DNA from: a virus
Lineage: Duplodnaviria > Caudoviricetes
Reading direction: 5' to 3' (one strand)
Virus record (IMG/VR): IMGVR_UViG_3300028833_000061
Location: 1-64,000 of that record
Length of the DNA: 64,000 bases
Shown here in pieces: positions 1-64,000 of the stretch; within the stretch, counting starts at the first letter, position 1, and every line of letters starts with the position of its first letter. Below the pieces are notes generated by a model, which was not told the DNA's origin, searched no databases, and saw nothing but the letters and a program-made list of their open reading frames with translations. Both the position numbers and the translations under genes were made by a program.

Positions 1-190
1 CTGGACGTACTGCAGGCTGTGCCGCTGGACGAGCCGCTGGCTGTGCCGCTGGGCGAACCGCGGGCTGTGCCGCTGGACGTACTGCAGGCTGTGCCGCTGG
101 ACGTACTGCAGGCTGTGCCGCTGGACGTGCCACTGGGCGTGCTGCAGGACGCGCTGCTGGACGAGCCGCAGGCTGCGCTGCTGGCTGCAC
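1..190. repeat. 12/24-bp coding tandem repeat (gctgtgccgctggacg...) encoding PAAQ/PAAR/PAVR
   Basis: Directly visible imperfect tandem units. Confidence 0.9.
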
Positions 191-730
191 TGGAACAGTC
201 CCTCTCGGATTCAGACCCTCATCATACTCATCGCGAGAGTGCCATTTTATTGTAGGATTGTTTTTCCACTTCTCTTCAAACGACCTTGACTCTGCTTCTC
301 TCTGTTCTTGAGTCAATGGCTTAGTTCCAACACCTTCTGGCAATTGGTACGGCTTTGGATTCTTCTCATAGCCGCCAGGACCCTTTCTACCTAGAGTTAC
401 AGGATCGAGAGGAACGGGTGTGCCTGGCCTTGAATACGGCGGTGCTCCTGGTCTTGTGATATGAGGTTCTCCGGGTCTTGGCGGCACAGCTCTAGAACCT
501 GGTTGTTGTGTTCCTCCTGCTGCCCTTCTGGCGGCTGCTCCCTGCTCTCCAAGTCGCTGAGTTTCGGTCCAGAAAGCAGGATCGCTCGCTTTGCTCTTCC
601 ACTCGTCGCTTTCTGTGTAATCCTGTACTTTTTGCAGCGCTTCGGAGTCTGATAGCCTAAGGAGTTGCTGGCTTTCCTTCTGCAACTCCGCCATCTTTGC
701 CATGAAACCAAGTCTGAATGCTTCTGTCAT
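2..730 (-). CDS. Putative virion/internal head protein with AFxxGFM leader and Pro/Ala/Arg/Gln repeat tail (runs off left edge; not in ORF track)
   Basis: Hand translation from ATG at 730: MTEAFRLGFMAKMAELQKES...PVQPAAQPAARPAARPAARPVARPAAQPAVRPAAQ, open to the window end. Confidence 0.8.
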   Translation of the reverse strand, partial: MTEAFRLGFMAKMAELQKESQQLLRLSDSEALQKVQDYTESDEWKSKASDPAFWTETQRLGEQGAAARRAAGGTQQPGSRAVPPRPGEPHITRPGAPPYSRPGTPVPLDPVTLGRKGPGGYEKNPKPYQLPEGVGTKPLTQEQREAESRSFEEKWKNNPTIKWHSRDEYDEGLNPRGTVPVQPAAQPAARPAARPAARPVARPAAQPAVRPAAQPAVRPAAQPAVRPAAQPAARPAAQPAVRP

Positions 731-742
731 CTCACTACACAA

Positions 743-1285
743 TTAAATTAGTCCAAAACCTTGCATAGAAAACAGATCTCCGGCTGCTCTCATCGCTCTG
801 TCTCTAAAACTTCTTTTCTTGGATTGTTTCGCTGTCGCTGACTGTGCAGGCGCCGCGCTAGTCGCCGGAGGCGGTGGTGTTGGTTGCGGAGCTGGCTGTG
901 GAGGCTGGGGCTGCGACGCTGCAGGCGGATTTGTAACAGAGGCGGCTCCGTACGACTCTGGATCGCTTACGTTTATTATACTTCCGGGCCTAAGTTTTTT
1001 CGCGCTCTCGAGATCGAGACCGTTCTCTCTTAGTACCTGCCCAAGATGCTTCTGTTTTATACCAGCTCTCTGCAGAATATGTGAAACAGTATCTCCGTCT
1101 CTCATCACGTAGCCAGTTCCACCATCCATAGTTATACGTCCTTCAGAATCAGCTCCTTGAAAGCTGCTCGAAGGATCCGTGTACATATCCACTGCCGCCT
1201 TCTCAAGCAGACTCTTCGCATCCTCAAAGCTGAGTCTGTTCTCGGCGCACTTATGCATGAATCCCTGTATGAATGCGTGTGTCAT
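743..1285 (-). CDS. LysM-domain protein with AFxQGFM leader and Pro/Gln linker
   Basis: YVMRDGDTVSHI...RENGL...LRPGSIINV matches LysM consensus. Confidence 0.75.
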   Translation of the reverse strand: MTHAFIQGFMHKCAENRLSFEDAKSLLEKAAVDMYTDPSSSFQGADSEGRITMDGGTGYVMRDGDTVSHILQRAGIKQKHLGQVLRENGLDLESAKKLRPGSIINVSDPESYGAASVTNPPAASQPQPPQPAPQPTPPPPATSAAPAQSATAKQSKKRSFRDRAMRAAGDLFSMQGFGLI

Positions 1286-1293
1286 TTGTTATT

Positions 1294-1698
1294 TTACCTC
1301 CCTAGAAAACGTGGTTGTGAAGGCTGTGTTGCATCAGGCTTGTCCAGAGTGCTTTTGAACCACTTTCCAAACCCTTTGGCAGCTCCAGCGGCTGCATCAA
1401 ACGCCTTCGTTGCCCCATGACCCACAGCGCTTGATACTCCTTTGATTGCCCTATCTATCGGGTCTAGTATGGACGGAGTATATGGGTTATAGCTAAAAGG
1501 ATGATTTTTTGCATACTCCTTGGCGAGCCTGGCTCTTCTAACCGCGTCATTGAATTTCGCGTCGTCGAGCTCCTTGCGTCTTTTGGCTTCGTTTTCCTGC
1601 CAGATGCGCTCTGCCTCCTCATCCGAAACTCGTACAGGCTCGCTAAAATATATTCCCTGCGCGGTCTTTATCAGCGCGTATAGTGCGTCGGTCTTCAT
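1294..1698 (-). CDS. Hypothetical virion-associated protein (MKT..L..LIKTA leader)
   Basis: Overlaps portal stop; leader shared with 7010..8179. Confidence 0.6.
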   Translation of the reverse strand: MKTDALYALIKTAQGIYFSEPVRVSDEEAERIWQENEAKRRKELDDAKFNDAVRRARLAKEYAKNHPFSYNPYTPSILDPIDRAIKGVSSAVGHGATKAFDAAAGAAKGFGKWFKSTLDKPDATQPSQPRFLGR

Positions 1699-3461
1699 TG
1701 CGGAGCGCCTCCTCCCTGCTGCATCTGCTGCTCGATCTGAGCGCGTCCCTCGCGCGACATGTCCTGGCGCATCTCTGTCATTCTCTGCTTTACCATAGCG
1801 TGCAGCGCAGGACTGCTCATGCGCACCTGGTTAAGCAGGTGCCTTCTGTTGACCTCAGGCGCAGATATGATGTTCTGCGCAATCTGATCAGCCTGCTGGA
1901 CAAGATCCGTAGGCGTGCTCGGCATGCCGGACATAGGATTGTTCTCCTGTCCCATGGCCTCGGACTCCTGCTGCGTCTGTGTCTCCTCCTGTGCCTCCTG
2001 CTGCAGCTTCTGTATCTCAAGCTGCTCGTCGAGGATGCGCTTCTGCTCCTCCATGTAATCGATGCCGTACGGCTGGTAGGCCGTCTGCTTGGACACATCC
2101 ATGCCAGCGGCGGCCTGGAGCTGCAGACCCTTGCGCTCGAGATCGTCTGCAAGGGTGATGGAACGCAGCTCGACCTCGACAGGATCCCAGCGGAAATAGT
2201 GGCAGACCTTGTCAGCCACTTCCTGCAGGAACGCGTTGAAGCCATCCACCATTGCATTCTCCTGCTTCTCCATTAGACGGAGGGCGACAGGAGCGGCCTG
2301 TAGCTGTAAAGTGCCTGCATACAGGTCCTGAGGATAGCCGGAAGCATTCATAAGTTCCTGCATCGCCTGCGCCTCGTTGTCCTTTGGTGACAGCTGCTTT
2401 GCCTCACCGCCAAGCATCTGATACTGGATCGGGAATGGAGAGACAGACATAACGGTAGGATCTGCCCTATGCTTTGCAACCATGTCCTGGATATAGGACT
2501 TGAACTGCTGCATGTTGACCAAAGTCAACGCATCCTGGCCATCTGCGTTGCCTGGAGACGCAGGAGATATAACACGGAACGGCATGATGAAGTCATAGGC
2601 CAGCGCCTCGTCGTATCTACGAAGCGTCTGAATGTAGTATGCAAGCTTGAACTGTGTCAGAAGAGGCGGAATGCCCCATCCCTTGATGTCGAGGCCAGAC
2701 AGGGATCCGCTCTTCATGTGGAAGATCGCGTCCCTGTTGAACTTGAAGTAGACGTGCTTGCCCTTCTCTGCTGACAGGCACAGCTTGACCAGTGCCCACG
2801 GCATGGTATCCAGATAGAAACGGTCGCCGTCGAGCACTTTGTCGATGTACTTCTGGTCCAGCCTGTAATAGTACTCAACCTCGCCAGAGATAGGATGTAC
2901 ACGGATAGAGATAGACTTTGGATTCCAGTGGATTATCTTGACCCTGTCCAGATCTGTTATGTTTCTACGGTCGTCTCTTTTGAATGCACCACGATAATGG
3001 CACTTGGGGCATGTACATATAAAGTCGCCCTGCTTCTTGTTGAACTCGTAGTTCAGCGTCGAGTTGTGATACTCGGTCTTGCAGTGTGGACAAATCAGGA
3101 ATCTATCGAATGGGAAGTAAATAGAGGCAAAAGCGTTGCCATAGACCTTGTAGTCGTCGCCTATAAGGGCCAGTTGCTGAATCATATGCAGCTTCTTGTC
3201 GAACAGATCCTCGTACTTCTCGCGCTCGTCGTCAGATGCACCGTTTATGACGATATCTGTAAGGAAGTAACGCACCAGGCGCTCTGACACCGCCTTGAAC
3301 GGCGGCATTGTCAGATACATAAGCTCGACCAACTCGAAGATCTCGTCAAGATCCTGCGGAATATACTGCGACGCCATGTCGCAGAACGGATTGGCGGTCT
3401 TCGAATTGAAGACTCCGCCGTTTCCGTTTCCGAAGAATCCGCTTGGTACGTTCTGTGTCAT
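1695..3461 (-). CDS. Phage portal protein with Zn-ribbon insertion
   Basis: 588 aa; D-Y-x-x-YGNAF, IFH, GWGIPPL portal-type motifs; CPHC...CPKC insert; Gln-rich C-terminus; lies in structural module. Confidence 0.75.
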   Translation of the reverse strand: MTQNVPSGFFGNGNGGVFNSKTANPFCDMASQYIPQDLDEIFELVELMYLTMPPFKAVSERLVRYFLTDIVINGASDDEREKYEDLFDKKLHMIQQLALIGDDYKVYGNAFASIYFPFDRFLICPHCKTEYHNSTLNYEFNKKQGDFICTCPKCHYRGAFKRDDRRNITDLDRVKIIHWNPKSISIRVHPISGEVEYYYRLDQKYIDKVLDGDRFYLDTMPWALVKLCLSAEKGKHVYFKFNRDAIFHMKSGSLSGLDIKGWGIPPLLTQFKLAYYIQTLRRYDEALAYDFIMPFRVISPASPGNADGQDALTLVNMQQFKSYIQDMVAKHRADPTVMSVSPFPIQYQMLGGEAKQLSPKDNEAQAMQELMNASGYPQDLYAGTLQLQAAPVALRLMEKQENAMVDGFNAFLQEVADKVCHYFRWDPVEVELRSITLADDLERKGLQLQAAAGMDVSKQTAYQPYGIDYMEEQKRILDEQLEIQKLQQEAQEETQTQQESEAMGQENNPMSGMPSTPTDLVQQADQIAQNIISAPEVNRRHLLNQVRMSSPALHAMVKQRMTEMRQDMSREGRAQIEQQMQQGGGAPQ

Positions 3462-3462
3462 G

Positions 3463-3981
3463 CTACTTCTTGTTAATCAAATCATCCAGATCGTGCTTGA
3501 ATATATACGATTTAAGTAGGCGCTTCACCTCTTCCCTATCCTCGTCTTCGCCTGTAGTATACATGTCCCTAAGGAAATCAGTCTCTTCTTTTCTCAGTCG
3601 CTGTGTGCCGCTGTCATCTACAACAGCACTAAGAGGATCCTCCTCTATTGAATCCGGAAGGAGTCCAAACAGCATCTTGTGCTTCTTGTATGGAACTTTC
3701 CTAGAATCCAAAGCATTGAACAGATCAGCAGTATAGCCTCGTTTCAAATCCTTCAGCAGCTTAGCCTTATTCAACAGGCCATTCGATTTTTCGTACAGGG
3801 GCTCAGACATTCGCTCGATGGACATATAGTCTACTAAATCCTCAGGAGACATCCAGTTACGGCCTTTGTCATACACGTCGGACAACGAATACTCAATAAG
3901 CGGCTCTGGCAATTCTTCGTCAGACGCCATCTTTTTCATGGCGTCTGTAAAGCCCTGTTTAAATGCCGCGCTTACACTCAT
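3463..3981 (-). CDS. Hypothetical protein with AFKQGF leader
   Basis: MSVSAAFKQGFTDAMKKMAS. Confidence 0.65.
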   Translation of the reverse strand: MSVSAAFKQGFTDAMKKMASDEELPEPLIEYSLSDVYDKGRNWMSPEDLVDYMSIERMSEPLYEKSNGLLNKAKLLKDLKRGYTADLFNALDSRKVPYKKHKMLFGLLPDSIEEDPLSAVVDDSGTQRLRKEETDFLRDMYTTGEDEDREEVKRLLKSYIFKHDLDDLINKK

Positions 3982-4373
3982 TTCTTTGACTTCTTTGGTT
4001 CTGGTAGAAGCCCCTCCAGTATATTGTCAAACAGGAACTCGGTCAAATACGCCAGGGCTTCGTGGTTTCCTGCGTCCACTACGTCGTGGTATTCCAGAAT
4101 CATGTTGGCGGCATGCGTGCATTCGTGGACTATAGTGCCTGGATATGTCTCACCAGGAAACCATATGATCACGTTGCCATTATCACAATCTATCGTAAGT
4201 GCCTGATATTTCGAGACTTCTGATTTAGATGGCACCAGCTTCTGAGGCAGCTCAAGATCATGCATCTTCTTCGCCAGATCATCGTAAGGACCTGAAATGA
4301 AATACACGTCACACCGGTAGATGTCCACCGGTATGTACAGGCAAAGCCTCTTCTGCTTCAGATGTAGACCCAC
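3978..4373 (-). CDS. Small HExxH zinc-metallopeptidase-like phage protein
   Basis: IVHECTHAA...HEALAY. Confidence 0.55.
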   Translation of the reverse strand: MGLHLKQKRLCLYIPVDIYRCDVYFISGPYDDLAKKMHDLELPQKLVPSKSEVSKYQALTIDCDNGNVIIWFPGETYPGTIVHECTHAANMILEYHDVVDAGNHEALAYLTEFLFDNILEGLLPEPKKSKK

Positions 4374-4388
4374 GTCGATTGCTCTGTT

Positions 4389-4754
4389 TTATGCTGACTT
4401 AGGCCGTTTGTTATTCGATATACTGTTAAGTATGTTCTGCATGTTTTTATCTAACGCAGGATACGTCTTCATGTCTTCATATACCGCACGCTGTCGATTG
4501 ATCTTATCAATAAGTGAAGGTTCTGGGGCCATGATATTCTTTATAGCCTCTGTCCAATGAGGCTGTGGCTTAGTCGGCAGAACCCTATGAGCCTGCACAG
4601 CCTTAGCTTGAGCTCCGGTTGTACCAGCACCGCTCATAGCTGCAAATCTCTCAGGAGATACACTTTGGTAGTCTCCTGCAGACATGCCTCCAGTAGGATC
4701 TGCGGCAAGCTTGTACATCATGTCCATGAAACCCTGCTTAAATGCTTCTGTCAT
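4389..4754 (-). CDS. Hypothetical protein with AFKQGFM leader
   Basis: Start reassigned to MTEAFKQGFMDMMYKLAA with upstream GAGGAGG. Confidence 0.65.
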   Translation of the reverse strand: MTEAFKQGFMDMMYKLAADPTGGMSAGDYQSVSPERFAAMSGAGTTGAQAKAVQAHRVLPTKPQPHWTEAIKNIMAPEPSLIDKINRQRAVYEDMKTYPALDKNMQNILNSISNNKRPKSA

Positions 4755-4935
4755 TTTTATTTTCCTCCTCGAATGTCTTTTCGTCTTCCTTGGACGCCTC
4801 AAGCGAGCGAACAGTAGGATACTTCTGCAGATTGTCTATAAAATCATCGAACGCTTCTGCACCCTTCTTTAGAATATTGGTCTCTTTCTTAAGCTCTGGC
4901 GTACTGTACTTCGTTACAACTGCTCTTTTTTCCAT
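4738..4935 (-). CDS. Small hypothetical protein
   Basis: MEKRAVVTK..., GGGAG RBS upstream. Confidence 0.5.
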   Translation of the reverse strand: MEKRAVVTKYSTPELKKETNILKKGAEAFDDFIDNLQKYPTVRSLEASKEDEKTFEEENKNDRSI

Positions 4936-4983
4936 TTTATCTCCCGTGTTTTTAAACACAGCAACAGGATACCAGATAACAAT

Positions 4984-5015
4984 AAAAAACGCCAGGTTTG
5001 ATTCCTGGCGTTTTT
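4984..5015. terminator. Rho-independent terminator, possibly bidirectional
   Basis: AAAAAACGCCAGG-tttgatt-CCTGGCGTTTTT. Confidence 0.8.
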
Positions 5016-5033
5016 AACATGACATTGTTTATA

Positions 5034-6047
5034 TTATTCGAACAACGGTGGCCGAATCTTTGGATCACGAAGAGCCCAAAAGCCTGGATTTTCCTGGAAA
5101 TTTGCATAATCTTTCCAGGCATTCTCACCCCAATCTCGTATGGCTTGTCGCATTTCAGCATAACGACCCGGCACATAATTAAGTCTATAAGAGTCCGGCT
5201 GCACCGATTCTGTTTTTTTAACTGCCATATTACTTGGAACCTCTTTAAATCCATCCGGAATTTCGTATCTATATCCTATAGTTCCATCCTTAAACTCTGG
5301 CCAATATCCAGTATCAAGACGTTTACCACTACTAATGGTCGGAAGCTCCCCAGTCTCAACAGAGAAAGGATACATTTCTCTAGAAGGGAATGAGTCTACA
5401 GTGCTAACAGGAACGGGTTTTAACTCCCCTTTTACATAATCTGGAGCTCCAAGTGCATCTTTTAAATGCTGTCCAGTAGAGGCCATTCTTGTGGCATCGC
5501 CTTCAGTAATAGCGGTCGCCATCGACCTAGCAAGACCGTCGTTTTCAGCTACGCTAAGTCCTTTATCAGCAAGCGCAGCCCTGACCGCATTATCTATCTC
5601 TGCCCACTGTTCGTTTCCGCGCCCTGACAGCATTTTAGGACTTGCATACCTCCTTCCAGACACATCTAGAAGACCAGGAGATCTATGTTTGCGCGTTTCA
5701 GCAAGCACTTCTGGTTTTTCTTCTATAATTTGTGGAGATTTTGAAGCTGTGCCGTAGACCCTTGCAATCTCTTCGGGTGACTTCTTCGTAGCTGCAACCT
5801 CCTCAGGAGTAATCGTTATCTTCGAAGGAACCTTTGCAGCGGCAACCTCTTCAGGTGTAATAGTGATCTTCGGAGCGGCCTTTGCAGCCCCTCTACCAAA
5901 TAGACCCTTCACACCTCTGGCAACTGCTCCTGCTCCACGTCTGGCAGCCTGTGCCACTGGCTTCGCAATAAGATCCGTAAATGCATTCGAGTCCTTCTCG
6001 AACTCTGCCATCTTGTCCATGAAACCCTGCTTAAATGCGTCTGTCAT
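5034..6047 (-). CDS. Hypothetical protein with AFKQGFM leader and duplicated KITITPEEVAA
   Basis: 337-aa ORF, AGGAG RBS, own terminator. Confidence 0.7.
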   Translation of the reverse strand: MTDAFKQGFMDKMAEFEKDSNAFTDLIAKPVAQAARRGAGAVARGVKGLFGRGAAKAAPKITITPEEVAAAKVPSKITITPEEVAATKKSPEEIARVYGTASKSPQIIEEKPEVLAETRKHRSPGLLDVSGRRYASPKMLSGRGNEQWAEIDNAVRAALADKGLSVAENDGLARSMATAITEGDATRMASTGQHLKDALGAPDYVKGELKPVPVSTVDSFPSREMYPFSVETGELPTISSGKRLDTGYWPEFKDGTIGYRYEIPDGFKEVPSNMAVKKTESVQPDSYRLNYVPGRYAEMRQAIRDWGENAWKDYANFQENPGFWALRDPKIRPPLFE

Positions 6048-6113
6048 CTATTTCTCCTTTTCTAGGTTGTCTAGATATCTTCATCGTATAATACACACAA
6101 TACTAATAAAAAT

Positions 6114-7013
6114 CTATTTCTTTCTGTTCTTCAGCCAATCGAGCACATATGGAAGCATCTTTTCATCATCAGTATGCGTGGCCCCAGGCACGTCGATCGA
6201 TTCCAAATTAGGGCTTGCGTATCTAAACATCAACGGATTGCTTCCGAATAAATCGGCCATAGCCCTCTGGAACTTGTTGCTGTCGCTTAGCTGTGGCCTA
6301 ACCATGTAAATGTTGTTGGCCAGGTCCTTGCCCCTGCTCTTCAACCTATCGAAAGCGGTCACATATACAGGATCCAAGGCTATTATGTCGTCTACGGAAA
6401 GATTGCCTGCCCTGTTTTTCAGTTCCTGCGCGAATCTCAACGCGGCTGGTCCGCCTCTGCTATGGCCTATAAGACGCAGCTTCGGTCTCTGTCCGTCATG
6501 TGCTGCCGCCCAATCGTCGCTAGCCCTCTGCACCCTGTCTATGTACTGCTGAAGATGCTTCGATCCTACGATCGAACCAGATACTTGCTCCGATATGCGA
6601 TCCTTGAGTTCACTGGCATTGTGCAAACCAGTATCTATGTGTCCGCGTATACCTCTGAAATAAAGCGATATCGTAGGATTTCCGTTCTCGTCCTCTACAA
6701 CCTCGACAGGCGAGTTCGGGTCGAACGTGCCAGACCCAAGAGATGTAAATCCAAACGGAATCCGTCCTGTGTCCTTGTACGACTCGAAAAGCTTGTGGTT
6801 GTCATACACTGTTTTTCCTAGGGTCGTGGCGCCACCAACACCAAGACCTACCAAGGCTGAGCGCAAAAGACGCTTCTTCGTGTTCTTCTGCTTCCTGTTC
6901 ATAAGATAATCGGCCGTGCCGGCCATCAAGGCCGACAATCCTCCAATTCGAAGCGCCTCTCGCTCCTTCTTGCTGTAATCCAGGCTGCCTGTCGAATCGA
7001 TAGATGTGCTCAT
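6114..7013 (-). CDS. Alpha/beta-hydrolase (lipase/esterase-like) with Gly-rich hydrophobic N-terminal segments
   Basis: LIGHSRGG nucleophile elbow, ALDPV, GATH candidate catalytic His. Confidence 0.75.
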   Translation of the reverse strand: MSTSIDSTGSLDYSKKEREALRIGGLSALMAGTADYLMNRKQKNTKKRLLRSALVGLGVGGATTLGKTVYDNHKLFESYKDTGRIPFGFTSLGSGTFDPNSPVEVVEDENGNPTISLYFRGIRGHIDTGLHNASELKDRISEQVSGSIVGSKHLQQYIDRVQRASDDWAAAHDGQRPKLRLIGHSRGGPAALRFAQELKNRAGNLSVDDIIALDPVYVTAFDRLKSRGKDLANNIYMVRPQLSDSNKFQRAMADLFGSNPLMFRYASPNLESIDVPGATHTDDEKMLPYVLDWLKNRKK

Positions 7014-8179
7014 ACCCTGTTCCTCGCCTTGTGTTTGCCTCTGTCGGCAACTTCAAGCAGCGCTCTCTTGTACGGTTTTAAAAACTCCTCGGCCTTGCGA
7101 CGTATAAGTTCATTATTAAATTCAATGGCGTTATTGCGTTTCTTCTCGGATCCGGTCGTCCACGGAATAACACTGTGCCACAGAGGAGCATCTTTTACCG
7201 GCACAAGATTCTTGTCAAGCCACCTTAGATATACATCATTGTTAAGTATCGATCTTTCAAGGCTGTTAAGGAAATAAATATTGTCGGTCTTTGTTGCGAT
7301 CTCGTCTATGAACGTATTCAAATCCATGTTTCCGATATAATTTTTGAACTCATCATACGTAGCATCCCTGCCAAGTTTGTCAGACAGTGTCTGCCATATC
7401 ATTGCCCTAAGCTCGGCATTGGTCGCACCCGCTTCTGCAACAGGGCTTCCGGCAGTAGTGTCTCCAAGGTCAGAATCAGTAAATCCGTAAGCCTCCTCAA
7501 GCTTTTTCTGTTCTATGGCAGATCTACCTGCGCCCTTGTTCTCTTCATTTGGATCGACGTCGCCGTTCTGCCAATGGCTGTACTCGTGAGCCAGAGTTGG
7601 CATTACAAGGTCTTCGTATTCCTTATCTAACGCCTTTCCCTCTCTTATATGAAGGACTGGCTTGTCATTTTCACCGACATAATCATCTGGAGTAGTAAAG
7701 GCAACGGAAGTGCCTGGATACTCGTCTCCGTACAAAACTGTCGTATAGGGCGAATACTCGTGCCATTTGCTATCGTCATAGCCAGTTCCGGCAAACTCTC
7801 TCTTTGTCGGAATCTGAATCGTCTCGTTGAATCTTCTAAGGCGGTCAGACAGCTCTGAGACCCTCTGACCGATCTCCGAGTCAGGGTCTATCTCTGCCCC
7901 GCTAGAATCTGTATCAGTAGTAGGCGCTACATACTCAGGCCCGCGACTGTCACTATAATGAGGTCCGTACTTATCGCTATAATATCTATAGGCATCGCTA
8001 CCTGCGCCTCCAAGGGCTCCAAGTATTCCTCCTATAAGCGCCCCTCTTCCTGCATTCTCCTCGTCAAACAGCGTACCAAGAAGTGCCCCTATACCACCAT
8101 ACAAAAGAGCTCCAGTAGGATAGAACGATCCATCCGACGCCGCCGTCTTTATAAGGCTGTGAATAGCTCTTGTCTTCAT
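7010..8179 (-). CDS. Glycine-zipper plus HExxH metallopeptidase-like virion protein
   Basis: GGIGALLG...GALIGGILGALGG; LAHEYSHWQ; downstream E-x-x-A. Confidence 0.6.
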   Translation of the reverse strand: MKTRAIHSLIKTAASDGSFYPTGALLYGGIGALLGTLFDEENAGRGALIGGILGALGGAGSDAYRYYSDKYGPHYSDSRGPEYVAPTTDTDSSGAEIDPDSEIGQRVSELSDRLRRFNETIQIPTKREFAGTGYDDSKWHEYSPYTTVLYGDEYPGTSVAFTTPDDYVGENDKPVLHIREGKALDKEYEDLVMPTLAHEYSHWQNGDVDPNEENKGAGRSAIEQKKLEEAYGFTDSDLGDTTAGSPVAEAGATNAELRAMIWQTLSDKLGRDATYDEFKNYIGNMDLNTFIDEIATKTDNIYFLNSLERSILNNDVYLRWLDKNLVPVKDAPLWHSVIPWTTGSEKKRNNAIEFNNELIRRKAEEFLKPYKRALLEVADRGKHKARNRV

Positions 8180-8592
8180 TCAGCAACAGATTCGGATACG
8201 ATCGCCTCAATCTGCTCGTCCGTAAGCCCGAAAATGCTCTTAAGGAATGTCTTGGCTCCCTTTACAAGATCGTTGTCCTCATCCAGCGTAGTGGAATACT
8301 CCCACTCCTCCCAGACGCCATCCTGCGACTGCATCCAGGCCTTCACCTGCTCCCAGATGCCCATGGACTTGAACTTGCGGTACAGCTTAACCCTTGACAA
8401 CTCCCTGAACCCCGGCTCTGGACCTGGAGGCTGATCAACTGGAATAGCTGTCTCCGTGTATTCCCTGTGTGCGTCTTCTGGATCGTAGGCAACGTCGTAG
8501 TCGGACTCAGGGTATCCACCGTGAACCTTGAATCCTGCATTGCTGTATGTGCGTACAAGCCCGTTCCCTAAATTTTCTGTAACAATTGCCAT
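8176..8592 (-). CDS. Hypothetical tail-fibre-associated protein
   Basis: LVRTYS...Y..A.DP...REYTET pattern typical of small genes next to fibre genes. Confidence 0.45.
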   Translation of the reverse strand: MAIVTENLGNGLVRTYSNAGFKVHGGYPESDYDVAYDPEDAHREYTETAIPVDQPPGPEPGFRELSRVKLYRKFKSMGIWEQVKAWMQSQDGVWEEWEYSTTLDEDNDLVKGAKTFLKSIFGLTDEQIEAIVSESVAE

Positions 8593-8593
8593 C

Positions 8594-10045
8594 CTATCCT
8601 CCTATTTCAGCCTCTGCGTCGGCCAGTTCGTTGTTCCAAAGAACAAGTGCCTTGCCTGCATCGTCTACGTTTATTCTATACGGTTTTTGTCCGTTGTAGA
8701 AGTGCCATATTGGCGCGTCCCACATCTTGTTGTTGTTCTCTCCTGGCGTAGGAGGAAATATCCACTTCGAATCTATACGCTTTATGGATCCTGCGAAGAA
8801 ACGGTTCATTGCCGTCTGATCAGGAAGAAAGAACCTGTACGCCTCCTTCGATGCGTAGTCCAAAAACCGTACTACTACATTATCCTTGGACCGCATCTTC
8901 TTCAAGTCCATGACTATCGTGCCGGAATAGAAGCCATACTCCGGCACGACGCCGTACGGTGCTGCAATGACTTCGTTTTCGCCAAGCTCAGTGTCCCACA
9001 GCTCTCTAATAGAAGACCTGCACAGGGTGTCGGCGTCTATGTATATCACGCGATCTACTCCGGGCATCAGCATAGGCAGACAGAATCTGGCAAACGTTAT
9101 GCCTGAAAACGTTCTTACGCGACCACCTGGATTTCTTCTAGAGCACGCGTCAAGCTTCTGCATAAGACTCGAAGGTATACGGTTGAACACAATATGGAAG
9201 TTGTCGGACATGAGCACGTTTATCTTCATCATAAGATCCGCCGGTATGACATTATAGAAGATATGTACACAAACTATGTCGTCCTTGGCCATATTCTTTC
9301 GCATTGTGTAGACAGACACAAGAAGCTGATCACAGAACTGTGCAGCTCCCTGCCCTTGAACGTCGATCGTATAAGCAACATGCATAGTTCGCTCAGCCTT
9401 GTCCTTTGCAACCTCCGCGAGTGCCTTTGAGTATCTTGTCTTAAGATCCAAGTCTGCTGCGCTTTCTAGCTTGCGATCTACTGACCAACCCTGTGGGAGA
9501 TGGATCGAACTGCCGACCGTATGCTGTGCAAATATCGGGTCTTTCCCCTTGTATGACCCGTCCATAAGACCTAAAACTACATCGGCTCGTCCATTCTTCT
9601 CCCACTTTGACAGGAATTCCTTGTAGGCCTTCTCACCAAACAACACATACGCTTGACTGCCGTACACACGCTTGAAGTCAGATCTCTTCGCAATATCCTC
9701 CTTCTGCCTAGGATAGGTCTGTGTCCAGCCGAGCGACAGGCACAGGCAGTCTTTCGGTCTCGTCTCGAATGCCTTTACAAGCAAATTCGCAGCATCGTCT
9801 GACGGAACTGCGTCATCCTCGAACACGACCAGAAATGGCATCTTCGTCTGAAGCGCAAAACGCACCAGAGAGTACTGCGACACCGCATTTCCAAGGGAGC
9901 CTTCGTTGTCTATGTGGCATTCTCGCCACTCTCTTACACTGGAAGGATCCAAGCCGACGGACTTGAACGTACGTTTGAACTGTGACAGGCGCTTTCCGCC
10001 GCCTGTCACAACAAACGCGTTAGAGAGGATTTCCTGTGTAGTCAC
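8594..10045 (-). CDS. Two-domain glycosyltransferase (GT25-like N-terminus plus GT8 C-terminus)
   Basis: VFEDDA and GSQAY (GT25); RVIYIDADT, PDQTAMN, IWHFY..QKP (GT8). Confidence 0.85.
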   Translation of the reverse strand: MTTQEILSNAFVVTGGGKRLSQFKRTFKSVGLDPSSVREWRECHIDNEGSLGNAVSQYSLVRFALQTKMPFLVVFEDDAVPSDDAANLLVKAFETRPKDCLCLSLGWTQTYPRQKEDIAKRSDFKRVYGSQAYVLFGEKAYKEFLSKWEKNGRADVVLGLMDGSYKGKDPIFAQHTVGSSIHLPQGWSVDRKLESAADLDLKTRYSKALAEVAKDKAERTMHVAYTIDVQGQGAAQFCDQLLVSVYTMRKNMAKDDIVCVHIFYNVIPADLMMKINVLMSDNFHIVFNRIPSSLMQKLDACSRRNPGGRVRTFSGITFARFCLPMLMPGVDRVIYIDADTLCRSSIRELWDTELGENEVIAAPYGVVPEYGFYSGTIVMDLKKMRSKDNVVVRFLDYASKEAYRFFLPDQTAMNRFFAGSIKRIDSKWIFPPTPGENNNKMWDAPIWHFYNGQKPYRINVDDAGKALVLWNNELADAEAEIGG

Positions 10046-10054
10046 TTCTTATTA

Positions 10055-10507
10055 CTAATTCGCAGGAACAGCAAAAACAACATAGCCGGAAGAAAGTCCA
10101 CAGTGATCTGTGACATGAGTCTGCGATACAACAAGCCTGAACGGACCTGCGTAAGTATCAAGTGACTGGTTTCCGTCTGTATATTGAAGAAGCTTCACCA
10201 ATACTCCGCAGCTTTCTTGTGAACTTGTGGCCCTGAGATCAAACTCTGTGTCAAAGAACTTGACAGACGGAGGTGTATTCTCTCCTATAAAAACTATGTC
10301 GCCGCCGTCTTGTCTTATCTCCATTCCGCCGCTTCCTGTCGTTATTGTCTCACGATGGTCGCCAGGTGAGCTAAAATTAAAGCCACCTACGATCTCAATT
10401 CCGTTGTTTCCGATTATCTTTCCGTCGAACAAATAGATGCTATCATCTCCGCTATATGTTTTTGCAACGACATGATCGTTGAACTTCAAAGTCTTTATTT
10501 GAGCCAT
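10055..10507 (-). CDS. Hypothetical beta-rich protein of the fibre module
   Basis: ORF with AGGAGG RBS. Confidence 0.55.
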   Translation of the reverse strand: MAQIKTLKFNDHVVAKTYSGDDSIYLFDGKIIGNNGIEIVGGFNFSSPGDHRETITTGSGGMEIRQDGGDIVFIGENTPPSVKFFDTEFDLRATSSQESCGVLVKLLQYTDGNQSLDTYAGPFRLVVSQTHVTDHCGLSSGYVVFAVPAN

Positions 10508-10524
10508 TTTCTTTTCCTCCTGTA

Positions 10525-12339
10525 TTAAACCGGGATCAAAAATCCTTGCTGAAGAGTCCAGTTGTTTGTATTCCAGCTACCGCTTCCTGCCGTCTTTCTG
10601 GCGTAGTACGCACTCCAGTACTTGCAAAGCTCTCCCCGTGCATACGATTTTGACGCACTGAAGTCCTCTACGTTGGCAAGATCAGGCAAATATAGCATAG
10701 AACTCCAGTTTGATGAAGCCTTCCACGTGCTCGCAAGCGAAGCCGGTATATAGATCCTCTTGTCATACGGCGTATTCGAGAAAGTAGAAGCAGATATGAC
10801 AGGAACTGCCTCGCACTGCGTAAAGTCATACTCGACAATGCTTGAATATGCAAAAACCAAATCTCCAAATGTAATCTGCGACCCGTTGTCCTTGAATTCT
10901 ACTCTCTTGAGCGATTTGCAGTAATAGAATGCATTCTTTGGCACGTTTGTTGTCGTTATTGTACCGACATCCTCCAAAGAGACGCATCCGCTGAAAAATC
11001 CTATTGTCGATCCACCAAGCGACGACGTCTCGTCAAGGCCCGTGCTCTTCAGCGCTGTACAGTCGAGAAAGCTTCCTCCGCCCATTACAGCTCCGTTACA
11101 GATCTGAACGGTTTGCAGCCTTCCGCACTCGGCAAACAAGCTTACTCCGTATGTTCCGTTTGCAGGAAGTCCTCCATACACAGCCTTCAACGACCCACAA
11201 GACTTGCACGCGTTGTCACCTATGTTTGTTATCGTCGAAACTAGACCAATATGTTCAATGCCAGGACACTGTAAAAATGCCTTTTGGCCTACTGTTGTAA
11301 CAGTCCTGGGAATAGAAATCCTTGTCAGCGAAGAGCAATACGCCACGGCCTCCTGGCTGACAGAAGTGGCACCCCTTGGAAATACAACTGCCTTTAGTTT
11401 AGGACATCCTGCAAAAACACCGGTTCCAACTGCAACTCCGTCTGGTATTGCTATAGATTCAAGGTTTATACACTGACCAAAAACCCAGTTGGACAGCTCA
11501 CTGATCTTGCCGAGCTTGATCGACTTTATACAAGAGGTACCTCTGACTATGTTTGGAGTTCCAGTACTCTGTAGGCCACAAATCGGCCCTGCAAGTTTCA
11601 GTTTCGGATCCCCAGATACCAACTGTGTGACTTTTATCGTATATGTTCCAGGTGCAGCATATTTGTGCTCTCGTACAGTATACGCGTTGGATCCTACTGG
11701 GTCGTTGACTGCGCCGTCTCCCCACTCGAGCTTCACGGACGACCCGGACACCTGGGCAAACGCAAAACAGAACGTGTTGTCTGAATCTGCGCCCACTTCA
11801 ACGGTTAAATACGTAACCTCGTCGTCGGTTATGTAGTTGCAACCAACAGTCGTCTTAACTACAAAAACTTCTGGTGGTATGGCATCCAGTATGTCTGAAA
11901 GCAATGCTTCGTCTGTGAGACCAAGCTCCTGCTTCAGCTGGTCAAGGGTTGAGTCGTCGGATAGCCCTAAATACTTCTTTACGTCGTTGAGACCGATCTC
12001 GCTCTTGTAGGCGTCAAGATTGTCTTTTATCTCCTGCAGCGTATAGTTCCATCCCTGTGCTCTAAGAGCCGGAGTCTCCGTCATGTGGTTTGTCGGCAAT
12101 GGTGGCAATTCAGTAAGCGCCATAGCCTGTGCATACGTATACCTGTACAACACAGTGCCATCATAGTCTATGAATTCAAGATCGGCTGGTTCCTGATCAC
12201 CGGACGGCAATGCCCTGATGGCGTCGCCGTACTCGGACAGCTTCTGAGGTACTGTTCCTCCCTTTTCCTCGATCGCAGCGGCGATATCCGCCTTCGAGGC
12301 TAGTATCGCCTGGATCTTGTCTGCTATCGTTCCAGCCAT
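10525..12339 (-). CDS. BspA-type leucine-rich repeat (LRR_5) protein, probable receptor-binding/fibre component
   Basis: Repeated F..C..L..I.IP..V..IG..AF units; start MAGTIADK overlaps upstream stop (TAATG). Confidence 0.85.
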   Translation of the reverse strand: MAGTIADKIQAILASKADIAAAIEEKGGTVPQKLSEYGDAIRALPSGDQEPADLEFIDYDGTVLYRYTYAQAMALTELPPLPTNHMTETPALRAQGWNYTLQEIKDNLDAYKSEIGLNDVKKYLGLSDDSTLDQLKQELGLTDEALLSDILDAIPPEVFVVKTTVGCNYITDDEVTYLTVEVGADSDNTFCFAFAQVSGSSVKLEWGDGAVNDPVGSNAYTVREHKYAAPGTYTIKVTQLVSGDPKLKLAGPICGLQSTGTPNIVRGTSCIKSIKLGKISELSNWVFGQCINLESIAIPDGVAVGTGVFAGCPKLKAVVFPRGATSVSQEAVAYCSSLTRISIPRTVTTVGQKAFLQCPGIEHIGLVSTITNIGDNACKSCGSLKAVYGGLPANGTYGVSLFAECGRLQTVQICNGAVMGGGSFLDCTALKSTGLDETSSLGGSTIGFFSGCVSLEDVGTITTTNVPKNAFYYCKSLKRVEFKDNGSQITFGDLVFAYSSIVEYDFTQCEAVPVISASTFSNTPYDKRIYIPASLASTWKASSNWSSMLYLPDLANVEDFSASKSYARGELCKYWSAYYARKTAGSGSWNTNNWTLQQGFLIPV

Positions 12340-15300
12340 TAGAGGGCCTCCCCGTTGATCGCGTCTAATACCCTTCTGATGTTTCCAAGAACCTCGGACA
12401 CCGAAGTCTGTCTCCAGTCTCCTCCATACCAAGAATACCCGGCAGTTACCGCATTAGTACACTCGTACAGCTTCGCTTCACGCACTACAAAATCGCCGTT
12501 AGTATACGCGTTTGATGACGAAAACACCGGGGCTATAGACTCAAGCAGTACTGTGTTTTCTGCAACAACCTGTTTTGCCATGTCCCTTACTTCGTCAAAC
12601 GGGGCTAACTTTACACCGTTATACTCGTAATAATATGGAAAATACGCTATAGGATCGTATCCAAGTATCGTAACAAGTTCCTGAACTCCTGCCCTGATAG
12701 TCAGATACCCTGAAGAATCAAGCAAGCAATCGCCCATGTCGGTACTACCAAGCCTTATTAAATAACCACGGTATCCAGGTGGCACTGACGACATATATCT
12801 ATTGTATACGAAACTAACGTTGTCCCCTACTGTATCCTTGAACGTGGCCGTGATCGCTGCCTGCTGCTCCTTTGTTATCAGGAGAATTGGCGCCATGTTC
12901 GTATCTACCACTCTCACTGGCGTTAGCAAAGACTTCAGATTCGTCTCTCCAATCCAGAACCCCTCTGTGCCTCCAATCGGATCTATGTTGAACGTGCCTG
13001 GTCCATGGCTCTCGTAGAAGCCGTTTGTCAGACTCTGTATGTTGTCGGCATGTTGGGCTGTCCACAGAGATGCGCGAGGAGCGCTAGTCGAGTCAAATCC
13101 GGCGGACCAGGCCCATGAATCGGAATCCTTTGCCGAAACGTACTTTCCGTGGGCCTGTGACGTTCCTGCAGATGCGAGGGTATACCACCCTGAAGAGCTG
13201 GAGGCATATCCGGCGGCAGTCGTGCCTTCTCCTGTAGCCGTTGAAACATTTCCTTTCGCTCTGGTGTTCTTTCCAGACGCAAATCCTATCTTTCCTGTTA
13301 CCTTTCCGCCATAACCTGTGACGAACGAATCATCGTCGGCGGTTGTCACGTTGTTTCCTAGAGCGACGGACGACCTTCCCTTGGCCTCTGTATTGCCTCT
13401 GCCTACAGACAGGGTAAACCCGCCGGGATTTGGGTCGAACGCAGTAGACACTAGATCCGCCTTCTCACCGACATACAACGCACCGTACAGCGAGACATAC
13501 CTGTTAGCCCTGCGCGAACCGACGAATGTGTCCAGAAGATCATAGTACTTAAGAGACTGGAACTCAGACTCGGATCCTTCCAGGGTCGTGCTCTTATAAA
13601 GAACATTATCAATGCTTCCTAGATAGGTCTTCAAGTTTTTATCGCCAATCCAAAAGCCAGAAAGACCACCAAGCGGATTTACATTGAACGTCCTTTGTCC
13701 GTGGTCTGCATACTGGCCATAACCTCCGTTCCACATGAACACATACTGGTTTGTCACGGCCGTAAGCCCACCAAGCACTACGGAATATGGAGCGTTGGAC
13801 ACCACATTGTGGTGGTACCCTCCGATTATTATGTTCTGCGAGTTGTATACACCAGTGCCTGTAGGTGCCAAAAACGTAGCGTTCGGAGAATTATACACGC
13901 CTCCTCCTCCGCCGCTTAGCACAAAGCTGCTGCCGGAATTCATGGCGGTCGTGCCTCCTACGCCGGTGATTATGGAGTAGGGAGAACTTTCCAGATTGTT
14001 GCTGATATTGCCGGAAACTATTGAATTCGCCGAGTCCTTTACGGTATGGCCAGACTGCCCAAACACGGCGGCTCCGCTGGAGTTCGTAACCAGGTTGCCG
14101 TTGCCGAACACCGTTACGTTGTCTCCGAAAACGGAATTGTTGTTTCCGAAAACGAAGTTGTTGTTGCCAGATACGCTATTTTCGTCAAGCCTGTATACGT
14201 TGACACTGCCATTTCCGTTTGTCGTTATGAAGCCAGCGTCATTGGCATACGCGCTAAGCGCACCAGGTACGGTTATGTTCTGTTTGAACAGACTGGGCTC
14301 TACATACGGAAGCGAACCGTCAAACCCAGCGGACGCTTCGATCCAATACTGTGCGTTGGTTCCTTCGATTGTTCCGATTACAATCTGTGGCTTGTTTGCA
14401 GGTATAGAGCTTATAAACGCCGTGCCTCCAGATCTTCCTACCATGTCTATACCAACGTTGCCTCTAAGATTTGAATAGCTCGGATGGCCGTAAGAGTCGT
14501 CTACGAAATTACCTACATTTATGTATTGAACGCCGTCGTCAGTCGTTGAAAGAATCTTTGTCTTAAGCTGGGTCGAGCTTGGAAATCCAGACCAAGCTTC
14601 CTCGTATACCCCACTGCTATACACACGAACAAGCAAGAGTGACTCTGTATTATCTGGAAGTACAACAAATTCAAACTTACCGGCGGGAGGCAACCAGGGC
14701 TCAGCCGGTGTACCAATCAGACAGTTTGTAACCACGAAGAACGGTGTATCTTGATCTAACACCTGTCCAACTGCATGATATATAAGAGCCTGTGCGCCTG
14801 TCCCATAGTTTTTGTACAGCTTGATAGAAACAGCCACTGGATTTGACGAGTATATATCGTTTTCGCTCTCAACGACTGCGACAGTTCCAGCTATTCCACC
14901 AATCTCGCTGCTACTAGGACTCGATACGTACTTCCACTGCGGAGTAAGTGAAACCGTTCCGTTCTGGGCTATTGACATCTTATAGTTAGAGCCCTGCTCT
15001 ACTCGATTGGTCGGATATACTGACGCTAGCCAGTTAGTGAATGCAGGATCCGTCTCTGTAATATTTGCGAGGTCCTCCTCGGTTGCTACTGTTCCAGCCT
15101 TGAGTACTCCGTTTGTCCTCCACGTAAGTGTTCTGCTACTACCAGAACTATACTCAGACATGTTCCAGGCATTTATGTATAGATTATCAAGATAGAAATC
15201 ACCGCTACTATTGAAACCGGCATACAGCTTTCCGTTATTTATACTTAACGCCAGATCATACACTTCGTTGGTTATGGCCGAACGGGTCTCATCAGTTCTG

Positions 15301-16370
15301 GCGAGTATAAGGTTATTTGTCTTTATCCCACTATCATCAAGTACGTCAGAATTGCCAAAAGTAACTACGTTTCCTGCACCAACGCTTGTTGGCTTTACAG
15401 GAATTTTGTAATTGTTGAGCGCTTCATAGAAGTCCAGAGTATACGTACACGGAGCACTAGGGTCGTTGCTCACAAAAACAAGGCAGTCTGGGCCGAACCC
15501 AAACTCAATGTAGTTGGTATATCCACTGTACGAATTATAGGTGGCGAACCTGCTGAGCAGCGGGTCAGCGAGCCAGTTTGTGAATACAGGGTCTGTCTCA
15601 GTGCTAACTCCGCCAGATGGAATCTCGATGCTGTCGTTCCTTACAAACAGTGTTCTGTTTGACAGTACAATTGTCGGATCGCTCTCGGATATAATAGCCC
15701 GCATTGCCCGATTGCTGACCTCGCTATAGTTACCAGGCGTAGCGCTTGAAACAACGTCCAGAACCCAGTTTGTAGTGGCGAGCCAGTTGGTTACACTTCC
15801 GTCGATCTTGTCCTTTGTGACTGCGTTATCCGCCAACTTGGCCGTAGTTACGGCCTTGTTCGTGAGCTTTCCAGTAGAAACACTAAGATTGGCTATGATT
15901 GCGCCGTTCACGGCATTGTTTGCCAACTTGTCTCCGGTTATAGACTTGTCTGCCAAAGAGCTGCCCCTGACAAGATTGGTCATTATGTAGCCATCACCGT
16001 CCAGCAGATCATCGACAGCATTGGTTATCGACTGGCCTACCCATTCACGCGTAGCAAACGAAGCAGCGTCTGGAATCATATTGGATACAGCAACCACCTG
16101 TTCTACAGTAGCCAGTCCATCCAAGGAAGGAATCGCATTCGACACCGCAGTTACCTGTTCCTTCGTGGCAAATCCAGACACATCAGGTATAGCTGCTTCT
16201 ACATCGTCGACGAGATCATCTACGTAAGACACGGAAGCAAGTCCGTTTGTGACAGACTCAGCTTCCTTTATCTTGTCCTCGACCCAGTCCTCGGTCGCAA
16301 ATGGTCCAATGGACACCGACTGTGCGGCGCATATCGAAACGCTAGCCAGCCAAACAAAAAGTTTCTTCAT
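12339..16370 (-). CDS. Large tail-fibre/adhesin-like protein with YadA-like head repeats and signal-peptide-like N-terminus
   Basis: AVTTAKLADNAVT, ETDP.FTNWL x2, A.G..S.A.G repeats, HG..TFN..P.GG..GFWIG..NLK x2. Confidence 0.75.
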   Translation of the reverse strand: MKKLFVWLASVSICAAQSVSIGPFATEDWVEDKIKEAESVTNGLASVSYVDDLVDDVEAAIPDVSGFATKEQVTAVSNAIPSLDGLATVEQVVAVSNMIPDAASFATREWVGQSITNAVDDLLDGDGYIMTNLVRGSSLADKSITGDKLANNAVNGAIIANLSVSTGKLTNKAVTTAKLADNAVTKDKIDGSVTNWLATTNWVLDVVSSATPGNYSEVSNRAMRAIISESDPTIVLSNRTLFVRNDSIEIPSGGVSTETDPVFTNWLADPLLSRFATYNSYSGYTNYIEFGFGPDCLVFVSNDPSAPCTYTLDFYEALNNYKIPVKPTSVGAGNVVTFGNSDVLDDSGIKTNNLILARTDETRSAITNEVYDLALSINNGKLYAGFNSSGDFYLDNLYINAWNMSEYSSGSSRTLTWRTNGVLKAGTVATEEDLANITETDPAFTNWLASVYPTNRVEQGSNYKMSIAQNGTVSLTPQWKYVSSPSSSEIGGIAGTVAVVESENDIYSSNPVAVSIKLYKNYGTGAQALIYHAVGQVLDQDTPFFVVTNCLIGTPAEPWLPPAGKFEFVVLPDNTESLLLVRVYSSGVYEEAWSGFPSSTQLKTKILSTTDDGVQYINVGNFVDDSYGHPSYSNLRGNVGIDMVGRSGGTAFISSIPANKPQIVIGTIEGTNAQYWIEASAGFDGSLPYVEPSLFKQNITVPGALSAYANDAGFITTNGNGSVNVYRLDENSVSGNNNFVFGNNNSVFGDNVTVFGNGNLVTNSSGAAVFGQSGHTVKDSANSIVSGNISNNLESSPYSIITGVGGTTAMNSGSSFVLSGGGGGVYNSPNATFLAPTGTGVYNSQNIIIGGYHHNVVSNAPYSVVLGGLTAVTNQYVFMWNGGYGQYADHGQRTFNVNPLGGLSGFWIGDKNLKTYLGSIDNVLYKSTTLEGSESEFQSLKYYDLLDTFVGSRRANRYVSLYGALYVGEKADLVSTAFDPNPGGFTLSVGRGNTEAKGRSSVALGNNVTTADDDSFVTGYGGKVTGKIGFASGKNTRAKGNVSTATGEGTTAAGYASSSSGWYTLASAGTSQAHGKYVSAKDSDSWAWSAGFDSTSAPRASLWTAQHADNIQSLTNGFYESHGPGTFNIDPIGGTEGFWIGETNLKSLLTPVRVVDTNMAPILLITKEQQAAITATFKDTVGDNVSFVYNRYMSSVPPGYRGYLIRLGSTDMGDCLLDSSGYLTIRAGVQELVTILGYDPIAYFPYYYEYNGVKLAPFDEVRDMAKQVVAENTVLLESIAPVFSSSNAYTNGDFVVREAKLYECTNAVTAGYSWYGGDWRQTSVSEVLGNIRRVLDAINGEAL

Positions 16371-16621
16371 TTGTCTACTCCGTATCTCTTTAGCCAGTCG
16401 CCGAAATCATCCTCGGCGTTAGTTACAGTACCCCACACAGTATCGCTGATCTTGCAATGCAGGATCTTGGGCTTGCCGAACCTGTTCAATATGACAACGC
16501 ATTTGGCGGGTCCCTTGTATAACGGTCCGTCAAATATGTTGTTGCCCATCACAATAACGTCATCCTCGCGGGCTTCTGTCTTCTCTATTTCTGTAGAATC
16601 AGCTGAGCTCGTCGTAGGCAT
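16367..16621 (-). CDS. Hypothetical protein
   Basis: Coupled ORF (ATGA overlap with fibre gene). Confidence 0.5.
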   Translation of the reverse strand: MPTTSSADSTEIEKTEAREDDVIVMGNNIFDGPLYKGPAKCVVILNRFGKPKILHCKISDTVWGTVTNAEDDFGDWLKRYGVDK

Positions 16622-17528
16622 GTGGGTCTTCCTCGAAGACGACCGGAGTCACTTCCTCCGAGATCGTCATGTTCATCCTTGTCTTTGCTGCTGTTCCAAG
16701 AGCCTTTATCGTCTCTCCGTCGTAATCCTGCACAAGAAACGCATAGTATCCGATTACCGGCACTCCGCGCTTCTTGTTGTTCTGCACAAACTGGGTTACC
16801 TTGTCTGGATTGCCATGCGCCACCAAGGCTCCGCCTATGTTCATCTCCCTGATGATAAGCCCGTGGTCGGATATGACGAATGCGCTGGAAGGGTTGGTAG
16901 CTGACACCTTGGAAGGGTGAACAGCATAGAAGTTCATGCCGTTAGTGCCTGAAGGGTGGCCACCAGCTCCATTGTTACATGTGAGGAAACCGGCCTTTGC
17001 AAGCTGCGTTTTCGCATAATCCTCGAACTTCCTGCCACCTGCCGTCTGAGTCTCGGCAACAGGCTGTACGACTACATTGTCCTTGCCATCCTTGATGATG
17101 CCTTCCAGCAGCTTTACGCACTTGTCATAGCAGTTGCCAACGTTAAACTGCTTCTTATCACCATACTTGCCTGAGCCCATGTTGTCGTTGACTATGGAGA
17201 CGAAAAGCCAAAGACCGCGATCCTTGGCATCCTTGTGTATCTGCCTGTACAGCTCCAGCTGGTTCTTAACCCAGGAATCGGTCCACCACTTGGACTCCTG
17301 GCCTACGGCCGATCTCCAGCCTGCAAGCTCGATCATGTACCCGGAGCCTCCGTGCTGGACCAAGGCGTCCATCTCCTTCTTCCACAGGGACCTGGACTTC
17401 CACCACCAGTTGACCCTTCCATACCACACCTGAGGAGCGCCTACCAGAATAGGCGAAAGCTTCTTCTTTTTAACCATTACATCGTCTAGCCCGAGAAGCT
17501 CGAGTATCTTCTGCCAGATCTTCTTCAT
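16599..17528 (-). CDS. Hypothetical protein, possibly glycoside-hydrolase-like TIM barrel
   Basis: Alternating beta/alpha pattern (GYMIEL, GLWLFVSIVND, VVQPVAE, FYAVHP, VISDHG); fold is a guess. Confidence 0.4.
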   Translation of the reverse strand: MKKIWQKILELLGLDDVMVKKKKLSPILVGAPQVWYGRVNWWWKSRSLWKKEMDALVQHGGSGYMIELAGWRSAVGQESKWWTDSWVKNQLELYRQIHKDAKDRGLWLFVSIVNDNMGSGKYGDKKQFNVGNCYDKCVKLLEGIIKDGKDNVVVQPVAETQTAGGRKFEDYAKTQLAKAGFLTCNNGAGGHPSGTNGMNFYAVHPSKVSATNPSSAFVISDHGLIIREMNIGGALVAHGNPDKVTQFVQNNKKRGVPVIGYYAFLVQDYDGETIKALGTAAKTRMNMTISEEVTPVVFEEDPHAYDELS

Positions 17529-17681
17529 GTTCCTCTTCTCCTTGTGTATCACGACGCCCGCTATCCAATTATAAGTGACGGCAGTTCCACGAACTGTCGC
17601 CATACCGATACCTGTTCTAACTGATGACATGCGGACTCACTCCTTTTTCGAATAGTACCATAAACAGCGAATGCAAGTCCA

Positions 17682-17909
17682 CTACCCGTTCTTCTCTACG
17701 AAATCGATCTCTGATTGGAGATACCAGACAGCCTTCTTCAGGTCTTCAGTATACTTGGCTGTATCCTTTTTACCTGCTCTTAGGATGTACTTTATAGCGT
17801 TCCCGAGTGCAAAGGATCCACGGATGTGGGAGAAGGCATTGATGATATCAATGACCTCCATCCCACCCTCCTTGTAGTGGTCAGGATGATTGACGGCTTC
17901 CTTTGCCAT
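17682..17909 (-). CDS. DUF3310 / T7 gp1.7-like nucleotide kinase domain protein
   Basis: VNHPDHY...EVIDII...GNAIKYILRAGKK...EDLKKAVWYL. Confidence 0.85.
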   Translation of the reverse strand: MAKEAVNHPDHYKEGGMEVIDIINAFSHIRGSFALGNAIKYILRAGKKDTAKYTEDLKKAVWYLQSEIDFVEKNG

Positions 17910-17919
17910 CGTATCGGAC

Positions 17920-18198
17920 CTACTTCTTCCTGACAAATCCAGTCAAGGTTATGTCGGTGTTGAACAAGGCGTACTTGCGATCTAGCCGGACGTCGACAAG
18001 CTCCTCGTCCGGCTGCAGCATCTTTTTCAGCTCTGTAACAAGATTGTTTATAAACTTGTTGTCAGCCATCGTATCCAGCTCGGCAGTGTCCATAGTATAC
18101 GTATCCGTCTTGATGATCTTGTCGTATTCGTCGACCCTTGGCTTTGGCAGCCCTTCCAGGTCCTTGATCAGCTTGAATCCCTTCTCGGTATTGTCCAT
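17920..18198 (-). CDS. Hypothetical protein
   Basis: ORF with AGGAGG RBS. Confidence 0.6.
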   Translation of the reverse strand: MDNTEKGFKLIKDLEGLPKPRVDEYDKIIKTDTYTMDTAELDTMADNKFINNLVTELKKMLQPDEELVDVRLDRKYALFNTDITLTGFVRKK

Positions 18199-18208
18199 TT
18201 TATTCCTC

Positions 18209-18427
18209 CTACACCATCGCGATTACAGTCTCTTCAGGCAGTTCCTCTGCCGTGTTTATACCATTGAACTCCCTCAGGGCCTCCTCCTTAGAATAGTAAA
18301 TCGTCTCAGGGAAGCCACCGTATGCAGGAAACTGGTTCTTCCAGCCGAACAAACCCCTTACCTGGATCTCCCAATAGGGCTTGCCGTTCATAAAGTGCTT
18401 CTCTACGACTCTTCTCTTGCCTGCCAT
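18209..18427 (-). CDS. Hypothetical protein
   Basis: ORF with AGGAG RBS. Confidence 0.55.
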   Translation of the reverse strand: MAGKRRVVEKHFMNGKPYWEIQVRGLFGWKNQFPAYGGFPETIYYSKEEALREFNGINTAEELPEETVIAMV

Positions 18428-18438
18428 TTGTTTTCTCC

Positions 18439-19419
18439 TTAAACCTTTACCAGTCCGAACTCGTCTTCCATGAATCCTGATTCAGGATTGTATTTGTACT
18501 TCTTGTCCTCTTTCACTACGTTGTCCTTCACATCTACTGTAGTGAATGACACGTTCTTCGTTTCCTCTTCAGGCAGCTGCTTGGCAACATAAGGCACCAA
18601 GCCGTCTGGCTGCCTCACTGGATACACCGGCCGAGCTGCAACCTCCTGCTTTGTATCGGCAAGGAACACCAAGCCCATAAGACCCAATGCCTCGATCTCG
18701 AACTGCGTGCCTGGATAGTAGCATTCCACCGATTTGCCGTCCCAGGCCAATGTAAATTTGCTGTCCGGGTCTGGCGTAAAGGTGAATCCGTCGCCTTCAA
18801 TAGGTAAAATAATGGTAATGCTGAACTCGTCCTGGATAACGGCAGCAACAGTCATGCGGATAGTCCCGTTGCCTAGCTTCATGGCTATACGCTTCTTCTG
18901 AGACAGGAATCTCTCCAGCCTGGAGTCAGCCTTCTTGACAGGGACATCCTCCACAACTTCGGCCTGCTTACGGGCCTTTTCCACGTTGGCTATTGTCGCA
19001 GCCACGTACTGTGCAATGGCTGCATTTATATCAACCTGGGGCTCTTTTTTAGCCCTTGGCTTCCTCTTGACGGCAGCCACAGGCTTCTCCTCAACGTCGT
19101 CAAGTGACAGAGGATCAAGGTCGTCTGGTCCATTCTGGCCAATCTGGACGTCCTTCATCTCGACTGGAAACGCAGGACCGCCAGAAGCCAGCTTCTCCCT
19201 GTACTTCTTGAGAGCCGCATCTCCGCTCTTTGGCTTCACTCCCTTCTCTGACTTGGGATACTGCACGGCCCACGGAGGTATGACACCCTTCTGCTTTCCA
19301 GCCTCGCTTTCTGCGTGCGGAATGCAGATCTTGGACATGATCTCCTCGGCCCTGGGATCGTCTGGATCCAGGTCCATCAGGGTCTTCATCTCCTTCTTGC
19401 CAGGTTCCTTGATCGCCAT
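18439..19419 (-). CDS. Hypothetical protein
   Basis: 326-aa ORF in gene run. Confidence 0.7.
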   Translation of the reverse strand: MAIKEPGKKEMKTLMDLDPDDPRAEEIMSKICIPHAESEAGKQKGVIPPWAVQYPKSEKGVKPKSGDAALKKYREKLASGGPAFPVEMKDVQIGQNGPDDLDPLSLDDVEEKPVAAVKRKPRAKKEPQVDINAAIAQYVAATIANVEKARKQAEVVEDVPVKKADSRLERFLSQKKRIAMKLGNGTIRMTVAAVIQDEFSITIILPIEGDGFTFTPDPDSKFTLAWDGKSVECYYPGTQFEIEALGLMGLVFLADTKQEVAARPVYPVRQPDGLVPYVAKQLPEEETKNVSFTTVDVKDNVVKEDKKYKYNPESGFMEDEFGLVKV

Positions 19420-19724
19420 CAGATCAACCCCTTTCTGCTGTAGTCATTGCTCCAATTCTTCATCAAATACGGCTTCTTGACCGAGGCCAGAGCCTGTTTA
19501 AGTGTCTTTTTCCTGTATGCGTTCTCGCTGCAGTACTTCTCGCACTCCCACTCGTCGTCGAAACCCATCACATACTTGTACGTGTGCTTGTCTATCGCAT
19601 AGAAATCGAATCGCCAGTCGTCGCAGTCCTCGACGTCGGAATAATCCTGGCTGGCTGAATCCAGCCAATCCAGATCACTGTCCCTTGCCGTCTCGTTTGT
19701 CTTCAGTCCCGCTTTGCTTCTCAT
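19419..19724 (-). CDS. Hypothetical protein
   Basis: Coupled ORF. Confidence 0.55.
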   Translation of the reverse strand: MRSKAGLKTNETARDSDLDWLDSASQDYSDVEDCDDWRFDFYAIDKHTYKYVMGFDDEWECEKYCSENAYRKKTLKQALASVKKPYLMKNWSNDYSRKGLI

Positions 19725-20229
19725 TTAACTTCCTCATCATGTCCAGCTTTGCATTCAAGGCCATCGCCTCCCTTAGATTCTTCGGCTTCTGGCCAATGGT
19801 AACGTTCATTGCTGCAATGTCGAAACGTCCTGCGTTCCTTACTTCGTTGATCTTTTCCATCGAAGTCTCGCCTGCAACCATCTTCTCGAACTCCTTGTTG
19901 GAAGACACGAACTCATGATATTCCTTCAGCTTGGCAGATCGTTCAGCGGCCTCCTTTGCAGCCTTGGCCTTCATGCCACCTGGATCGTCAAGTGCAGACT
20001 GTATCTCCTTCATGTCGAATTTGCAGGCGGCCGCGTGGCGATCTAGCAACTGTGACAACTGTGACAGCTCCTTGTCTGACAAGATCAACCCCAACTTCTG
20101 GTCGTTGCCCAGTACTTCAGTCAAAACAGCCGACAGCATTGGCAAATCAGCCGATTTGTCGCCAGGAGACAACGTTCTTCTAGCGTGCAAGCAGTATTTT
20201 GGTATTTTTGTCTGATTCTGAAAACGCAT
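19675..20229 (-). CDS. Hypothetical protein
   Basis: 184-aa ORF. Confidence 0.6.
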   Translation of the reverse strand: MRFQNQTKIPKYCLHARRTLSPGDKSADLPMLSAVLTEVLGNDQKLGLILSDKELSQLSQLLDRHAAACKFDMKEIQSALDDPGGMKAKAAKEAAERSAKLKEYHEFVSSNKEFEKMVAGETSMEKINEVRNAGRFDIAAMNVTIGQKPKNLREAMALNAKLDMMRKLNEKQSGTEDKRDGKGQ

Positions 20230-20281
20230 CTTCTAAAGCCCTGTTTCTAGAAAATGAGACATTTTGCCATAGTCGATGGAG

Positions 20282-20848
20282 TCAAAATGCCCTACCATGT
20301 GGTTTGACAGTGGGCTCTTTTGGCACTTGAGTCACTCTGTCATACACTCGTTTCTTTTCTGCCACTACACGGGCCAATACGTCGTCATAGTAAGGCGACT
20401 TGACGATTCGATTCTTGAACTTCCTTACGCTATGCTCTCCCTTCGGGAGGACGATGTACAAGGCGTTGGGTCTGCCCATTCCCTGTATACGCCTGCCGTA
20501 GGCCAGCTTCCTTAGATACTTGAGCTTGCACAATGTGCGAATATCCTTGCCGTATATGATAGAAGGGGCATGGGATGTGGACTTGTCCGTAGGCGGATGC
20601 AGCTTGCCTGTGCACAGCTGGTGCAGATCGAACATGGTAAGAGCTCGATTGGATTCGAGTATAAGCTTCATGAACGTGATGTACCTTGACGCCTTCTTGG
20701 ATTCAGGAGGGCCGAAGCATGCGAACGTGTTCTTAGTGTCTTCGGTAAGTGACTTGTAGCCTGCAGGCACGATAACGCCGCATACCTTCCTGCGGACGAC
20801 CTTCTTCCTTGGCCGTCCCTTTCCCTCCAGTGAATCCAGAAAGCCCAT
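20282..20848 (-). CDS. Basic protein with probable winged-helix DNA-binding domain
   Basis: ALTMFDL...IRTLCKLKYL...GRPNALY pattern. Confidence 0.45.
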   Translation of the reverse strand: MGFLDSLEGKGRPRKKVVRRKVCGVIVPAGYKSLTEDTKNTFACFGPPESKKASRYITFMKLILESNRALTMFDLHQLCTGKLHPPTDKSTSHAPSIIYGKDIRTLCKLKYLRKLAYGRRIQGMGRPNALYIVLPKGEHSVRKFKNRIVKSPYYDDVLARVVAEKKRVYDRVTQVPKEPTVKPHGRAF

Positions 20849-20850
20849 GG

Positions 20851-21642
20851 CTACCCCTTCACGATGTCCTGTGCTTCCTTTGCAGACTTGACAAGCTTCG
20901 AGGCGTCGACGGAACTAGGAAGTATGATGTCCCCGTCGCCCTCGAACGACACCTGGCCGGGATACTGGCGCTTCATGTCGGAGATGTATCCTTCCGTCAT
21001 TCTCCTGGAAGCATCTCCAAGGGCCTCGATGTCCTGTATGGTCTGTGCGGACGCGTCCGTGTTGAACACGAAGCCAGACGGCCTGGATCCGTCGAACACC
21101 ATCGTGATCATGATGTTCTTGAGCTCGGAATGCTCCGCAAGAAGGGTGCATGTCTTCTGAAGCTCGAGAACGGCGTGGCGCGGATCGAGATACTGCGATG
21201 CCAGGAACTTCATCAGCTCGCGCTTCTCCATGCCCTCCTTCGGCTGGAACAGGTTCCTGATGGGCTTCTCGCCAGGCCCGGGAAGATCGGACTTCTTGGG
21301 ATCCTCCTTTATGTAGATGCTGTACTTGCCGCTGTCCGGCATCGTGTTCAGAACATCCAGAAGCCTGTATACCGCCCTGTACGACTGCACGGTCGTGACG
21401 TTGCCGTTCCCATCGTCGTGAACGATGTCGGCCTGGTCGGACAGAACGACGCGCCTGTGCGGCCTCGTCATCAGATCGGGCTGCTTCTCGTCGACGATGT
21501 CAGCCTTTCCGTCCTCGACGTTCTTGATGGCCTCTCTGGCCATCTTCTTTAGCATCTCGCGACGCTCCGCGTCTGTCAGCTCCTTCTTTTCGGTGTTTTC
21601 TGTATTCTCTGTTTTGTCGTTATTGGTGTTATTCGTTTCCAT
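20851..21642 (-). CDS. Hypothetical protein
   Basis: 263-aa ORF with strong GC3 codon bias. Confidence 0.7.
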   Translation of the reverse strand: METNNTNNDKTENTENTEKKELTDAERREMLKKMAREAIKNVEDGKADIVDEKQPDLMTRPHRRVVLSDQADIVHDDGNGNVTTVQSYRAVYRLLDVLNTMPDSGKYSIYIKEDPKKSDLPGPGEKPIRNLFQPKEGMEKRELMKFLASQYLDPRHAVLELQKTCTLLAEHSELKNIMITMVFDGSRPSGFVFNTDASAQTIQDIEALGDASRRMTEGYISDMKRQYPGQVSFEGDGDIILPSSVDASKLVKSAKEAQDIVKG

Positions 21643-21790
21643 TCGTCATCTCCTCTGTTTCTTGATTGTCATTAAGATCAAACCACGTTCCTTCGAATTC
21701 CCCTGCCATGATAAGGAAGAAGAACAGTATCACCATGCCGGATATGAAGTATCCGATCAGCCTAGCCGTCTTTCTCGTGCGGCTCACCAT
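21629..21790 (-). CDS. Small membrane protein (not in ORF track)
   Basis: MVSRTRKTARLIGYFISGMVILFFFLIMAG... fills gap between genes. Confidence 0.45.
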   Translation of the reverse strand: MVSRTRKTARLIGYFISGMVILFFFLIMAGEFEGTWFDLNDNQETEEMTNGNE

Positions 21791-22151
21791 CTCGTCCAGT
21801 TCCATTTATTCCATTCATCTCCTTGTCGTGTTTCTCGCAGTACTTCTCGTAAACCTCGTAAAACTTGTCTCTATCGATATTTCCCTTTCCAAGATCCCAT
21901 GATGCATATATCACGTGTGCGAACGAGCCTCCTTCGACCCTGAAGTCGTCCATTGCGTTCCATCTTCTTTCGGCCTCTTCCTTGGTATCCGCAAGCCATG
22001 TCCTGGGATTGACAGGACAGTACTTGTAGTCGCATACCAATTCGTATCCTTCCCTGATCTCCGGAGCCCACAAACTATCTTCTGCGGGATAGTAGTGCCG
22101 CTCTTCTCTGCGAAAGTGCGGAAACATACCGCAAAACGGACATGCGTTCAT
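21762..22151 (-). CDS. Lar-family restriction-alleviation-like Zn-ribbon protein
   Basis: ACPFCG...VC...C...TKEEAERRWN. Confidence 0.7.
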   Translation of the reverse strand: MNACPFCGMFPHFRREERHYYPAEDSLWAPEIREGYELVCDYKYCPVNPRTWLADTKEEAERRWNAMDDFRVEGGSFAHVIYASWDLGKGNIDRDKFYEVYEKYCEKHDKEMNGINGTGRDGEPHEKDG

Positions 22152-22568
22152 CTAATGGCTCTCCCTCCACAGCCTTGAATCTACCGGCGGACCGCCATAC
22201 CTGTCACAGATCTCACGTACAGATGGGTTGAACTTCTTCCAGTTGTTCTTGTGGCCGAGCACAAGATGGCACGATCTGCAGAGCACGATTATGTTGGTCG
22301 GTTCGTTGGCTAATTCTGGAGCCGCCAACTGGCTGATTATGTGATGCCGATTCAGATTGACCTTGCCTGTACAGAACGAACACTCCCTCATAGGATGCTG
22401 CGTGTATCTCCATGCAGAATTTACAGGTGCTCCGTACACATAGCACTCAGCTCCTTGCACGTTGCGATTTACGCATGCACGAACAGTTAGGCATATTAAT
22501 GTGATGATGATTATAGACATCATCACGTCGCAGAATCTCTCAGGACTTATCTTTCGCATCAGATTCAC
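22152..22568 (-). CDS. HNH endonuclease with N-terminal hydrophobic segment
   Basis: CSFC...HHI...PEL...NIIVLCRSCH...GH. Confidence 0.75.
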   Translation of the reverse strand: MNLMRKISPERFCDVMMSIIIITLICLTVRACVNRNVQGAECYVYGAPVNSAWRYTQHPMRECSFCTGKVNLNRHHIISQLAAPELANEPTNIIVLCRSCHLVLGHKNNWKKFNPSVREICDRYGGPPVDSRLWRESH

Positions 22569-23193
22569 CTTCTGAGGTTTTAGCCGCTACAGAACTGTCG
22601 GAGTCGGAGCTGAACACGGCATCGTGAGCAAGATACTCGACCAAAGCCTCGTCGCTCTTCCCCAGACAGCGTCCAAGGTTGTCCTTCAGGAACGTGCACC
22701 ATCTCTTTCCCAGCCCGTTATATGCCTCGGGCGAAAACTTGAGAGTATCCCTGTTGCCTGTGATATCGAGGTTCAGAGCGTAATCCCTTCCCTCGACAGG
22801 AAGCAGCTTGGCTATCGTCTCATACACCGAGCTTACGTCGGCGCCCTCTACGAGCCGAGCCTTGTTTCCTTCAGAATCAGTGACTACAAAGCTGAACGGC
22901 TTCTCGTCCTCGTAGTTGAACTTGACGCTAGAAATACCGACGGCATGCAGTATGTCGGCAAAATGCTGCGAGAACGTATACGCCAGTCTCTGTGCCTCCT
23001 GAGGAGCCCCGTCAGGAAGAGACACGGCTCCAGGGACGTACTTGATCGAGTCTCCGCTTCTGATATCAACTACAGTGAACTTGTCTATGCCGACAGCCTT
23101 TATAAGATTTATTACTGCATCTGCCACACGAGTCTCGTACTCGTTGTTGTCCTTGAATTCCTTGGTATCCTCGTATCCTATGTTCGTAGTCAT
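22540..23193 (-). CDS. Hypothetical protein
   Basis: 217-aa ORF. Confidence 0.65.
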   Translation of the reverse strand: MTTNIGYEDTKEFKDNNEYETRVADAVINLIKAVGIDKFTVVDIRSGDSIKYVPGAVSLPDGAPQEAQRLAYTFSQHFADILHAVGISSVKFNYEDEKPFSFVVTDSEGNKARLVEGADVSSVYETIAKLLPVEGRDYALNLDITGNRDTLKFSPEAYNGLGKRWCTFLKDNLGRCLGKSDEALVEYLAHDAVFSSDSDSSVAAKTSEGESDAKDKS

Positions 23194-23471
23194 TTAGTGA
23201 CCTCCCATGGTTGTTCGTCTACAGTGCACTTTCCGCAAGCGATTTCTAGATCCTCGACCCTGCCCTTCAGCATGTCCACCTCTTGCTCGAGAATGTGTAT
23301 CCTGGTCGCGCAAAGCAGGAGCTTGTCTGCAGTATTCGGCTCTACCTTTACAAACTCAGCTCTATGCTCCTTTTTTTCGGCTGCATAATAGCCTATAGAA
23401 AGCACAATCACGACAGGCACCGCAATGCTCAGGATGCCCATCACAATATCGTCTATGCCTGCTTTATGCAT
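23190..23471 (-). CDS. Membrane-anchored coiled-coil protein
   Basis: N-terminal TM segment, heptad C-terminus. Confidence 0.55.
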   Translation of the reverse strand: MHKAGIDDIVMGILSIAVPVVIVLSIGYYAAEKKEHRAEFVKVEPNTADKLLLCATRIHILEQEVDMLKGRVEDLEIACGKCTVDEQPWEVTK

Positions 23472-23691
23472 CTGCCTTCACCAGCTTTGGTTCGCCATCC
23501 TTGCGAAGCTTGATCCTGTAGGATGCCTCAACGTTATCTCCATCTATGAACCTGATGATCGGTCCTGCGCACTCTCCGCCGAAGTATATAGGCTGGAGAG
23601 TGATCGTTCCCTTTTCCTTGTCCTGTCCGACGAGTGTCATGTCACCGTCGGACGGCATCACGATCTGGACGTTCTTCATGCTCAGAACCAC
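23464..23691 (-). CDS. Hypothetical protein
   Basis: Coupled ORF. Confidence 0.5.
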   Translation of the reverse strand: MVLSMKNVQIVMPSDGDMTLVGQDKEKGTITLQPIYFGGECAGPIIRFIDGDNVEASYRIKLRKDGEPKLVKADA

Positions 23692-24284
23692 TTGATCATG
23701 TTCTTCTTGCCTGACTTCTTGGCCTTCTTGGCTTCCTTGACTGACACCTTCATCTCGACCTTCGGCTTCTTGACGAAGCGGCCGTTCTTGTCACGGTAAG
23801 GACCTGTGACCTTCAGATAGCCGGAAGTGATGACAGGCTTGCCTTTCTTTGCCTTCTTGTCGGCAAGCTTCTCGGCCTTCTGGACAGTCTTGTCGAAGTC
23901 CGCGAACGCCTTGTCGATCTCCTTGAATCCTTCGTCGATCTTCTGCTTGCGCTTCTCGATGGTCGCAACCGCATAACCGATGCTGCGAGCCATGCCCAGC
24001 TGCATAGCAAGCTTGGCGTCGTTTACTTCCTTCTCGAAGCCAGGAGCGATATACCCTAGATCGCCGTCGGCAATCTCCTTGCAGACGGTGAGTCCCTTGT
24101 TCGTATGGCAAACGATGAAGCCGACCGCATTGTAAACGCGGGCCTTCTCCTCGTTGTTGAGCTTCTCGACCTCTTCAAGGGCCATGTTCTGAGCCTTGTT
24201 GAAAGCGGTGCAGCTGATCTTCTCGGGATCGTTATTGAGAATCTCTTCGAGCTTTTCTTCGGTGTTCATTTTCTTGATTTTCAT
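23682..24284 (-). CDS. Lys-rich hypothetical protein
   Basis: 200-aa ORF, AACC-rich leader, RDKNGRF motif. Confidence 0.65.
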   Translation of the reverse strand: MKIKKMNTEEKLEEILNNDPEKISCTAFNKAQNMALEEVEKLNNEEKARVYNAVGFIVCHTNKGLTVCKEIADGDLGYIAPGFEKEVNDAKLAMQLGMARSIGYAVATIEKRKQKIDEGFKEIDKAFADFDKTVQKAEKLADKKAKKGKPVITSGYLKVTGPYRDKNGRFVKKPKVEMKVSVKEAKKAKKSGKKNMIKWF

Positions 24285-24309
24285 TTTGGTTGATTTGGTT
24301 GGTCGATGG

Positions 24310-25041
24310 TTACTTGTGTTCGTACATGTAGTCTCTCTTGTGGTCTGGCTTAAGATGCCATTTCCCGTCCTTGCCCTTTATGGTGTCAGGCTCGACGTCT
24401 ATATGTCCGGCCGGAACCTGGATTCCTGCAAGGATCCTGTGGATCGCGTATATCGGATTATCGATCGTGGCATGCGTAATGGCCTCCTTCGTGATCCTGA
24501 TCCTCTCCCTTGCTGTCGTGTCTGGAGTCACCTTTGACATGATCTCCTCCTCGATCTTCTTATCGATAGTATCGAGATACTCCTTGAACTCTGGTGTGTA
24601 GAACCTGCTGACGTCAGACCTATAGTTGACGAAGTCGAGATAACCCTCCTTGTCGTCTTCGGTCGGCTCCTCCCCTTCCTGTGGCTCATAATACACTTCC
24701 ACAGGACGGCCGCGACGACGATCTAGTTCCTTCATGCAGCCGTCGAACGGAATGTCCTTGATCGAGTTATAGATGTCGACCAGGTGATTGACGAGTCCAT
24801 GCGTATCGACGAACTGGAACATCGTAAGTTCGTGCAGCTTTATTAGCTTGGACGTCTTGTTGATGAACGCCTGCTCGATCTGCTCGTCGGACTCTAGCTT
24901 CTCCTTCTTGTTCTCTATCGCGACTCGAATCGTGCCGACGGCCTGCTCGTATATGCAGCAGAACGCCCTGGCGCATTCGTCGACCGGCTTGTCGAGATCA
25001 AGAAGATACTCGAACAGCGGATGTAGCTTTGTCTCTCCCAT
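24310..25041 (-). CDS. Hypothetical protein
   Basis: Start reassigned to MGETKLH (TAATG overlap). Confidence 0.65.
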   Translation of the reverse strand: MGETKLHPLFEYLLDLDKPVDECARAFCCIYEQAVGTIRVAIENKKEKLESDEQIEQAFINKTSKLIKLHELTMFQFVDTHGLVNHLVDIYNSIKDIPFDGCMKELDRRRGRPVEVYYEPQEGEEPTEDDKEGYLDFVNYRSDVSRFYTPEFKEYLDTIDKKIEEEIMSKVTPDTTARERIRITKEAITHATIDNPIYAIHRILAGIQVPAGHIDVEPDTIKGKDGKWHLKPDHKRDYMYEHK

Positions 25042-25718
25042 TAGAAGCACTCCTGTCTTTCCACTATCAGTGGCATGTGGTCCCTGTTTGTGTCGTTTGT
25101 CATTTGTTCGAGGCTGCGCTCGATATTGTACGAGACGTGCTCGTCGGCCTCCTCCATGGTCATTCCACTGTTCCTGTACAGCTGCTGCACCATTGCGTCG
25201 CGGTCGTATATGACACGGCCCTTGGAATGATCTATTCCGATGATGGCGGGGAAGAACATAGTACGACTGCGCTGGTCGCCTATTAGAATGGCCCCCTTGC
25301 ACTCCTCGTCCAGCTTCTTCGCCATCTCCTCCCTGGTGATGACGCCAACCCCCATCATAACGGGGGTGTCATCCTTCTCTTCGCTTACCTTGCCCTCTGT
25401 CGTGTTGTCGCCAAGTGGTTCACTGTCTCCTGGCGTATTGGAAACAATAACATCGTAAGTCATCTCGAACTCTTTGCCGTCGACGATGTCGTACTCCTTG
25501 CCGTCGAAGACAAGGTAGTCGCCAGTCACTCCCTTCATTGGAACTGATACGACGTCGTCCGTGATCAGGTTCGGAAGCTCGAATACAGCCTCCTCGTTCT
25601 CGCCTTTCTTGATGATCACCTGGCGAGTAGAGACAAGAGACGCAACCCACTCGGGAATGTCGTCTCCTATCCTGTGCGCCAGGACCTTCGGACTGTATCT
25701 GTAGTTGTACTGTGTCAT
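25041..25718 (-). CDS. Hypothetical two-domain phage protein
   Basis: 225-aa ORF. Confidence 0.65.
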   Translation of the reverse strand: MTQYNYRYSPKVLAHRIGDDIPEWVASLVSTRQVIIKKGENEEAVFELPNLITDDVVSVPMKGVTGDYLVFDGKEYDIVDGKEFEMTYDVIVSNTPGDSEPLGDNTTEGKVSEEKDDTPVMMGVGVITREEMAKKLDEECKGAILIGDQRSRTMFFPAIIGIDHSKGRVIYDRDAMVQQLYRNSGMTMEEADEHVSYNIERSLEQMTNDTNRDHMPLIVERQECF

Positions 25719-26350
25719 TTGGTTTCGCTTGTCTTGTAGATTCCCTTGATCGGTTTCTCTTCCTTCGGCCAGTTTTGCATGAACTGGTATTCTGCCGACT
25801 TAGGCGTTGCAGCCCTTATCACGCAGTCAACCTTTCTTCCGTCCTTCGTGTAACCTGTGATCCTGTAGCACGGCAGCTTGCCTATATGCGTCTCGTATTC
25901 TCTGTGAAGATTGTCCTCTATCTCGTACAGCTTGTTGCGATCCTTGCAGTCCAGATCCTTTCCTGCGTTCTCGATGCAGTACTTGTACTTCTCTGATCTG
26001 TTAGTCCTTAACCATTCTGCAAACCAGATGCCTCCCTTGTGCGCAGACCACTTTCCCATCTTGTGGCACTTCGGACAGAGGGATATGCCGTTGCGCGGAT
26101 CGAAGCGCAGACCGTAGAACATCTGGCGAGGCATGATGTGATGCGCATTGAGCGGAGCCTGGCTTGTGTGCTCCTTGCCGCATATCTCGCACTTGTGGTT
26201 TCCAAGGGCGTGCACGATAGTTGCCCATTTCTTGTACAGCCTGGTTGTGATGGTCTTGGTCGATTCCTTGCGAGCCTTGTGCAGCTTAGGAATCCTGACC
26301 TTCTTGTGCAAAGCGTCTAGCGCCTTGGCGGTGATGGTTGCTGTATCCAT
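25715..26350 (-). CDS. HNH endonuclease (NinG-like)
   Basis: CEICG...LNAHHI...LRFDPRNGISLCPKCH. Confidence 0.8.
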   Translation of the reverse strand: MDTATITAKALDALHKKVRIPKLHKARKESTKTITTRLYKKWATIVHALGNHKCEICGKEHTSQAPLNAHHIMPRQMFYGLRFDPRNGISLCPKCHKMGKWSAHKGGIWFAEWLRTNRSEKYKYCIENAGKDLDCKDRNKLYEIEDNLHREYETHIGKLPCYRITGYTKDGRKVDCVIRAATPKSAEYQFMQNWPKEEKPIKGIYKTSETK

Positions 26351-26440
26351 GGTTTGGTTGGGAACGGCGCCTAAGATATAATATACTTAAAAGTAAGTCA
26401 AGAACTTTTTATAAGTCGTTATATAATAGCTAAAAAAGAT

Positions 26441-26465
26441 AAAAAAGGCCGGCAGAGCCGGCCTT
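26441..26465 (-). terminator. Rho-independent terminator
   Basis: AAGGCCGGC-aga-GCCGGCCTT stem followed by T-run on minus strand. Confidence 0.8.
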
Positions 26466-26470
26466 ACGCC

Positions 26471-26713
26471 TTAGAAGTACTCCTCGTCGTCGACGGTTTC
26501 CTTCTTATCGCGTTTCTTTGGATCAGAAGGAATGAATGTCCTCCATTCGGGGCAGAAGGAAACGCTCATCGCGTATCCTTTGCCGTGCCATCGCGCGAGC
26601 TCTCGGATCAATCCGATTACTCCGCACTCGGCATAATAGGGGACGTTGTCGTCGCCCTCGTCCCAGACAACCACCATGAAGAGGTGGAACTTCTTTCGGA
26701 GTTGTTTTTTCAT
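26471..26713 (-). CDS. Hypothetical early protein
   Basis: Lies between promoter motif and terminator. Confidence 0.55.
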   Translation of the reverse strand: MKKQLRKKFHLFMVVVWDEGDDNVPYYAECGVIGLIRELARWHGKGYAMSVSFCPEWRTFIPSDPKKRDKKETVDDEEYF

Positions 26714-26746
26714 GTTCGTTTCCCTTCGTTAAATGGCCTTTCGGCT

Positions 26747-26761
26747 CAATTAGTTATAACG
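26747..26761 (-). promoter_or_regulatory. Phage promoter/operator motif CGTTATAACTAATTG
   Basis: Identical copy at 35188-35202, one-mismatch copy at 28385-28399; all intergenic. Confidence 0.7.
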
Positions 26762-26785
26762 TCAAACACGTATTATTTAACAGCT

Positions 26786-26824
26786 AAAAAAAAATCCCCG
26801 ACATCCATTTCTGGATGCCGGGGA
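26786..26824 (-). terminator. Rho-independent terminator
   Basis: TCCCCGGCATCCA/TGGATGTCGGGGA stem plus T9. Confidence 0.85.
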
Positions 26825-26837
26825 GAGCAGTACGCGA

Positions 26838-27503
26838 CTAGATATGGTCGCGCACGCGGAGGTTCCGCCTGACGGCTTCCTCGTACGGCACGAGGTCGCC
26901 GTCGTTGAGGCCGGACATATCCGGCTCGACGTCCTGAGGACCGGGATAGGCTGAGGCGAGAACCCAGCCGGCATCCTCTTCTCCTGTCGTGTTGTACACG
27001 ACGACGGAGAATTCCCGGGTAGGCTCTGGCTTGATGTCGTCCCAGTGCCCGTTGAGGACAGCGACGGGGATGAGTCCGTGACCACGGGGATCCTTCTTGA
27101 TCGTGATCCCCGCGTTCCACGGGACGACGCGTGGGAAGTAGGTTCCAACGATCTCGTCGGTCTTCTTCACATGCAGGACGAGAGCCTTGTCGCGGCCGCC
27201 GTGGCCGGCTTCCAGCGTGATCTCGTCCGTCTCGTCGAGCTGCGGGATGCCTGCCTGCTCCGGCGAGGGAGCGAAGAAGCGGGAGGAGTAGTCCTCCTTC
27301 TCTCCATCTGCGAGCGGACGGTGCCGAGCGAGCGGGTCGTAGCCCTCGAAGGCGTGGTGGAGGATGTTGCCTCTCGCGATGGAGAGCAGCTCCTCGGCCT
27401 GTGCCTTGGTGATCTTGGCGGGAAGCTCCTTGATCTCGCCGATGAAGGCGGGGAGCGGGAGTTGGGTGGTGGGGGTGTTGTTGTTCATGGTGTTGTTATC
27501 CAT
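26838..27503 (-). CDS. Hypothetical early protein
   Basis: High-GC3 ORF, AAC-rich leader. Confidence 0.7.
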   Translation of the reverse strand: MDNNTMNNNTPTTQLPLPAFIGEIKELPAKITKAQAEELLSIARGNILHHAFEGYDPLARHRPLADGEKEDYSSRFFAPSPEQAGIPQLDETDEITLEAGHGGRDKALVLHVKKTDEIVGTYFPRVVPWNAGITIKKDPRGHGLIPVAVLNGHWDDIKPEPTREFSVVVYNTTGEEDAGWVLASAYPGPQDVEPDMSGLNDGDLVPYEEAVRRNLRVRDHI

Positions 27504-27557
27504 GGTTGTGTCTTGTTGGTTGTTGTGGGTTGTTTGCAAAGATCAAACTGGAGGCAG

Positions 27558-27917
27558 TCATCTCTCTATCAGCCATGTTATGGCCGAGGTGAAGCAAGAC
27601 AGCCCCACCAGCAGCGAGATGACTTCAGCGACTCCATTGCGGATGTCGCGCCAACGCGCGGACTGGATCATCCCGCACTGGAACCAGCCGAGTGTCCAGC
27701 TGGCGATCCATGACAGTATGTAGTACAGTCCGAGCGTTGTGAAGGCGAATGCGACGATTGTAGTGATCTTGCCGAACACGTTCGGCTGGATCGACCACAA
27801 GGCACATATGCCTATGATCCCAAAGGACAAGTAGGCCAGAACCACAAGCGCGATGACGATGTGGATGGCGAGGAGGATCCTTTCGCCCTTTTGGTTTGGT
27901 GCGAGTTCTGTTTTCAT
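27558..27917 (-). CDS. Membrane protein (about 3 TM segments)
   Basis: Three hydrophobic stretches. Confidence 0.65.
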   Translation of the reverse strand: MKTELAPNQKGERILLAIHIVIALVVLAYLSFGIIGICALWSIQPNVFGKITTIVAFAFTTLGLYYILSWIASWTLGWFQCGMIQSARWRDIRNGVAEVISLLVGLSCFTSAITWLIER

Positions 27918-28309
27918 TTGTTGAGTTTCTTTTTCAGCTCGGCGACAACCGAACGAAGATCGGCGAGCTTCTTGTTGTTAGCAATGATCTGCGCGAGAAT
28001 CGCGCGACCATCTGCCGTCTTTATGACGCCGGAGCCTCCTTCGACTTTCTCGAGTTTCTCGACGAGGTTGTCAGTCTCCTTGCGAAGATTTGACAGCTCC
28101 TCGACTTTGCGTCCGAGCTTGAAGGAAAGCTCCTTAGTCCTTGCTGCTGCCTTCTGTCTGCGCTCGAAGAGATTGAGCGCGGCGAAGGCTCCTGCCATGT
28201 CGCCAAGAACTACGATTGGCGCCTGTGGCAGAGGACCGTCGTAGTGGTATGGTTTCCATTCGTGCTGTTTCCCAGCACCAGGCACTTTGATGATGCGACC
28301 GTGTCCCAT
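27914..28309 (-). CDS. Coiled-coil hypothetical protein
   Basis: Coupled ORF downstream of promoter motif. Confidence 0.6.
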   Translation of the reverse strand: MGHGRIIKVPGAGKQHEWKPYHYDGPLPQAPIVVLGDMAGAFAALNLFERRQKAAARTKELSFKLGRKVEELSNLRKETDNLVEKLEKVEGGSGVIKTADGRAILAQIIANNKKLADLRSVVAELKKKLNK

Positions 28310-28384
28310 TGTCTGTGTGGTAAGACTTAGGGGTTATGACCTTTCTCAGTAAGATCGAAAAACTGGAAGATGCACCTGCACCTT

Positions 28385-28399
28385 CAAATAGTTATAACG
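28385..28399 (-). promoter_or_regulatory. Phage promoter/operator motif CGTTATAACTATTTG
   Basis: Repeat of the 26747/35188 motif. Confidence 0.7.
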
Positions 28400-28431
28400 C
28401 TATTTAACTATAAAATTAAAAGGTAAAAGCT

Positions 28432-28460
28432 AAAGAAAAGGGCGGAGGATGTCCGCCCTT
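28432..28460 (-). terminator. Rho-independent terminator
   Basis: AAGGGCGGA/TCCGCCCTT stem plus T-rich tail. Confidence 0.8.
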
Positions 28461-28465
28461 CTATG

Positions 28466-28675
28466 CTAGGAATTGGGATGGCGATCAGCCGTAAAGCTGA
28501 TGTTGTCCCGAACCCAGATTGCGATCTCGAGAGCGGCATTGCCTGCCTCGATATCGGTAGAGCTGGGCTTGATCTTTCCAAGCATCTTGTTGAGGTGTTC
28601 GGCGACACCGGGGAGAACCCCGATATCTATCCGATCAACACCCTTGATAGTCGTGTTGTTGACCGTGACTTTCAT
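28466..28675 (-). CDS. Small hypothetical protein
   Basis: MKVTVNN..., GAAAGG upstream. Confidence 0.55.
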   Translation of the reverse strand: MKVTVNNTTIKGVDRIDIGVLPGVAEHLNKMLGKIKPSSTDIEAGNAALEIAIWVRDNISFTADRHPNS

Positions 28676-28689
28676 GTTTGTTTTTCCTT

Positions 28690-28870
28690 TCGTGTGGCAA
28701 GAGAAGCGCCAAAGTCCGCCCCACACTGGCAGGACCAAGGCGCAAAGGAAAAGCCTTCCGACGGTGGACAGACGGTGGATGAACGACTTTTAAACCGCCG
28801 GAAGGCAAGAGGCGCATTCTGCGAGCACAAGGAGATTTTTGTGCAACCCTCCGGTTGCTCGCAGAATGCA
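28690..28870 (-). ncRNA. Structured RNA / 5' leader, family unassigned
   Basis: 14-bp GCATTCTGCGAGCA stem, 13-bp GCCTTCCGGCGGT stem, possible GTGTGG/CCACAC pseudoknot. Confidence 0.5.
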
Positions 28871-28984
28871 AAAGAAGTCTCGGTTTGCCCGGCGACTAGT
28901 ACCCTGCCGCACCAGGACCGACCGTTGTCATTGGCCCTTTCGGGCTCGACCGTCGGAAGTACATTGCAAACAGAGACAAGAGGA

Positions 28985-29105
28985 AGGACCGCATGCAGCG
29001 CTCTTCCACTGAGCTACCCCGGCCTGCCGCGCCACGAAAGGAACGAAGCAACGCGGTATGTCGCCGGGTGCTGGATTCGAACCAGCGTCCTCTGCATACG
29101 GTCCT
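28985..29105 (-). ncRNA. Circularly permuted tRNA-like RNA (YrlA/Y-RNA-like)
   Basis: T-arm precedes D-arm, acceptor stem closed by a loop, 14-bp terminal helix replaces the anticodon arm. Confidence 0.7.
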
Positions 29106-29171
29106 GAAAGTATAACACATCAACGGAACAGGAAGTATAACAACGCAACAACTAACCACCATACCAGAGGG

Positions 29172-29386
29172 TGGAGGATGAGAGAGCATTGGCTTGCCGG
29201 ACCCACTGCACATATCTGGCATTTGAGCTTTACTTTTGTGTGGCAGCCTTCCCTCATCGCGTCGCACAAAACCAGGTCAGGAGCTGAAAGCGAGCCCCGT
29301 TCCACTTACTTGCACGACGCGTTTTTGAACCATCGGAAGGCTCGTGGCGTCTCTCATGTTTACCCTGTGATCGGCAGGGTCCTCCA
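29172..29386 (-). ncRNA. Structured RNA downstream of tRNA-fMet, family unassigned
   Basis: Nested stems GGAGG/CCTCC, ATGAGAGA/TCTCTCAT, AGCCTTCC/GGAAGGCT, CGCGTCGTGCAA/TTGTGCGACGCG. Confidence 0.55.
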
Positions 29387-29390
29387 TAAA

Positions 29391-29465
29391 TGGTAGCGGG
29401 TGCAAGAATCGAACTTGCGACGGACGGGTTATGAACCCGGTGTTCTACCACTGAACTAACCCGCA
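29391..29465 (-). tRNA. tRNA-fMet(CAT), initiator type
   Basis: Cloverleaf, 1:72 mismatch, GGG/CCC anticodon stem, CCA. Confidence 0.85.
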
Positions 29466-29471
29466 GTGAAA

Positions 29472-29546
29472 TGGTGCAGAGGGATGGAGTCGAACCACCG
29501 ACACAGGGATTTTCAGTCCCCTGCTCTACCACTGAGCTACCTCTGC
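29472..29546 (-). tRNA. tRNA-Phe(GAA)
   Basis: Cloverleaf with CCA. Confidence 0.95.
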
Positions 29547-29549
29547 GAA

Positions 29550-29626
29550 TGGTGGGCACTGCTGGACTTGAACCAGCGACACCCGGATTATGAGTCCGGC
29601 GTTCTGACCGACTGAACTAAGTGCCC
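29550..29626 (-). tRNA. tRNA-Ile2/Met(CAT)
   Basis: Cloverleaf, CAT anticodon, GGGC acceptor; Ile2 versus elongator Met not resolved. Confidence 0.9.
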
Positions 29627-29630
29627 AATA

Positions 29631-29740
29631 ACAAGCTTCCTCTAATCCTACCCAGTGGAGCCAGCGCGTCAGTAGGACCGACATTTTAACAGCCTTAAGA
29701 ACTTAGGCTGTACGCACTGACAAGGAGAGGAAGTTTTTGT
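29631..29740 (-). ncRNA. Structured RNA upstream of tRNA trio, family unassigned
   Basis: CTTCCTCT/AGAGGAAG closing stem with two internal hairpins. Confidence 0.4.
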
Positions 29741-30005
29741 TTCAAAGATCAAAGACCACGGATCGCTCGGGCTTGCACTTGCGTGCAAGAAGCTGTATTT
29801 CCAGTACGATCTGCCTAGTACATTCTTTCCCGCGTGGTCGTGAAGATGGGCCCCCATTATTCATGAGGGCAGGCCGTTTGTCAACGGCCGTTCTTCTTGT
29901 CGGATTTGGACGCCGAGATGAACTGCGGCACCCAGATGATCAAGAAGATCGCGACAAGAGCAAGGATCGCTCTGTCGTCGAGCTGTCCAAGAGAGGCCAG
30001 CATAC

Positions 30006-30407
30006 TTAGGCCTTCTTGTGGTGGTTCTGATGATAACGATTGGAATTGTCGACCATGAGGTCGTACACGACGACCTTGTCGACTCGGCTCTCCTTGACGA
30101 AGAATCCGCCCGTGCCAGCCCATTCCTGGAAAGCCGGCAGGTCGTTCTTCCCGAGCTTGAGATAACGCCCGGACTGGACCTTGGTCTGCTCGGTGAGTCC
30201 GAGGCGAGTGCAGAGCTCCTGCATCACCTCGTTCGTCGAGCAGTTGCGAACGATGAGGCTGTCGTCGTCGTTGACCTCAGACAACTTCACCTCGGTAGGC
30301 TTCTTCTCACGCGGAGAGTACCTGGGCTTTTCGTTGCGCTCGTTGTTCTTCTGATTCTTTTCAGCGGCTTCAAGATTACCGCGGACTTTGTCTAGCAGGC
30401 TGGACAT
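30006..30407 (-). CDS. Hypothetical protein
   Basis: MSSLLDKV..., high GC3. Confidence 0.65.
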   Translation of the reverse strand: MSSLLDKVRGNLEAAEKNQKNNERNEKPRYSPREKKPTEVKLSEVNDDDSLIVRNCSTNEVMQELCTRLGLTEQTKVQSGRYLKLGKNDLPAFQEWAGTGGFFVKESRVDKVVVYDLMVDNSNRYHQNHHKKA

Positions 30408-30444
30408 TGTTCGGTCCTTTTCTGTTTGGGTGTTTGGTTTGTGG

Positions 30445-30723
30445 TTAGTTGTCTTCTTCCCTAGGGCCGAGAAACTCGGCGAGGGAGAGGAGTGCCTTAT
30501 CGAGAGATTCGGCATCCTCCATACTCTCGACTACGCGTCTCGCAACTTCTTCGAGCTCGATGAACGCCTGTTCGGTGTCCACGCGGAGCTTTTGTTCCTT
30601 TGCGAGAGCCTCGTCGGCTTTCTTCAACAGCGCGAGATTCTCTCTCGCATCATCATCAATAACCTGCTGTACGGCCGTTGAAATCGTAAACAGCAGTTTG
30701 TTCATGGTCGATGTCTTGGCCAT
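30445..30723 (-). CDS. Coiled-coil hypothetical protein
   Basis: MAKTST..., AAAGGA upstream. Confidence 0.6.
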   Translation of the reverse strand: MAKTSTMNKLLFTISTAVQQVIDDDARENLALLKKADEALAKEQKLRVDTEQAFIELEEVARRVVESMEDAESLDKALLSLAEFLGPREEDN

Positions 30724-31048
30724 GGTGTGGTTTCCTTTCCGTGTCCTAGTAGCGGGTTGGACACGTAAGGTTGGAGAGGACTCCCCCGTCGAGGCCGCTA
30801 CACCCGACGGGGGAGTCTTTCGATTACTGTGGGCGAGGGCGCCTGTGTGCGGCGTCCAAGTCAACAGGCGCCGGGAGCGGCGCAGTGTTTGCTACGCTCC
30901 CAACGATGATCCTTCTACCGTCTGGATTCATTAGCTCCTCCAGCTCTAAGGGTCCTTCGGTTTCCGGCGAAATTAAAATACAGCGAAGTGGAACCGGTAT
31001 ACCACTCCGCTTCAAATTATTATCACACAAAAGAGCGAAAAATTAAGT

Positions 31049-31078
31049 AAAAGAGAACCCGGCGTTAACCGGGTTCTC
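31049..31078 (-). terminator. Rho-independent terminator
   Basis: GAGAACCCGG/CCGGGTTCTC stem plus T-run. Confidence 0.8.
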
Positions 31079-31082
31079 ACTG

Positions 31083-31364
31083 TCACTTCAGTTCGTTTGT
31101 AACATCAGGAAGCTTTAGTCTCTTGCTCTTGTCGTCCCAGCTGCAGTCCAGCTTCTTCAGTAGCTCTTCGTACTCTTCCTGTGGAATGAAGTATCTTACT
31201 GTGTCCATCCTGTTGCTTGCTTCGACTATACTTTTTCTGAATCTCTGTAGCAGTCTCTTGTAGAAGTCTCCGTCCTTGTTGGTCCCCTGCATGAGCTTGA
31301 GCATGAGGGCCGACTGGCTCACAAGCTTCTTCAAGGTAGATTCCAGCTCATCCGGCAGAGGCAT
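31083..31364 (-). CDS. Hypothetical protein
   Basis: GGAGG RBS. Confidence 0.6.
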   Translation of the reverse strand: MPLPDELESTLKKLVSQSALMLKLMQGTNKDGDFYKRLLQRFRKSIVEASNRMDTVRYFIPQEEYEELLKKLDCSWDDKSKRLKLPDVTNELK

Positions 31365-31365
31365 G

Positions 31366-31635
31366 CTAACCTCCGTTGTTCTTCTTGATCAGTCGCTCCA
31401 ATAGCTTCGACCTCTTCCTAGGCGGATCATATGCAACCTCGACAACCATGGGCTGGTAAGCTGTATCGCATATGTGCTCTATAGGACATCCGTCGCAGTT
31501 AGGCTCATCGCCTTCCACGTCCTGCACATCCCAGTCAGGAGGATCCTCGACGTCGTCCGCTATCATGCAGCCTGAATGGGCTGGCGGATCTGCCGAAAGC
31601 ATCGACAGGAAGAACATGTCGGTTAGTTTGCCCAT
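31366..31635 (-). CDS. Hypothetical acidic Cys-containing protein
   Basis: ORF in gene run. Confidence 0.5.
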   Translation of the reverse strand: MGKLTDMFFLSMLSADPPAHSGCMIADDVEDPPDWDVQDVEGDEPNCDGCPIEHICDTAYQPMVVEVAYDPPRKRSKLLERLIKKNNGG

Positions 31636-32027
31636 GTCTTTTCCTCCGGCTTCTCGATCATGCGGCGCTCGTAGGGAGTCAGCTCGACGTTGTACTGCGA
31701 CTTGAACGCGACATCCAGGCCGTAGTCGTCATTGGCGACATTCCTGAAGTTTACGGCGTCGGCTCTGATAAGCCCGTTGCGCTTGAACGGCTCCATGACA
31801 GGCATCGAGCTCTTCCACGTTCCCATTGCACGACGGCATCGTCCTAGCGCAACCGCGCGTCCCTTCTTCTTGTCGAACGCGTCCTTGCTGGAGCAGATTG
31901 CGATTCCTCGGCTCCACGTATACTTGTTATCGTCGAGTCCCTGAGCAAAGCAGACGGTACCGACGATATGGTTGTTTGCGTTCTTGTCGTGGATGTAGTA
32001 CACCCGAACGTTCTTGAGATTATCCAT
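31623..32027 (-). CDS. Hypothetical phage protein
   Basis: RGIAICS.KD.FDKKKGR.VALGR motif common in phage proteins. Confidence 0.65.
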   Translation of the reverse strand: MDNLKNVRVYYIHDKNANNHIVGTVCFAQGLDDNKYTWSRGIAICSSKDAFDKKKGRAVALGRCRRAMGTWKSSMPVMEPFKRNGLIRADAVNFRNVANDDYGLDVAFKSQYNVELTPYERRMIEKPEEKTWAN

Positions 32028-32030
32028 GAC

Positions 32031-32588
32031 CTACTCCTGAATGGTGACTGCGGTTACCTGGAGGCGGAACTCCTTGTGGATCTCATACACCACGATGTTG
32101 CATCCGTTCAGCGCGCGAATGTTGTCGTTGACGTACTTCTTCGTCTCCTCGATCGCCTCGTACTCCTCCGTGACCCAGCTGGGAAGCTGCTGCGTGCGCA
32201 GACAGACCTCCTCCTTGGAATCCCAGACGTCGAACGCCCAGCGCGACTTGTAGATGCGCTTGAACGAGCTTGCAGGAGCGGGCTTGACCTCGATGGTCTC
32301 CTTTTCGACCGGCTCGGCCTCGTCCATCGCAACCTCTTCCTGCGGACACGGATCAGGCTCGCCATAGTCCGGCTCCTGCCTCTTGGTCCTTCTGACACGA
32401 GGTGCTTTCTTTGGCTCCTCCTCGACTGGTGCTCCGTCAGGCATAGGCAGACCGTGCTTCTGGCAGTACTCTGGATCCTGCATAAGCTCGGCCTTGGTTC
32501 TGCGGTGGCGCTTCTTGGGCTTCTCGGTATTCTCTGGAGCCACCTGCTCTTCTGTTGTCTCTACGTCGTAGACTGATTTTGCTGACAT
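32031..32588 (-). CDS. Hypothetical protein
   Basis: 185-aa ORF. Confidence 0.65.
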   Translation of the reverse strand: MSAKSVYDVETTEEQVAPENTEKPKKRHRRTKAELMQDPEYCQKHGLPMPDGAPVEEEPKKAPRVRRTKRQEPDYGEPDPCPQEEVAMDEAEPVEKETIEVKPAPASSFKRIYKSRWAFDVWDSKEEVCLRTQQLPSWVTEEYEAIEETKKYVNDNIRALNGCNIVVYEIHKEFRLQVTAVTIQE

Positions 32589-33481
32589 GTTTGTTGATCG
32601 GTTGAGATTTTGGATTTTGCTTCTGCAGGCTTCTTTGCATAGACAGGATGGCCCGCGATCTTTATCGTAGTCACATCTTCCTCTGACTCAACCGAACCGT
32701 CAGACAACTCCAGCTTAGCGGCTTGCTTCGCGGCCTTCTCCCTCATGTGATAAATGTGCCGCTTGATCTTCTTCTCTTCCTTCTTATCCTGCAGTGCTTC
32801 CTCGTTCCACTTCCAGGCAGGATAGACCTGCGAATACCTGAAGCAAAGCAGCTCGAACTCCTTTGAGCTCAGATGCAGAGTGTTGGCTATGTCGCAGAAC
32901 GCCTCGATACGTGGAACAGCCTTGCCGAGCTCCCATCTGCTGATGCACGCCTGTGTCTTCTTGATCTTGATAGCAAGATCGTCCATGGATACGTTCTCGC
33001 GCTCCCTGAGTATACGCAGGAGGCTCCTGAACGGAAGACGATACAGCTCCGGCATCTTCTTGAACCCTGTCTCGACTGTAACGACGTGGACGGTTCCTTC
33101 GATGTCAGCATGGATAGGCGGATGCTCTAGCGACATGCCACCGAGTTCGTAGCCTGGCTCGTTTACGATATCGGCCATGCTGTTCATTGTAAGCTTGACG
33201 CGATCAGGAGTGACGCATTCGCGTGTGTTGATAGTTACTGGTGCGCTGGTAAGAGCCTTGTGCCTTCCAGCAACTCCCTTGTTCCAGTCGTGGTTGACGC
33301 CAACATACGTGCGGGCTCTCTTGCGTGCCGCAATCCTGCCTGACGGAGACGTAGGACGAACATAGGACGCCTGCTCTGCTGCTGCAAGCTTAAGGCACTT
33401 GCTGTAGCTCATGCGGCGGGCTGTTCTGGCTGTGAGGTTGCTCATGTCGTGTAACGTGTGGAACAGGGCGCAGTATTGCAT
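32561..33481 (-). CDS. XRE/Cro-C1 helix-turn-helix transcriptional regulator
   Basis: LRILRERENVSMDDLAIKIKKTQACISRWELGKAVP. Confidence 0.8.
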   Translation of the reverse strand: MQYCALFHTLHDMSNLTARTARRMSYSKCLKLAAAEQASYVRPTSPSGRIAARKRARTYVGVNHDWNKGVAGRHKALTSAPVTINTRECVTPDRVKLTMNSMADIVNEPGYELGGMSLEHPPIHADIEGTVHVVTVETGFKKMPELYRLPFRSLLRILRERENVSMDDLAIKIKKTQACISRWELGKAVPRIEAFCDIANTLHLSSKEFELLCFRYSQVYPAWKWNEEALQDKKEEKKIKRHIYHMREKAAKQAAKLELSDGSVESEEDVTTIKIAGHPVYAKKPAEAKSKISTDQQTCQQNQSTT

Positions 33482-33917
33482 AGCGCCCCTTGAATGTCAA
33501 ATGATTTTTTCATGGGCCCGATTCGGATTTGTCGTCTACTCTCTTGAACGCTGTTGCAGTGGGGGAGCTCGAGGGGCTTGCCCCTCGTGTTATACGATCC
33601 CCATCAGCGGTTAACGAAGTGGTCGCTGATGTGTCCTTCGTAAGAAGGCAGTGTAACCAGTGTATAATGGCAGTGACCACTACAACACTACAACCGTTGT
33701 TCTGTTGTACAGTTCAACACTATAACAGTTAGGATTTTCAGATGCTCGATCAGAAAATCGTCTTTTTAGTACCCTTTTCGCAGATTTTTGGAAACAAAAA
33801 GTAATGACTTCGACGTACAGACCAGTCAAAAACCTAGTGTTTTGAAGGGTGCATACCGTCGTACACACTACTTATTTTTTCCGTGCATATAACCGCTACA
33901 AGATCAACAGTTAAAGC

Positions 33918-33944
33918 AAAAGCCCCCGGTGTTACCCGGGGGCT
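33918..33944 (-). terminator. Rho-independent terminator
   Basis: AGCCCCCGG/CCGGGGGCT stem plus T-run. Confidence 0.8.
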
Positions 33945-33957
33945 CTGCTACAGAGAG

Positions 33958-35091
33958 CTAATCCTCTCCGTCAGGTGACGAGAAGTCATCCAGGCCTTGC
34001 AGCCTGAAGACTTCGCCAACGGTGATACCGCCAGCCTTAGGAGCCTCCTTGCGGATATCCCTTGGGACGAATCCTATTCTGCACCAGTAGTGCAGCGGCT
34101 TCTTCGGGTCTCCAAACGACAGGTTGCGCAGATCCTGGGCGTCGTTCACTGAGAATGCAGAGAACTCCTGGACTGCAACGCACACGTCGTCGACACGTCC
34201 TGAATCCAATGCAGTCTCGTACAGACACACATTGAGCTGCGGATTCTGCGTCTGGATGCGATTGATGGCCATTATAGATGGATCGACTCCTTCCACGTCA
34301 AACGGGACCGGCTCCCCTTTCTTTTCTCTTGAGATGTCGATAATAAGCGGAGCTATCATGGAGAACTTTTTAGGAGTGTCGCTCAGCTGCTCCATCTTGA
34401 TCGAATCCTTTATCATGGACTCCCAGGTGGAAGACCACACAAGGTCACGATCGGAGAGCCTCCACCTCTGTGCGGAGATCCACTTTAGTTGCTGGTGGCA
34501 GCGAGGACACTCGACATCCATATCTGTGAGATCCTTGAGCCCTTTGATGACAGTCTTCTCGTCGCCCTTATAAACCGCTACAGTGCGCTTCATATTCTTG
34601 CCGTTGATTTCCGTCTCGATTTCCTTGTTCACCGTGTTGGCGAACAGGACATCTTTGACGGTACGCACGATTGTGCCGCAACTCGGGCAGTTGCACCTCG
34701 CCGACGGTACGCTGACAAGACAAGGTCCACGAACCAAACTGACTCGCACTTTCCCTTCGAACTTGCTTTCCTTCGTCTTCTCGTCGTAGGTATAGCGCTC
34801 GAATTCGAGCTTTCTACGGGGACACGTAAGAACAACCTCATGGACGCTGTAGTCTTCGGTTTTGGAAGAGACGACGAGGTATCCTCTGATACCGGCTCCC
34901 TCGCTAGTCTCGACATGGAGCTTGCCCTTGGAATCTTTCGCCGACCGGATGTCGGTAAAGCCAAGATGACGAACTCCCTTATCTGCTGAATCGCTTCCTG
35001 GATACTTGCTATAAGGCATCACAAGGCAGCATGTAGCAGGCCCATGGTCCTGCAGGAACCCGCCAGGTTGGCGGTTCTTTTTGTTTTTCAT
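33958..35091 (-). CDS. Zn-ribbon-containing hypothetical protein
   Basis: CPSC...CPRC; own promoter motif and terminator. Confidence 0.7.
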   Translation of the reverse strand: MKNKKNRQPGGFLQDHGPATCCLVMPYSKYPGSDSADKGVRHLGFTDIRSAKDSKGKLHVETSEGAGIRGYLVVSSKTEDYSVHEVVLTCPRRKLEFERYTYDEKTKESKFEGKVRVSLVRGPCLVSVPSARCNCPSCGTIVRTVKDVLFANTVNKEIETEINGKNMKRTVAVYKGDEKTVIKGLKDLTDMDVECPRCHQQLKWISAQRWRLSDRDLVWSSTWESMIKDSIKMEQLSDTPKKFSMIAPLIIDISREKKGEPVPFDVEGVDPSIMAINRIQTQNPQLNVCLYETALDSGRVDDVCVAVQEFSAFSVNDAQDLRNLSFGDPKKPLHYWCRIGFVPRDIRKEAPKAGGITVGEVFRLQGLDDFSSPDGED

Positions 35092-35187
35092 TTTTGTTTG
35101 TTTTTGTTTGCACTCTCAGCCTAACCTAGAGAAAGCTGCCACGGCTAAGAAGGATGACAGCCCGGGAGAATGCTAGGTTACATCTCC

Positions 35188-35202
35188 CAATTAGTTATAA
35201 CG
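35188..35202 (-). promoter_or_regulatory. Phage promoter/operator motif CGTTATAACTAATTG
   Basis: Identical to 26747-26761. Confidence 0.7.
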
Positions 35203-35218
35203 CAATTAGTTTGTATAA

Positions 35219-35452
35219 TTACGGCATGACAAGCCTGCCGGGTCGTGTTCTTCCGTTATACTCGTAATAACAACCCGTGGCGGCGTGTCTTTCATTTTCG
35301 GTGTAAAGATATTCGATAGGATCCTCTTCGATACATTCGCTTGCAGGAAACTTGTAACCCTGGTTTCCTACAAGCGCCTCGTGCTTCATGTTCATCATCA
35401 GGCATAATTGATGACGCTGTGCGTAATAGTATATTCTTCCGGCCTCAATCAT
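35219..35452 (-). CDS. PxxxER array protein 33
   Basis: MIEAGRIYY...TENER. Confidence 0.65.
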   Translation of the reverse strand: MIEAGRIYYYAQRHQLCLMMNMKHEALVGNQGYKFPASECIEEDPIEYLYTENERHAATGCYYEYNGRTRPGRLVMP

Positions 35453-35672
35453 AGTAGAATGGCTCCATTTCGAAACCGCACCATCGCGTGTGGTTTCTTT
35501 CCTCCTCGAACGGTTTCCTGTTCAAGGTTCCAGTAAGCACAAACAGCCTGTCGTAGCTCGAGATCCATTTTGTACGCACTAGAAGAATGTTCGATGCACC
35601 GTAGCGCTCTGCGTTGTATTTGTATACTGCCTCTCGCAGCTTTGACATGTCGTCTCTAGATGACTTAATCAT
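35445..35672 (-). CDS. PxxxER array protein 32
   Basis: MIKSSR...KPFEEER. Confidence 0.7.
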   Translation of the reverse strand: MIKSSRDDMSKLREAVYKYNAERYGASNILLVRTKWISSYDRLFVLTGTLNRKPFEEERNHTRWCGFEMEPFYYD

Positions 35673-35898
35673 AGAACGGCTCCAGCGCGAATCCGTGTCC
35701 CTTTGTAAACATCCTTTCCTGTTCGAACGGTTTTCCGCTGAGAGAGTTGGACAGCACGTATGAGCGTCTGTTGCTGAACACGTAGCTGAACATCCACGCG
35801 GGATGTATCAGAACGTTTGCGCACCTATTTCTAGAAGCGGCGAATTTATAGAACGCCTCGCCCAATATCGAAAATTTCTGCCTTGACGCCACCATCAT
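35665..35898 (-). CDS. PxxxER array protein 31
   Basis: MMVASRQKF...KPFEQER. Confidence 0.7.
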   Translation of the reverse strand: MMVASRQKFSILGEAFYKFAASRNRCANVLIHPAWMFSYVFSNRRSYVLSNSLSGKPFEQERMFTKGHGFALEPFYD

Positions 35899-36137
35899 CT
35901 CGTCATATCTATGCCTGTGAACACGTATCTTGAACTTGCATCGAACCTGCGCTCGTTAGGGCACAGCATGCAGTTCTTGAGAACAGTCTTAGGACTGTAC
36001 GGACCATAGTGCGGAGGACTATAAGGAGAAGGATAGTACTTTCTTCCCATCCTAAGACCAGGATATGCCAGCTTTGTGATGCTGTCGTGGGCCGCTCGCA
36101 TCATCTCTAAGTAATGCCTTGCATCTATGTGTCTCAT
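35895..36137 (-). CDS. PxxxER array protein 30
   Basis: MRHIDARHY...CPNER. Confidence 0.65.
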   Translation of the reverse strand: MRHIDARHYLEMMRAAHDSITKLAYPGLRMGRKYYPSPYSPPHYGPYSPKTVLKNCMLCPNERRFDASSRYVFTGIDMTR

Positions 36138-36403
36138 CAGTAGAATTGTTTTGATCTTTTACTGCCTGGATACCAGGCACCGAGACCGCAGATCGAACAA
36201 CCGTTGATGTCGTTATCTCGTTCAGCTCTGAACGGATGTGTATTCCTTAGAACGCCTTCAGGGTCTATTGGGCCATGTATAGTATTACCGAACAATCCAA
36301 GACTAGTAGGCCCAAGATGAAGGTACGGCGATACGATCTTGTCCACCGCTATGTATGTAGATTCCAGTTTTTGTTCAACATACCATCGCGTAATCCATCT
36401 CAT
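36137..36403 (-). CDS. PxxxER array protein 29
   Basis: MRWITRWY...HPFRAER; AGGAGG RBS. Confidence 0.7.
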   Translation of the reverse strand: MRWITRWYVEQKLESTYIAVDKIVSPYLHLGPTSLGLFGNTIHGPIDPEGVLRNTHPFRAERDNDINGCSICGLGAWYPGSKRSKQFY

Positions 36404-36411
36404 ACAACCTC

Positions 36412-36609
36412 CTATCTTCCGTACGCCCATCCTGAGCTGTTCACACGTCTTTCGACGTTGAACGGATGGACTATCCTGTCCTTGTCGTTGCCTACCGTGT
36501 TCCGTCGTCTGATCTGACCGAACTTGAGCAGGAGTTCAGTGTTGTCCCGATATATCATTCCAAGCCACCTGAGCTCTCCTGCAAGGCACCATCTTTTGAT
36601 TCTGCTCAT
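36412..36609 (-). CDS. PxxxER array protein 28
   Basis: MSRIKRW...HPFNVER. Confidence 0.65.
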   Translation of the reverse strand: MSRIKRWCLAGELRWLGMIYRDNTELLLKFGQIRRRNTVGNDKDRIVHPFNVERRVNSSGWAYGR

Positions 36610-36839
36610 GAGAATATGCAGTCCATACTCTCTGCGCTGTATCTGTGCTTCACGTGCGGGAAATGAATATGGAAATTGAATATCTCTGCACGCTCGTCGT
36701 GCATAGGCCTGTAGTCAGGCCATGCTCCAGTGAGCGCGAATGGATTCATCAGAAACCAGTGCTTCAACTCATCTACGCCATACATTAGTGAGGCGTATTT
36801 AACGTGCAAGTAGTACTCGCTTCTGTATGCTCGTTTCAT
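36606..36839 (-). CDS. PxxxER array protein 27
   Basis: MKRAYRSEY...RPMHDER. Confidence 0.7.
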   Translation of the reverse strand: MKRAYRSEYYLHVKYASLMYGVDELKHWFLMNPFALTGAWPDYRPMHDERAEIFNFHIHFPHVKHRYSAESMDCIFS

Positions 36840-37084
36840 GCTAGTTGTATCGGCTTGTAGCGCTCTCCGGCGAAGAACCAGGTCTTGAGCTTGTCGTTCC
36901 AAGGATACTTGTAGATCCTCATGAACTGCTGGCGCTCCGTCTTCACCGGGTTGTGTATCGCTGCTGGCATGATTGGATACCTGCATCCGTCGAACTCCAA
37001 AAGCGTTTGTTCGCAGAAGGGTATGACTTCTATTCTAGTCAGCCTCTCCTGCTGGAACAGAAATCTCCTGGTTATACCAACCAT
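36836..37084 (-). CDS. PxxxER array protein 26
   Basis: MVGITRRF...NPVKTER. Confidence 0.7.
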   Translation of the reverse strand: MVGITRRFLFQQERLTRIEVIPFCEQTLLEFDGCRYPIMPAAIHNPVKTERQQFMRIYKYPWNDKLKTWFFAGERYKPIQLA

Positions 37085-37094
37085 CTGATTCCTT

Positions 37095-37343
37095 TCAGTT
37101 GAATTGTCTTATGTCGAAGCATCCGTTCTCGAACCAGCAGTACGGCCACTCCGCTTCTCGATCCCCCTCCATCTTTTTACGTATATATGAAGCAAAGTGG
37201 CGTCTTTCAGCATTGAACGGATGTCTTGTGATGGCCGGGATGGTGTCGGCTGGAGGCTCTATTATAAGATATGCCTGCCCGCTTACTCCACGAGGACAAA
37301 ACCTGTGGACGTAATTGAAGAAGCCCCTGTCTGATTTAATCAT
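37095..37343 (-). CDS. PxxxER array protein 25
   Basis: MIKSDRGFF...HPFNAER. Confidence 0.7.
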   Translation of the reverse strand: MIKSDRGFFNYVHRFCPRGVSGQAYLIIEPPADTIPAITRHPFNAERRHFASYIRKKMEGDREAEWPYCWFENGCFDIRQFN

Positions 37344-37573
37344 AGGCAGAGCCTCATTTCACGTTTGGCATGCCCGGTGTAAACGAAGTCATATGCGTAC
37401 GTAACCGCAATCCTGAATGCCCTGCGCTCGTATCTGATGAAATCCCCGATCATGTGCGAATCCTTCTCCGGCCATCTGGCAGGAGGTATACGCATCAGGG
37501 CCATCTCGTTCCACTGCTCGCGCCTGACGTATCCAAGCTGCCAATTCCACGTCTTCCTTTCAAGGCCGATCAT
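37340..37573 (-). CDS. PxxxER array protein 24
   Basis: MIGLERKTW...FIRYER. Confidence 0.65.
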   Translation of the reverse strand: MIGLERKTWNWQLGYVRREQWNEMALMRIPPARWPEKDSHMIGDFIRYERRAFRIAVTYAYDFVYTGHAKREMRLCL

Positions 37574-37797
37574 TTGAACTTGCCTCTAAGCTTTCCGCAC
37601 AGCGGCCCGTATACGTGGCCGCCGTGTATCTTCTGCATCTTAACGCCGGCACGTTCGTCGTTCATCGGATGGTACGGGTCGCCTCCCATCCAGTAGTCCT
37701 CTTCTGGCCACAGGCATTTCCTGTCAAAGCGTCTTGCTGCATCAAGCCGCGTAATTCTGTATGCCTGAAACAGATACTTCTTCTTCAGGTAAATCAT
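37570..37797 (-). CDS. PxxxER array protein 23
   Basis: MIYLKKKY...HPMNDER. Confidence 0.7.
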   Translation of the reverse strand: MIYLKKKYLFQAYRITRLDAARRFDRKCLWPEEDYWMGGDPYHPMNDERAGVKMQKIHGGHVYGPLCGKLRGKFK

Positions 37798-38021
37798 TTA
37801 AGATCCTTTGTGTTGTATGTCATTCCGCACACCCTGTAAAATTTGTTCAATGTCCTGTAATGCAGTCTTTCATATGTCTCAGGTTGCGGGAATATCGGTA
37901 GCATGTAAGTATTTTCGTTTCGATACGAGTTTCCGAAATACGTCCTGATTATCTCTATTCTGCTTGTGTTGAATACCGAGTGGTACGAACGGTACAGCCT
38001 TTCTCTCGATGCGAATATCAT
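37794..38021 (-). CDS. PxxxER array protein 22
   Basis: MIFASRERLY...QPETYER; AGGAGG RBS. Confidence 0.7.
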   Translation of the reverse strand: MIFASRERLYRSYHSVFNTSRIEIIRTYFGNSYRNENTYMLPIFPQPETYERLHYRTLNKFYRVCGMTYNTKDLK

Positions 38022-38045
38022 TCAAGCCTCCTTGCCAGCCCAGCC

Positions 38046-38231
38046 TCATCTGAACATCGACAACCGTATAGGATTTACACGCTCTTGCTCGTAAGGACGC
38101 CAATCGAACATTGTACGAGACAAGTACGGTGCCCTGCTGTATCCGAATACCGCAGGCGCCCTCTTGAGATCGTATGTTGCAAGAAGCGCCCTGTGATTGC
38201 GTGCGTGTATGTATCTTCTTGACGTCTTCAT
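38046..38231 (-). CDS. PxxxER array protein 21
   Basis: MKTSRRY...RPYEQER. Confidence 0.7.
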   Translation of the reverse strand: MKTSRRYIHARNHRALLATYDLKRAPAVFGYSRAPYLSRTMFDWRPYEQERVNPIRLSMFR

Positions 38232-38404
38232 TTGAACCAACCTGCGTGCGCACGCCTGTCTGCGTCGAACGGACGCCAGTCGACAATCGTTGCGATTCTA
38301 GGAACCTTGTCGAATCCGAAGAGGTACCAGCTCTTTTTCCAGTCATACGATATGACTAGCGACTGGTGATACCTGCGGTGGATGTGCCTTCTTGCCAGCC
38401 TCAT
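38228..38404 (-). CDS. PxxxER array protein 20
   Basis: MRLARRHI...RPFDADR. Confidence 0.7.
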   Translation of the reverse strand: MRLARRHIHRRYHQSLVISYDWKKSWYLFGFDKVPRIATIVDWRPFDADRRAHAGWFK

Positions 38405-38583
38405 TTGAACGTTCCGTCCATTCTTACGCAGATTCTTTCGATACTCTGTGGCCTGTAGTCCCTTAGCATACTGATGTAAGGCACTTTGTCGTACCCAAAT
38501 ATGACGGGTGCGTTCTTGACGTCGCATGACCACATCATCCACCTTAGATACATGTGGTATGTGCGTCTTATTGCCAGCCTCAT
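38401..38583 (-). CDS. PxxxER array protein 19
   Basis: MRLAIRRTY...RPQSIER. Confidence 0.7.
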   Translation of the reverse strand: MRLAIRRTYHMYLRWMMWSCDVKNAPVIFGYDKVPYISMLRDYRPQSIERICVRMDGTFK

Positions 38584-38801
38584 TTGTACCTCGACACCCT
38601 ATACGTTGTTCCACGGAACACAGCCCAGCATTCATGCCGTCTCTTCGCCTCGGCAAGCCTGTCTCTCTCGTCTCTTACAATGTGTTTCGGATACGAGTGG
38701 TGGTTTGGTTTGATTCTAAGTTTTGCGCAAGAATCGTAATCAACTACGCCAATCTCCCAGTTAAGCTCATGTCGATACATATACCTTTTGAAGTTTATCA
38801 T
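38580..38801 (-). CDS. PxxxER array protein 18
   Basis: MINFKRYMY...IVRDER. Confidence 0.7.
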   Translation of the reverse strand: MINFKRYMYRHELNWEIGVVDYDSCAKLRIKPNHHSYPKHIVRDERDRLAEAKRRHECWAVFRGTTYRVSRYK

Positions 38802-39040
38802 CTGTACTTAAGGTAGTATTCCTCGTCATTCTTAGGCGCTCCCGGATCTATACAGTTTATATATCCAAATGTTCCGTGAATAGCCTCCCAGCGCTCAGCT
38901 CTGAACGGCCTGTAAGGATTTATAATGTGCGCATCGTTGTACAGCCTTAGCTTCGTCTGTGAATTCCAATTGCAGTCACTTGTATACTGAAGGCTGTCGT
39001 GCAGCTTTCTATGCCAATTGATTCTAGTAAGCATTATCAT
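38798..39040 (-). CDS. PxxxER array protein 17
   Basis: MIMLTRINW...RPFRAER. Confidence 0.7.
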   Translation of the reverse strand: MIMLTRINWHRKLHDSLQYTSDCNWNSQTKLRLYNDAHIINPYRPFRAERWEAIHGTFGYINCIDPGAPKNDEEYYLKYR

Positions 39041-39267
39041 TTGAAGTCGCTCACTCTCCTTAGTATGCCGTCGTACCAGAACCATCGATGGTCTGTACGA
39101 AACGAATCCCGATAAGCCGAGCAATTCAGGCTCTCACGTTCGCCGCACGGAGCATTGTCTATGTACGTGAACGTCCTGGACGGATCCTGCAAATGTGCCT
39201 TGCACAAGTCAAGATCCTTGTATCCATAGAATCCACGAGTGTATCTTGGTCTTGTGTAGCCTATCAT
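39037..39267 (-). CDS. PxxxER array protein 16
   Basis: MIGYTRPRY...APCGER. Confidence 0.7.
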   Translation of the reverse strand: MIGYTRPRYTRGFYGYKDLDLCKAHLQDPSRTFTYIDNAPCGERESLNCSAYRDSFRTDHRWFWYDGILRRVSDFK

Positions 39268-39470
39268 ATGTAGTTACCTGGTGATATGTTGTGGGTCTTA
39301 ATACTACAAAAGTGATCCCTTTCGTACGTCACAGGATTCGGATGCCACGACGGTTCGTTCAAAATCAGGATGCTCCTAAGGCCCAGCTTGAATTCATCGT
39401 CCTTCTTGTTCGTTATACTCCTGAAGTATCCAAGCCTGAACGCGTACCCGCGCCTACGCCATACGATCAT
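39264..39470 (-). CDS. PxxxER array protein 15
   Basis: MIVWRRRGY...NPVTYER. Confidence 0.7.
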   Translation of the reverse strand: MIVWRRRGYAFRLGYFRSITNKKDDEFKLGLRSILILNEPSWHPNPVTYERDHFCSIKTHNISPGNYI

Positions 39471-39676
39471 GAGTCATAGCGGAATGGCCACAGCTTGAGG
39501 CGGTGTTTCCGCAGCTCTTCCTTGTTCTTGAACAGCACGCGCTCGTCCTCGGTAGGAGTCCAGTTGGAATATGACTTGTACTGATCGACGATGTACGCCG
39601 CCTCGCACGTGCACGGCTTTCTTTTTTTCTCGGTCTTTAACGCGGCGAAATATTGCCATCTGCTACAGTTTATCAT
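39467..39676 (-). CDS. PxxxER array protein 14
   Basis: MINCSRWQY...TPTEDER. Confidence 0.7.
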   Translation of the reverse strand: MINCSRWQYFAALKTEKKRKPCTCEAAYIVDQYKSYSNWTPTEDERVLFKNKEELRKHRLKLWPFRYDS

Positions 39677-39861
39677 TTGTATTGGTACAGGTCATGATGC
39701 CACTGGAATCGTAGCCGCTCGTAATATATTACGCCCGGCAGGTGAATCTTGTAGGACTTCTTTGTAAGCAGATCCAGAAGTTCCCGATCGTTGATGTTTT
39801 TCGTGGATTCGTTGGCTTCCTTCAGGTCGACAAGATAGTCCCATCTGTTGTACTTTATCAT
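39673..39861 (-). CDS. PxxxER array protein 13
   Basis: MIKYNRWDY...VIYYER. Confidence 0.7.
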   Translation of the reverse strand: MIKYNRWDYLVDLKEANESTKNINDRELLDLLTKKSYKIHLPGVIYYERLRFQWHHDLYQYK

Positions 39862-40106
39862 GTGAACATGCTCGTAGGTTTCCACCTTATCCACGAGCCG
39901 GCCATAAGCAGCCCGCATCTTCTGCGGTATGCATCATCGTCGATAGCTGCATTTAGATACTTGCGCTCTTCGCTGAATATGTCCTTTGGCGGTATAACAC
40001 TGACGAATCTGGAACACTTGTGCCTCTCTATCGCATAGTCGCTTTCTATGTGCCTTCCCTCGAACAAGAAGTCTATTTCATACTTGTGCCTGGTGTAGTT
40101 GATCAT
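39858..40106 (-). CDS. PxxxER array protein 12
   Basis: MINYTRHKY...IFSEER. Confidence 0.7.
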   Translation of the reverse strand: MINYTRHKYEIDFLFEGRHIESDYAIERHKCSRFVSVIPPKDIFSEERKYLNAAIDDDAYRRRCGLLMAGSWIRWKPTSMFT

Positions 40107-40330
40107 TTAAATATGCTCCTTGAGATCCACTCGTCGTATAGTCCGAGGGCAGGAAACCAGCCGATGACACGCATCCTTTCGTAGACCCTTATGAATTCCG
40201 TCCTCTCGTACCTGTCCGGGTATGGCGCGCTTGGCATACTTATGTGGTCTATATTCCACTTAAGGTCGACACGCTCGCACAGTGCAATCTCGTAGCCCTC
40301 GTAGTAACGTCGCCTGCTTACGTTGATCAT
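40103..40330 (-). CDS. PxxxER array protein 11
   Basis: MINVSRRRY...YPDRYER. Confidence 0.7.
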   Translation of the reverse strand: MINVSRRRYYEGYEIALCERVDLKWNIDHISMPSAPYPDRYERTEFIRVYERMRVIGWFPALGLYDEWISRSIFK

Positions 40331-40539
40331 TTTATCAAGTCCATCCAGCAGTAATTGCCGTAGAACCACAGGCACGGCTTGTCGGTGTGTACCATAGAGT
40401 TCAGCCTGCGTCTCTCGCTCTTGTCTGGATTTTCTTCTATGTATCTTTTTCCTCGCGTAGGCCACGACACGTGACTGCAGTAGTATTTCACTGTATTCTC
40501 GTGACCGGTCAAGTAGGATGCTCTGTGAATGTTGATCAT
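40327..40539 (-). CDS. PxxxER array protein 10
   Basis: MINIHRASY...NPDKSER. Confidence 0.7.
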   Translation of the reverse strand: MINIHRASYLTGHENTVKYYCSHVSWPTRGKRYIEENPDKSERRRLNSMVHTDKPCLWFYGNYCWMDLIK

Positions 40540-40781
40540 CTTATGTCCCTATAATTTACATCGTACGCACGCACAGACAGAGGAGGCGGCGGCGAAACAT
40601 GCAGGTACGCGATCATGTCATTGTATCCGTGGATCCTGTCCCTCTCGTAGCTGTCTGGCTTTCCAGGGAACCTGAAAGTTCCAAAGTCATAGAATTCACT
40701 GTCGAACAGACGAGGATGTGCCCTGCTTCTGATGACCATTTCAAGCATGTCCAGGTACTGTTGCTTTCCGAAGTTTATCAT
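40536..40781 (-). CDS. PxxxER array protein 9
   Basis: MINFGKQQY...KPDSYER. Confidence 0.75.
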   Translation of the reverse strand: MINFGKQQYLDMLEMVIRSRAHPRLFDSEFYDFGTFRFPGKPDSYERDRIHGYNDMIAYLHVSPPPPLSVRAYDVNYRDIR

Positions 40782-41005
40782 CTTATTTCGTAGTATCCTA
40801 CCTTGTACATCCTGACAGACAGGTCAAGCCTGCAGTTGATCCTGTTGTATGTGTCGATACGGCTCCTCTCGTAACTATCAGGCTTTCCGGTAAACGGACC
40901 ATGACCAACATCGTATAATCCGTAGTCGAACAGGAAAGGATGCGCTCTGTTGTAGTTGAGAGCCTTCAGCATTCCACAATACTGTCGCTTGCCAAAATTG
41001 ATCAT
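40778..41005 (-). CDS. PxxxER array protein 8
   Basis: MINFGKRQY...KPDSYER. Confidence 0.75.
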   Translation of the reverse strand: MINFGKRQYCGMLKALNYNRAHPFLFDYGLYDVGHGPFTGKPDSYERSRIDTYNRINCRLDLSVRMYKVGYYEIR

Positions 41006-41250
41006 CTGAACATGCGCAACGGTGTGCGGTAGATGTACTTAGGTTGACTGTAGCTATCGATAAGCCTTCTGTGCCGAAGCCTCTCGTCGTAAGGAGGATT
41101 GTACCTAACCATGAAGTATTCGCCATTCCGCGGGAATACGCTCTCGGGCTGCATGTTCTTCACGGCCGCCCTACGGTAGCACTCGACATGCCATCTGCGT
41201 ATAGTAAGACTCATATCAGCATACTCCTGAAATCGAATCCGCGTATCCAT
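41002..41250 (-). CDS. PxxxER array protein 7
   Basis: MDTRIRFQEY...YNPPYDER. Confidence 0.7.
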   Translation of the reverse strand: MDTRIRFQEYADMSLTIRRWHVECYRRAAVKNMQPESVFPRNGEYFMVRYNPPYDERLRHRRLIDSYSQPKYIYRTPLRMFR

Positions 41251-41423
41251 CGTTCATGAGTATGGTGCTTGTTTGCCCCGTACACAATCTTCCGCTCCCT
41301 GTCGAACGGATTGTACCTCGAATACGCACATTTAAACTTCTTTGGAAACAGCGAATCGGGTTCTGCGCTTCCGCGCAGTTCCTTGAAGAAGTAATACCAC
41401 ATGTATCGGTATTCGCGTATCAT
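41211..41423 (-). CDS. PxxxER array protein 6
   Basis: MIREYRYMW...YNPFDRER. Confidence 0.7.
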   Translation of the reverse strand: MIREYRYMWYYFFKELRGSAEPDSLFPKKFKCAYSRYNPFDRERKIVYGANKHHTHERWIRGFDFRSMLI

Positions 41424-41674
41424 CTTAGATTATCCATGTTTACTCTAGAGTATCTGAATCTGCCAAATCTGCCGAGCTCGATCCGTCTGCTCTTGAAATA
41501 TCTAAGCTGTGTTCTTTCGCTGAACACCGGATCTTCCTCGAGTATCCAATGCCTTGACTCTGGAATCTCGAACATGTGTTTTAACTCAGGTGCAGGAATA
41601 AGGTCCTTGTTCCTGCTGTCGAAGTTGGCACCGCGAAGTCCTAGCTCGTAGCTTATCCTGCCGACGTGTATCAT
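41420..41674 (-). CDS. PxxxER array protein 5
   Basis: MIHVGRISY...EEDPVFSER. Confidence 0.75.
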   Translation of the reverse strand: MIHVGRISYELGLRGANFDSRNKDLIPAPELKHMFEIPESRHWILEEDPVFSERTQLRYFKSRRIELGRFGRFRYSRVNMDNLR

Positions 41675-41919
41675 CGTATGTTCTCCGCGGATACTAGGAG
41701 TCCTCTTATGTTGGCCCGGTCCCAGCCACGCACTCTGAAAAGATAGTCTATGCGCTCCCTCTCGTGCCACACTGGATCTTCCTCCAACGGAAACGGTCCT
41801 CCGCCCCATATAGCATCTTCACCCAGCCCTTTTGGCTCAGGCATTACGCTCTTGTTCCTGCAGTTGTATACCGTGTCGCAGAGTCCCATGTCGTAGCTTT
41901 TTCTGCTTACTCCTATCAT
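41671..41919 (-). CDS. PxxxER array protein 4
   Basis: MIGVSRKSY...EEDPVWHER. Confidence 0.75.
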   Translation of the reverse strand: MIGVSRKSYDMGLCDTVYNCRNKSVMPEPKGLGEDAIWGGGPFPLEEDPVWHERERIDYLFRVRGWDRANIRGLLVSAENIR

Positions 41920-42203
41920 CTGTATACCTCGAACTTTATGCCGTCCCTTCTGTGAAGAGCCCGGCTGATGCCGGCCGCTTCGAACAGCGCAATGCGCAAT
42001 CCGCTCATTGCATTGAGACAGTTCAGGTAGCCACGCACGCCCTTGGATATTCGATACATCTTGAACAGCTTCCTTTCGCTGTCGTCGACACAGCATCTGT
42101 ACGGGCCGTTGTCGACTGTACCGTTGATCTGGTTGTTGTAGGCGTCGTGCGCCAACTCGAGGCAGGTGTAGAACTTGTCCCTGTTCCAAATCTTGCTAAG
42201 CAT
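41916..42203 (-). CDS. PxxxER array protein 3
   Basis: MLSKIWNRDKF...VDDSER. Confidence 0.6.
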   Translation of the reverse strand: MLSKIWNRDKFYTCLELAHDAYNNQINGTVDNGPYRCCVDDSERKLFKMYRISKGVRGYLNCLNAMSGLRIALFEAAGISRALHRRDGIKFEVYR

Positions 42204-42576
42204 CGTCTCTTCTCCCGTATCTGGACAAAAGCGCATACCAGTGCATGTTGGTTATCGTGCCAAGCGCGCATGCGCCCAGTTCCGGCAGCATGTCGTACAG
42301 CATCACGTCCTTGTACTTCTCATAGTAGTACTTGCGAGAGTAGTCTCCGTCAATCGGAGGATTCCACAAGGATCTCAGCCTGTGAAACCACGCGCACGCT
42401 CCGGGATAGTACGTCCTCTCAGAGTGCAATCCTAGCAGATCGACCACATCCACCTTGCGGCTGTACCACTCGCCTTCTCTGCCTGGATGCTGATACATGA
42501 ACGTCTGTGAGTTGTTCCTGAGTATCTTTAAATTTTCCCAGTCGACGTCGTACCTGCGCCTTGTGTACCCAAGCAT
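42196..42576 (-). CDS. PxxxER array protein 2
   Basis: MLGYTRRRY...LHSER. Confidence 0.65.
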   Translation of the reverse strand: MLGYTRRRYDVDWENLKILRNNSQTFMYQHPGREGEWYSRKVDVVDLLGLHSERTYYPGACAWFHRLRSLWNPPIDGDYSRKYYYEKYKDVMLYDMLPELGACALGTITNMHWYALLSRYGRRDDA

Positions 42577-42998
42577 CAGCACAGCTCCTTCCACAAGTTT
42601 GTCCTGAATCTGAACAGCTTTTCAGTGAAGCTCGGCCGAAGTCCAGGCGTATACTGAAAGTCGTTCATCAGTGCGTTCACGAGCCTGGACATGTACGATG
42701 ACGGGCACGGCATAAGTCCAAGATGCCCGGCCTTTCTTCCTCTGCCATAGTCGTATTCGTCGAAGCAGCTGCTCGTGCAGAATCGCTCTTCGTCGATGTC
42801 CATAAATCCGGTAAGCTGATACGTGCTCACTGAATGGCAGTCACGAGGATCGAACGATCCAAAGTAGTTCGTGCCAAGCTGTATAACCGACATCCCGAAA
42901 TCGAACGACTGCCCCCTGAGAAGACATTCGTCGTGGAACAGCCGCACGCAGGCCATGTCTGAAACAGTCTTCCAGTAGAGTTGTCTTTTGTTCCTCAT
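42576..42998 (-). CDS. PxxxER array protein 1
   Basis: MRNKRQLY...DIDEER; weakest match to the family. Confidence 0.55.
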   Translation of the reverse strand: MRNKRQLYWKTVSDMACVRLFHDECLLRGQSFDFGMSVIQLGTNYFGSFDPRDCHSVSTYQLTGFMDIDEERFCTSSCFDEYDYGRGRKAGHLGLMPCPSSYMSRLVNALMNDFQYTPGLRPSFTEKLFRFRTNLWKELC

Positions 42999-43006
42999 TG
43001 TGAAAA

Positions 43007-43130
43007 GCAATCAGGGCCCGAGGATCGGCTCTAACGATCATCTCGGCTCCCAAGACGTGTTTTTAGTTCCAGGCGCCACCCATTAAGACGCCTGCCCACA
43101 CGGGCTTTAAACTACACGGGCCCTGATTGC
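43007..43130 (-). ncRNA. Structured RNA between tRNA-Gly and the array, family unassigned
   Basis: Perfect 14-bp inverted repeat GCAATCAGGGCCCG enclosing internal hairpins. Confidence 0.6.
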
Positions 43131-43133
43131 AAA

Positions 43134-43207
43134 TGGAGCGACGTGCGGGAGTCGAACCCGCCTGACTAGCTTGGAAGGCTAGGACCCAGCCGCTAGGCCA
43201 ACGTCGC
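43134..43207 (-). tRNA. tRNA-Gly(TCC)
   Basis: Cloverleaf, U73, CCA. Confidence 0.9.
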
Positions 43208-44324
43208 ACTGTGTTTTGTTAATAGCCGCCGCTTCTCGTCTGCGCTTTCTGCCGAATTTGTTTCGACCCATCCATGTTGGAGATTGCGAGTCGCAGTTTG
43301 GACAGACAAGCCGGATATTTTCAATGACGTTATTATCGGCGTTTCCGTCGATGTGGTCAACTATAAGCGTCAAGTGCTTGCCGTTCCATTTGCTCCTTCC
43401 GCATATTGCGCATTTGTATCCGCTTGTTCTAGATATATAAAGAACAACTTCTTCACGCTTTATCTCCTGTCCTTGTTTGCTGAAGTATCCTCTTTCCTCT
43501 ACTTCCTGTATAACAATTTTCTTTTTATATTCATTGCAACACGCATGTGAACAGAATTTTTGGTCGCTATAGTGTTTTTTGCGTACAAATTCTTTTCCGC
43601 AATTAAGACATGTCAAGTGAGCCTTTTCAAATCTATCACTTAACAACTTTGAGGCACATGCACGAGAGCAACATACTTGCTCACATCCTCTGCTAAATGT
43701 TCTCTTTTTAAATGTTTTTCCGCATACAGGACATGTTCTAACTAGATCAGGGCGCCGTATTCTCCAGTCAACAATCTTTTTATGGCGTTGTTTCATAGTT
43801 TCACTAAGAACTTTACCCCAGCACTTCGAAGAACAATAAGTCTGACGTACCCGGCCATGAAAACTCTTTCCGCAAACTGGGCATATTTTATACAGACGCT
43901 TTCCTTTACATGCACATCTATGGCTACAGTATATGTGTCCTTCCTGGCTGATTTTTCTTTTATAAGCCAGTTTTCCTTTTGTTACGAAGAACTTTTTACC
44001 ACATGTCGGGCAAGTTACTTCTACCCGTGCTGCGTTTTTTCTTGCTTTGCATCCGCATTTTGGACTGCAATACACATGGCCACCTACGTTATTTTTGATA
44101 GATACTTTCAGCTTTCGTGCAGATATTAGAAACTTTTTACCACAGGTGTGGCACACAGCTTCTACGGTGGCTGCAATTTTTTTAGCTTTGCCAACACATG
44201 CTCTGCTGCAATATACGAAGCCACCAGCATTTCTTGTGGCCGCGCGTTTAAGTTTTTGCTTTTCTATCAGAAACAACTTGCCACAGGTGTGGCACGTAGC
44301 TTCTACGAAGTTATTTCCACCCAT
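43179..44324 (-). CDS. HNH homing endonuclease with multiple N-terminal CxxC...CSxxC Zn-finger repeats
   Basis: VDHIDGNADNNVIENIRLVCPNCD; six repeats; markedly AT-rich. Confidence 0.9.
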   Translation of the reverse strand: MGGNNFVEATCHTCGKLFLIEKQKLKRAATRNAGGFVYCSRACVGKAKKIAATVEAVCHTCGKKFLISARKLKVSIKNNVGGHVYCSPKCGCKARKNAARVEVTCPTCGKKFFVTKGKLAYKRKISQEGHIYCSHRCACKGKRLYKICPVCGKSFHGRVRQTYCSSKCWGKVLSETMKQRHKKIVDWRIRRPDLVRTCPVCGKTFKKRTFSRGCEQVCCSRACASKLLSDRFEKAHLTCLNCGKEFVRKKHYSDQKFCSHACCNEYKKKIVIQEVEERGYFSKQGQEIKREEVVLYISRTSGYKCAICGRSKWNGKHLTLIVDHIDGNADNNVIENIRLVCPNCDSQSPTWMGRNKFGRKRRREAAAINKTQCDVGLAAGS

Positions 44325-44355
44325 TGCTTAGATTGAAACATTGGTTGAAAAACTA

Positions 44356-44428
44356 TGGAGTCTATGGGAGTCGAACCCATTAAAACCTGCGTGCAAGGCA
44401 GGCGCACCAACCGCTATGCGCAGACCCC
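44356..44428 (-). tRNA. tRNA-Ala(TGC)
   Basis: Cloverleaf, G3:U70, no encoded CCA. Confidence 0.9.
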
Positions 44429-44434
44429 GTAAGA

Positions 44435-44519
44435 TGGCTCCAGAGACAGGACTCGAACCTGTAGTTGCTTTCGCCACGGATTAACAATCCGCTGCCATAC
44501 CAATTAGGCTGACTCTGGA
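44435..44519 (-). tRNA. tRNA-Asn(GTT) with long variable arm
   Basis: TCCAGAG acceptor, G73, CCA. Confidence 0.9.
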
Positions 44520-44669
44520 ATAGGTGGAACGGCGCCTATAGTATCACAGCGCCGTATCCAGTCAACTACTTTCTGTGATCCTTGCCGTCGCAGCCGAGCG
44601 CCACAATAAGCGCAACGACCATACCGACGACGACTATCACGTAGACTGCTACATCGTGCATCGCTTCTT

Positions 44670-44891
44670 TTATACTTCGGACATGCGATTGACGTCGTCG
44701 ATCAGAGCGCCTATAGCCACCAGAAGATATCTCACGAACGTAGCATCCGTGCACTTGTTGCCGTGGCTTTCAAGATACGCACGTGCTTCCGTTAGCATGT
44801 CGTATGCCTTGGACGACGCTACGTACCGAAGGTTCTTCTCTGTGAAGAACTTCGTCAGAGTGTCGTAGGCCTTCTTTGTGTCCTCATCCAC
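44670..44891 (-). CDS. Hypothetical protein
   Basis: GAGGAGG RBS. Confidence 0.5.
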   Translation of the reverse strand: MDEDTKKAYDTLTKFFTEKNLRYVASSKAYDMLTEARAYLESHGNKCTDATFVRYLLVAIGALIDDVNRMSEV

Positions 44892-44935
44892 GAGAGATCC
44901 TCCTCTTCGTCGTACATTTCCTCGTCAACTTCCAT

Positions 44936-45742
44936 CTAGACCTCCACGACTGTATTGTACCAGTGAGACGTGTCAAGCACTTCCGGGAACTTGTCCGGAT
45001 AGCCCCAGGTCATACCGTGATATCCGACAGCGTTGCGAATATAACGAACTCCGTCGATGGTCTGGTCATCGAATCCGTGCGAGTGTCCCCAGATCCAGAG
45101 ATCCGGCTTCAGGTCGGTGAACGAATCGTCACACACGCAATACGTAGCGTTAAGGCCGAAGTACTTGCCATCGGCAGAGATCTCGTCAGCATATCGATCT
45201 GATATAAGCTCCTTCCGAGGGCCGGTATGCGTAACAATGACTCGCTTTAGGCCTTCGTACTGTGCATACTTGTCCCGGATCCACTTGGCGCATTCCCTGA
45301 AGTATTCGGTCTGCGTCCTTGCCGACCATCCCTTGATCCAGTTGAAGTCGTTCATACCCTGCTCGACGATCCAGCCGTCACGTTCGTTTATGTCCAGAGG
45401 CGCCCAGGCCGACACGCCGAATATCGCGACATCTCCGTCGACGACATCAATGTACTTGGCATCCTTCGCCTTAGGCGCCTTATTCTGGTTAGCGAACCGC
45501 ATAACCGTGTTGTTTCCCCACAGATCGTGGTTGCCCTCGATGGCCAGGACGTCCTTGAACTTGTCGGATGTCCTCTCCTTGAGCTCCTTGTACACCTTTT
45601 CCCAGGTGCTCTTAAGCCCGAGGTCGCCTGCAACCACAAGATAGTCCGCAGGCTCCAGCTGGTCAGGATCGAATGTCTCCCATACGACCTTTCCTGCCTT
45701 AAGATTGTTCCTGTGTATGTCCGATATGATGTTAAGTCTCAT
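44936..45742 (-). CDS. Calcineurin-like metallophosphoesterase
   Basis: SDIH, AGDLG, GNHD, VTH, WGHSH motifs. Confidence 0.92.
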   Translation of the reverse strand: MRLNIISDIHRNNLKAGKVVWETFDPDQLEPADYLVVAGDLGLKSTWEKVYKELKERTSDKFKDVLAIEGNHDLWGNNTVMRFANQNKAPKAKDAKYIDVVDGDVAIFGVSAWAPLDINERDGWIVEQGMNDFNWIKGWSARTQTEYFRECAKWIRDKYAQYEGLKRVIVTHTGPRKELISDRYADEISADGKYFGLNATYCVCDDSFTDLKPDLWIWGHSHGFDDQTIDGVRYIRNAVGYHGMTWGYPDKFPEVLDTSHWYNTVVEV

Positions 45743-45842
45743 TTACATTCTCCATGGCTTTGGCTTCATCTGTTGTTTATCCAGGCGATCACGCAGATAG
45801 CGGTGCAGAGGCATGCCAAGCCAAACACGTCAGGCCAGCTCA

Positions 45843-46652
45843 TCACCACGAACTCACGTACCTGAAGTCCCAATCGTCGAAATTGGGATCCTGCAGGATG
45901 TCCCTAACTATCTCAATCGTCCGGTTTACGTCCTCGAAGTATCCCCAGTTATACGCCGTCATTCCGAAGAAGAAACCTTCTGCCGTAGGAAAGACACTAT
46001 CCAGATCGCGAACGTATGGAGAGTCCTTTGGCAACATGAATTCAAAGTCTGCTTCTTGCTCGTCAACCTGCTTGAGAGGATCGTACTCCTTGTACGCGTG
46101 CTCCCTGATGGCTGGAGTGTCGATGGCCGACTTGAATATGTCGTGTGCCCTTTCGAGCGCCTGCAGCAGCTTCTGGAAGTCGTCCCTCGTGATGTGCCTG
46201 GACGGCTGGCACTGGTCGACCCCGTTCTGGCAGTTCTTTACGAACCACGCATGCAAGGCGTTGAACTTGCGCCAGTATGCGAATTCGTTGTCGTAGATAA
46301 GGCTGATGGCCTCAGAGACCGGATTGCACTTGTATATGTCCTTGCAATCCAGCTTGATTACGACCACACCGTCCATGTTCTCCCTGCTTGTGACGTCCCA
46401 CATAAAGTCTCCGATATGTTCTTTATACATGTTCCTTAGGATGGTCCTGGCCTCCGATCGGATGCGCCTGTCTATCTCGAGATCGTTCTCTGTCTCGCAG
46501 TAGAACTTCTCTGGAATACGCACCGTTATCTCCACCGGTCCTTCATCGATAAGGACATCGCTGTCTTCGTCATCTCCGAAATCCGCGTCTATAGTCAGAT
46601 TCGGATCGATCATTCCCTTCGGCACTCTGCCGAGAGTCATGTCTAGTCCCAT
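45843..46652 (-). CDS. Conserved phage hypothetical protein (YWRKxNxxHxWF type)
   Basis: MGLDM start; AYWRKFNALHAWFV; GFFFG; Y.SSW end. Confidence 0.7.
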   Translation of the reverse strand: MGLDMTLGRVPKGMIDPNLTIDADFGDDEDSDVLIDEGPVEITVRIPEKFYCETENDLEIDRRIRSEARTILRNMYKEHIGDFMWDVTSRENMDGVVVIKLDCKDIYKCNPVSEAISLIYDNEFAYWRKFNALHAWFVKNCQNGVDQCQPSRHITRDDFQKLLQALERAHDIFKSAIDTPAIREHAYKEYDPLKQVDEQEADFEFMLPKDSPYVRDLDSVFPTAEGFFFGMTAYNWGYFEDVNRTIEIVRDILQDPNFDDWDFRYVSSW

Positions 46653-46666
46653 GATTTTCTCCTTTG

Positions 46667-46876
46667 CTACCAAGCGTCTCTCTGGTCCCAGTCATCGCCG
46701 GAACCAGAAATCAGATCGAACAGAAGCATCGTGATCAGCATTGCCAATATAGCAGGCCATGCCATGGCGAAGCCGAGCAGATGAAGCATCTTTCTACGGT
46801 CGCTCCACCATAGGAACAGCCCTATAACGGCCAGTCCTATGATGAAATACGCTACTGCAATCAGCAGGTATGTCAT
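46667..46876 (-). CDS. Small membrane protein
   Basis: Two hydrophobic segments. Confidence 0.55.
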   Translation of the reverse strand: MTYLLIAVAYFIIGLAVIGLFLWWSDRRKMLHLLGFAMAWPAILAMLITMLLFDLISGSGDDWDQRDAW

Positions 46877-46891
46877 TTGTGTCCTTTCAAA

Positions 46892-46975
46892 TGGTGGGCA
46901 AGGCGGGAGTCGGACCCGCACGGGTTTCCCCACATGATCCTAAGTCATGCGTGTCTGCCATTCCACCACATGCCC
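46892..46975 (-). tRNA. tRNA-Leu(TAG)
   Basis: Class II cloverleaf, CCA; T-loop variant TCCGACT. Confidence 0.88.
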
Positions 46976-47215
46976 TTGGTGTTCAGAACCGTTCTCTTTG
47001 GACAGGTCAGTCCTATTCAGACGGTCATATTCAATTGCATATTTGAGATAGCGGTTGAGTGCAGTGTCAAGCTCTTTAAGCAGCTTGTCATCAGGCTCTT
47101 CGGTCGTAGGCTGCGCCTGCCATATCTTAAGGATGGCAGCATAGATGTCTGCATTCAGCTGCCCACCAGGTCCGAGAAGCTCTTCAAGCTCTTCATTGCG
47201 TTTCTTGACTTCCAT
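46940..47215 (-). CDS. Hypothetical protein (3' end overlaps tRNA-Leu)
   Basis: MEVKKRNEE... Confidence 0.5.
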   Translation of the reverse strand: MEVKKRNEELEELLGPGGQLNADIYAAILKIWQAQPTTEEPDDKLLKELDTALNRYLKYAIEYDRLNRTDLSKENGSEHQGHVVEWQTRMT

Positions 47216-47227
47216 CGTCTTTAAAAA

Positions 47228-47304
47228 TGGTGTCCCAGAGAGGATTCGAACCTCCGACAAGCAGTGTAGGAGACTGCTGCTCTGTCCAGCTGAGCTACTG
47301 GGAC
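47228..47304 (-). tRNA. tRNA-Arg(CCT)
   Basis: Cloverleaf with CCA. Confidence 0.93.
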
Positions 47305-47310
47305 TTTATT

Positions 47311-47544
47311 CTATTCCTCGTACTCCACCCAGGTTATCGTAGATCGTCCGTTCTGGCCGTTCTCGATGCAGATCTCATAGTCTCCAACGTCCGCATCCTC
47401 ATCGTTCTCGTAACTCTCCTGGAGCTCCTTCCACGCATCATCAAGTCCCTTCCTTGTAGTATACGGGCCTGAAACCGTGTTGACCTCTCCGACGAACTCA
47501 CTGGAGTACGTTACGCACTCCACGATCAAATACTTCACAGCCAT
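47311..47544 (-). CDS. Hypothetical acidic protein
   Basis: ORF in gene run. Confidence 0.55.
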   Translation of the reverse strand: MAVKYLIVECVTYSSEFVGEVNTVSGPYTTRKGLDDAWKELQESYENDEDADVGDYEICIENGQNGRSTITWVEYEE

Positions 47545-48044
47545 GGCGGATCGATCTCGAAGTACTCGATGTTTCCATCGACGTACCTGTGAAGCTTCGC
47601 ACGTATGAAGCCGACAACCTTTCCATACGTAGTCGCAGTCATGCTGCTGAGCTTCGTAAGAGTGTCCTTAGGCTCTCGACACGAAAACTTCCGGTACGTA
47701 CGCGACAGTTCGAAGTCTCCGTTCTTGAATATGTTGCTGCAGTCGCCGTCGATCGTGATCGTACGATATTCCTTCCCGTCCTTGATGACTGCTGTGATCT
47801 CATCGAGATACGCGAGATCCTTGTTGTTGACCGCGTGCTCGTAGATTGTGGTGATGCTGTCAATGTGCGTATTGTAGTATTTTCCGAGAACCTTGAGCTT
47901 GTGCCAGCACTTTGCCTGGATCGCAAGATTGTCGATCTCCAGCTGCTTAACGCCTATCGCGTTCTCAAGCCTCATGAGGGCCTGCTTCTGGCCCTCCAGG
48001 TCCATCGACAGCTCGATCAGCTTTTTCTTCTGTGCTCTTGTCAT
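47535..48044 (-). CDS. Hypothetical protein
   Basis: MTRAQKKK start. Confidence 0.6.
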   Translation of the reverse strand: MTRAQKKKLIELSMDLEGQKQALMRLENAIGVKQLEIDNLAIQAKCWHKLKVLGKYYNTHIDSITTIYEHAVNNKDLAYLDEITAVIKDGKEYRTITIDGDCSNIFKNGDFELSRTYRKFSCREPKDTLTKLSSMTATTYGKVVGFIRAKLHRYVDGNIEYFEIDPPWL

Positions 48045-48435
48045 TGCCTTCCCTTCGCTTGATTTCGTTTTCAAGGTATGTTTCAAACAGGATCCACTGA
48101 GCGTCGTTGTTTTCCTCCATATACCTGACAAGCTCGTTGTGGATCGTTACAAGAGTCGGAACTGGGATAATCTCGATGTTGTCGCAGATGGTCTCCTGCA
48201 CATCCTTGACAACGTATGTCTGCCTGCCTAGCGCGTATCTGAACGCGCATACCAGCGTGACCCTTGACGACAGGTTGTTGTCGAACTTCTTCTTCTCGCA
48301 GAGCTTCCTCTCCTCCTTTATGGCAATTCTCAGTCTGTCTGCGTATAGTCCATATATGTCGGATAGCTCTTTCGTTGGCCAGTTCGTCTGGTACTTCAGT
48401 TCCAGCTCGGCGGCTAAGTCGTCCAGCTTTGACAT
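47965..48435 (-). CDS. Hypothetical phage protein
   Basis: CAFRYALGRQTY motif; GAGGAG RBS. Confidence 0.6.
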   Translation of the reverse strand: MSKLDDLAAELELKYQTNWPTKELSDIYGLYADRLRIAIKEERKLCEKKKFDNNLSSRVTLVCAFRYALGRQTYVVKDVQETICDNIEIIPVPTLVTIHNELVRYMEENNDAQWILFETYLENEIKRREGNDKSTEEKADRAVDGPGGPEAGPHEA

Positions 48436-49037
48436 TTTCTCCTCTTCAGTAGAAACAAAGTTCCAAGTATCGCAAGGATCGACGGATTTGGTTCTGGTAT
48501 CGCGTAGAAATCCGTCGGATGCCATGGTGTCTCTGTCGGTGGTGCTAGCGTCCCGGCTGTATAAGTATGTGCCGCCCACAGATCGTTCAGGCTCGCCGAT
48601 GCAACTGCAACCGGTACAAACTCCCAGTCCAGATTCTTGTCCCAGTATCCTAGCTCGTAGAACACGGACACGTCTGACGGAGTATTCTCCGTAAGCCTTA
48701 TTGGCTGCCAGTCGGCATACGTAAGCGGAGTAACAGCCTGCCATACTCCTGGCTCCGCCTCCTCTGTAAGCAGAATTCCAAAGTCTACAATGTCGTCGTC
48801 AAACTCGCACTCACGATATCCAACCTCGTATCCTGCAGCCTGTGGAAGATCGCCGATGCCGATCCTTCCTGCCACGTTATCAGGCGTGCATGCAAGCGTA
48901 GAGATCCAGTCCGTTATCGACAGCGTGGTGTTTCCTAGATGCACTTTCATTCCTTCGTCTGCTCCAACCCACATGATCTGCGTAGCTGATGCCGCGATGG
49001 AAAGAATTGCAAGTAGTATCGTCAGTGCTTTTTTCAT
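48414..49037 (-). CDS. PEP-CTERM sorting-domain surface protein
   Basis: Sec signal MKKALTILLAILSIAASA; C-terminal IPEP + TM + LKRRK. Confidence 0.85.
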   Translation of the reverse strand: MKKALTILLAILSIAASATQIMWVGADEGMKVHLGNTTLSITDWISTLACTPDNVAGRIGIGDLPQAAGYEVGYRECEFDDDIVDFGILLTEEAEPGVWQAVTPLTYADWQPIRLTENTPSDVSVFYELGYWDKNLDWEFVPVAVASASLNDLWAAHTYTAGTLAPPTETPWHPTDFYAIPEPNPSILAILGTLFLLKRRKCQSWTT

Positions 49038-49048
49038 TTTTGGTCTCC

Positions 49049-49134
49049 TGGTGCCGGCAGGGGGACTTGAACCCTCATGGGATTTCTCCCGGGAGATTTT
49101 GAGTCTCCTGCGTCTGCCTTTCCGCCATACCGGC
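49049..49134 (-). tRNA. tRNA-Leu(CAA)
   Basis: Class II cloverleaf with CCA. Confidence 0.93.
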
Positions 49135-49137
49135 ATG

Positions 49138-49211
49138 TGCGCCCGGGCGGACTCGAACCGCCGACCCTTTGATTAAAAGTCAAATGCTGCTACCAACTGA
49201 GCTACGGGCGC
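49138..49211 (-). tRNA. tRNA-Lys(TTT)
   Basis: Cloverleaf, no encoded CCA. Confidence 0.93.
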
Positions 49212-49228
49212 GAAAGCAAATTATGATA

Positions 49229-49615
49229 CTACAACGATCGACGGAGGTCTACCTTGCGGTTCCACCGGCCGTTCGACCAGACGGCTATTCCACTAAGGAA
49301 TCCACGTATTCTCATGGCGCGCTGCGTGTACTTTTCGGCCTTCTCATCACACTCTTCTGCAAGTTCGTGAAGGACTTTTATAGGGTCCTCATTCGTGAAC
49401 TCGCAGCACATGCCGAAGTCTGAGCCGGCCATTCCTCCGCTGCAGTCTGCAAGCTTGACGACGGCAGGATAGTCGAGATTCTCGATCTCTTCGCGACTGA
49501 GCGCGTGCCTGGCATCGGTGATAAGACCCCAGTCTGTCTCCTTGTGCTTCCTCCTATAATCGAAGAAGTCTTTTGCGGATTCTACGACAAGTATGTTCTT
49601 GCACTTGAACGCCAT
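49229..49615 (-). CDS. Hypothetical protein
   Basis: AGGAGG RBS. Confidence 0.6.
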   Translation of the reverse strand: MAFKCKNILVVESAKDFFDYRRKHKETDWGLITDARHALSREEIENLDYPAVVKLADCSGGMAGSDFGMCCEFTNEDPIKVLHELAEECDEKAEKYTQRAMRIRGFLSGIAVWSNGRWNRKVDLRRSL

Positions 49616-49616
49616 G

Positions 49617-50102
49617 TCATTCCTCCTTGCAGTCTTCGGGCTCCACACGCCAGTCCTCGACGACGAACTTGAGATCGGCCCAACGCTTGCCATCCTTGCT
49701 TTCACAAACCCAGATATCGAAGCCCCCGCAACCGGTATGGTTCTCGCGATAACCGTAGTGATCGTACTCCTTGTCGTCAAGATACTTGAACGCCTTCTTG
49801 AGCTGGTTCTCTGCTTCTGCCACTAGAACGTCCTCGGATGGAGGCTCGTCCGTGCCGCACCACTTCCAGTCGAGATAGCCCATGACGTCGGACATCCTCT
49901 TGAAGTCGAAGTTCTCTATGATATCGCCGATGACGCCTTCCCTTGTGTTTGGAAATCTGTCGTCAAGATATGCTTCGTCCGGCTGCGTGTCCATCTTCTC
50001 GATGGCTTTCGTTATATGCAGAAGGCGGTCATTGATCTTACTCATACCGGCCTCTAGCGCGGCAAGCCTCTGCTCGGTCGTTTTCTTTTTCTTTGTACTC
50101 AC
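49617..50102 (-). CDS. Hypothetical protein
   Basis: NFDF...M..LDWKW pattern; GTG start. Confidence 0.6.
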   Translation of the reverse strand: MSTKKKKTTEQRLAALEAGMSKINDRLLHITKAIEKMDTQPDEAYLDDRFPNTREGVIGDIIENFDFKRMSDVMGYLDWKWCGTDEPPSEDVLVAEAENQLKKAFKYLDDKEYDHYGYRENHTGCGGFDIWVCESKDGKRWADLKFVVEDWRVEPEDCKEE

Positions 50103-50359
50103 GCTTTTTCTCCTAGCATTGAAACTATGTCCAAGGCGTCGTTGTAACAGCCTTCGCACCCTGGAGCTCCGTTCACGGCGACAAGCAGGTCTGTGTCCAC
50201 AAGCACGGTAGGATGATTCTCTACCCAGTTTATACCGCGCACAAGACGCCTTATAATGTTCTCAATGTCAGACTCGCGCTGAGTCTGCTGCGGCATCCTG
50301 TCGCGACCGGCCCACTCGTCCTGTGTTTCGACGAGAACTCCGTTGTAGCAGTCCGGCAT
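50099..50359 (-). CDS. Hypothetical protein
   Basis: Coupled ORF. Confidence 0.5.
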   Translation of the reverse strand: MPDCYNGVLVETQDEWAGRDRMPQQTQRESDIENIIRRLVRGINWVENHPTVLVDTDLLVAVNGAPGCEGCYNDALDIVSMLGEKA

Positions 50360-50731
50360 CTACTTGTCCTTGTCCTTGTTCGGCCTGAGCTCGACCAGCC
50401 AGTCGTTGGCAAGCTGGACGAAGTTGGAGCCAAGCTCCTGCACAGTCTCCGAGTTGGCGATCTTAGGGATAACGACTATTGCCGCGGCCTCCTTCGTTGT
50501 GGGCAGCATAATGACTCCGATAGCCGCCACAATGCCCACGAAGCCTGCGCGCTTGCAGATCTTCAGGCATAACTTGAACTCGGGCTCGCTGTCGCCGCCG
50601 TCCGTCAGGGCCATAAGGCATATGACTCCTGTAACTATGGCTGTAACGATGCTGAACGCGAGCAGGATGGCGAACAGCGCATTGATTCCTTCAAGCCTTG
50701 TGATCCAGTAGACCAGCGATGGTGTGATCAT
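50360..50731 (-). CDS. Two-TM membrane protein
   Basis: YWITRL + TM...TM + LPT pattern. Confidence 0.65.
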   Translation of the reverse strand: MITPSLVYWITRLEGINALFAILLAFSIVTAIVTGVICLMALTDGGDSEPEFKLCLKICKRAGFVGIVAAIGVIMLPTTKEAAAIVVIPKIANSETVQELGSNFVQLANDWLVELRPNKDKDK

Positions 50732-50748
50732 TGTGTTTTGGTTGGTTG

Positions 50749-50831
50749 TGCCGAAGGAGGGATTCGAACCCTCAAGGTCTTACGACCAGGGGTTTTTAAG
50801 ACCCCTGCGGTTGCCCTTTCGCCACTTCGGC
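50749..50831 (-). tRNA. tRNA-Leu(TAA)
   Basis: Class II cloverleaf. Confidence 0.92.
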
Positions 50832-51154
50832 TTGTTTAACGAATTACACGTATCCGCAGATGGCTATCACGATAGCGATAGTGGCAGCACCTAGAGCGAT
50901 GCCACCAATGATTGACAGGAATGTTTTCATCTGTCCGGCACTCCATAAAGGGGCGTGGACGCTAGAAATATGTTTACAGCGGCCTCCTGAATATCTGAGT
51001 CAGGCACTCCTTTGTTCGCACCTCCGTTACGAAGGCAGCACTTGATCCTGCCGACTATGTCAACAATCTTTGCAGGGTCTTTTGATAGGCCGACCCTACC
51101 GAGCCTTCTGGCCTCAGACAGAGGCCCTTCCAGAGTTTCTTTCATTTGGTTCTC

Positions 51155-51412
51155 CTAGAACGGCAGATCCGAGTCGTCAGAGGAACACTCATCGTCCACA
51201 CGTCTGCCGGTCAGTTCCAAGTACTTCGCGTTAGTCTCTTCGCCAGTCGGCAGTCGACCGTTCCTCTGTAGGAAGTCTGTCTCCCATTTGTCCATAATCT
51301 CGTCCATCTGGTCGAAATAAGCCTGTTCGTCATCGGCCCTGTCCGTGCTCGTATCACCGGTGAAAAGGATGCGAGTCGGATTGTAGCCGTCTTCGTATAC
51401 AGTTCTACACAT
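51155..51412 (-). CDS. Hypothetical acidic protein
   Basis: Ends in DLPF. Confidence 0.5.
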   Translation of the reverse strand: MCRTVYEDGYNPTRILFTGDTSTDRADDEQAYFDQMDEIMDKWETDFLQRNGRLPTGEETNAKYLELTGRRVDDECSSDDSDLPF

Positions 51413-51992
51413 TTCTTAGATCCAGTCTTCTTATGTCGTCGTCTTCCCACTTGGAGCGCACAGGAAGCGTTACCATGCTGTAGCAGTACTGGAACTCACC
51501 ACGATACCAGAACTCGACGCAGTCTCCGACCTTGAGGTTCCCCTCTCGCATCTCGACCACGAACTCGTGTCCCTTTCTTAGAGTCTTGAACGTCAGAACA
51601 AGCCCAGGATTGACGAACGGATCAACCTCGACGTCGAACACTATTCCATACTGGTTAGTCGTTTGGTCCAGCCAGCTGAACATATCGTCGACGTTTACGA
51701 GATATCCCTTGCACTTTCGACAGTACTTCCTCAGATACTCGTCTAGCCTGCGCTGCCGTTCCTCCGCCTCGCGCTTGCGCCGCGCAACATACTCAAGCTG
51801 CTCGTCATAAAGCTGTCCTGGCTCCTTGTAGTATTCGTTCCATTCAGATCCGTCCCAGCCTATGTTCCTCCTGCGATACCTTCCACGGCCACTCCGGCCC
51901 AATCCTTCCGGATCAAGCCCTGTCCAGTCACCAAAGCCTGCCTCGGCCTCAAGGGCCTGGCAGAGCATCTGGTCGCATTCGAACTCGCTCAC
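51405..51992 (-). CDS. Hypothetical protein
   Basis: Coupled ORF. Confidence 0.6.
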   Translation of the reverse strand: MSEFECDQMLCQALEAEAGFGDWTGLDPEGLGRSGRGRYRRRNIGWDGSEWNEYYKEPGQLYDEQLEYVARRKREAEERQRRLDEYLRKYCRKCKGYLVNVDDMFSWLDQTTNQYGIVFDVEVDPFVNPGLVLTFKTLRKGHEFVVEMREGNLKVGDCVEFWYRGEFQYCYSMVTLPVRSKWEDDDIRRLDLRNV

Positions 51993-52459
51993 GTCAGTTT
52001 CCTGCCATTTCTGATCCTTCCGCGCTCTATGAAGATCTCATTGGCATAGTTGTTGGCCATAAACGCATCATACGTCATCACGTTTGAAGCGCAGCCCTCC
52101 ATCATCAAGGAGGTTTCCTTGACGTCTGGCATGGTTATAATCAGGATCTTCTTTTTATTGGCGAACGCATATCCGCATTCCCAGGCCGTTCCGATAGCGC
52201 AGTGCTCTCTGCCGAAGTCGCAGGCAACGACCCAGTCGCAGTCGTCTATCGCGTTGACGTCCATCATAAAGACGCACTGTCCCCACATCTCCTGGGTTAT
52301 TCCCCACTCGTTGGGAACTCTGTGCTTCTTAGGAACAAATACTTCGCATCGGTCCTCGTCTGCGCACATTAGATTATCGAAGTGATGCTCTACAAGGAAC
52401 ATCTTGAGCTTGACATCTTCTGGGGCGACTATAGGCCCGGCAAGGTAGACCTTTATCAT
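51989..52459 (-). CDS. Nucleoside 2-deoxyribosyltransferase / dNMP N-glycosidase family
   Basis: KVYLAGP...DVNAIDDCD...GTAWECGYA. Confidence 0.88.
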   Translation of the reverse strand: MIKVYLAGPIVAPEDVKLKMFLVEHHFDNLMCADEDRCEVFVPKKHRVPNEWGITQEMWGQCVFMMDVNAIDDCDWVVACDFGREHCAIGTAWECGYAFANKKKILIITMPDVKETSLMMEGCASNVMTYDAFMANNYANEIFIERGRIRNGRKLT

Positions 52460-52579
52460 TTCCAGACAGTCATTCCGAGTATCAGTCCAATCACAAGGCC
52501 GGACAGCATAACGATCCAGCTGCTAGGATTGCGGAAGAAGTCGCGTATATCCTCCTCCCACTCCTTCCAGCTCCAGAAC

Positions 52580-52951
52580 TCATTCTTTGTGGAAGTATTC
52601 ATTGATTAACCCTCGAATGTGGTCGAGCTGCGTCTCCGCCCGCTCCTTGGCTTCCTGAAGAGTCTTGTATGCATGGACATACGTGCCTCTCGACTGGAAC
52701 GCCCAGTCTCCGAACCTCTCCCAGTGGACGGCCTCCCTGCTGTTTGCAGGAATGCCGCCGATCCCCTCGAACAGAACATACAGCTCTGGAGTGTCGGACT
52801 GGATCATCCCCTTGGTGTCGCACGGCCGCTGCTCTACTATGATATACAGCCTCGGACTTACGTCCGTCTCGGACAGCTTGCCGACCGCCCAGTAGCAGTC
52901 GCGAGGATTCGACTCAAGGTCGTTGATCTTCTTCTCTTTCCAGCTAAGCAT
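52580..52951 (-). CDS. Hypothetical protein
   Basis: AGGAG RBS. Confidence 0.55.
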   Translation of the reverse strand: MLSWKEKKINDLESNPRDCYWAVGKLSETDVSPRLYIIVEQRPCDTKGMIQSDTPELYVLFEGIGGIPANSREAVHWERFGDWAFQSRGTYVHAYKTLQEAKERAETQLDHIRGLINEYFHKE

Positions 52952-52977
52952 TCTATCTCCTTTACCGTGGCAGAGCA

Positions 52978-53355
52978 CTAGTACGGCGTAGTTACGGCCA
53001 TTTCGGCCAACGCCTCAAGGGTCATGAACAGACCCCGAACAGTGGCAACGGACGGCTGAATATCACCGTGCTCGTCTTCCCAGTTGCTTCCGACCTCGAG
53101 ATAGTCTTTGTCGTCTGGACCGAACAGGTCAGAGTGCTTGATCATAAGATCGGCGGCCAGAACCATGTCCAGCTCTTTCTTTGTGAGCTTGGTCTTCTCG
53201 TTGAAGGCCTTCTTGTTCGACTGGCAGCGGTCCTTGACGGACCACAGTACTAGGCTGTAGCGGGCCATGCAATCCCAGCAAAACATCATTCGTTTGGTCT
53301 GCTTGGCCTTGTTCCACTTCTGCTTTTTCTTCTGTTTGCTAGATTTCTTTTTCAT
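52978..53355 (-). CDS. Hypothetical protein
   Basis: Coupled ORF. Confidence 0.55.
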   Translation of the reverse strand: MKKKSSKQKKKQKWNKAKQTKRMMFCWDCMARYSLVLWSVKDRCQSNKKAFNEKTKLTKKELDMVLAADLMIKHSDLFGPDDKDYLEVGSNWEDEHGDIQPSVATVRGLFMTLEALAEMAVTTPY

Positions 53356-53687
53356 TGGTCTTTTCTTTCTTTACCACTCTCTTCCCAGTCAATCCGGATT
53401 TGCCAGTGGTTGCTTGGTTTCATATCATATGTCCTCACCGCAACAGCCCTGTAGCCGAGGTTCTGCTTTAGGTATGTCAGGATGCACTTTATCTCATCCT
53501 CGGTGTAGCCATCGTAGAAGTGGTCCTTGTCCCTCACATACACGTCTGCATGATAACTGCATTCGGCAACGCTCATGTTGACCTCGTGCTCCACCTCTTT
53601 CAAGAGCTCTTTGTTGCAATTGCTCAGGTTTAGGGCATCGATGTTTTCCTTGGTCTGCCTATTGGCATCGCTTGCGTTCATCAACAT
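53352..53687 (-). CDS. Hypothetical protein
   Basis: Coupled ORF. Confidence 0.55.
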   Translation of the reverse strand: MLMNASDANRQTKENIDALNLSNCNKELLKEVEHEVNMSVAECSYHADVYVRDKDHFYDGYTEDEIKCILTYLKQNLGYRAVAVRTYDMKPSNHWQIRIDWEESGKERKDQ

Positions 53688-53692
53688 AATGT

Positions 53693-54109
53693 CTATTCAT
53701 TTCCGATGAACCTGTCGTGCTTCTCGAACGGATACAGCTTTCCTGTCTCAGGAAACCACACGACGAACTTCATCTTGTTGTCGATTATGTTATTCTTGGC
53801 GATGTCGCTGCACTTATACTCTGTCTTTCCATCGACGACATCCTTGCCCGTCAGCAGTTTTCCTTCGAAGTACACCCATCCCTTGTCAAGGAACAGCTGT
53901 CCTTTTGCAGGATCGTATATGAAGCGGCGGAAAGCAACATAGCCTTCACGCGTGTCGCGAAGTTTCTGTGCGACAGCCTCTGCATCCTCCCAGCTCTTTC
54001 TGGGCCACTTCATATCGCACGTATCTGCGAACAGCAGACCTGGCGATATGGCCATGATGTGCCTGTGGTTCAGAGGAACCTTGGCAAGCTTCTCTTTGTT
54101 GTCTGTCAT
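53693..54109 (-). CDS. Hypothetical protein
   Basis: MTDNKEK start after AACC leader. Confidence 0.6.
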   Translation of the reverse strand: MTDNKEKLAKVPLNHRHIMAISPGLLFADTCDMKWPRKSWEDAEAVAQKLRDTREGYVAFRRFIYDPAKGQLFLDKGWVYFEGKLLTGKDVVDGKTEYKCSDIAKNNIIDNKMKFVVWFPETGKLYPFEKHDRFIGNE

Positions 54110-54127
54110 GTTGGTTTGATTGGTTGA

Positions 54128-54204
54128 TGGCGCGCCTGGCGGGGATCGAACCCACAACCCTCGGCTTAGAAGGCCGATGCTCTGTCCAATTGAGCTACAG
54201 GCGC
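54128..54204 (-). tRNA. tRNA-Arg(TCT)
   Basis: Cloverleaf with CCA. Confidence 0.95.
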
Positions 54205-54211
54205 AGTTTTT

Positions 54212-54294
54212 CGGAGAGTGCAGGATTCGAACCTGCGGAACTTGCGTTCATCGGTTTTCAAGACCGCCGCCTTAAACCTCTCAGCCAACTCTCC
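54212..54294 (-). tRNA. tRNA-Ser(TGA)
   Basis: Class II cloverleaf, G73. Confidence 0.93.
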
Positions 54295-54300
54295 ATTGAT

Positions 54301-54378
54301 TGGTGGTCGGGATGGGACTCGAACCCATAAAACCTTCTGGGTGTAAACCAGACGCTCTAACCATTGAGCTACCCGACC
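54301..54378 (-). tRNA. tRNA-Val(TAC)
   Basis: Cloverleaf with CCA. Confidence 0.93.
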
Positions 54379-54380
54379 GG

Positions 54381-54455
54381 TGGACCGGGTGGGACTTGAA
54401 CCCACAGTCCTGACCTTATAAGGGTCCCGCTCGAACCAATCGCAGCTGCCGGTCC
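54381..54455 (-). tRNA. tRNA-Ile(TAT)
   Basis: GGACCGG/CCGGTCC acceptor, loop CT-TAT-AA, atypical D-arm. Confidence 0.8.
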
Positions 54456-54520
54456 TTGTTGCGATCGGTTGGACCCTGATGCGCGCCAGATTAGTGGCAC
54501 GGGCCTGGACTTTCCAAAAG

Positions 54521-54922
54521 TCATTTGATCCCTAGTTCCTTCTTGTGCTTCTTGAACCAGTTTTCAGTATCGGTGAACATGTTCTCGTCGAAGAAGAACT
54601 TAAACCGTTCCCCACGATAAAAGCCTGTGACGTATATCATAGGCTCGAGGTCCTTGAACTCCCCAGTAGTATGCACATCCGTGATGCTTTCGCAATAGGA
54701 ATTCATCACGTCAGGCTTCTTGAGGTCAGACATTATTCCGACCAGGACGGCGTGATCCAGCCTCTTTGCCTTCGACTCGATCCTTGCCAGCTCCCTGAGC
54801 ACCCGTCTCGTATGGCACAGCATGCCATGCCTGAAGTTATTCAGCACGCGAATAAGCTGGTGCTCTGCGTCAACAACCGTCTTGATCGGAAACGTGTTCC
54901 ATTCGTTCGTGATCTTGCTCAC
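54521..54922 (-). CDS. Hypothetical protein
   Basis: GTG start coupled to ATPase stop. Confidence 0.55.
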   Translation of the reverse strand: MSKITNEWNTFPIKTVVDAEHQLIRVLNNFRHGMLCHTRRVLRELARIESKAKRLDHAVLVGIMSDLKKPDVMNSYCESITDVHTTGEFKDLEPMIYVTGFYRGERFKFFFDENMFTDTENWFKKHKKELGIK

Positions 54923-56247
54923 TAGAATCCCATCCTGGGCTTTTCTGTTGGTTTCTTGAATCCGTTCTCCTTGTCGATCCCATAGATGTCGGCAAGGGTC
55001 ATGTCGTTCTCGGCAACCTTGTCGGAGCCGAGCTCCTTGAGCAATGTGTTTGCCTTGTCCTTGTCCAGAGGCTTGAACTCGTACTTCAGCTTCAATCTCC
55101 CTTTTCGCGTCAACGCCGAGTCGATCTTGTCGAGCGGGCAGTTGAACGTGCACAGGAACTTGATATTGAAGCCGTCTCCAAGTATGCCGTCTGTCAGGTT
55201 CAGGATAGTCGACATAGCCTCGTTGTATTCAGTTCTGTCCCTGAGCACGTCCTCGCAGTCTTCGAGGACGAATGTAGCGTTCTTCTTCTTGGATAGCAGC
55301 TCGATGAACTCGGCGTTGGTCATAGCGCCGAACATCGACTTGTCAAGGAACACGAATCTGCGAGGAACCGTAAGCGAAAGATGCCTTATGTACGACGTCT
55401 TACCGGTTCCTGGCGTTCCGTGAAGCAGAACGATTCCAGATGTGTTCGACTGGAGATGCTCACGTATCTCCTCGTCTGGCAGATCGTCGTTGTACTGCTT
55501 CTTGATGTCGATGTTCTGCTCTCGAATAGGGAGATCCATGCTCGAGAATCCGCCTCGAATGGACACGATATACTCCATGCTGCGGGGCTTCGTGCGCTTG
55601 CAGAACTTGATGCACTTCAGGATCTTGGCTATCTCCGGGTCGCCGTGCTGCATCAGAATAAGCGCGCAATGGTTGGCGATCTTGATGAATATGCCACCCT
55701 TTGTTGCGGCAAGCAGACGATATCTCTGCGTGTAGTTGCGATCCGACAGAATGTGCGTTCCGGCCGGTTTCTCGACAGGGTTCCAGTCGTCCTCGTCAGG
55801 AGTGTCGTCCTCCTCCTGTGAACCTACGTCCTTGGCGGAAGAGTCGTCGACATTCGACCACAGTGCAGTCCAGATGTTGCCACCGAAAATCTCCACCAGG
55901 TTGTTGTATGTGTCGACTATGGAGATCGACTCTCCTAGGTCCAGACGCTCCTTGCCTATGGTTATGTATCTAGGAACGAGGTCCTCGGACAGGGTAAGAG
56001 TCCTCTGGATCGGAACCTTGTGATACAGTGCCGAGTAGATGGAGTACATGGCCGACGCATCTATATAGTCGCCGGAGAACGCATCGAACGCCTCCTTCTC
56101 GGACACACCGCCAAGCGAGCCTGAGCCTGTTGCTAAAAGCTCAACCTTCTTCTGCCAGTCCGATAGTTCATCATGCAGCTTCTTTCCCGATGCAGGAAAC
56201 CAGCCGTTAAACATCGACAGCTCGCCTTTTTTGATCAGCGTGTTCAT
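54922..56247 (-). CDS. AAA+ family ATPase
   Basis: Walker A GTPGTGKT, Walker B FVLEDCE, LNLTDG, TFN, RKGR arginine finger. Confidence 0.92.
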   Translation of the reverse strand: MNTLIKKGELSMFNGWFPASGKKLHDELSDWQKKVELLATGSGSLGGVSEKEAFDAFSGDYIDASAMYSIYSALYHKVPIQRTLTLSEDLVPRYITIGKERLDLGESISIVDTYNNLVEIFGGNIWTALWSNVDDSSAKDVGSQEEDDTPDEDDWNPVEKPAGTHILSDRNYTQRYRLLAATKGGIFIKIANHCALILMQHGDPEIAKILKCIKFCKRTKPRSMEYIVSIRGGFSSMDLPIREQNIDIKKQYNDDLPDEEIREHLQSNTSGIVLLHGTPGTGKTSYIRHLSLTVPRRFVFLDKSMFGAMTNAEFIELLSKKKNATFVLEDCEDVLRDRTEYNEAMSTILNLTDGILGDGFNIKFLCTFNCPLDKIDSALTRKGRLKLKYEFKPLDKDKANTLLKELGSDKVAENDMTLADIYGIDKENGFKKPTEKPRMGF

Positions 56248-56417
56248 CAGAGCTCCTTCACAGTGCACGAAAGGACGGGAATGTTGTCCTTCTCGAAACC
56301 ATACCAGTCTCTGGCGGTCTTCTCGGCATCCTCCTTGGACTTTGCCGAGCCTCCCCAGGTGGTCTTGCACTTGTGTCCGAATTCCATGAACTCGAACGTA
56401 ACTGCGTAGTGTTTCAT
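56247..56417 (-). CDS. Small hypothetical protein
   Basis: MKHYAV start after AACC leader. Confidence 0.5.
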   Translation of the reverse strand: MKHYAVTFEFMEFGHKCKTTWGGSAKSKEDAEKTARDWYGFEKDNIPVLSCTVKEL

Positions 56418-56439
56418 TGTTGGTTGGTTTTGGTTGAAA

Positions 56440-56514
56440 TGGAGCCGACGATAGGAGTTGAACCTACAACCCACGGTTTACAAAACCGTTGCTCTGCCAT
56501 TGAGCTACATCGGC
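56440..56514 (-). tRNA. tRNA-Thr(TGT)
   Basis: Cloverleaf with CCA. Confidence 0.94.
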
Positions 56515-56515
56515 T

Positions 56516-56590
56516 TGGTCGGAGTGGTGCGGTTCGAACGCACGACGTCTTGCTCCCAAAGCAAGCGCACTACCACTGTGCTACACTCCG
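56516..56590 (-). tRNA. tRNA-Pro(TGG)
   Basis: Cloverleaf, C1-G72, CCA. Confidence 0.93.
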
Positions 56591-56793
56591 TAAAGATTAA
56601 CCGGCTGTAGGTCTGCAGAACCTACTTCCCTCCGTGTACTTTGGAGTAAGGTGGCCGGCCACCTTTGCTCGCGCCGCCTTTCCACATTGGTGCTGCGCCC
56701 AAGTCGATGGGCCGCTCATTCCAAGAGGCGTACGGCGCTTGTTAAGTTCTCTCGCGTGGTTGTCTGGGCCCGAATATAGCATACCCATTATAA

Positions 56794-56970
56794 TTATACA
56801 AGCAGGGATTCCTTCACGAAGTGCCTGACGTTTGAAGTGCCGCTATCAATACACTGTTGCGTCATATCCTTCGCATATTTATCAGCTTTTTCCTTGTCCG
56901 TGAACACGCTTGCTCCTGTAACTGTGTTGTAGTACAGCTCGACCACAACCCAGACCTTCTTTGTTCCCAT
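56794..56970 (-). CDS. Small hypothetical protein
   Basis: MGTKKVWVV...VFTDKEKA. Confidence 0.5.
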   Translation of the reverse strand: MGTKKVWVVVELYYNTVTGASVFTDKEKADKYAKDMTQQCIDSGTSNVRHFVKESLLV

Positions 56971-57010
56971 CGCGATTGCCCTCTTCTCCGTGTCGAAACG
57001 CCGTCCCATC

Positions 57011-57604
57011 TCAGAACGGCAGGTCGTCGATAACTATGTCGCACTGGATCGCCTCCAATACCTTAAGGGCGTGTTCCTTCATCTCTGGCGAAGTATCGGC
57101 AGTGGCATCCTTGTGAATGATGATCTTGGTGTCAGGGAAATACGTTCTCAGGATCGCCGCGTTCGTCAGCACGCAGATCGACGTGCACACTCCGCACATG
57201 TGGATCCATGTGTCCTTTATATTCTCGTTTGCATACCTGGCCCACTCCATGATTTCAAGAGGCAGTCGGAGCGAACCGAACGTGAATTTCTCGATGTACG
57301 TAGGACCGAGAGGATCGTTCGAATCCGGCCCGTCGAACTTGTCGCTCCACAACGCAGCTCCGACCTCGCTGGCGTTCAAATGGCCTTCGGTGTCGGAGAT
57401 GCAGTGCTGGATAGGCAGCTTCTGCCCTTCGAGAGTGTTCGGATAGTTTTCGCGATGCGTGTCCAGGGTAACGAACACGTGGTGCCAGTCACGGCTCTCT
57501 ATCAGCTTAGCGACAGCCGGAACGATCTCTGCGCACTCCTTGTTTCCAAGCGAGCCGGTCAGGAAGTCGTTCTGCATGTCGACCACTATCAGAATGTCTT
57601 TCAT
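57011..57604 (-). CDS. Nicotinamidase/isochorismatase-family cysteine hydrolase (PncA-like)
   Basis: VVDMQNDF, DTH, HC, K.TFGS, GVCTSICV. Confidence 0.88.
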   Translation of the reverse strand: MKDILIVVDMQNDFLTGSLGNKECAEIVPAVAKLIESRDWHHVFVTLDTHRENYPNTLEGQKLPIQHCISDTEGHLNASEVGAALWSDKFDGPDSNDPLGPTYIEKFTFGSLRLPLEIMEWARYANENIKDTWIHMCGVCTSICVLTNAAILRTYFPDTKIIIHKDATADTSPEMKEHALKVLEAIQCDIVIDDLPF

Positions 57605-57706
57605 CCTTTGTTTTCCTGTGCTTGCCGAGTCTTCTTCTCGTACTCGACCTCGTTCTGTTCTCTGTAGTTCTTGTTGCGATCATACACGTATAGCCTGAAC
57701 GCCGAC

Positions 57707-58330
57707 CTACCCGTTCGCCTGTTCTGGCGCTTCAGGTTTTTGCACATCTTCCTTTTTCGCAGCTTCATCCTTGAGCTCCTGCAGTTGCTGTTGCGCCTCG
57801 CGCATCTGCTTCTTGTACTTTGCGTACTCGCTCTTCTTGTAGAACAGTTCCTTGTGGGCATGGGCCATTTCATTGTACGCGTCTGCGAGAAGCGCGTATC
57901 TCGAATAGTTGTGCAGCCTTCTGTTTTCTGGAGCCTGTGCGTTTATGAGATCCCTTTTAGCATCGGCAGCCCACTTCTCTGCGGTCGGCAGACTGCACGC
58001 CTTCAGAACGGACATGTTCTGATTCATAACCTTAATCGTAGCCTTCAGCTGGTCCTCCTCTCGTGGCTTTGGAATCTCTACGATCTGTCCGAGCGTCAAT
58101 CTGTTGCAGACGTCCTTTGCATACTCGAGTCGCTTCTCCTCCTCGACGTCGCGAAGTCCAGCCAGTTCTTCGGGCAAAGACATGTTCTTCACCTCCGGGC
58201 CACGAGCTCCACAGTGTTCGCAGTTGTAGTATACGCTGTCCCACCGTCTTACTCTATGAAACCTTAGATCAAGGGCGGTTTCGACCAACTTCATGTCGTG
58301 CCCGCAAAACTTACACTTCATCTGGTTCAT
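57707..58330 (-). CDS. Zn-ribbon plus coiled-coil protein (Lar-like N-terminus)
   Basis: CKFCG...CEHCGARGP. Confidence 0.6.
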   Translation of the reverse strand: MNQMKCKFCGHDMKLVETALDLRFHRVRRWDSVYYNCEHCGARGPEVKNMSLPEELAGLRDVEEEKRLEYAKDVCNRLTLGQIVEIPKPREEDQLKATIKVMNQNMSVLKACSLPTAEKWAADAKRDLINAQAPENRRLHNYSRYALLADAYNEMAHAHKELFYKKSEYAKYKKQMREAQQQLQELKDEAAKKEDVQKPEAPEQANG

Positions 58331-58808
58331 CCTCCCAGAGCCAGACTTCGAACATCTTCGGGCTTTTGCATTCCAGTATGAATGCCTCCCTTGCCGCGCT
58401 CGGCCCGAGATCCCTGAATCTGTCGAAGTTCTTTCTCTTCGGTTTGTGTTTGTTTTCCTCGACGTCCATGTAGCCCATCCTGTAGGCGTCTATGGCGTCG
58501 TAGATCTTCTGTTCGAAATGGCTCGGTATGCTCCCAAGCGACGCCAGGGAGTATTCCCACGCATACTTGCAGTAGGCCATCTTGTCCCTGTCGTCTATCA
58601 TGTCCGCGATCAGCTGTCCCCAATCGCGCATCGAGACTGCGTACACCTTCTTGTTGTCCAGCATCGGAACACCGTACTTCTGCTGGTGGAACACCCCGCC
58701 GTATGCGAGCTTGTTCTCTTTCAAATATTCGATGACAGCAAGCCTAGCTTCCTCGGAACGATCGACCTTGTGTCTCTCGTTCCAGGAGGTGAAACCGATT
58801 ACTTTCAT
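58311..58808 (-). CDS. Hypothetical protein
   Basis: HQ..YGVP...SMRDWG..A. Confidence 0.6.
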   Translation of the reverse strand: MKVIGFTSWNERHKVDRSEEARLAVIEYLKENKLAYGGVFHQQKYGVPMLDNKKVYAVSMRDWGQLIADMIDDRDKMAYCKYAWEYSLASLGSIPSHFEQKIYDAIDAYRMGYMDVEENKHKPKRKNFDRFRDLGPSAAREAFILECKSPKMFEVWLWEDEPDEV

Positions 58809-59239
58809 TTCTTCTTCTTTTTCTTTAGCTTGTTGTACAGGAGTTCCGTGTACGTCACGTTTTCCTTCTTCATGTGCTTGTGCCGTTTCTCGAGAGCCTT
58901 CCTGAGCTCGTCATTGGTAGGAACTGCAAGCCCGCTGTCTGTACTCGAGAAGTCGAACTCGAAATAATCGTCTTTCAGCGTGGCGCAGGCCATCATGTCT
59001 GCAACGCACTCGCACGTGTCGACGATGTCGTAAGTCCAAGCGCACGGGTCGTCACCCTCAAGGCGATAGAAACTCTCGAGCGCACCAGCCCAGTCGTAGA
59101 TCCAGTCACGGAATGTGTCGATGCCTGAAATGTCTTCCTTGTATGCAGCGTCATACACACGCTTTATAACTTCACGAGGAAGATCCTGCACAAGCTCGAT
59201 CACGATATCCACGAAGATCGCTGTGTATTCTTTTTCCAT
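58805..59239 (-). CDS. Hypothetical protein
   Basis: Coupled ORF. Confidence 0.55.
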   Translation of the reverse strand: MEKEYTAIFVDIVIELVQDLPREVIKRVYDAAYKEDISGIDTFRDWIYDWAGALESFYRLEGDDPCAWTYDIVDTCECVADMMACATLKDDYFEFDFSSTDSGLAVPTNDELRKALEKRHKHMKKENVTYTELLYNKLKKKKKK

Positions 59240-59245
59240 GGCTTG

Positions 59246-59277
59246 AAAATAAAGGCCGGGCGTTATATAGCCCGGCC
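59246..59277 (-). terminator. Rho-independent terminator
   Basis: GGCCGGGC/GCCCGGCC stem plus T-rich tail. Confidence 0.75.
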
Positions 59278-59301
59278 AGTGTTTTCGTCTGCTACAGAGG
59301 A

Positions 59302-59997
59302 CTACCAGTCCTCTTCGTCGGAATCCTCGTCGGAATCGTCGTCATCGTCGTCGGAGTCCTCCTCATCGGAGTCATCCTCCTCCTCTTCCTCCTCGTCGCA
59401 CCCGGTATCCTCGGAGCAGCGCTTCTCGCACGCTTCGGGATCGGTGTCGTAGGCGGTGGGGCAGATGGAGCGGATGGCGAGCGCCAGCTTGTCGGCGAGG
59501 CGGTCGAGAACGAGGTCGGGCGAGAGACGGCGGCTCTTCTTGTCGAGCTTGACGATCTCGTTGCCTTCCTCGTCGATGACACGGCCCTCGCTCACGATAT
59601 AGTAGTAGAGCTTGCCGTTGACGTCGTCGACGCGGTCGGGCTTGATGTCCGCCTCGATCAGCTGGACGATGGCGCCGAACCAGCGGAGCAGCGGCTTGCT
59701 GCCGTACTGCTTCTGGAACTTGGCGAGGGCCTTCTCGTCGGCCTTGCGCTCCTTCTCGGTGCGGCCGACGGTCATGTGGCCGTTGACCACCTTGGAGTGC
59801 TGGAGGCCGGTCGGGTTGGACATGAGGCCGTTGAGGCCGATGATATTGTCGTTCTGATCATAGACAGCGCAGACCTTCTTGTTCGCGACGAGGTCATACA
59901 GGTCGAGGAAGCCCTTCTCCTTGATAACGGGGGCGTTCTTCTTCTCTTCGATCTTCTTGAGGTTGTCCTTGAGCTTGGACGCGTCTTTCTTGTTCAT
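59302..59997 (-). CDS. Probably highly expressed protein with basic N-terminus and poly-D/E tail
   Basis: Extreme GC3 bias; about 30-residue acidic tail; own terminator. Confidence 0.75.
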   Translation of the reverse strand: MNKKDASKLKDNLKKIEEKKNAPVIKEKGFLDLYDLVANKKVCAVYDQNDNIIGLNGLMSNPTGLQHSKVVNGHMTVGRTEKERKADEKALAKFQKQYGSKPLLRWFGAIVQLIEADIKPDRVDDVNGKLYYYIVSEGRVIDEEGNEIVKLDKKSRRLSPDLVLDRLADKLALAIRSICPTAYDTDPEACEKRCSEDTGCDEEEEEEDDSDEEDSDDDDDDSDEDSDEEDW

Positions 59998-60066
59998 TGG
60001 CAGGTTTCCTGTCTTTGTTGTTTTTGTTTTCTGTATCACTCGAGTTTTACAAACGCCACTCATATC

Positions 60067-62388
60067 CTACATGTGGCAGAGGGCGCCATAATGGCCCTTC
60101 AAAGAGTCTTTCTTGATGAACTGCTTGGCATCTGCCCAGCGATTGAGGAAATCCATGATCTCCTTTCCGTCTGGCATGCTGTCAACGTCGGAATTGTACT
60201 TTCCGTGAATCTGGCGCACCTTCCACGAGGGATCGATGTCCATTGTTATGAACGGAACGTCTGGATTGTCTTTCTTCCGCAGGAACACGATATACTCCAC
60301 CCCCTGCATGACCGAATCCTTATAGGACGACACGCAGTGGTGCAGAGTATTAGACTCGACATCCAGTTCTTCAAGCTTCTTGGTGGCGACGATTATATAC
60401 TTGTCCGATTCCTCGCCTTCCCAATCAACCTTCTTGGCCTTCTTGTACGGTCCGTTCTCATAGGCCTGATTCATGACCTTCAGGCGCTCTGCGCGCCCCA
60501 TGTTCTCGAATTCGGTCTTCTTCCTGACCAGCCGGTCGTGAAGAGCGGCCACGCGCTCCTTCTGCGGGAACAGCTCGAAAGCCTCCTCGTCGAGCGCGTT
60601 GTTGGGAAGGTTTCCGACCTCCCGCCGCATTCTCAGATAATCCTTGTATGTGCCGAAGTCTTCTCCGTAGGCGGACAGCTTGCGAAGCAGGTTGAGCCCG
60701 CTTCCAGCGGCCTTCATGTTGTCCGGCAGCTCCCTCCAGACGTCTGCGAGGCTTCCGCCTCCGTTGCGTCCTTCGCGAGCGGCCGAAATGTTGACCACCC
60801 CCTTGAACGTCTCGTCGTCCAGCGACGCATAGTTCACGTCCTGGAACAGCGACAGCACGTCGTTCATCCTAATGGAGCAGCCATCGTTTCCGCGACTTTC
60901 CTTCTTGGTGTTCTTGTCGATAAGTTCCTCGATAAGTCTGATCTTCGCCATCGGGAGGTCGAACGCCTTTGTAAGCGATGTCCTGTCGGACAGGATGGTC
61001 CAGATGGCGTCGCCGAATCCGGCTGTCCTGCTGTACCATCCTCCGTTCGTATAGCGCTCCAGCATTCGCTTCTTGTTGGCGTCGATCGCGGCCTTGTCCA
61101 TCGTGGTGATCGAGCGATTTAGCAGGCATCCGGCGATATTGTTCAGATTGAGTGTAAGCGCCTGCTCGATGTAGTTTCCTCCGCTCTTGCTGATCGCGTT
61201 CAGGACGCACGGATCCATGCTGACGATAATCACGCCTGCGATCTCGGCCTCGCGTCGGTCGATCTGTGGAGGATTCGACTTGATGATCTTGGAAAGCTGG
61301 GAATCGCCGAGGTCCTCGTCCTTGCCGTTGAGCAGAACGCGATTTCCGTCGAGACGGGACATGACGAACGGCATCGGAGATCCGTCGCTGTTCAGAGCAT
61401 AGTGCTTGCCTGTCTTCGTGTTTACGGCATACGTGTCGTACTTGTGGATGGCATAGTGCCGCATGAGCGCGATGATCCAGTCGTCGTGCTTGCTCAGCAG
61501 GACGAACTGTGATGAAAGACGGCGGCGGATATACCGTGCCTTCTCGAACTCTGCCGCGGCTATCTCGCGGATGTCCTTGATCGTGTTCTCGGCGGATGCA
61601 GACCTAAGTCTTAGGGAGGATTCGAGCAGCTCGACAAGATGCACGTTCGTCTTGATCGTACAGCCCTTGTCTCCTCCGCTTTTCCTTGCAAATTCAACCA
61701 CATACGGATCGTTTGGCGGAAATATCTCCTTCACGATCTTGATGGTGGCGTCATCGAAATACGTGCTGCATCCGCGCCCAAGCGCATACAGGATGCCCTT
61801 CCTGATGTCTGGCGACTCGCTGAGGAACGATGGAACGTTGCACTTGCCCTTGCGGCGAAGCTTTTTGTCCTTGAACGCGTCTTCGACAGGATAGAATTTA
61901 TTCGTCGTTTCTCCGGGATTCCACACGCGAGTGACCACGTTCTCGTCCTTGTCGAGGAACAGTGGCACAAACGTGCGATCCTTGAATATCCTGACGCCTA
62001 TCATCATTTCATCACTATACGGGACATACACTTCCTCTGCTTTTCCGCGAATCTTCTCCTTCCTCAGAAGCTCTGCCGATCTACGGGTTCCGAGTACGAG
62101 ATGCGCCTTTCCAGGCCTGTACGCCTTGTACGCCGTGAACACGGAGCATCCGACAAGGGAATAGACGTCGAAATACGTCTTCCCGTCTCCCTTGACATAC
62201 AGCGCTCCGCACGACGGACGATACAGGCTTCCGGTAGCGGTGTCGATTATGGCGTCTTTGATGAACTCGTTGTATTCCTCCATGCTGCGGGAGAAGCGCT
62301 CACCGTTGTGCGCGCGTCCCGTAGTGGTGGATCGCATGACGAGTTTCTTCTTGCAGTATTCGATTACCTCTTCAGGCAGCTTCATCAA
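60067..62388 (-). CDS. PcfJ-domain protein
   Basis: EL..ES..LHHCVSSY...IVFLRK...PFITMDI...QIHGKYN. Confidence 0.85.
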   Translation of the reverse strand: MMKLPEEVIEYCKKKLVMRSTTTGRAHNGERFSRSMEEYNEFIKDAIIDTATGSLYRPSCGALYVKGDGKTYFDVYSLVGCSVFTAYKAYRPGKAHLVLGTRRSAELLRKEKIRGKAEEVYVPYSDEMMIGVRIFKDRTFVPLFLDKDENVVTRVWNPGETTNKFYPVEDAFKDKKLRRKGKCNVPSFLSESPDIRKGILYALGRGCSTYFDDATIKIVKEIFPPNDPYVVEFARKSGGDKGCTIKTNVHLVELLESSLRLRSASAENTIKDIREIAAAEFEKARYIRRRLSSQFVLLSKHDDWIIALMRHYAIHKYDTYAVNTKTGKHYALNSDGSPMPFVMSRLDGNRVLLNGKDEDLGDSQLSKIIKSNPPQIDRREAEIAGVIIVSMDPCVLNAISKSGGNYIEQALTLNLNNIAGCLLNRSITTMDKAAIDANKKRMLERYTNGGWYSRTAGFGDAIWTILSDRTSLTKAFDLPMAKIRLIEELIDKNTKKESRGNDGCSIRMNDVLSLFQDVNYASLDDETFKGVVNISAAREGRNGGGSLADVWRELPDNMKAAGSGLNLLRKLSAYGEDFGTYKDYLRMRREVGNLPNNALDEEAFELFPQKERVAALHDRLVRKKTEFENMGRAERLKVMNQAYENGPYKKAKKVDWEGEESDKYIIVATKKLEELDVESNTLHHCVSSYKDSVMQGVEYIVFLRKKDNPDVPFITMDIDPSWKVRQIHGKYNSDVDSMPDGKEIMDFLNRWADAKQFIKKDSLKGHYGALCHM

Positions 62389-62411
62389 TCAGCTCCAATT
62401 GCCTTTTTGGT

Positions 62412-63116
62412 TTATTCCTTTTCTTGTTCTTCGATCTTCTCGGTCTTGTCGATCTTGTCGTTGAAATACGACCGAGTGTCGCCGGACAGGACGACGTTTC
62501 CGTCCTTGTCCAGCTCCAAGCCTTTCTTGATCTTTTCCAGCCAATGTGCTGTCGGATACTTGCAGTACATCGCCAGATCATAGAACGGAACGCAATATGC
62601 GTGGTCTTCCGTGTACTTTATTCTGTGTTCCCTGATGATACCTTCAAGGTAGTGGTTCTTGTTCCGTCCGGCATACATGGCCGCAGCGTTGAGGTGCCCG
62701 ACTACGAGCGTCCAGTAGTGCATGTAGCCTCCCCAGACCTCGTCGGCAAGAACAGAAGCCTGGGCCAGGTGAGCCCAGGCAAGGTACTCCATGTTCGTGC
62801 TCATGGCGACAAGCCGCTCTCCCATGAAATCTACCGGCTCGAGCTCACAGCTTGTGTCGTTGGCCATTCGCTCGACGACGTCAAGATATTTCTCGTACGG
62901 TATGTCGCACGGGCCTTCAAGCATGTAGCGCATATATGCAGACACCTGAAGGTTGCAGGACAGCGTTTCGCTCTTCTCGACTATCTCGTCGGCGGCCTCC
63001 AGCAGGTTTCCGTAGATGTCGAACGAATAATCATCGAACGGACCTCTGCTGTAGCTCTCAAGAACAAGAGCCGTCGACAGGTGCTTTATCGTGCACTGTG
63101 CACAGTGTTGTCTCAT
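62412..63116 (-). CDS. Hypothetical protein with duplicated C..KHL/AHL..A...GNL/GHL..AA motif
   Basis: CAQCTIKHLSTA...GNLLEAA; AHLAQA...GHLNAAA. Confidence 0.65.
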   Translation of the reverse strand: MRQHCAQCTIKHLSTALVLESYSRGPFDDYSFDIYGNLLEAADEIVEKSETLSCNLQVSAYMRYMLEGPCDIPYEKYLDVVERMANDTSCELEPVDFMGERLVAMSTNMEYLAWAHLAQASVLADEVWGGYMHYWTLVVGHLNAAAMYAGRNKNHYLEGIIREHRIKYTEDHAYCVPFYDLAMYCKYPTAHWLEKIKKGLELDKDGNVVLSGDTRSYFNDKIDKTEKIEEQEKE

Positions 63117-63275
63117 CCTTTTTCCTTTCAAACAGGTCGCATGCGGGTGCGTCCAGCTCGGTTACGTTCTTGTTCCCGAAAGGACCCAGCTGCTTCCTGC
63201 ACAGACCAGTGCCAGCGAAGTAGTCATGGTCGTAGCAGTACTTGCAATCCTTGCATAGGACCGGCTTTTTATCTT

Positions 63276-63758
63276 TCACAGATTGCCCTTCACTTTCTTA
63301 GTGTCGAGTCCCCATACAGAACATGCAAAGTCAATCTTCGCGTCGTCAGGCTCCCCGGCGACGCCTGGCTTCACGCCGTCCTTCTCGGACCACGTGGTAG
63401 CTCCAGCGTACTTTCCGAAGTTCACGATATCTGCGCTTCCGATGTAGCAGCCAATATACTGTCCGGCATACGAGAACTTGATCAGACCTCCTGCAGGAAG
63501 GCTGTCTCCGGCTATACACGCGCCTTCGAGATCCATCCTGTCCTTGCTGCAATAGCGAACGATGCACGCCTGCTCGTCGACGCGAGTAGGCTTGCCGTTC
63601 TTCGCAGTCTTGAAGTGGTTGAGAGCTGCGTCGGAATTGAATACGACGCACTCCTTGCCGGCCTTCTTGACGGTCTTAAGGTTCTTGGCCTTCCACTGCT
63701 GCCAGCTGTCGGACGGCACCTTGATGCAGTTGCATACGTCAAACGCTTCCTTTGGCAT
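63276..63758 (-). CDS. Hypothetical protein
   Basis: 160-aa ORF. Confidence 0.6.
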   Translation of the reverse strand: MPKEAFDVCNCIKVPSDSWQQWKAKNLKTVKKAGKECVVFNSDAALNHFKTAKNGKPTRVDEQACIVRYCSKDRMDLEGACIAGDSLPAGGLIKFSYAGQYIGCYIGSADIVNFGKYAGATTWSEKDGVKPGVAGEPDDAKIDFACSVWGLDTKKVKGNL

Positions 63759-63987
63759 CTCCGAGTTTCCTTATTTCTTCTTCGAGCTCTTCGGCCTTCG
63801 ACAGGTATCCGCCGTCTCGCAACTTCTTGACCCTTCCGGCAAGGAACTTCGCGCGCCTGAGGTTGTTTACCCTCTTGCTGTACGCGTGTTTCCTGGCCTT
63901 CCGCGTCCTTCGTGCGTCTAGCGCTCCCTGTTCTCTAAGCTCCATGAACCTTGTCGCTGTATCGACCAACCCGAATATCTTCTCCAT
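63739..63987 (-). CDS. Basic hypothetical protein
   Basis: GGAGG RBS. Confidence 0.55.
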   Translation of the reverse strand: MEKIFGLVDTATRFMELREQGALDARRTRKARKHAYSKRVNNLRRAKFLAGRVKKLRDGGYLSKAEELEEEIRKLGDAKGSV

Positions 63988-64000
63988 CTTGGCCTCCCAC

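Follow-up and report, generated by a model that had tools for sequence, protein, structure and literature searches.

In a 201,401-bp uncultured phage record (sheep and goat gut samples), we find 33 consecutive minus-strand ORFs at positions 35219-42998 of the window, the whole 64,000-nucleotide stretch of DNA that was analysed. Comparison with related genomes shows this predicted chain of translationally coupled genes to be an accessory, lineage-specific operon, and shows its members, as far as their sequences tell, to descend by old tandem duplication from a single small basic protein. The products have 58-140 aa (27 of them 58-84 aa) and only 42 of the 7,780 bases are non-coding; the coordinates, lengths and near lack of intergenic DNA given in a preliminary description are thereby borne out. 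The features of the array and of the region upstream of it, from upstream to downstream, are as follows.

44538..44565, minus strand: candidate sigma-70-like promoter with extended -10 (TTGACT-16-TACTAT, TG before the -10), ~18 nt upstream of tRNA-Asn, proposed from consensus match and conservation
44356..44519, minus strand: tRNA-Asn(GTT) and tRNA-Ala(TGC), on the array strand and upstream of it
43179..44324, minus strand: HNH homing-endonuclease gene between tRNA-Ala and tRNA-Gly (PHROG 1271, E 6e-39)
43134..43207, minus strand: tRNA-Gly(TCC), final gene ahead of the leader RNA
43007..43130, minus strand: predicted structured leader RNA, multi-branch fold with a 14-bp closing helix, ends 8 nt upstream of the ATG of m01
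42576..42998, minus strand: m01, 140 aa, heads the chain, doubtful family member (leave-one-out E 130), omega 0.18
42196..42576, minus strand: m02, 126 aa, family N-terminal motif, ER at 53-54, long C-terminal extension, omega 0.16
41916..42203, minus strand: m03, 95 aa
41671..41919, minus strand: m04, 82 aa, recent paralogue of m05 (E 1e-9)
41420..41674, minus strand: m05, 84 aa, paralogue of m04
41211..41423, minus strand: m06, 70 aa
41002..41214, minus strand: m07, 70 aa
40778..41005, minus strand: m08, 75 aa, 53% identical to its paralogue m09, missing in L002 and L005
40536..40781, minus strand: m09, 81 aa, paralogue of m08
40327..40539, minus strand: m10, 70 aa, modelled member, omega 0.75-1.0
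40103..40330, minus strand: m11, 75 aa, missing in L005 as a whole unit
39858..40106, minus strand: m12, 82 aa
39673..39861, minus strand: m13, 62 aa, length from the ATGA-coupled start
39467..39676, minus strand: m14, 69 aa, top family-HMM score, omega 0.14
39264..39470, minus strand: m15, 68 aa, omega 3.07 against L002, from just 18 N and 2 S changes
39037..39267, minus strand: m16, 76 aa
38798..39040, minus strand: m17, 80 aa
38580..38801, minus strand: m18, 73 aa
38401..38583, minus strand: m19, 60 aa, in the m19-m21 triplet, modelled, missing in L005
38228..38404, minus strand: m20, 58 aa, sole member with D-R instead of E-R
38046..38231, minus strand: m21, 61 aa, L002 orthologue frameshifted shortly before the ER motif
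37794..38021, minus strand: m22, 75 aa, after a 24-nt gap, own AAGGAGG
37570..37797, minus strand: m23, 75 aa, omega 0.12
37340..37573, minus strand: m24, 77 aa
37095..37343, minus strand: m25, 82 aa
36836..37084, minus strand: m26, 82 aa, after a 10-nt gap with AAAGGAA
36606..36839, minus strand: m27, 77 aa, omega against L005 1.28 (21 N, 4 S changes)
36412..36609, minus strand: m28, 65 aa, omega 0.11
36137..36403, minus strand: m29, 88 aa, after an 8-nt gap with TAGGAGG
35895..36137, minus strand: m30, 80 aa
35665..35898, minus strand: m31, 77 aa, 43% identical to its paralogue m32
35445..35672, minus strand: m32, 75 aa, paralogue of m31
35219..35452, minus strand: m33, 77 aa, final unit, missing in L005

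Stop and start codons overlap as ATGA at 24 of the 32 junctions; the chaining holds as described, with this count in place of the earlier "mostly". Two further junctions overlap by 1 nt and three by 8 nt. The remaining three are gapped (24, 10 and 8 nt, before m22, m26 and m29) and are preceded by the Shine-Dalgarno-like sequences AAGGAGG, AAAGGAA and TAGGAGG, respectively. Stop/start overlaps, with Shine-Dalgarno sequences confined to the gapped junctions, are the arrangement expected of an operon coupled by termination-reinitiation, and the array shows this arrangement.

Judged by how they evolve, the array ORFs are real protein genes, because their pooled dN/dS (omega) is 0.34-0.40 (two relatives, 29 orthologue pairs each), about 30 frames stay open in each of three diverged arrays, codon usage matches that of the phage core genes, substitutions are biased by codon position (367/298/524) and an antisense ORF of 222 aa is broken in relatives. 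The earlier view of one operon-like chain of real protein genes is upheld. The genes on either side (omega 0.07-0.17) are 2-5 times more strongly constrained, and within the array constraint is unevenly spread, with omega 0.24 over the first 10 residues, 0.18 in the P-x-x-x-E-R motif and 0.41-0.42 elsewhere. Several members have omega of 0.11-0.18, and in a goat-gut relative indels compensate one another within a few bases. The overall omega is below 1; in the three genes where it approaches or exceeds 1, the value depends on just 2-8 synonymous changes. In two RNA libraries the depth over the array was 0.5-6 vs 15-114 for the genes just downstream, a signal that could be background DNA.

The proteins share two short motifs. 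Against 2,000 composition-preserving shuffles, P...ER is found in 22 of the 33 (shuffled mean 0.8, maximum 5), M[ILVM]...R in 20 (mean 0.8) and M....R..[YWF] in 19 (mean 0.6), and the M-I-x-x-x-R-x-x-Y/W/F start and P-x-x-x-E-R noticed at the outset are thus far more frequent than composition predicts. An acidic-Arg pair had been reported in every member: ER occurs in 32 and DR in the remaining one, and E/D-R aligns in all 33, with the motif Arg invariant and the Glu and Pro at least 90% conserved. The conserved residues R6, Y9, P, E and R use varying synonymous codons, which supports the claim that they are maintained as protein. In 30 of the 33 proteins the distance from the start to the E-R pair is 41-61 residues; the C-terminal tail beyond it has 8 to 35 residues, and the stretch between residue 10 and the motif is hypervariable in sequence and length. 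Most of the proteins are basic (pI mostly 8.5-11, net charge +2 to +9 in 27 of the 33), four being neutral or acidic; Arg, His and Trp are enriched 2.3-fold and Tyr 1.8-fold, in a composition that is partly like that of random ORFs.

Overall identity is as low as first described, with BLASTP similarity in 7 of 528 pairs, and the membership of about half the units therefore rests on motif, size and position. A family HMM recovers all 33 members at E <= 0.01; among the remaining 2,613 six-frame ORFs in the 201-kb genome, none scores better than E 0.19, although this test is circular. Leave-one-out runs recover 16 of the 33 at E < 0.05, and m01 is a doubtful member (E 130, motif lacking the Pro).

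The family is, in the databases searched, an orphan to judge by its sequences, with no relatives outside this phage lineage. Pfam, PHROGs, NCBIfam and PDB sequences gave no significant profile match (the best were to single members, E 0.0068-0.66), and only near-identical orthologues came back when 50,697 phage records were searched and when 1.84 billion proteins were screened with a profile. The initial impression of a family known to no database was therefore correct across these searches.

Among relatives the array has 33, 31, about 29 or 0 units. It is regarded as accessory because L010, a syntenic genome with flanks 79-82% identical and the tRNA trio present, has no unit at all. Duplication is indicated as the origin because similar copies neighbour each other (six of the seven BLASTP-significant pairs lie within two units, five of them adjacent), because L002 carries one m04/m05 chimera in place of m04 and m05, and because L005 has lost whole units at exact junctions. 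The comparison shows two ways in which the array grows or shrinks: by whole units, and by crossing-over between neighbouring copies. One orthologue in these relatives is frameshifted and another is reduced to a remnant.

Upstream, the candidate promoter is matched by an element at the same place in relatives including L002, L005 and L010 (four counted); the region shows no enrichment for sigma-70-like consensus matches (10 vs 13.6 expected). On the array coding strand, no sigma-70-type site above 9/12 and no G+C-rich terminator-like hairpin were found inside the array. The Asn-Ala-Gly tRNA trio is contiguous in L002, L005 and L010, all of which lack the HNH homing-endonuclease gene; on this comparison, the gene is an insertion and lies outside the array module. 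The predicted leader RNA (MFE -62.3 kcal/mol, z -5.3) is ~95% conserved in L002, L005 and L006 and missing in the array-less L010, and an Rfam search with it gave no match. The genes beside the array encode HNH, metallophosphoesterase, HTH and unknown proteins.

AF2 models were obtained for m10 (pLDDT 61.5; helices 6-21 and 38-49, hairpin 56-65) and m19 (pLDDT 59.3; helices 2-19 and 45-56). Both are of low confidence, and both place one helix at the N-terminus and another from the motif Pro onwards, with a variable middle in between; comparison with known folds gave no match. We infer a helical mini-scaffold, in which helix 1 would carry R6 and the aromatic residue 9, helix 2 would be capped by the Pro of P-x-x-x-E-R, and a hypervariable middle of 15-35 residues would lie between them, with a variable tail beyond. 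The proposed mini-scaffold with a diversified surface is supported to the extent that the shared positions fall on two helices flanking a variable middle in these two low-confidence models. The ER motif may be a structural helix cap as readily as the docking site suggested earlier.

We tentatively favour, as a possible reading, a repertoire of host-directed small basic proteins built on one scaffold and probably co-transcribed with the three tRNA genes. There is precedent for large phages whose plastic regions encode small and varied proteins directed at the host (PMC3012670, PMC2839356). The chain would be transcribed with tRNA-Asn, tRNA-Ala and tRNA-Gly from the conserved sigma-70-like promoter, through the structured leader RNA; if that promoter does drive the tRNAs and the array, the transcript would be made by host polymerase, probably early. 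At the ATGA overlaps, ribosomes would terminate and reinitiate on the next gene, and at the three gaps that break the chain they would restart from a Shine-Dalgarno sequence. The products may act in host takeover or counter-defence, with constant helices that maintain the fold or make a shared contact, and variable parts that direct each member to a different target. The arms-race repertoire proposed earlier is consistent with the number of units (33/31/~29/0) and with the relaxed constraint (omega 0.34-0.40 vs 0.07-0.17 in flanking genes), but does not prove it: omega is below 1 overall, and no overall positive selection was seen. A bolder version, which we think rather unlikely, is an expandable library of scaffolded mini-binders whose early expression is tied to the phage tRNA genes by a dedicated leader RNA. 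If it were true, the R6/Y9 and P-x-x-x-E-R helices would hold a hypervariable loop and tail with which each copy neutralises a different host defence or takeover target, and the library would grow and shrink as a genomic accordion by unit-precise duplication and loss.

Other explanations were weighed. It is distinctly unlikely that the products are small nucleic-acid-binding proteins (regulators, compaction proteins or RNA/DNA chaperones), whose targets might include the leader RNA or the co-transcribed tRNAs. Their charge (+2 to +9 in 27 of the 33), their Arg, His, Trp and Tyr enrichment and the position of the array downstream of the tRNA trio and of a conserved structured RNA would suit this, as would the language-model neighbours of m02, DNA-binding domains from integrase N-termini with a score (0.89) that is also reached by chance; however, our searches turned up no known family or fold for nucleic-acid binding, four of the proteins are neutral or acidic, and generic binding does not explain 33 diverged copies. 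Mostly neutral tandem amplification, a capsid filler of weak or redundant function arising by ratchet-like growth of a jumbo genome, has a low probability. Hua et al. read arrays of >30 genes in phages G and 121Q as genome-expanding tandem duplication (PMC5646251), L010 does without the array, constraint is weaker than in the flanks by the factor given above, and the frameshifted orthologue and the remnant fit as well. Against it stand the ~30 open frames in each of three diverged arrays, the tighter constraint at motif positions (omega 0.18), the members at omega 0.11-0.18 and the compensating indels of the goat-gut relative.

We also regard it as improbable that these are packaged internal (ejection) proteins, injected with the DNA against host nucleases, which M-I-x-x-x-R-x-x-Y would direct to the capsid as the targeting signal of T4 IPI-III does. 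The T4 proteins are small, diverse and defence-blocking and have in common an N-terminal targeting sequence only (PMC3012670), and the array offers constrained first 10 residues (omega 0.24), basic proteins and a locus present or absent among relatives. Yet in the alignment the N-terminal motif is not followed by a conserved Glu at which cleavage could occur (none in the first 12 residues), and a second, mid-protein motif is unexpected for a pure targeting tag. A better candidate for virion addressing is the M-T-x-x-F-K-x-G-F leader of at least 10 other ORFs, several beside tail genes, which no array member carries. The Pfam prohead proteases of the T4 type, S77, and of the HK97 type, S78 (PF03420 and PF04586), had no match at E <= 1, which is weak evidence because a divergent protease could escape this search. 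Precursor peptides, in which an N-terminal leader of 45-50 residues is cut at or after E-R to free variable peptides of 8-35 residues (RiPP-like or cationic), are very improbable even though the products are small and the position of E-R and the tail lengths would allow it. A RiPP precursor array would combine a conserved leader, a variable core and an adjacent modifying enzyme; here the supposed leader is hypervariable between residue 10 and the motif, unlike known leaders, the tails have no conserved Cys, Ser or Thr patterns, and no modifying enzyme, protease or exporter is found beside the array.

The array has partial counterparts in known phages. Jumbo phages G and 121Q carry tandem arrays of >30 "very similar" genes, read as tandem duplication (Hua et al. 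2017, PMC5646251). The likeness lies in a large phage (~200 kb or more) with >30 head-to-tail copies of one small gene, here 33 units in a 201,401-bp record; the difference is that the published genes are very similar, whereas here 7 of 528 pairs still are. Homology to those arrays was rejected, as a family profile of 80 sequences gave 0 matches in KM507819 (348,532 bp) and JN638751 (497,513 bp) vs 28 in its own genome (positive control), and PHROGs held no match for the array family in this comparison.

The targeting sequence of T4 internal proteins ends in a prohead-protease site, L/I-x-E. A T4-type capsid-targeting sequence with this site was not found, the M-I-x-x-x-R-x-x-Y start being followed by no conserved Glu in the first 12 residues. 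Like T4 IPI-III, which form a polymorphic locus (PMC3012670), the array proteins are small, basic, diverse and dispensable, with a short common N-terminal sequence and a locus that varies among close relatives. They differ in lacking a T4-type cleavage site after the N-terminal motif, in having an added invariant mid-protein motif and in forming 33 paralogues in one coupled chain vs a few unrelated genes in T4. T4-type phages also have hyperplastic regions of shuffled ORFan cassettes, each with its own promoter and stem-loop (PMC2839356). Shared with the array are variable, non-essential, small database-orphan genes, sigma-70-like early promoters (a candidate one in the array), gain and loss at repeated junction elements, and homing endonucleases nearby. 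The T4-type ORFans are mutually unrelated, whereas the array is a promoter-less chain of paralogues joined by ATGA overlaps, whose units are lost at ATGA junctions or by crossing-over inside neighbouring copies.

The IMG/VR record of 201,401 bp, of which the window is the first 64 kb, is rated complete by CheckV. Every gene in the array and its surroundings lies on the minus strand, in the arrangement listed here.

The mini-gene array and its flanking features
44538-44565, minus strand: sigma-70-like promoter with an extended -10, a consensus match kept in four related genomes
43179-44324, minus strand: HNH homing-endonuclease gene in the 6-nt spacer between tRNA-Ala and tRNA-Gly
43007-43130, minus strand: 124-nt multi-branch leader RNA with a 14-bp closing helix, between tRNA-Gly and the first array gene
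35219-42998, minus strand: array of 33 consecutive ORFs of 58-140 aa
33958-35091, minus strand: gene for a 377-aa protein with two CxxC pairs, downstream of the array

The chain of 33 minus-strand ORFs proposed in the preliminary description was borne out, with 42 of its 7,780 bases non-coding. The start assigned to each ORF is its first ATG without a long overlap into the preceding gene. Of the resulting junctions, 24 are ATGA overlaps, two overlap by 1 nt and three by 8 nt, and three are gaps (24, 10 and 8 nt). Strong Shine-Dalgarno sequences (AAGGAGG, AAAGGAA, TAGGAGG) occur at exactly the three gapped junctions and are absent at many ATGA junctions.

The products, m01 to m33 from the 5' end, share a signature consisting of an N-terminal M-I-x-x-x-R-x-x-Y and a mid-protein P-x-x-x-E-R motif. 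In a MAFFT alignment of the array proteins, the motif Arg is invariant, and conservation of the motif Glu and Pro is 90% or higher. Compared with 2,000 shuffles per protein, P...ER was found in 22/33 proteins (shuffled mean 0.8, maximum 5), M[ILVM]...R in 20/33 (mean 0.8) and M....R..[YWF] in 19/33 (mean 0.6). In 30 of the 33 proteins, E-R comes 41-61 residues after the start; in the 23 with P-x-x-x-[ED]-R, a further 8-35 residues follow it. The Arg at position 6 is encoded across the array by AGA, AGG, CGA and CGC, the motif Pro by CCG, CCT and CCA, and the motif Glu by GAG and GAA. Because the conserved residues are written in varied synonymous codons, the constraint is on the protein, and a DNA-level repeat is ruled out on the same ground.

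Based on a family HMM, in a test that is circular, all 33 members score E <= 0.01, versus 0.19 for the best among 2,613 other six-frame ORFs of the genome, and no member was found outside the array. The membership of the first unit, m01, is doubtful. When each member was left out of the model in turn, 16/33 were recovered at E < 0.05. Pairwise similarity is gone in 99% of pairs (BLASTP is significant for 7/528), and what survives is a small set of residues, along with the reading frames and the coupling junctions. In six of the seven significant pairs the two units are no more than two positions apart (m4/5, m8/9, m19/20/21, m31/32). The units are therefore a family of old tandem duplicates, in which recent copies are adjacent and older ones are similar in the signature alone. 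Whatever its function, the array is a clear-cut example of tandemly duplicated phage genes that have diverged to an extreme degree.

Two related contigs, L002 (84% nucleotide identity) and L005, carry orthologous arrays. The pooled dN/dS of the array is 0.34 and 0.40 (29 gene pairs for each relative), and differences by codon position 1/2/3 number 367/298/524. Broken down along the protein, omega is 0.24 in residues 1-10 and 0.18 across the six motif residues, against 0.42 in the variable middle and 0.41 beyond the motif; in the flanking genes it is 0.07 and 0.17. Several members (m01, m02, m12, m14, m20, m23, m28) have omega of 0.11-0.18, and the values of 0.75-3.1 in m10, m15 and m27 rest on just 2-8 synonymous changes. 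An opposite-strand ORF of 222 aa (41832-42500) is interrupted by stops in both relatives, and plus-strand coding was rejected on this ground. Codon usage equals that of 13 large core genes (AGA+AGG share of Arg codons 66% versus 60%, ATA share of Ile codons 52% versus 50%). On this evidence, recent import of the array was rejected, and so was a distinct codon style that the phage tRNAs would serve. A 17th tRNA, in the window at 54381-54455 on the minus strand, scores 44.9 bits with the Rfam tRNA model and is not in the ARAGORN list. Array dS to L002 is 0.29-0.33, below that of the flanking genes (0.57 and 1.35) despite the larger differences between array proteins; the array may have been exchanged recently between lineages, its synonymous sites may be constrained, or the estimator may be noisy.

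The preliminary description had called for a search for related arrays and copy-number change, and both were found: there are 33 units in the window, 31 in L002, about 29 in L005 and none in a fourth genome, L010. The L002 array includes a chimera with the front of m04 and the back of m05, joined in an E-E-D-P-V stretch common to both; the array lacks m08, and its m21 orthologue carries a frameshift immediately ahead of E-R. L005 is without m08, m11, m19 and m33; each loss took out an entire unit and left the ATGA junction intact, and m15 is reduced to a remnant. L010 and the window are syntenic (79-82% identity) over two stretches, one from 49207 to tRNA-Gly (43123) and the other from 33587 downwards. 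In L010, tRNA-Gly and the homologue of the 377-aa gene are separated by about 1.5 kb of other genes, with no family member (zero HMM matches, versus 29 in L002 and 27 in L005). Since L010 is syntenic but has other genes and no members at this site, the array is accessory, and it occupies a hot spot for replacement. Three versions of the array and a single empty site are available for comparison.

Upstream of the array are tRNA-Asn, tRNA-Ala and tRNA-Gly, contiguous in three relatives and split in the window by the HNH gene, the last 29 nt of which overlap tRNA-Gly. This gene is absent from L002, L005 and L010 and, among these genomes, is present only in that of the window. The sigma-70-like promoter lies about 18 nt upstream of tRNA-Asn in all four. 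The leader RNA (fold z = -5.3) is ~95% conserved in the array-bearing relatives L002, L005 and L006, above the conservation of the coding part, and is absent from array-less L010. It has no family match in Rfam and was rejected as a known riboswitch or RNA family. The first array ATG lies 8 nt past its helix and has no Shine-Dalgarno sequence. Inside the array, the coding strand has no sigma-70-type site with a score over 9 of 12, nor any G+C-rich terminator-like hairpin. From this layout and the consensus match, a single transcript would run from the tRNA promoter through the leader RNA into the array chain. The 377-aa neighbour, which has no Pfam or PHROG match, is kept in array-less L010 (30% identity, E 1e-49) and is therefore not dedicated to the array.

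The full-length array stretch was found in two sheep-gut DNA runs, a possible source, and in two RNA runs from another sheep sample; it is partial in goat-gut runs, and bovine-gut runs with 0.16-0.25 of the words were excluded from habitat assignment. Runs containing the array belong to 12 studies. Contigs from the RNA libraries are identical to the window over the 20 kb compared, with depths of 114 at 29934-30763, 15-24 at 31-35.2 kb and 0.5-6 over the array and upstream. Because this depth varies while that of a DNA run over the same 20 kb is flat at 32.5, some of the signal is RNA. The low depth over the array could be carry-over DNA and, as the data are contigs, is not taken as proof of transcription. 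The contigs of both RNA runs, which represent a single sample, are interrupted between 35199 and 35304, where the array has its 3' end, a weak hint that the 377-aa gene is a separate unit. The segment at 29934-30763 has the top depth in both libraries (114 and 57) and covers a 169-aa ORF (30006-30515) with no Pfam match.

The preliminary description recognized no known family for the array proteins, and scans of all 33 members against Pfam, PHROGs and NCBIfam, and a PDB sequence profile search, returned nothing. Neither blastn nor tblastn matched any of 50,697 phage records, and IMG/VR pattern scans with one array member and the 377-aa neighbour were likewise empty. A profile search of 1.84 billion representative proteins gave nine matches, all orthologues in close relatives of the phage, and a word-indexed search of 5.8 billion proteins likewise gave near-identical orthologues only. 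The phage, itself uncultured, is remote from cultured phages; its terminase shares 30% identity with the terminases of Salmonella phage Arash and some Vibrio phages. Two relatives found through the terminase (51-52% identity) have no match but, being fragments, are uninformative.

Of the 33 proteins, 27 have a pI of 8.5-11; relative to core proteins, Arg, His and Trp are enriched 2.3-fold and Tyr 1.8-fold, and hydrophobic segments are absent. Two distant members were modelled using AlphaFold2 with family alignments, both at low confidence. The m10 model (pLDDT 61.5) has a helix at 6-21, an unstructured part at 22-37, a helix at 38-49 and a hairpin at 56-65; that of m19 (pLDDT 59.3) has helices at 2-19 and 45-56. 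In both, the second helix begins at the motif Pro, which suggests that two constant helices flank a variable middle, and both are too weak to assign a fold. With the pLDDT 61.5 model, neither Foldseek against BFVD nor VIA-align against 48,161 PDB chains gave a match above noise, and the ESM Atlas yielded chance-level neighbours only (pLDDT of its own models 0.40). A homodimer prediction for m10 scored 0.00, which counts neither for nor against binding.

We conclude that the array genes are real, selected, orphan and accessory. What they do is approached more tentatively. A host-directed repertoire on one scaffold, close to the arms-race proposal of the preliminary description, is the leading possibility, one that we hold short of probable. 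Nucleic-acid binding is rather unlikely. Slightly less likely still is largely neutral amplification, and it would be surprising if the proteins were precursor peptides.

On a par with neutral amplification we place packaging as internal proteins in the manner of T4, the nearest functional picture for the array proteins. T4 internal proteins are small, diverse and dispensable with an N-terminal targeting sequence as their sole common part, and at least one blocks a host nuclease (PMC3012670). However, the array proteins have no cleavage site after the N-terminal motif, and a different portable leader, M-T-x-x-F-K-x-G-F, opens at least ten otherwise different ORFs of this genome and none of the array proteins. 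This leader may be a virion-addressing or processing signal.

ORFs opening with the M-T-x-x-F-K-x-G-F leader
743-1285, minus strand, window
3463-3981, minus strand, window
4389-4754, minus strand, window
5034-6047, minus strand, window
171666-175449 and 199753-201086, genome coordinates, elsewhere in the genome

A similar leader, M-T-A-F-E-L-G-F, is present in L010 at the site of the missing array. If the members are host-directed, a single 7.8-kb locus would hold about 30 natural small inhibitors on one fold and would record the birth, diversification and pruning of such a repertoire.

Phages G and 121Q carry tandem arrays of more than 30 genes, which have been interpreted as duplication (PMC5646251). 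The array described here is like these in kind but, because the family profile has zero matches in either genome, is of another family, and it is far more diverged. In the hyperplastic regions of T4-type phages, small orphan genes with early promoters are shuffled at repeated junctions (PMC2839356), whereas in the present array the ATGA overlap itself, or a neighbouring paralogue, serves as the repeated junction. Among large-phage tandem mini-gene arrays, this one is notable for its size, its divergence and its context of tRNAs plus leader RNA.

Follow-up and report, generated by a model that had tools for sequence, protein, structure and literature searches.

An old tandem array of orphan mini-genes in a large uncultured bacteriophage, probably grown by recombination between neighbouring copies

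The analyzed stretch of DNA, referred to as the window, comprises 64,000 nucleotides of a 201-kb phage genome and carries on its minus strand a contiguous head-to-tail chain of 33 consecutive open reading frames, designated g01 to g33, the starts of which were re-derived from stop-to-stop frames and ATGA overlaps. The largest part of this chain, located at positions 35219-42576, is an array of 31 members of one gene family (g02 and g04 to g33) along with the doubtful gene g03. The array genes encode proteins of 58 to 126 amino acids, with a unit of about 75 amino acids and start-to-start distances of approximately 180 to 270 nucleotides, and 24 of the 32 junctions of the gene chain display a 4-nucleotide ATGA overlap of stop and start codons. 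The array does not contain pseudogenes, as every one of the 33 frames is intact and no gap is larger than 24 nucleotides, and a scan for terminators and promoters detected no internal terminator on its coding strand. The loss of array copies seems to proceed by clean in-frame deletion. The first gene of the operon, g01 (42576-42998, minus strand; 140 amino acids), is not a member of the family and obtained a leave-out profile score of -1.0 bits. The gene g03 (41916-42203, minus strand; 95 amino acids) is located within the chain and might represent a degenerate member with a P-x7-SER motif; its leave-out profile score of 8.3 bits was reached by one of 200 shuffled sequences, the full profile yielded E=0.81, and no match was obtained in Pfam.

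Directly upstream of the array, a gene at positions 43179-44324 on the minus strand specifies an HNH endonuclease with repeated zinc ribbons (Pfam HNH_3, 1.6e-5) that is flanked by tRNA genes, including a tRNA-Gly gene at 43134-43207. Two genes downstream, at positions 32561-33481 of the same strand, an XRE-type helix-turn-helix protein is encoded (Pfam HTH_31, 9e-7; HTH_3, 5e-6). A gene for a 377-amino-acid zinc-ribbon protein and intergenic regions lie between it and the array. The possibility that the array ORFs are non-coding was rejected on account of the unbroken chain of 33 frames, the presence of conserved orthologues, the native codon usage and the GC contents of 0.45, 0.40 and 0.61 at the three codon positions, a periodicity that is expected of coding sequences. 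The codon usage resembles that of the long core genes of the phage, with a frequency of A at the third position of 0.21 among the array genes, as compared with 0.20 among the core genes, and with the same preferences for AGA/AGG, ATA and CTT. This match supports the view, expressed in an earlier note on this DNA, that the array does not go back to a single acquisition, at least as far as a recent one is concerned.

The deduced proteins are characterized by the N-terminal motif MIxxxRxxY and the central motif PxxxER, with M1 and the P and R residues of PxxxER being invariant in the family. The N-terminal MI cannot be regarded as a purely protein-level signal, because the ATGA overlap fixes A as the first base of codon 2. 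A profile of the 31 members recovered all 31 genes in a six-frame search of the 201-kb genome and detected no further copies elsewhere in it. When the cluster to which a member belongs was removed from the profile, 22 of the 31 members scored higher than all 200 shuffles and seven additional members were reached by no more than seven of 200 shuffles; g24 and g30 scored weakly, and judged on their own they may be considered weak candidates for membership. Among the 14 family members compared with Pfam-A and PHROGs, none gave a match below E=0.2. When 1.84 billion proteins were searched with a profile, only nine matched, all of which correspond to array genes, one being identical to g02, and neither viral contigs nor metagenome contigs contained related loci; the sole match in genome contigs was spurious and covered 14 residues in a Dehalococcoidia MAG. 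Likewise, the array had no counterpart in a phage collection searched with megablast and tblastn, and neither Salmonella phage Arash nor Vibrio phage D181, which are distant relatives by their terminase, carries the family. AlphaFold models from two runs, based on alignments of 57 and 71 rows, were unusable (pLDDT 56), the ESM Atlas provided no usable feature match, and its structure matches rest on a model with a pLDDT of 0.47.

With regard to the origin of the array, it is extremely improbable that related mobile mini-genes inserted repeatedly and independently at a single hotspot instead of being duplicated in place. The adjoining HNH endonuclease gene suggests a recombination-prone region, but no family member lies outside the array in this genome, the family is represented among the 1.84 billion proteins only by counterparts of array genes, and the seamless ATGA junctions and the native codon usage argue in the same direction.

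The relationships within the family were analyzed by scoring the neighbour groups named in the earlier note with the Smith-Waterman algorithm (BLOSUM62) against 60 shuffles, followed by alignment. All five groups proved to be genuine, and their coordinates were correct to the base. The closest paralogues are g08 (40778-41005) and g09 (40536-40781) on the minus strand, with z=31.7, identities of 57% at the amino acid and 61% at the nucleotide level, a dN of 0.41 and an NG86 dS that is either about 1.8 or uncomputable and thus saturated. The pair of g31 (35665-35898) and g32 (35445-35672), likewise on the minus strand and outside the span 38046-41919 on which the note had focused, reached z=29.9 at 45% amino acid identity, its dS again being saturated and not computable. 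The minus-strand trio of g21 (38046-38231), g20 (38228-38404) and g19 (38401-38583) showed z values of 13.5 to 25.3 at 32 to 40% amino acid identity, namely z=25.3 and 36% for g20/g21, z=16.6 and 32% for g19/g21, and z=13.5 and 40% for g19/g20. A 43-nucleotide DNA repeat with 70 to 79% identity is present at the starts of all three genes, each of which has orthologues in relatives. The minus-strand genes g04 (41671-41919) and g05 (41420-41674) share the motif ..SY..GL...RNK..LEEDPV..ER (z=15.9; 39% amino acid identity). Finally, g06 (41211-41423) and g07 (41002-41214), the start of the latter being revised to an ATG that takes part in an ATGA overlap, are located on the minus strand and have the motif ..P[DE]S.FP...RYNP in common; with z=5.6 their link appears weaker than that of the other groups, yet real. 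The six strongest of the 528 pairwise similarities all connect either direct neighbours or members of the trio, and the best pair of non-neighbours after these reached z=7.5.

The relation between similarity and gene order was examined for the 31 members with 20000 permutations. The best match was the immediate neighbour for 14 of the 31 members (permuted mean 2.0, maximum 12; p<5e-5), and the mean z of neighbours was 5.0 (p<5e-5). The Spearman coefficient of z and rank distance was -0.24 (p<=5e-4) and remained at -0.21 (p=6e-4) once each recent cluster was collapsed to one member, a correlation of relatedness and position, the lack of which the earlier note had named as speaking against its proposal. 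In the maximum-likelihood tree of the family, which is otherwise a star, the tightest supported groupings centre on neighbours, with SH-aLRT values of 97 for g08 and g09, 82 for g04 and g05, 90 for the trio together with the long-branched g27, and 86 for g31 and g32 with g33 and g25. Two looser clades with values of 81 mix non-neighbours, one consisting of g02, g12 and g16 and the other of a set of nine rows. Since 22 of the 28 inner branches fall below 80 and the deep branches are poorly supported, the order of the duplications is not reconstructable from the tree. These data indicate that the array has grown by local tandem duplication, as had been proposed, because row neighbours are the closest relatives and relatedness tracks position not only in the conspicuous pairs but also in the deeper similarity that underlies them. 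Duplication of multi-gene blocks was considered separately and rejected, as no off-diagonal signal was detected at distances 2 to 11.

The age of the copies was deduced from their divergence and from 90 related proteins of public metagenomes. Each of these 90 proteins matches one particular paralogue of the array, with 54 to 100% identity and with two of them being hybrids, and the sampled duplications therefore predate the divergence of the relatives. None of the 90 proteins represents an extra paralogue without a counterpart in this array. Most orthologues are conserved at 74 to 100%, g14 being one of the well-conserved members, and only the g04 lineage falls to 54%; the orthologues of g04 and g05 split into a g04 clade (93), which displays mosaic C-termini, and a g05 clade (86). 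Within the array itself, no near-identical copies with unsaturated synonymous divergence were found, and the dN/dS values of the pairs, ranging from 0.2 to 0.6, are unreliable as they rest on saturated dS. The longest DNA repeats measure 43 to 51 nucleotides at 70 to 79% identity and none exceeds 51 nucleotides at 75%, so that this genome offers no substrate for present-day copy-number polymorphism. The copies are saturated at synonymous sites and each is represented in relatives by an orthologue of its own; the expansion is therefore ancient, and what is visible today is slow turnover, in which deletions or conversions give rise to hybrids, and not active amplification. The earlier note had assumed ongoing birth-and-death evolution, of which the turnover is upheld by the two in-frame hybrids of the relatives; ongoing birth is not supported, as even the youngest pair is strongly diverged, and the array contains no young duplicate that would reveal a birth event directly. 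The rapid divergence after duplication that the note had also assumed may equally well reflect the simple age of the copies.

Both hybrids are known solely as protein sequences, P0063 being encoded on a public contig of 3.8 kb and P0079 on one of 19.8 kb. Judging from equal lengths of their longest contigs, the relatives' proteins P0006 and P0020, P0066 and P0012, and P0068 and P0077 appear to lie pairwise on contigs of 23 to 43 kb. In P0063, residues 1-22 match g09 at 20 of 22 positions and residues 23-73 match g16 at 39 of 51 positions, and the two parts are joined in frame at a common ..AH that corresponds to GGCACAT in both g09 and g16 of the window. The stretch from g16 to g09 (39037-40781, minus strand) has apparently collapsed into one hybrid gene in this relative, from which we infer the probable loss of g10 to g15. 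The second hybrid, P0079, is present on two contigs and combines in frame the N-terminal part of g04 with a g05-like C-terminal part joined at LEEDPV; it could have originated from a gene-conversion tract rather than from a deletion. The two proteins imply that loss or conversion probably occurred in the arrays of relatives, and the in-frame fusions g09|g16 and g04|g05 may be read as the signature of in-register recombination.

Taken as a whole, the array is likely to be a multigene family that is old and fixed in a large uncultured phage and that grew stepwise by in-register unequal recombination of neighbours. By this mechanism, which we infer for the births of the copies, each event would add one unit or a few units as neighbouring paralogues recombine unequally. 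A crossover within two misaligned copies would keep the frame and the ATGA junctions and place the new copy beside its parent, and the reciprocal event would remove copies and leave one hybrid gene. The duplicates would then diverge until synonymous sites are saturated, and each would persist as a gene in its own right, matched in relatives by an orthologue of its own that is in most cases well conserved (74-100%). The mosaic C-termini of the g04 orthologues and the resemblance of P0079 to a conversion tract would also suit concerted evolution, by which an ancient burst, or duplication in any order, was followed by gene conversion that kept adjacent copies alike. This explanation is improbable, however, as no two copies in the window share a tract of high identity (at most 51 nucleotides at 75%), the identity of the pairs is spread along their whole length with saturated dS, and the orthologues of relatives keep their paralogue identity, which argues against homogenisation.

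The stepwise growth of the array can be compared with known cases of gene amplification. Tandem segmental amplification via short homologies is described as experimentally established for T-even phages (PMC13096335; bioRxiv 10.1101/2022.04.14.488369); the examples include the T4 tifA gene, as presented in the latter report (10.1101/2022.04.14.488369), and the SegB-tRNA locus of T6, in which the amplification is driven by a homing endonuclease whose gene adjoins tRNA genes (PMC13096335). A genomic accordion is likewise ascribed to the poxvirus K3L gene (Elde 2012, as cited in the review PMC13359090). These systems resemble the array in tandem duplication through short homologies, and the T6 locus also in its neighbourhood of a homing endonuclease and tRNA genes. 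In contrast, the copies of an accordion hardly differ from one another, are short-lived and vary in number, whereas the array copies share at most 61% of their nucleotides, are fixed and have their own orthologues in relatives. An active accordion with ongoing, selectable changes in copy number is thus very improbable for the array: the two recombinant hybrids in natural relatives and the HNH endonuclease and tRNA genes upstream, resembling the T6 SegB locus (PMC13096335), are outweighed by the divergence of even the closest pair and by the lack of counterpart-less paralogues among the relatives' proteins. If the array ever was an accordion, it would be the long-term residue of one.

Among the closest parallels in organization are families of large eukaryotic DNA viruses, namely the multigene families MGF 110, 360 and 505 of African swine fever virus and the tandem paralogue blocks of mimiviruses and pandoraviruses, which also consist of many diverged head-to-tail paralogues (see the review PMC13359090). 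As in the array, adjacent genes tend to be most closely related, and the genes are non-core genes with an obscure function or a role in host interaction; copies come and go by unequal recombination, as is proposed for the array. The array differs from these eukaryotic-virus families by its occurrence in a bacteriophage, its tiny units of about 75 amino acids and its organization as an ATGA-chained, translationally coupled operon, and it has no sequence relation to any of them. A search of the literature for tandem paralogue arrays of phages found none. In Acr-Aca loci, small acr genes are followed by an aca gene encoding a helix-turn-helix protein, and the genes of an acr locus are usually few and mutually unrelated. 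The array shares with such loci the run of small genes in an accessory region and the HTH_3 protein downstream, but it comprises 31 paralogues, its HTH gene is set apart, and its products match nothing in sequence.

Tandem amplification in phages is a fast and reversible means of escape from bacterial defences, and we know of no documentation of its long-term fate. The deduction of local duplication from the similarity of neighbours is textbook reasoning, and the value of the array lies in its scale, its age and the orphan nature of its family. About 31 diverged copies of an orphan mini-gene have been kept as one coupled operon, each conserved in related phages, which suggests that phage genomes, like those of giant viruses, can acquire lasting gene families through duplication followed by functional diversification. 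Tentatively, the products of the single translationally coupled transcript may be putative diversified host-interaction or anti-defence proteins. A rather unlikely extension of this view is that the array is the phage equivalent of the multigene families of large eukaryotic viruses and forms a long-lived library of about 31 diversified small effectors, each directed against a different host factor or defence variant, which would have arisen by endonuclease-stimulated amplification beside the HNH and tRNA genes and would then have been frozen by subfunctionalisation; if true, the array would show where the accordion process leads in the long term, a process that phages have so far been observed to undergo only transiently, as a response in the laboratory. 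The array products are small, basic and rich in aromatic residues, and they constitute a tractable set of small proteins for target screening.

The array belongs to a continuous row of 33 genes on the minus strand (g01 to g33, with starts re-derived from stop-to-stop frames) that runs from position 42998 down to 35219. The 32 junctions comprise 24 ATGA stop/start overlaps of 4 nt, five overlaps of 1 or 8 nt and three gaps of 8-24 nt. Three common features place 31 of the 33 genes (g02 and g04-g33; 58-126 aa) in one family, namely the N-terminal motif MIxxxRxxY, a central PxxxER with invariant P and R and with E in at least 90% of the members, and an amino acid composition that is basic and rich in aromatic residues (R 11%, Y 7.7%, pI mostly 8.5-11). 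The MI signal stems in part from a nucleotide constraint, since with the ATGA overlap the second codon must begin with A. A profile built from the 31 members matched each of them, and no other sequence, in the six frames of the whole genome. When the own cluster of each gene was excluded from profile building, 22 of the 31 members exceeded 200 of 200 shuffles; g24 and g30 were weak, g03 was marginal and g01 was a non-member. Searches with 14 of the members gave no match in Pfam or PHROGs, and the family is an orphan.

The codon usage of the array is that of the 66 phage ORFs of 300 aa or more, including third-position A (0.21 versus 0.20) and the preferences for AGA/AGG, ATA and CTT, and the GC content by codon position shows coding periodicity. 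The array genes are thus real and long resident. A preference of the array for A-ending codons that would suit the tRNAs of the phage is not borne out, since the usage equals that of the long ORFs. The array is most likely transcribed as one long operon, in which the overlaps probably couple the translation of successive genes; scans revealed no terminator-like site of note on its coding strand and no excess of promoters. Two structure predictions were obtained, both of low confidence. Our best guess, a tentative one, is that the products are diversified small host-interaction or anti-defence proteins.

The earlier note had claimed that adjacent members are nearest relatives and that the array grows by local tandem duplication. 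All 528 gene pairs were scored by Smith-Waterman alignment against shuffles, and the six strongest pairs were all adjacent or inside the trio g19-g21: g08/g09 (40778-41005 and 40536-40781; z 31.7), g31/g32 (35665-35898 and 35445-35672; 29.9), g20/g21 (38228-38404 and 38046-38231; 25.3), g19/g21 (g19 at 38401-38583; 16.6), g04/g05 (41671-41919 and 41420-41674; 15.9) and g19/g20 (13.5). They correspond precisely to the groups that had been named, together with the weaker pair g06/g07 (41211-41423 and 41002-41214; z 5.6); the best non-neighbour pair reached z 7.5. The best match was an immediate neighbour for 14 of the 31 members, compared with 2.0 expected (gene-order permutation, p<5e-5). Similarity and distance showed a rank correlation of -0.24 (p<=5e-4, gene-order permutation), which was still -0.21 (p=6e-4) without the five obvious recent copies. 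Relatedness is therefore correlated with position, contrary to the outcome that the earlier note had given as its refutation, and the observation stands and supports local duplication. By eye, a deeper trend is apparent, with [N/D/K]P before ER in most of g04-g16 and [R/H]P[F/M/Y] in most of g17-g29. The tightest supported groupings in the array tree centre on the neighbour groups, with g27 joining the trio and g25 and g33 joining g31/g32; two clades with an SH-aLRT of 81 mix non-neighbours, and the tree is otherwise star-shaped, its tips being very long.

The further proposal that duplication is ongoing and followed by rapid divergence was not supported in either part. The closest pair, g08/g09, shares 57% protein and 61% DNA identity (NG86 dS 1.8), and the dS values of the other pairs were 1.4-3.2 or not computable. 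Within the 8.2-kb region, direct DNA repeats reach at most 43-51 nt at 70-79% identity, and therefore the genome contains neither a young duplicate nor repeats from which homologous copy-number change could arise at present.

When 1.84 billion representative proteins were searched with a profile, only nine matches were obtained, each corresponding to a particular array gene and one being identical to g02. Cluster listings and word-indexed searches enlarged this set to 90 proteins from Logan, ENA, JGI and NCBI assemblies, all of which map to one particular paralogue each, covering 15 of the 31 paralogues at 54-100% identity. The g04/g05 subfamily tree separates the relatives into two clades, one with g04 (SH-aLRT 93) and one with g05 (86), and each trio gene has its own orthologues; the sampled duplications therefore predate the divergence of all known relatives. 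Conservation was high for g14 (86-100% identity, 54 of 69 columns invariant) and g08 (89-100%), and fell as low as 54% for g04. Judging from equal contig sizes, the low g04 values seem to stem from contigs that also carry 89%-identical g08 orthologues. The g04 orthologues P0006, P0066, P0069 and P0070 (54-84%) are far more variable between relatives than neighbouring genes, and the N- and C-terminal halves of the g04 lineage are mosaic, which points to recombination between alleles or to faster evolution of g04 alone.

Two of the relatives' proteins are in-frame hybrids of two paralogues. In P0063 (73 aa, one 3.8-kb contig), positions 1-22 match g09 at 20 of 22 residues and positions 23-73 match g16 at 39 of 51, the join being a shared ..AH encoded by GGCACAT in both window genes. 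The simplest reading of this sequence is a deletion that would have removed g10-g15. In P0079 (81 aa, two contigs, the longer of 19.8 kb), positions 1-50 match g04 at 45 of 50 residues, and in the remainder 17 of 28 aligned residues agree with g05 versus 9 of 22 with g04; the join is a shared LEEDPV motif, where window genes g04 and g05 share GAGGAAGATCC.

We propose that the array grew long ago by local unequal recombination, and that the copies then diverged and were each retained, compatible with subfunctionalisation. The hybrid-forming, in-register recombination at short shared motifs would be the reciprocal of the event creating a neighbour duplicate, and occasional recombination may still trim or mix copies. 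The lack of pseudogenes and scars would be explained because in-register recombination preserves the frame and the ATGA junctions. The same familiar process underlies viral multigene families and genomic accordions (PMC13359090); unusual here are the phage host, the scale of 31 copies and the age combined with per-copy conservation.

Directly upstream of the array lie tRNA genes, including a tRNA-Gly gene (43134-43207) just downstream of which the first array gene starts, and an HNH endonuclease gene with four or five repeated zinc-ribbon modules (43179-44324). This arrangement resembles a locus of phage T6, where microhomology-mediated tandem amplification is driven by a homing endonuclease next to tRNA genes (PMC13096335); an anti-defence gene of phage T4 is reported to be amplified in the same way (10.1101/2022.04.14.488369). 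By analogy, the parallel may serve as a lead. Downstream of the array, genes encoding a 377-aa protein with weak zinc-ribbon matches (33958-35091) and, beyond it, an XRE-type HTH-domain protein of 306 aa (32561-33481) are located; the latter is a possible regulator of the region.

The window covers the initial 64 kb of one virus record of 201,401 bp (GC 50%) and contains 16 tRNA genes. Products of the genome include a DNA polymerase of family A, a DnaB-like helicase and a large terminase. Even the nearest relatives in culture are remote, with 30% identity between the terminase and its counterparts in Salmonella phage Arash and some Vibrio phages, and about 24% between the polymerase and those of SPO1-like phages. 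Public contigs of 201,499 and 284,452 bases carry proteins identical to those of the window; because of these contigs, the 201-kb record may be incomplete, or else the 284,452-base contig may be a concatemer. Apart from the array, BLAST detects a single paralogue cluster in the 201-kb genome, located at genome positions 79993-86123 on the minus strand (L001:15993-18952 and L002:1416-2123). It consists of four ORFs (109-247 aa), none with a Pfam match, which have a common motif of about 20 aa (81-85% identity) and are less similar elsewhere. In its structural or accessory region, the window encodes a BspA-type leucine-rich-repeat protein (10525-12432) and a family 8 glycosyltransferase (8594-10045), which may provide hints at the host or environment.
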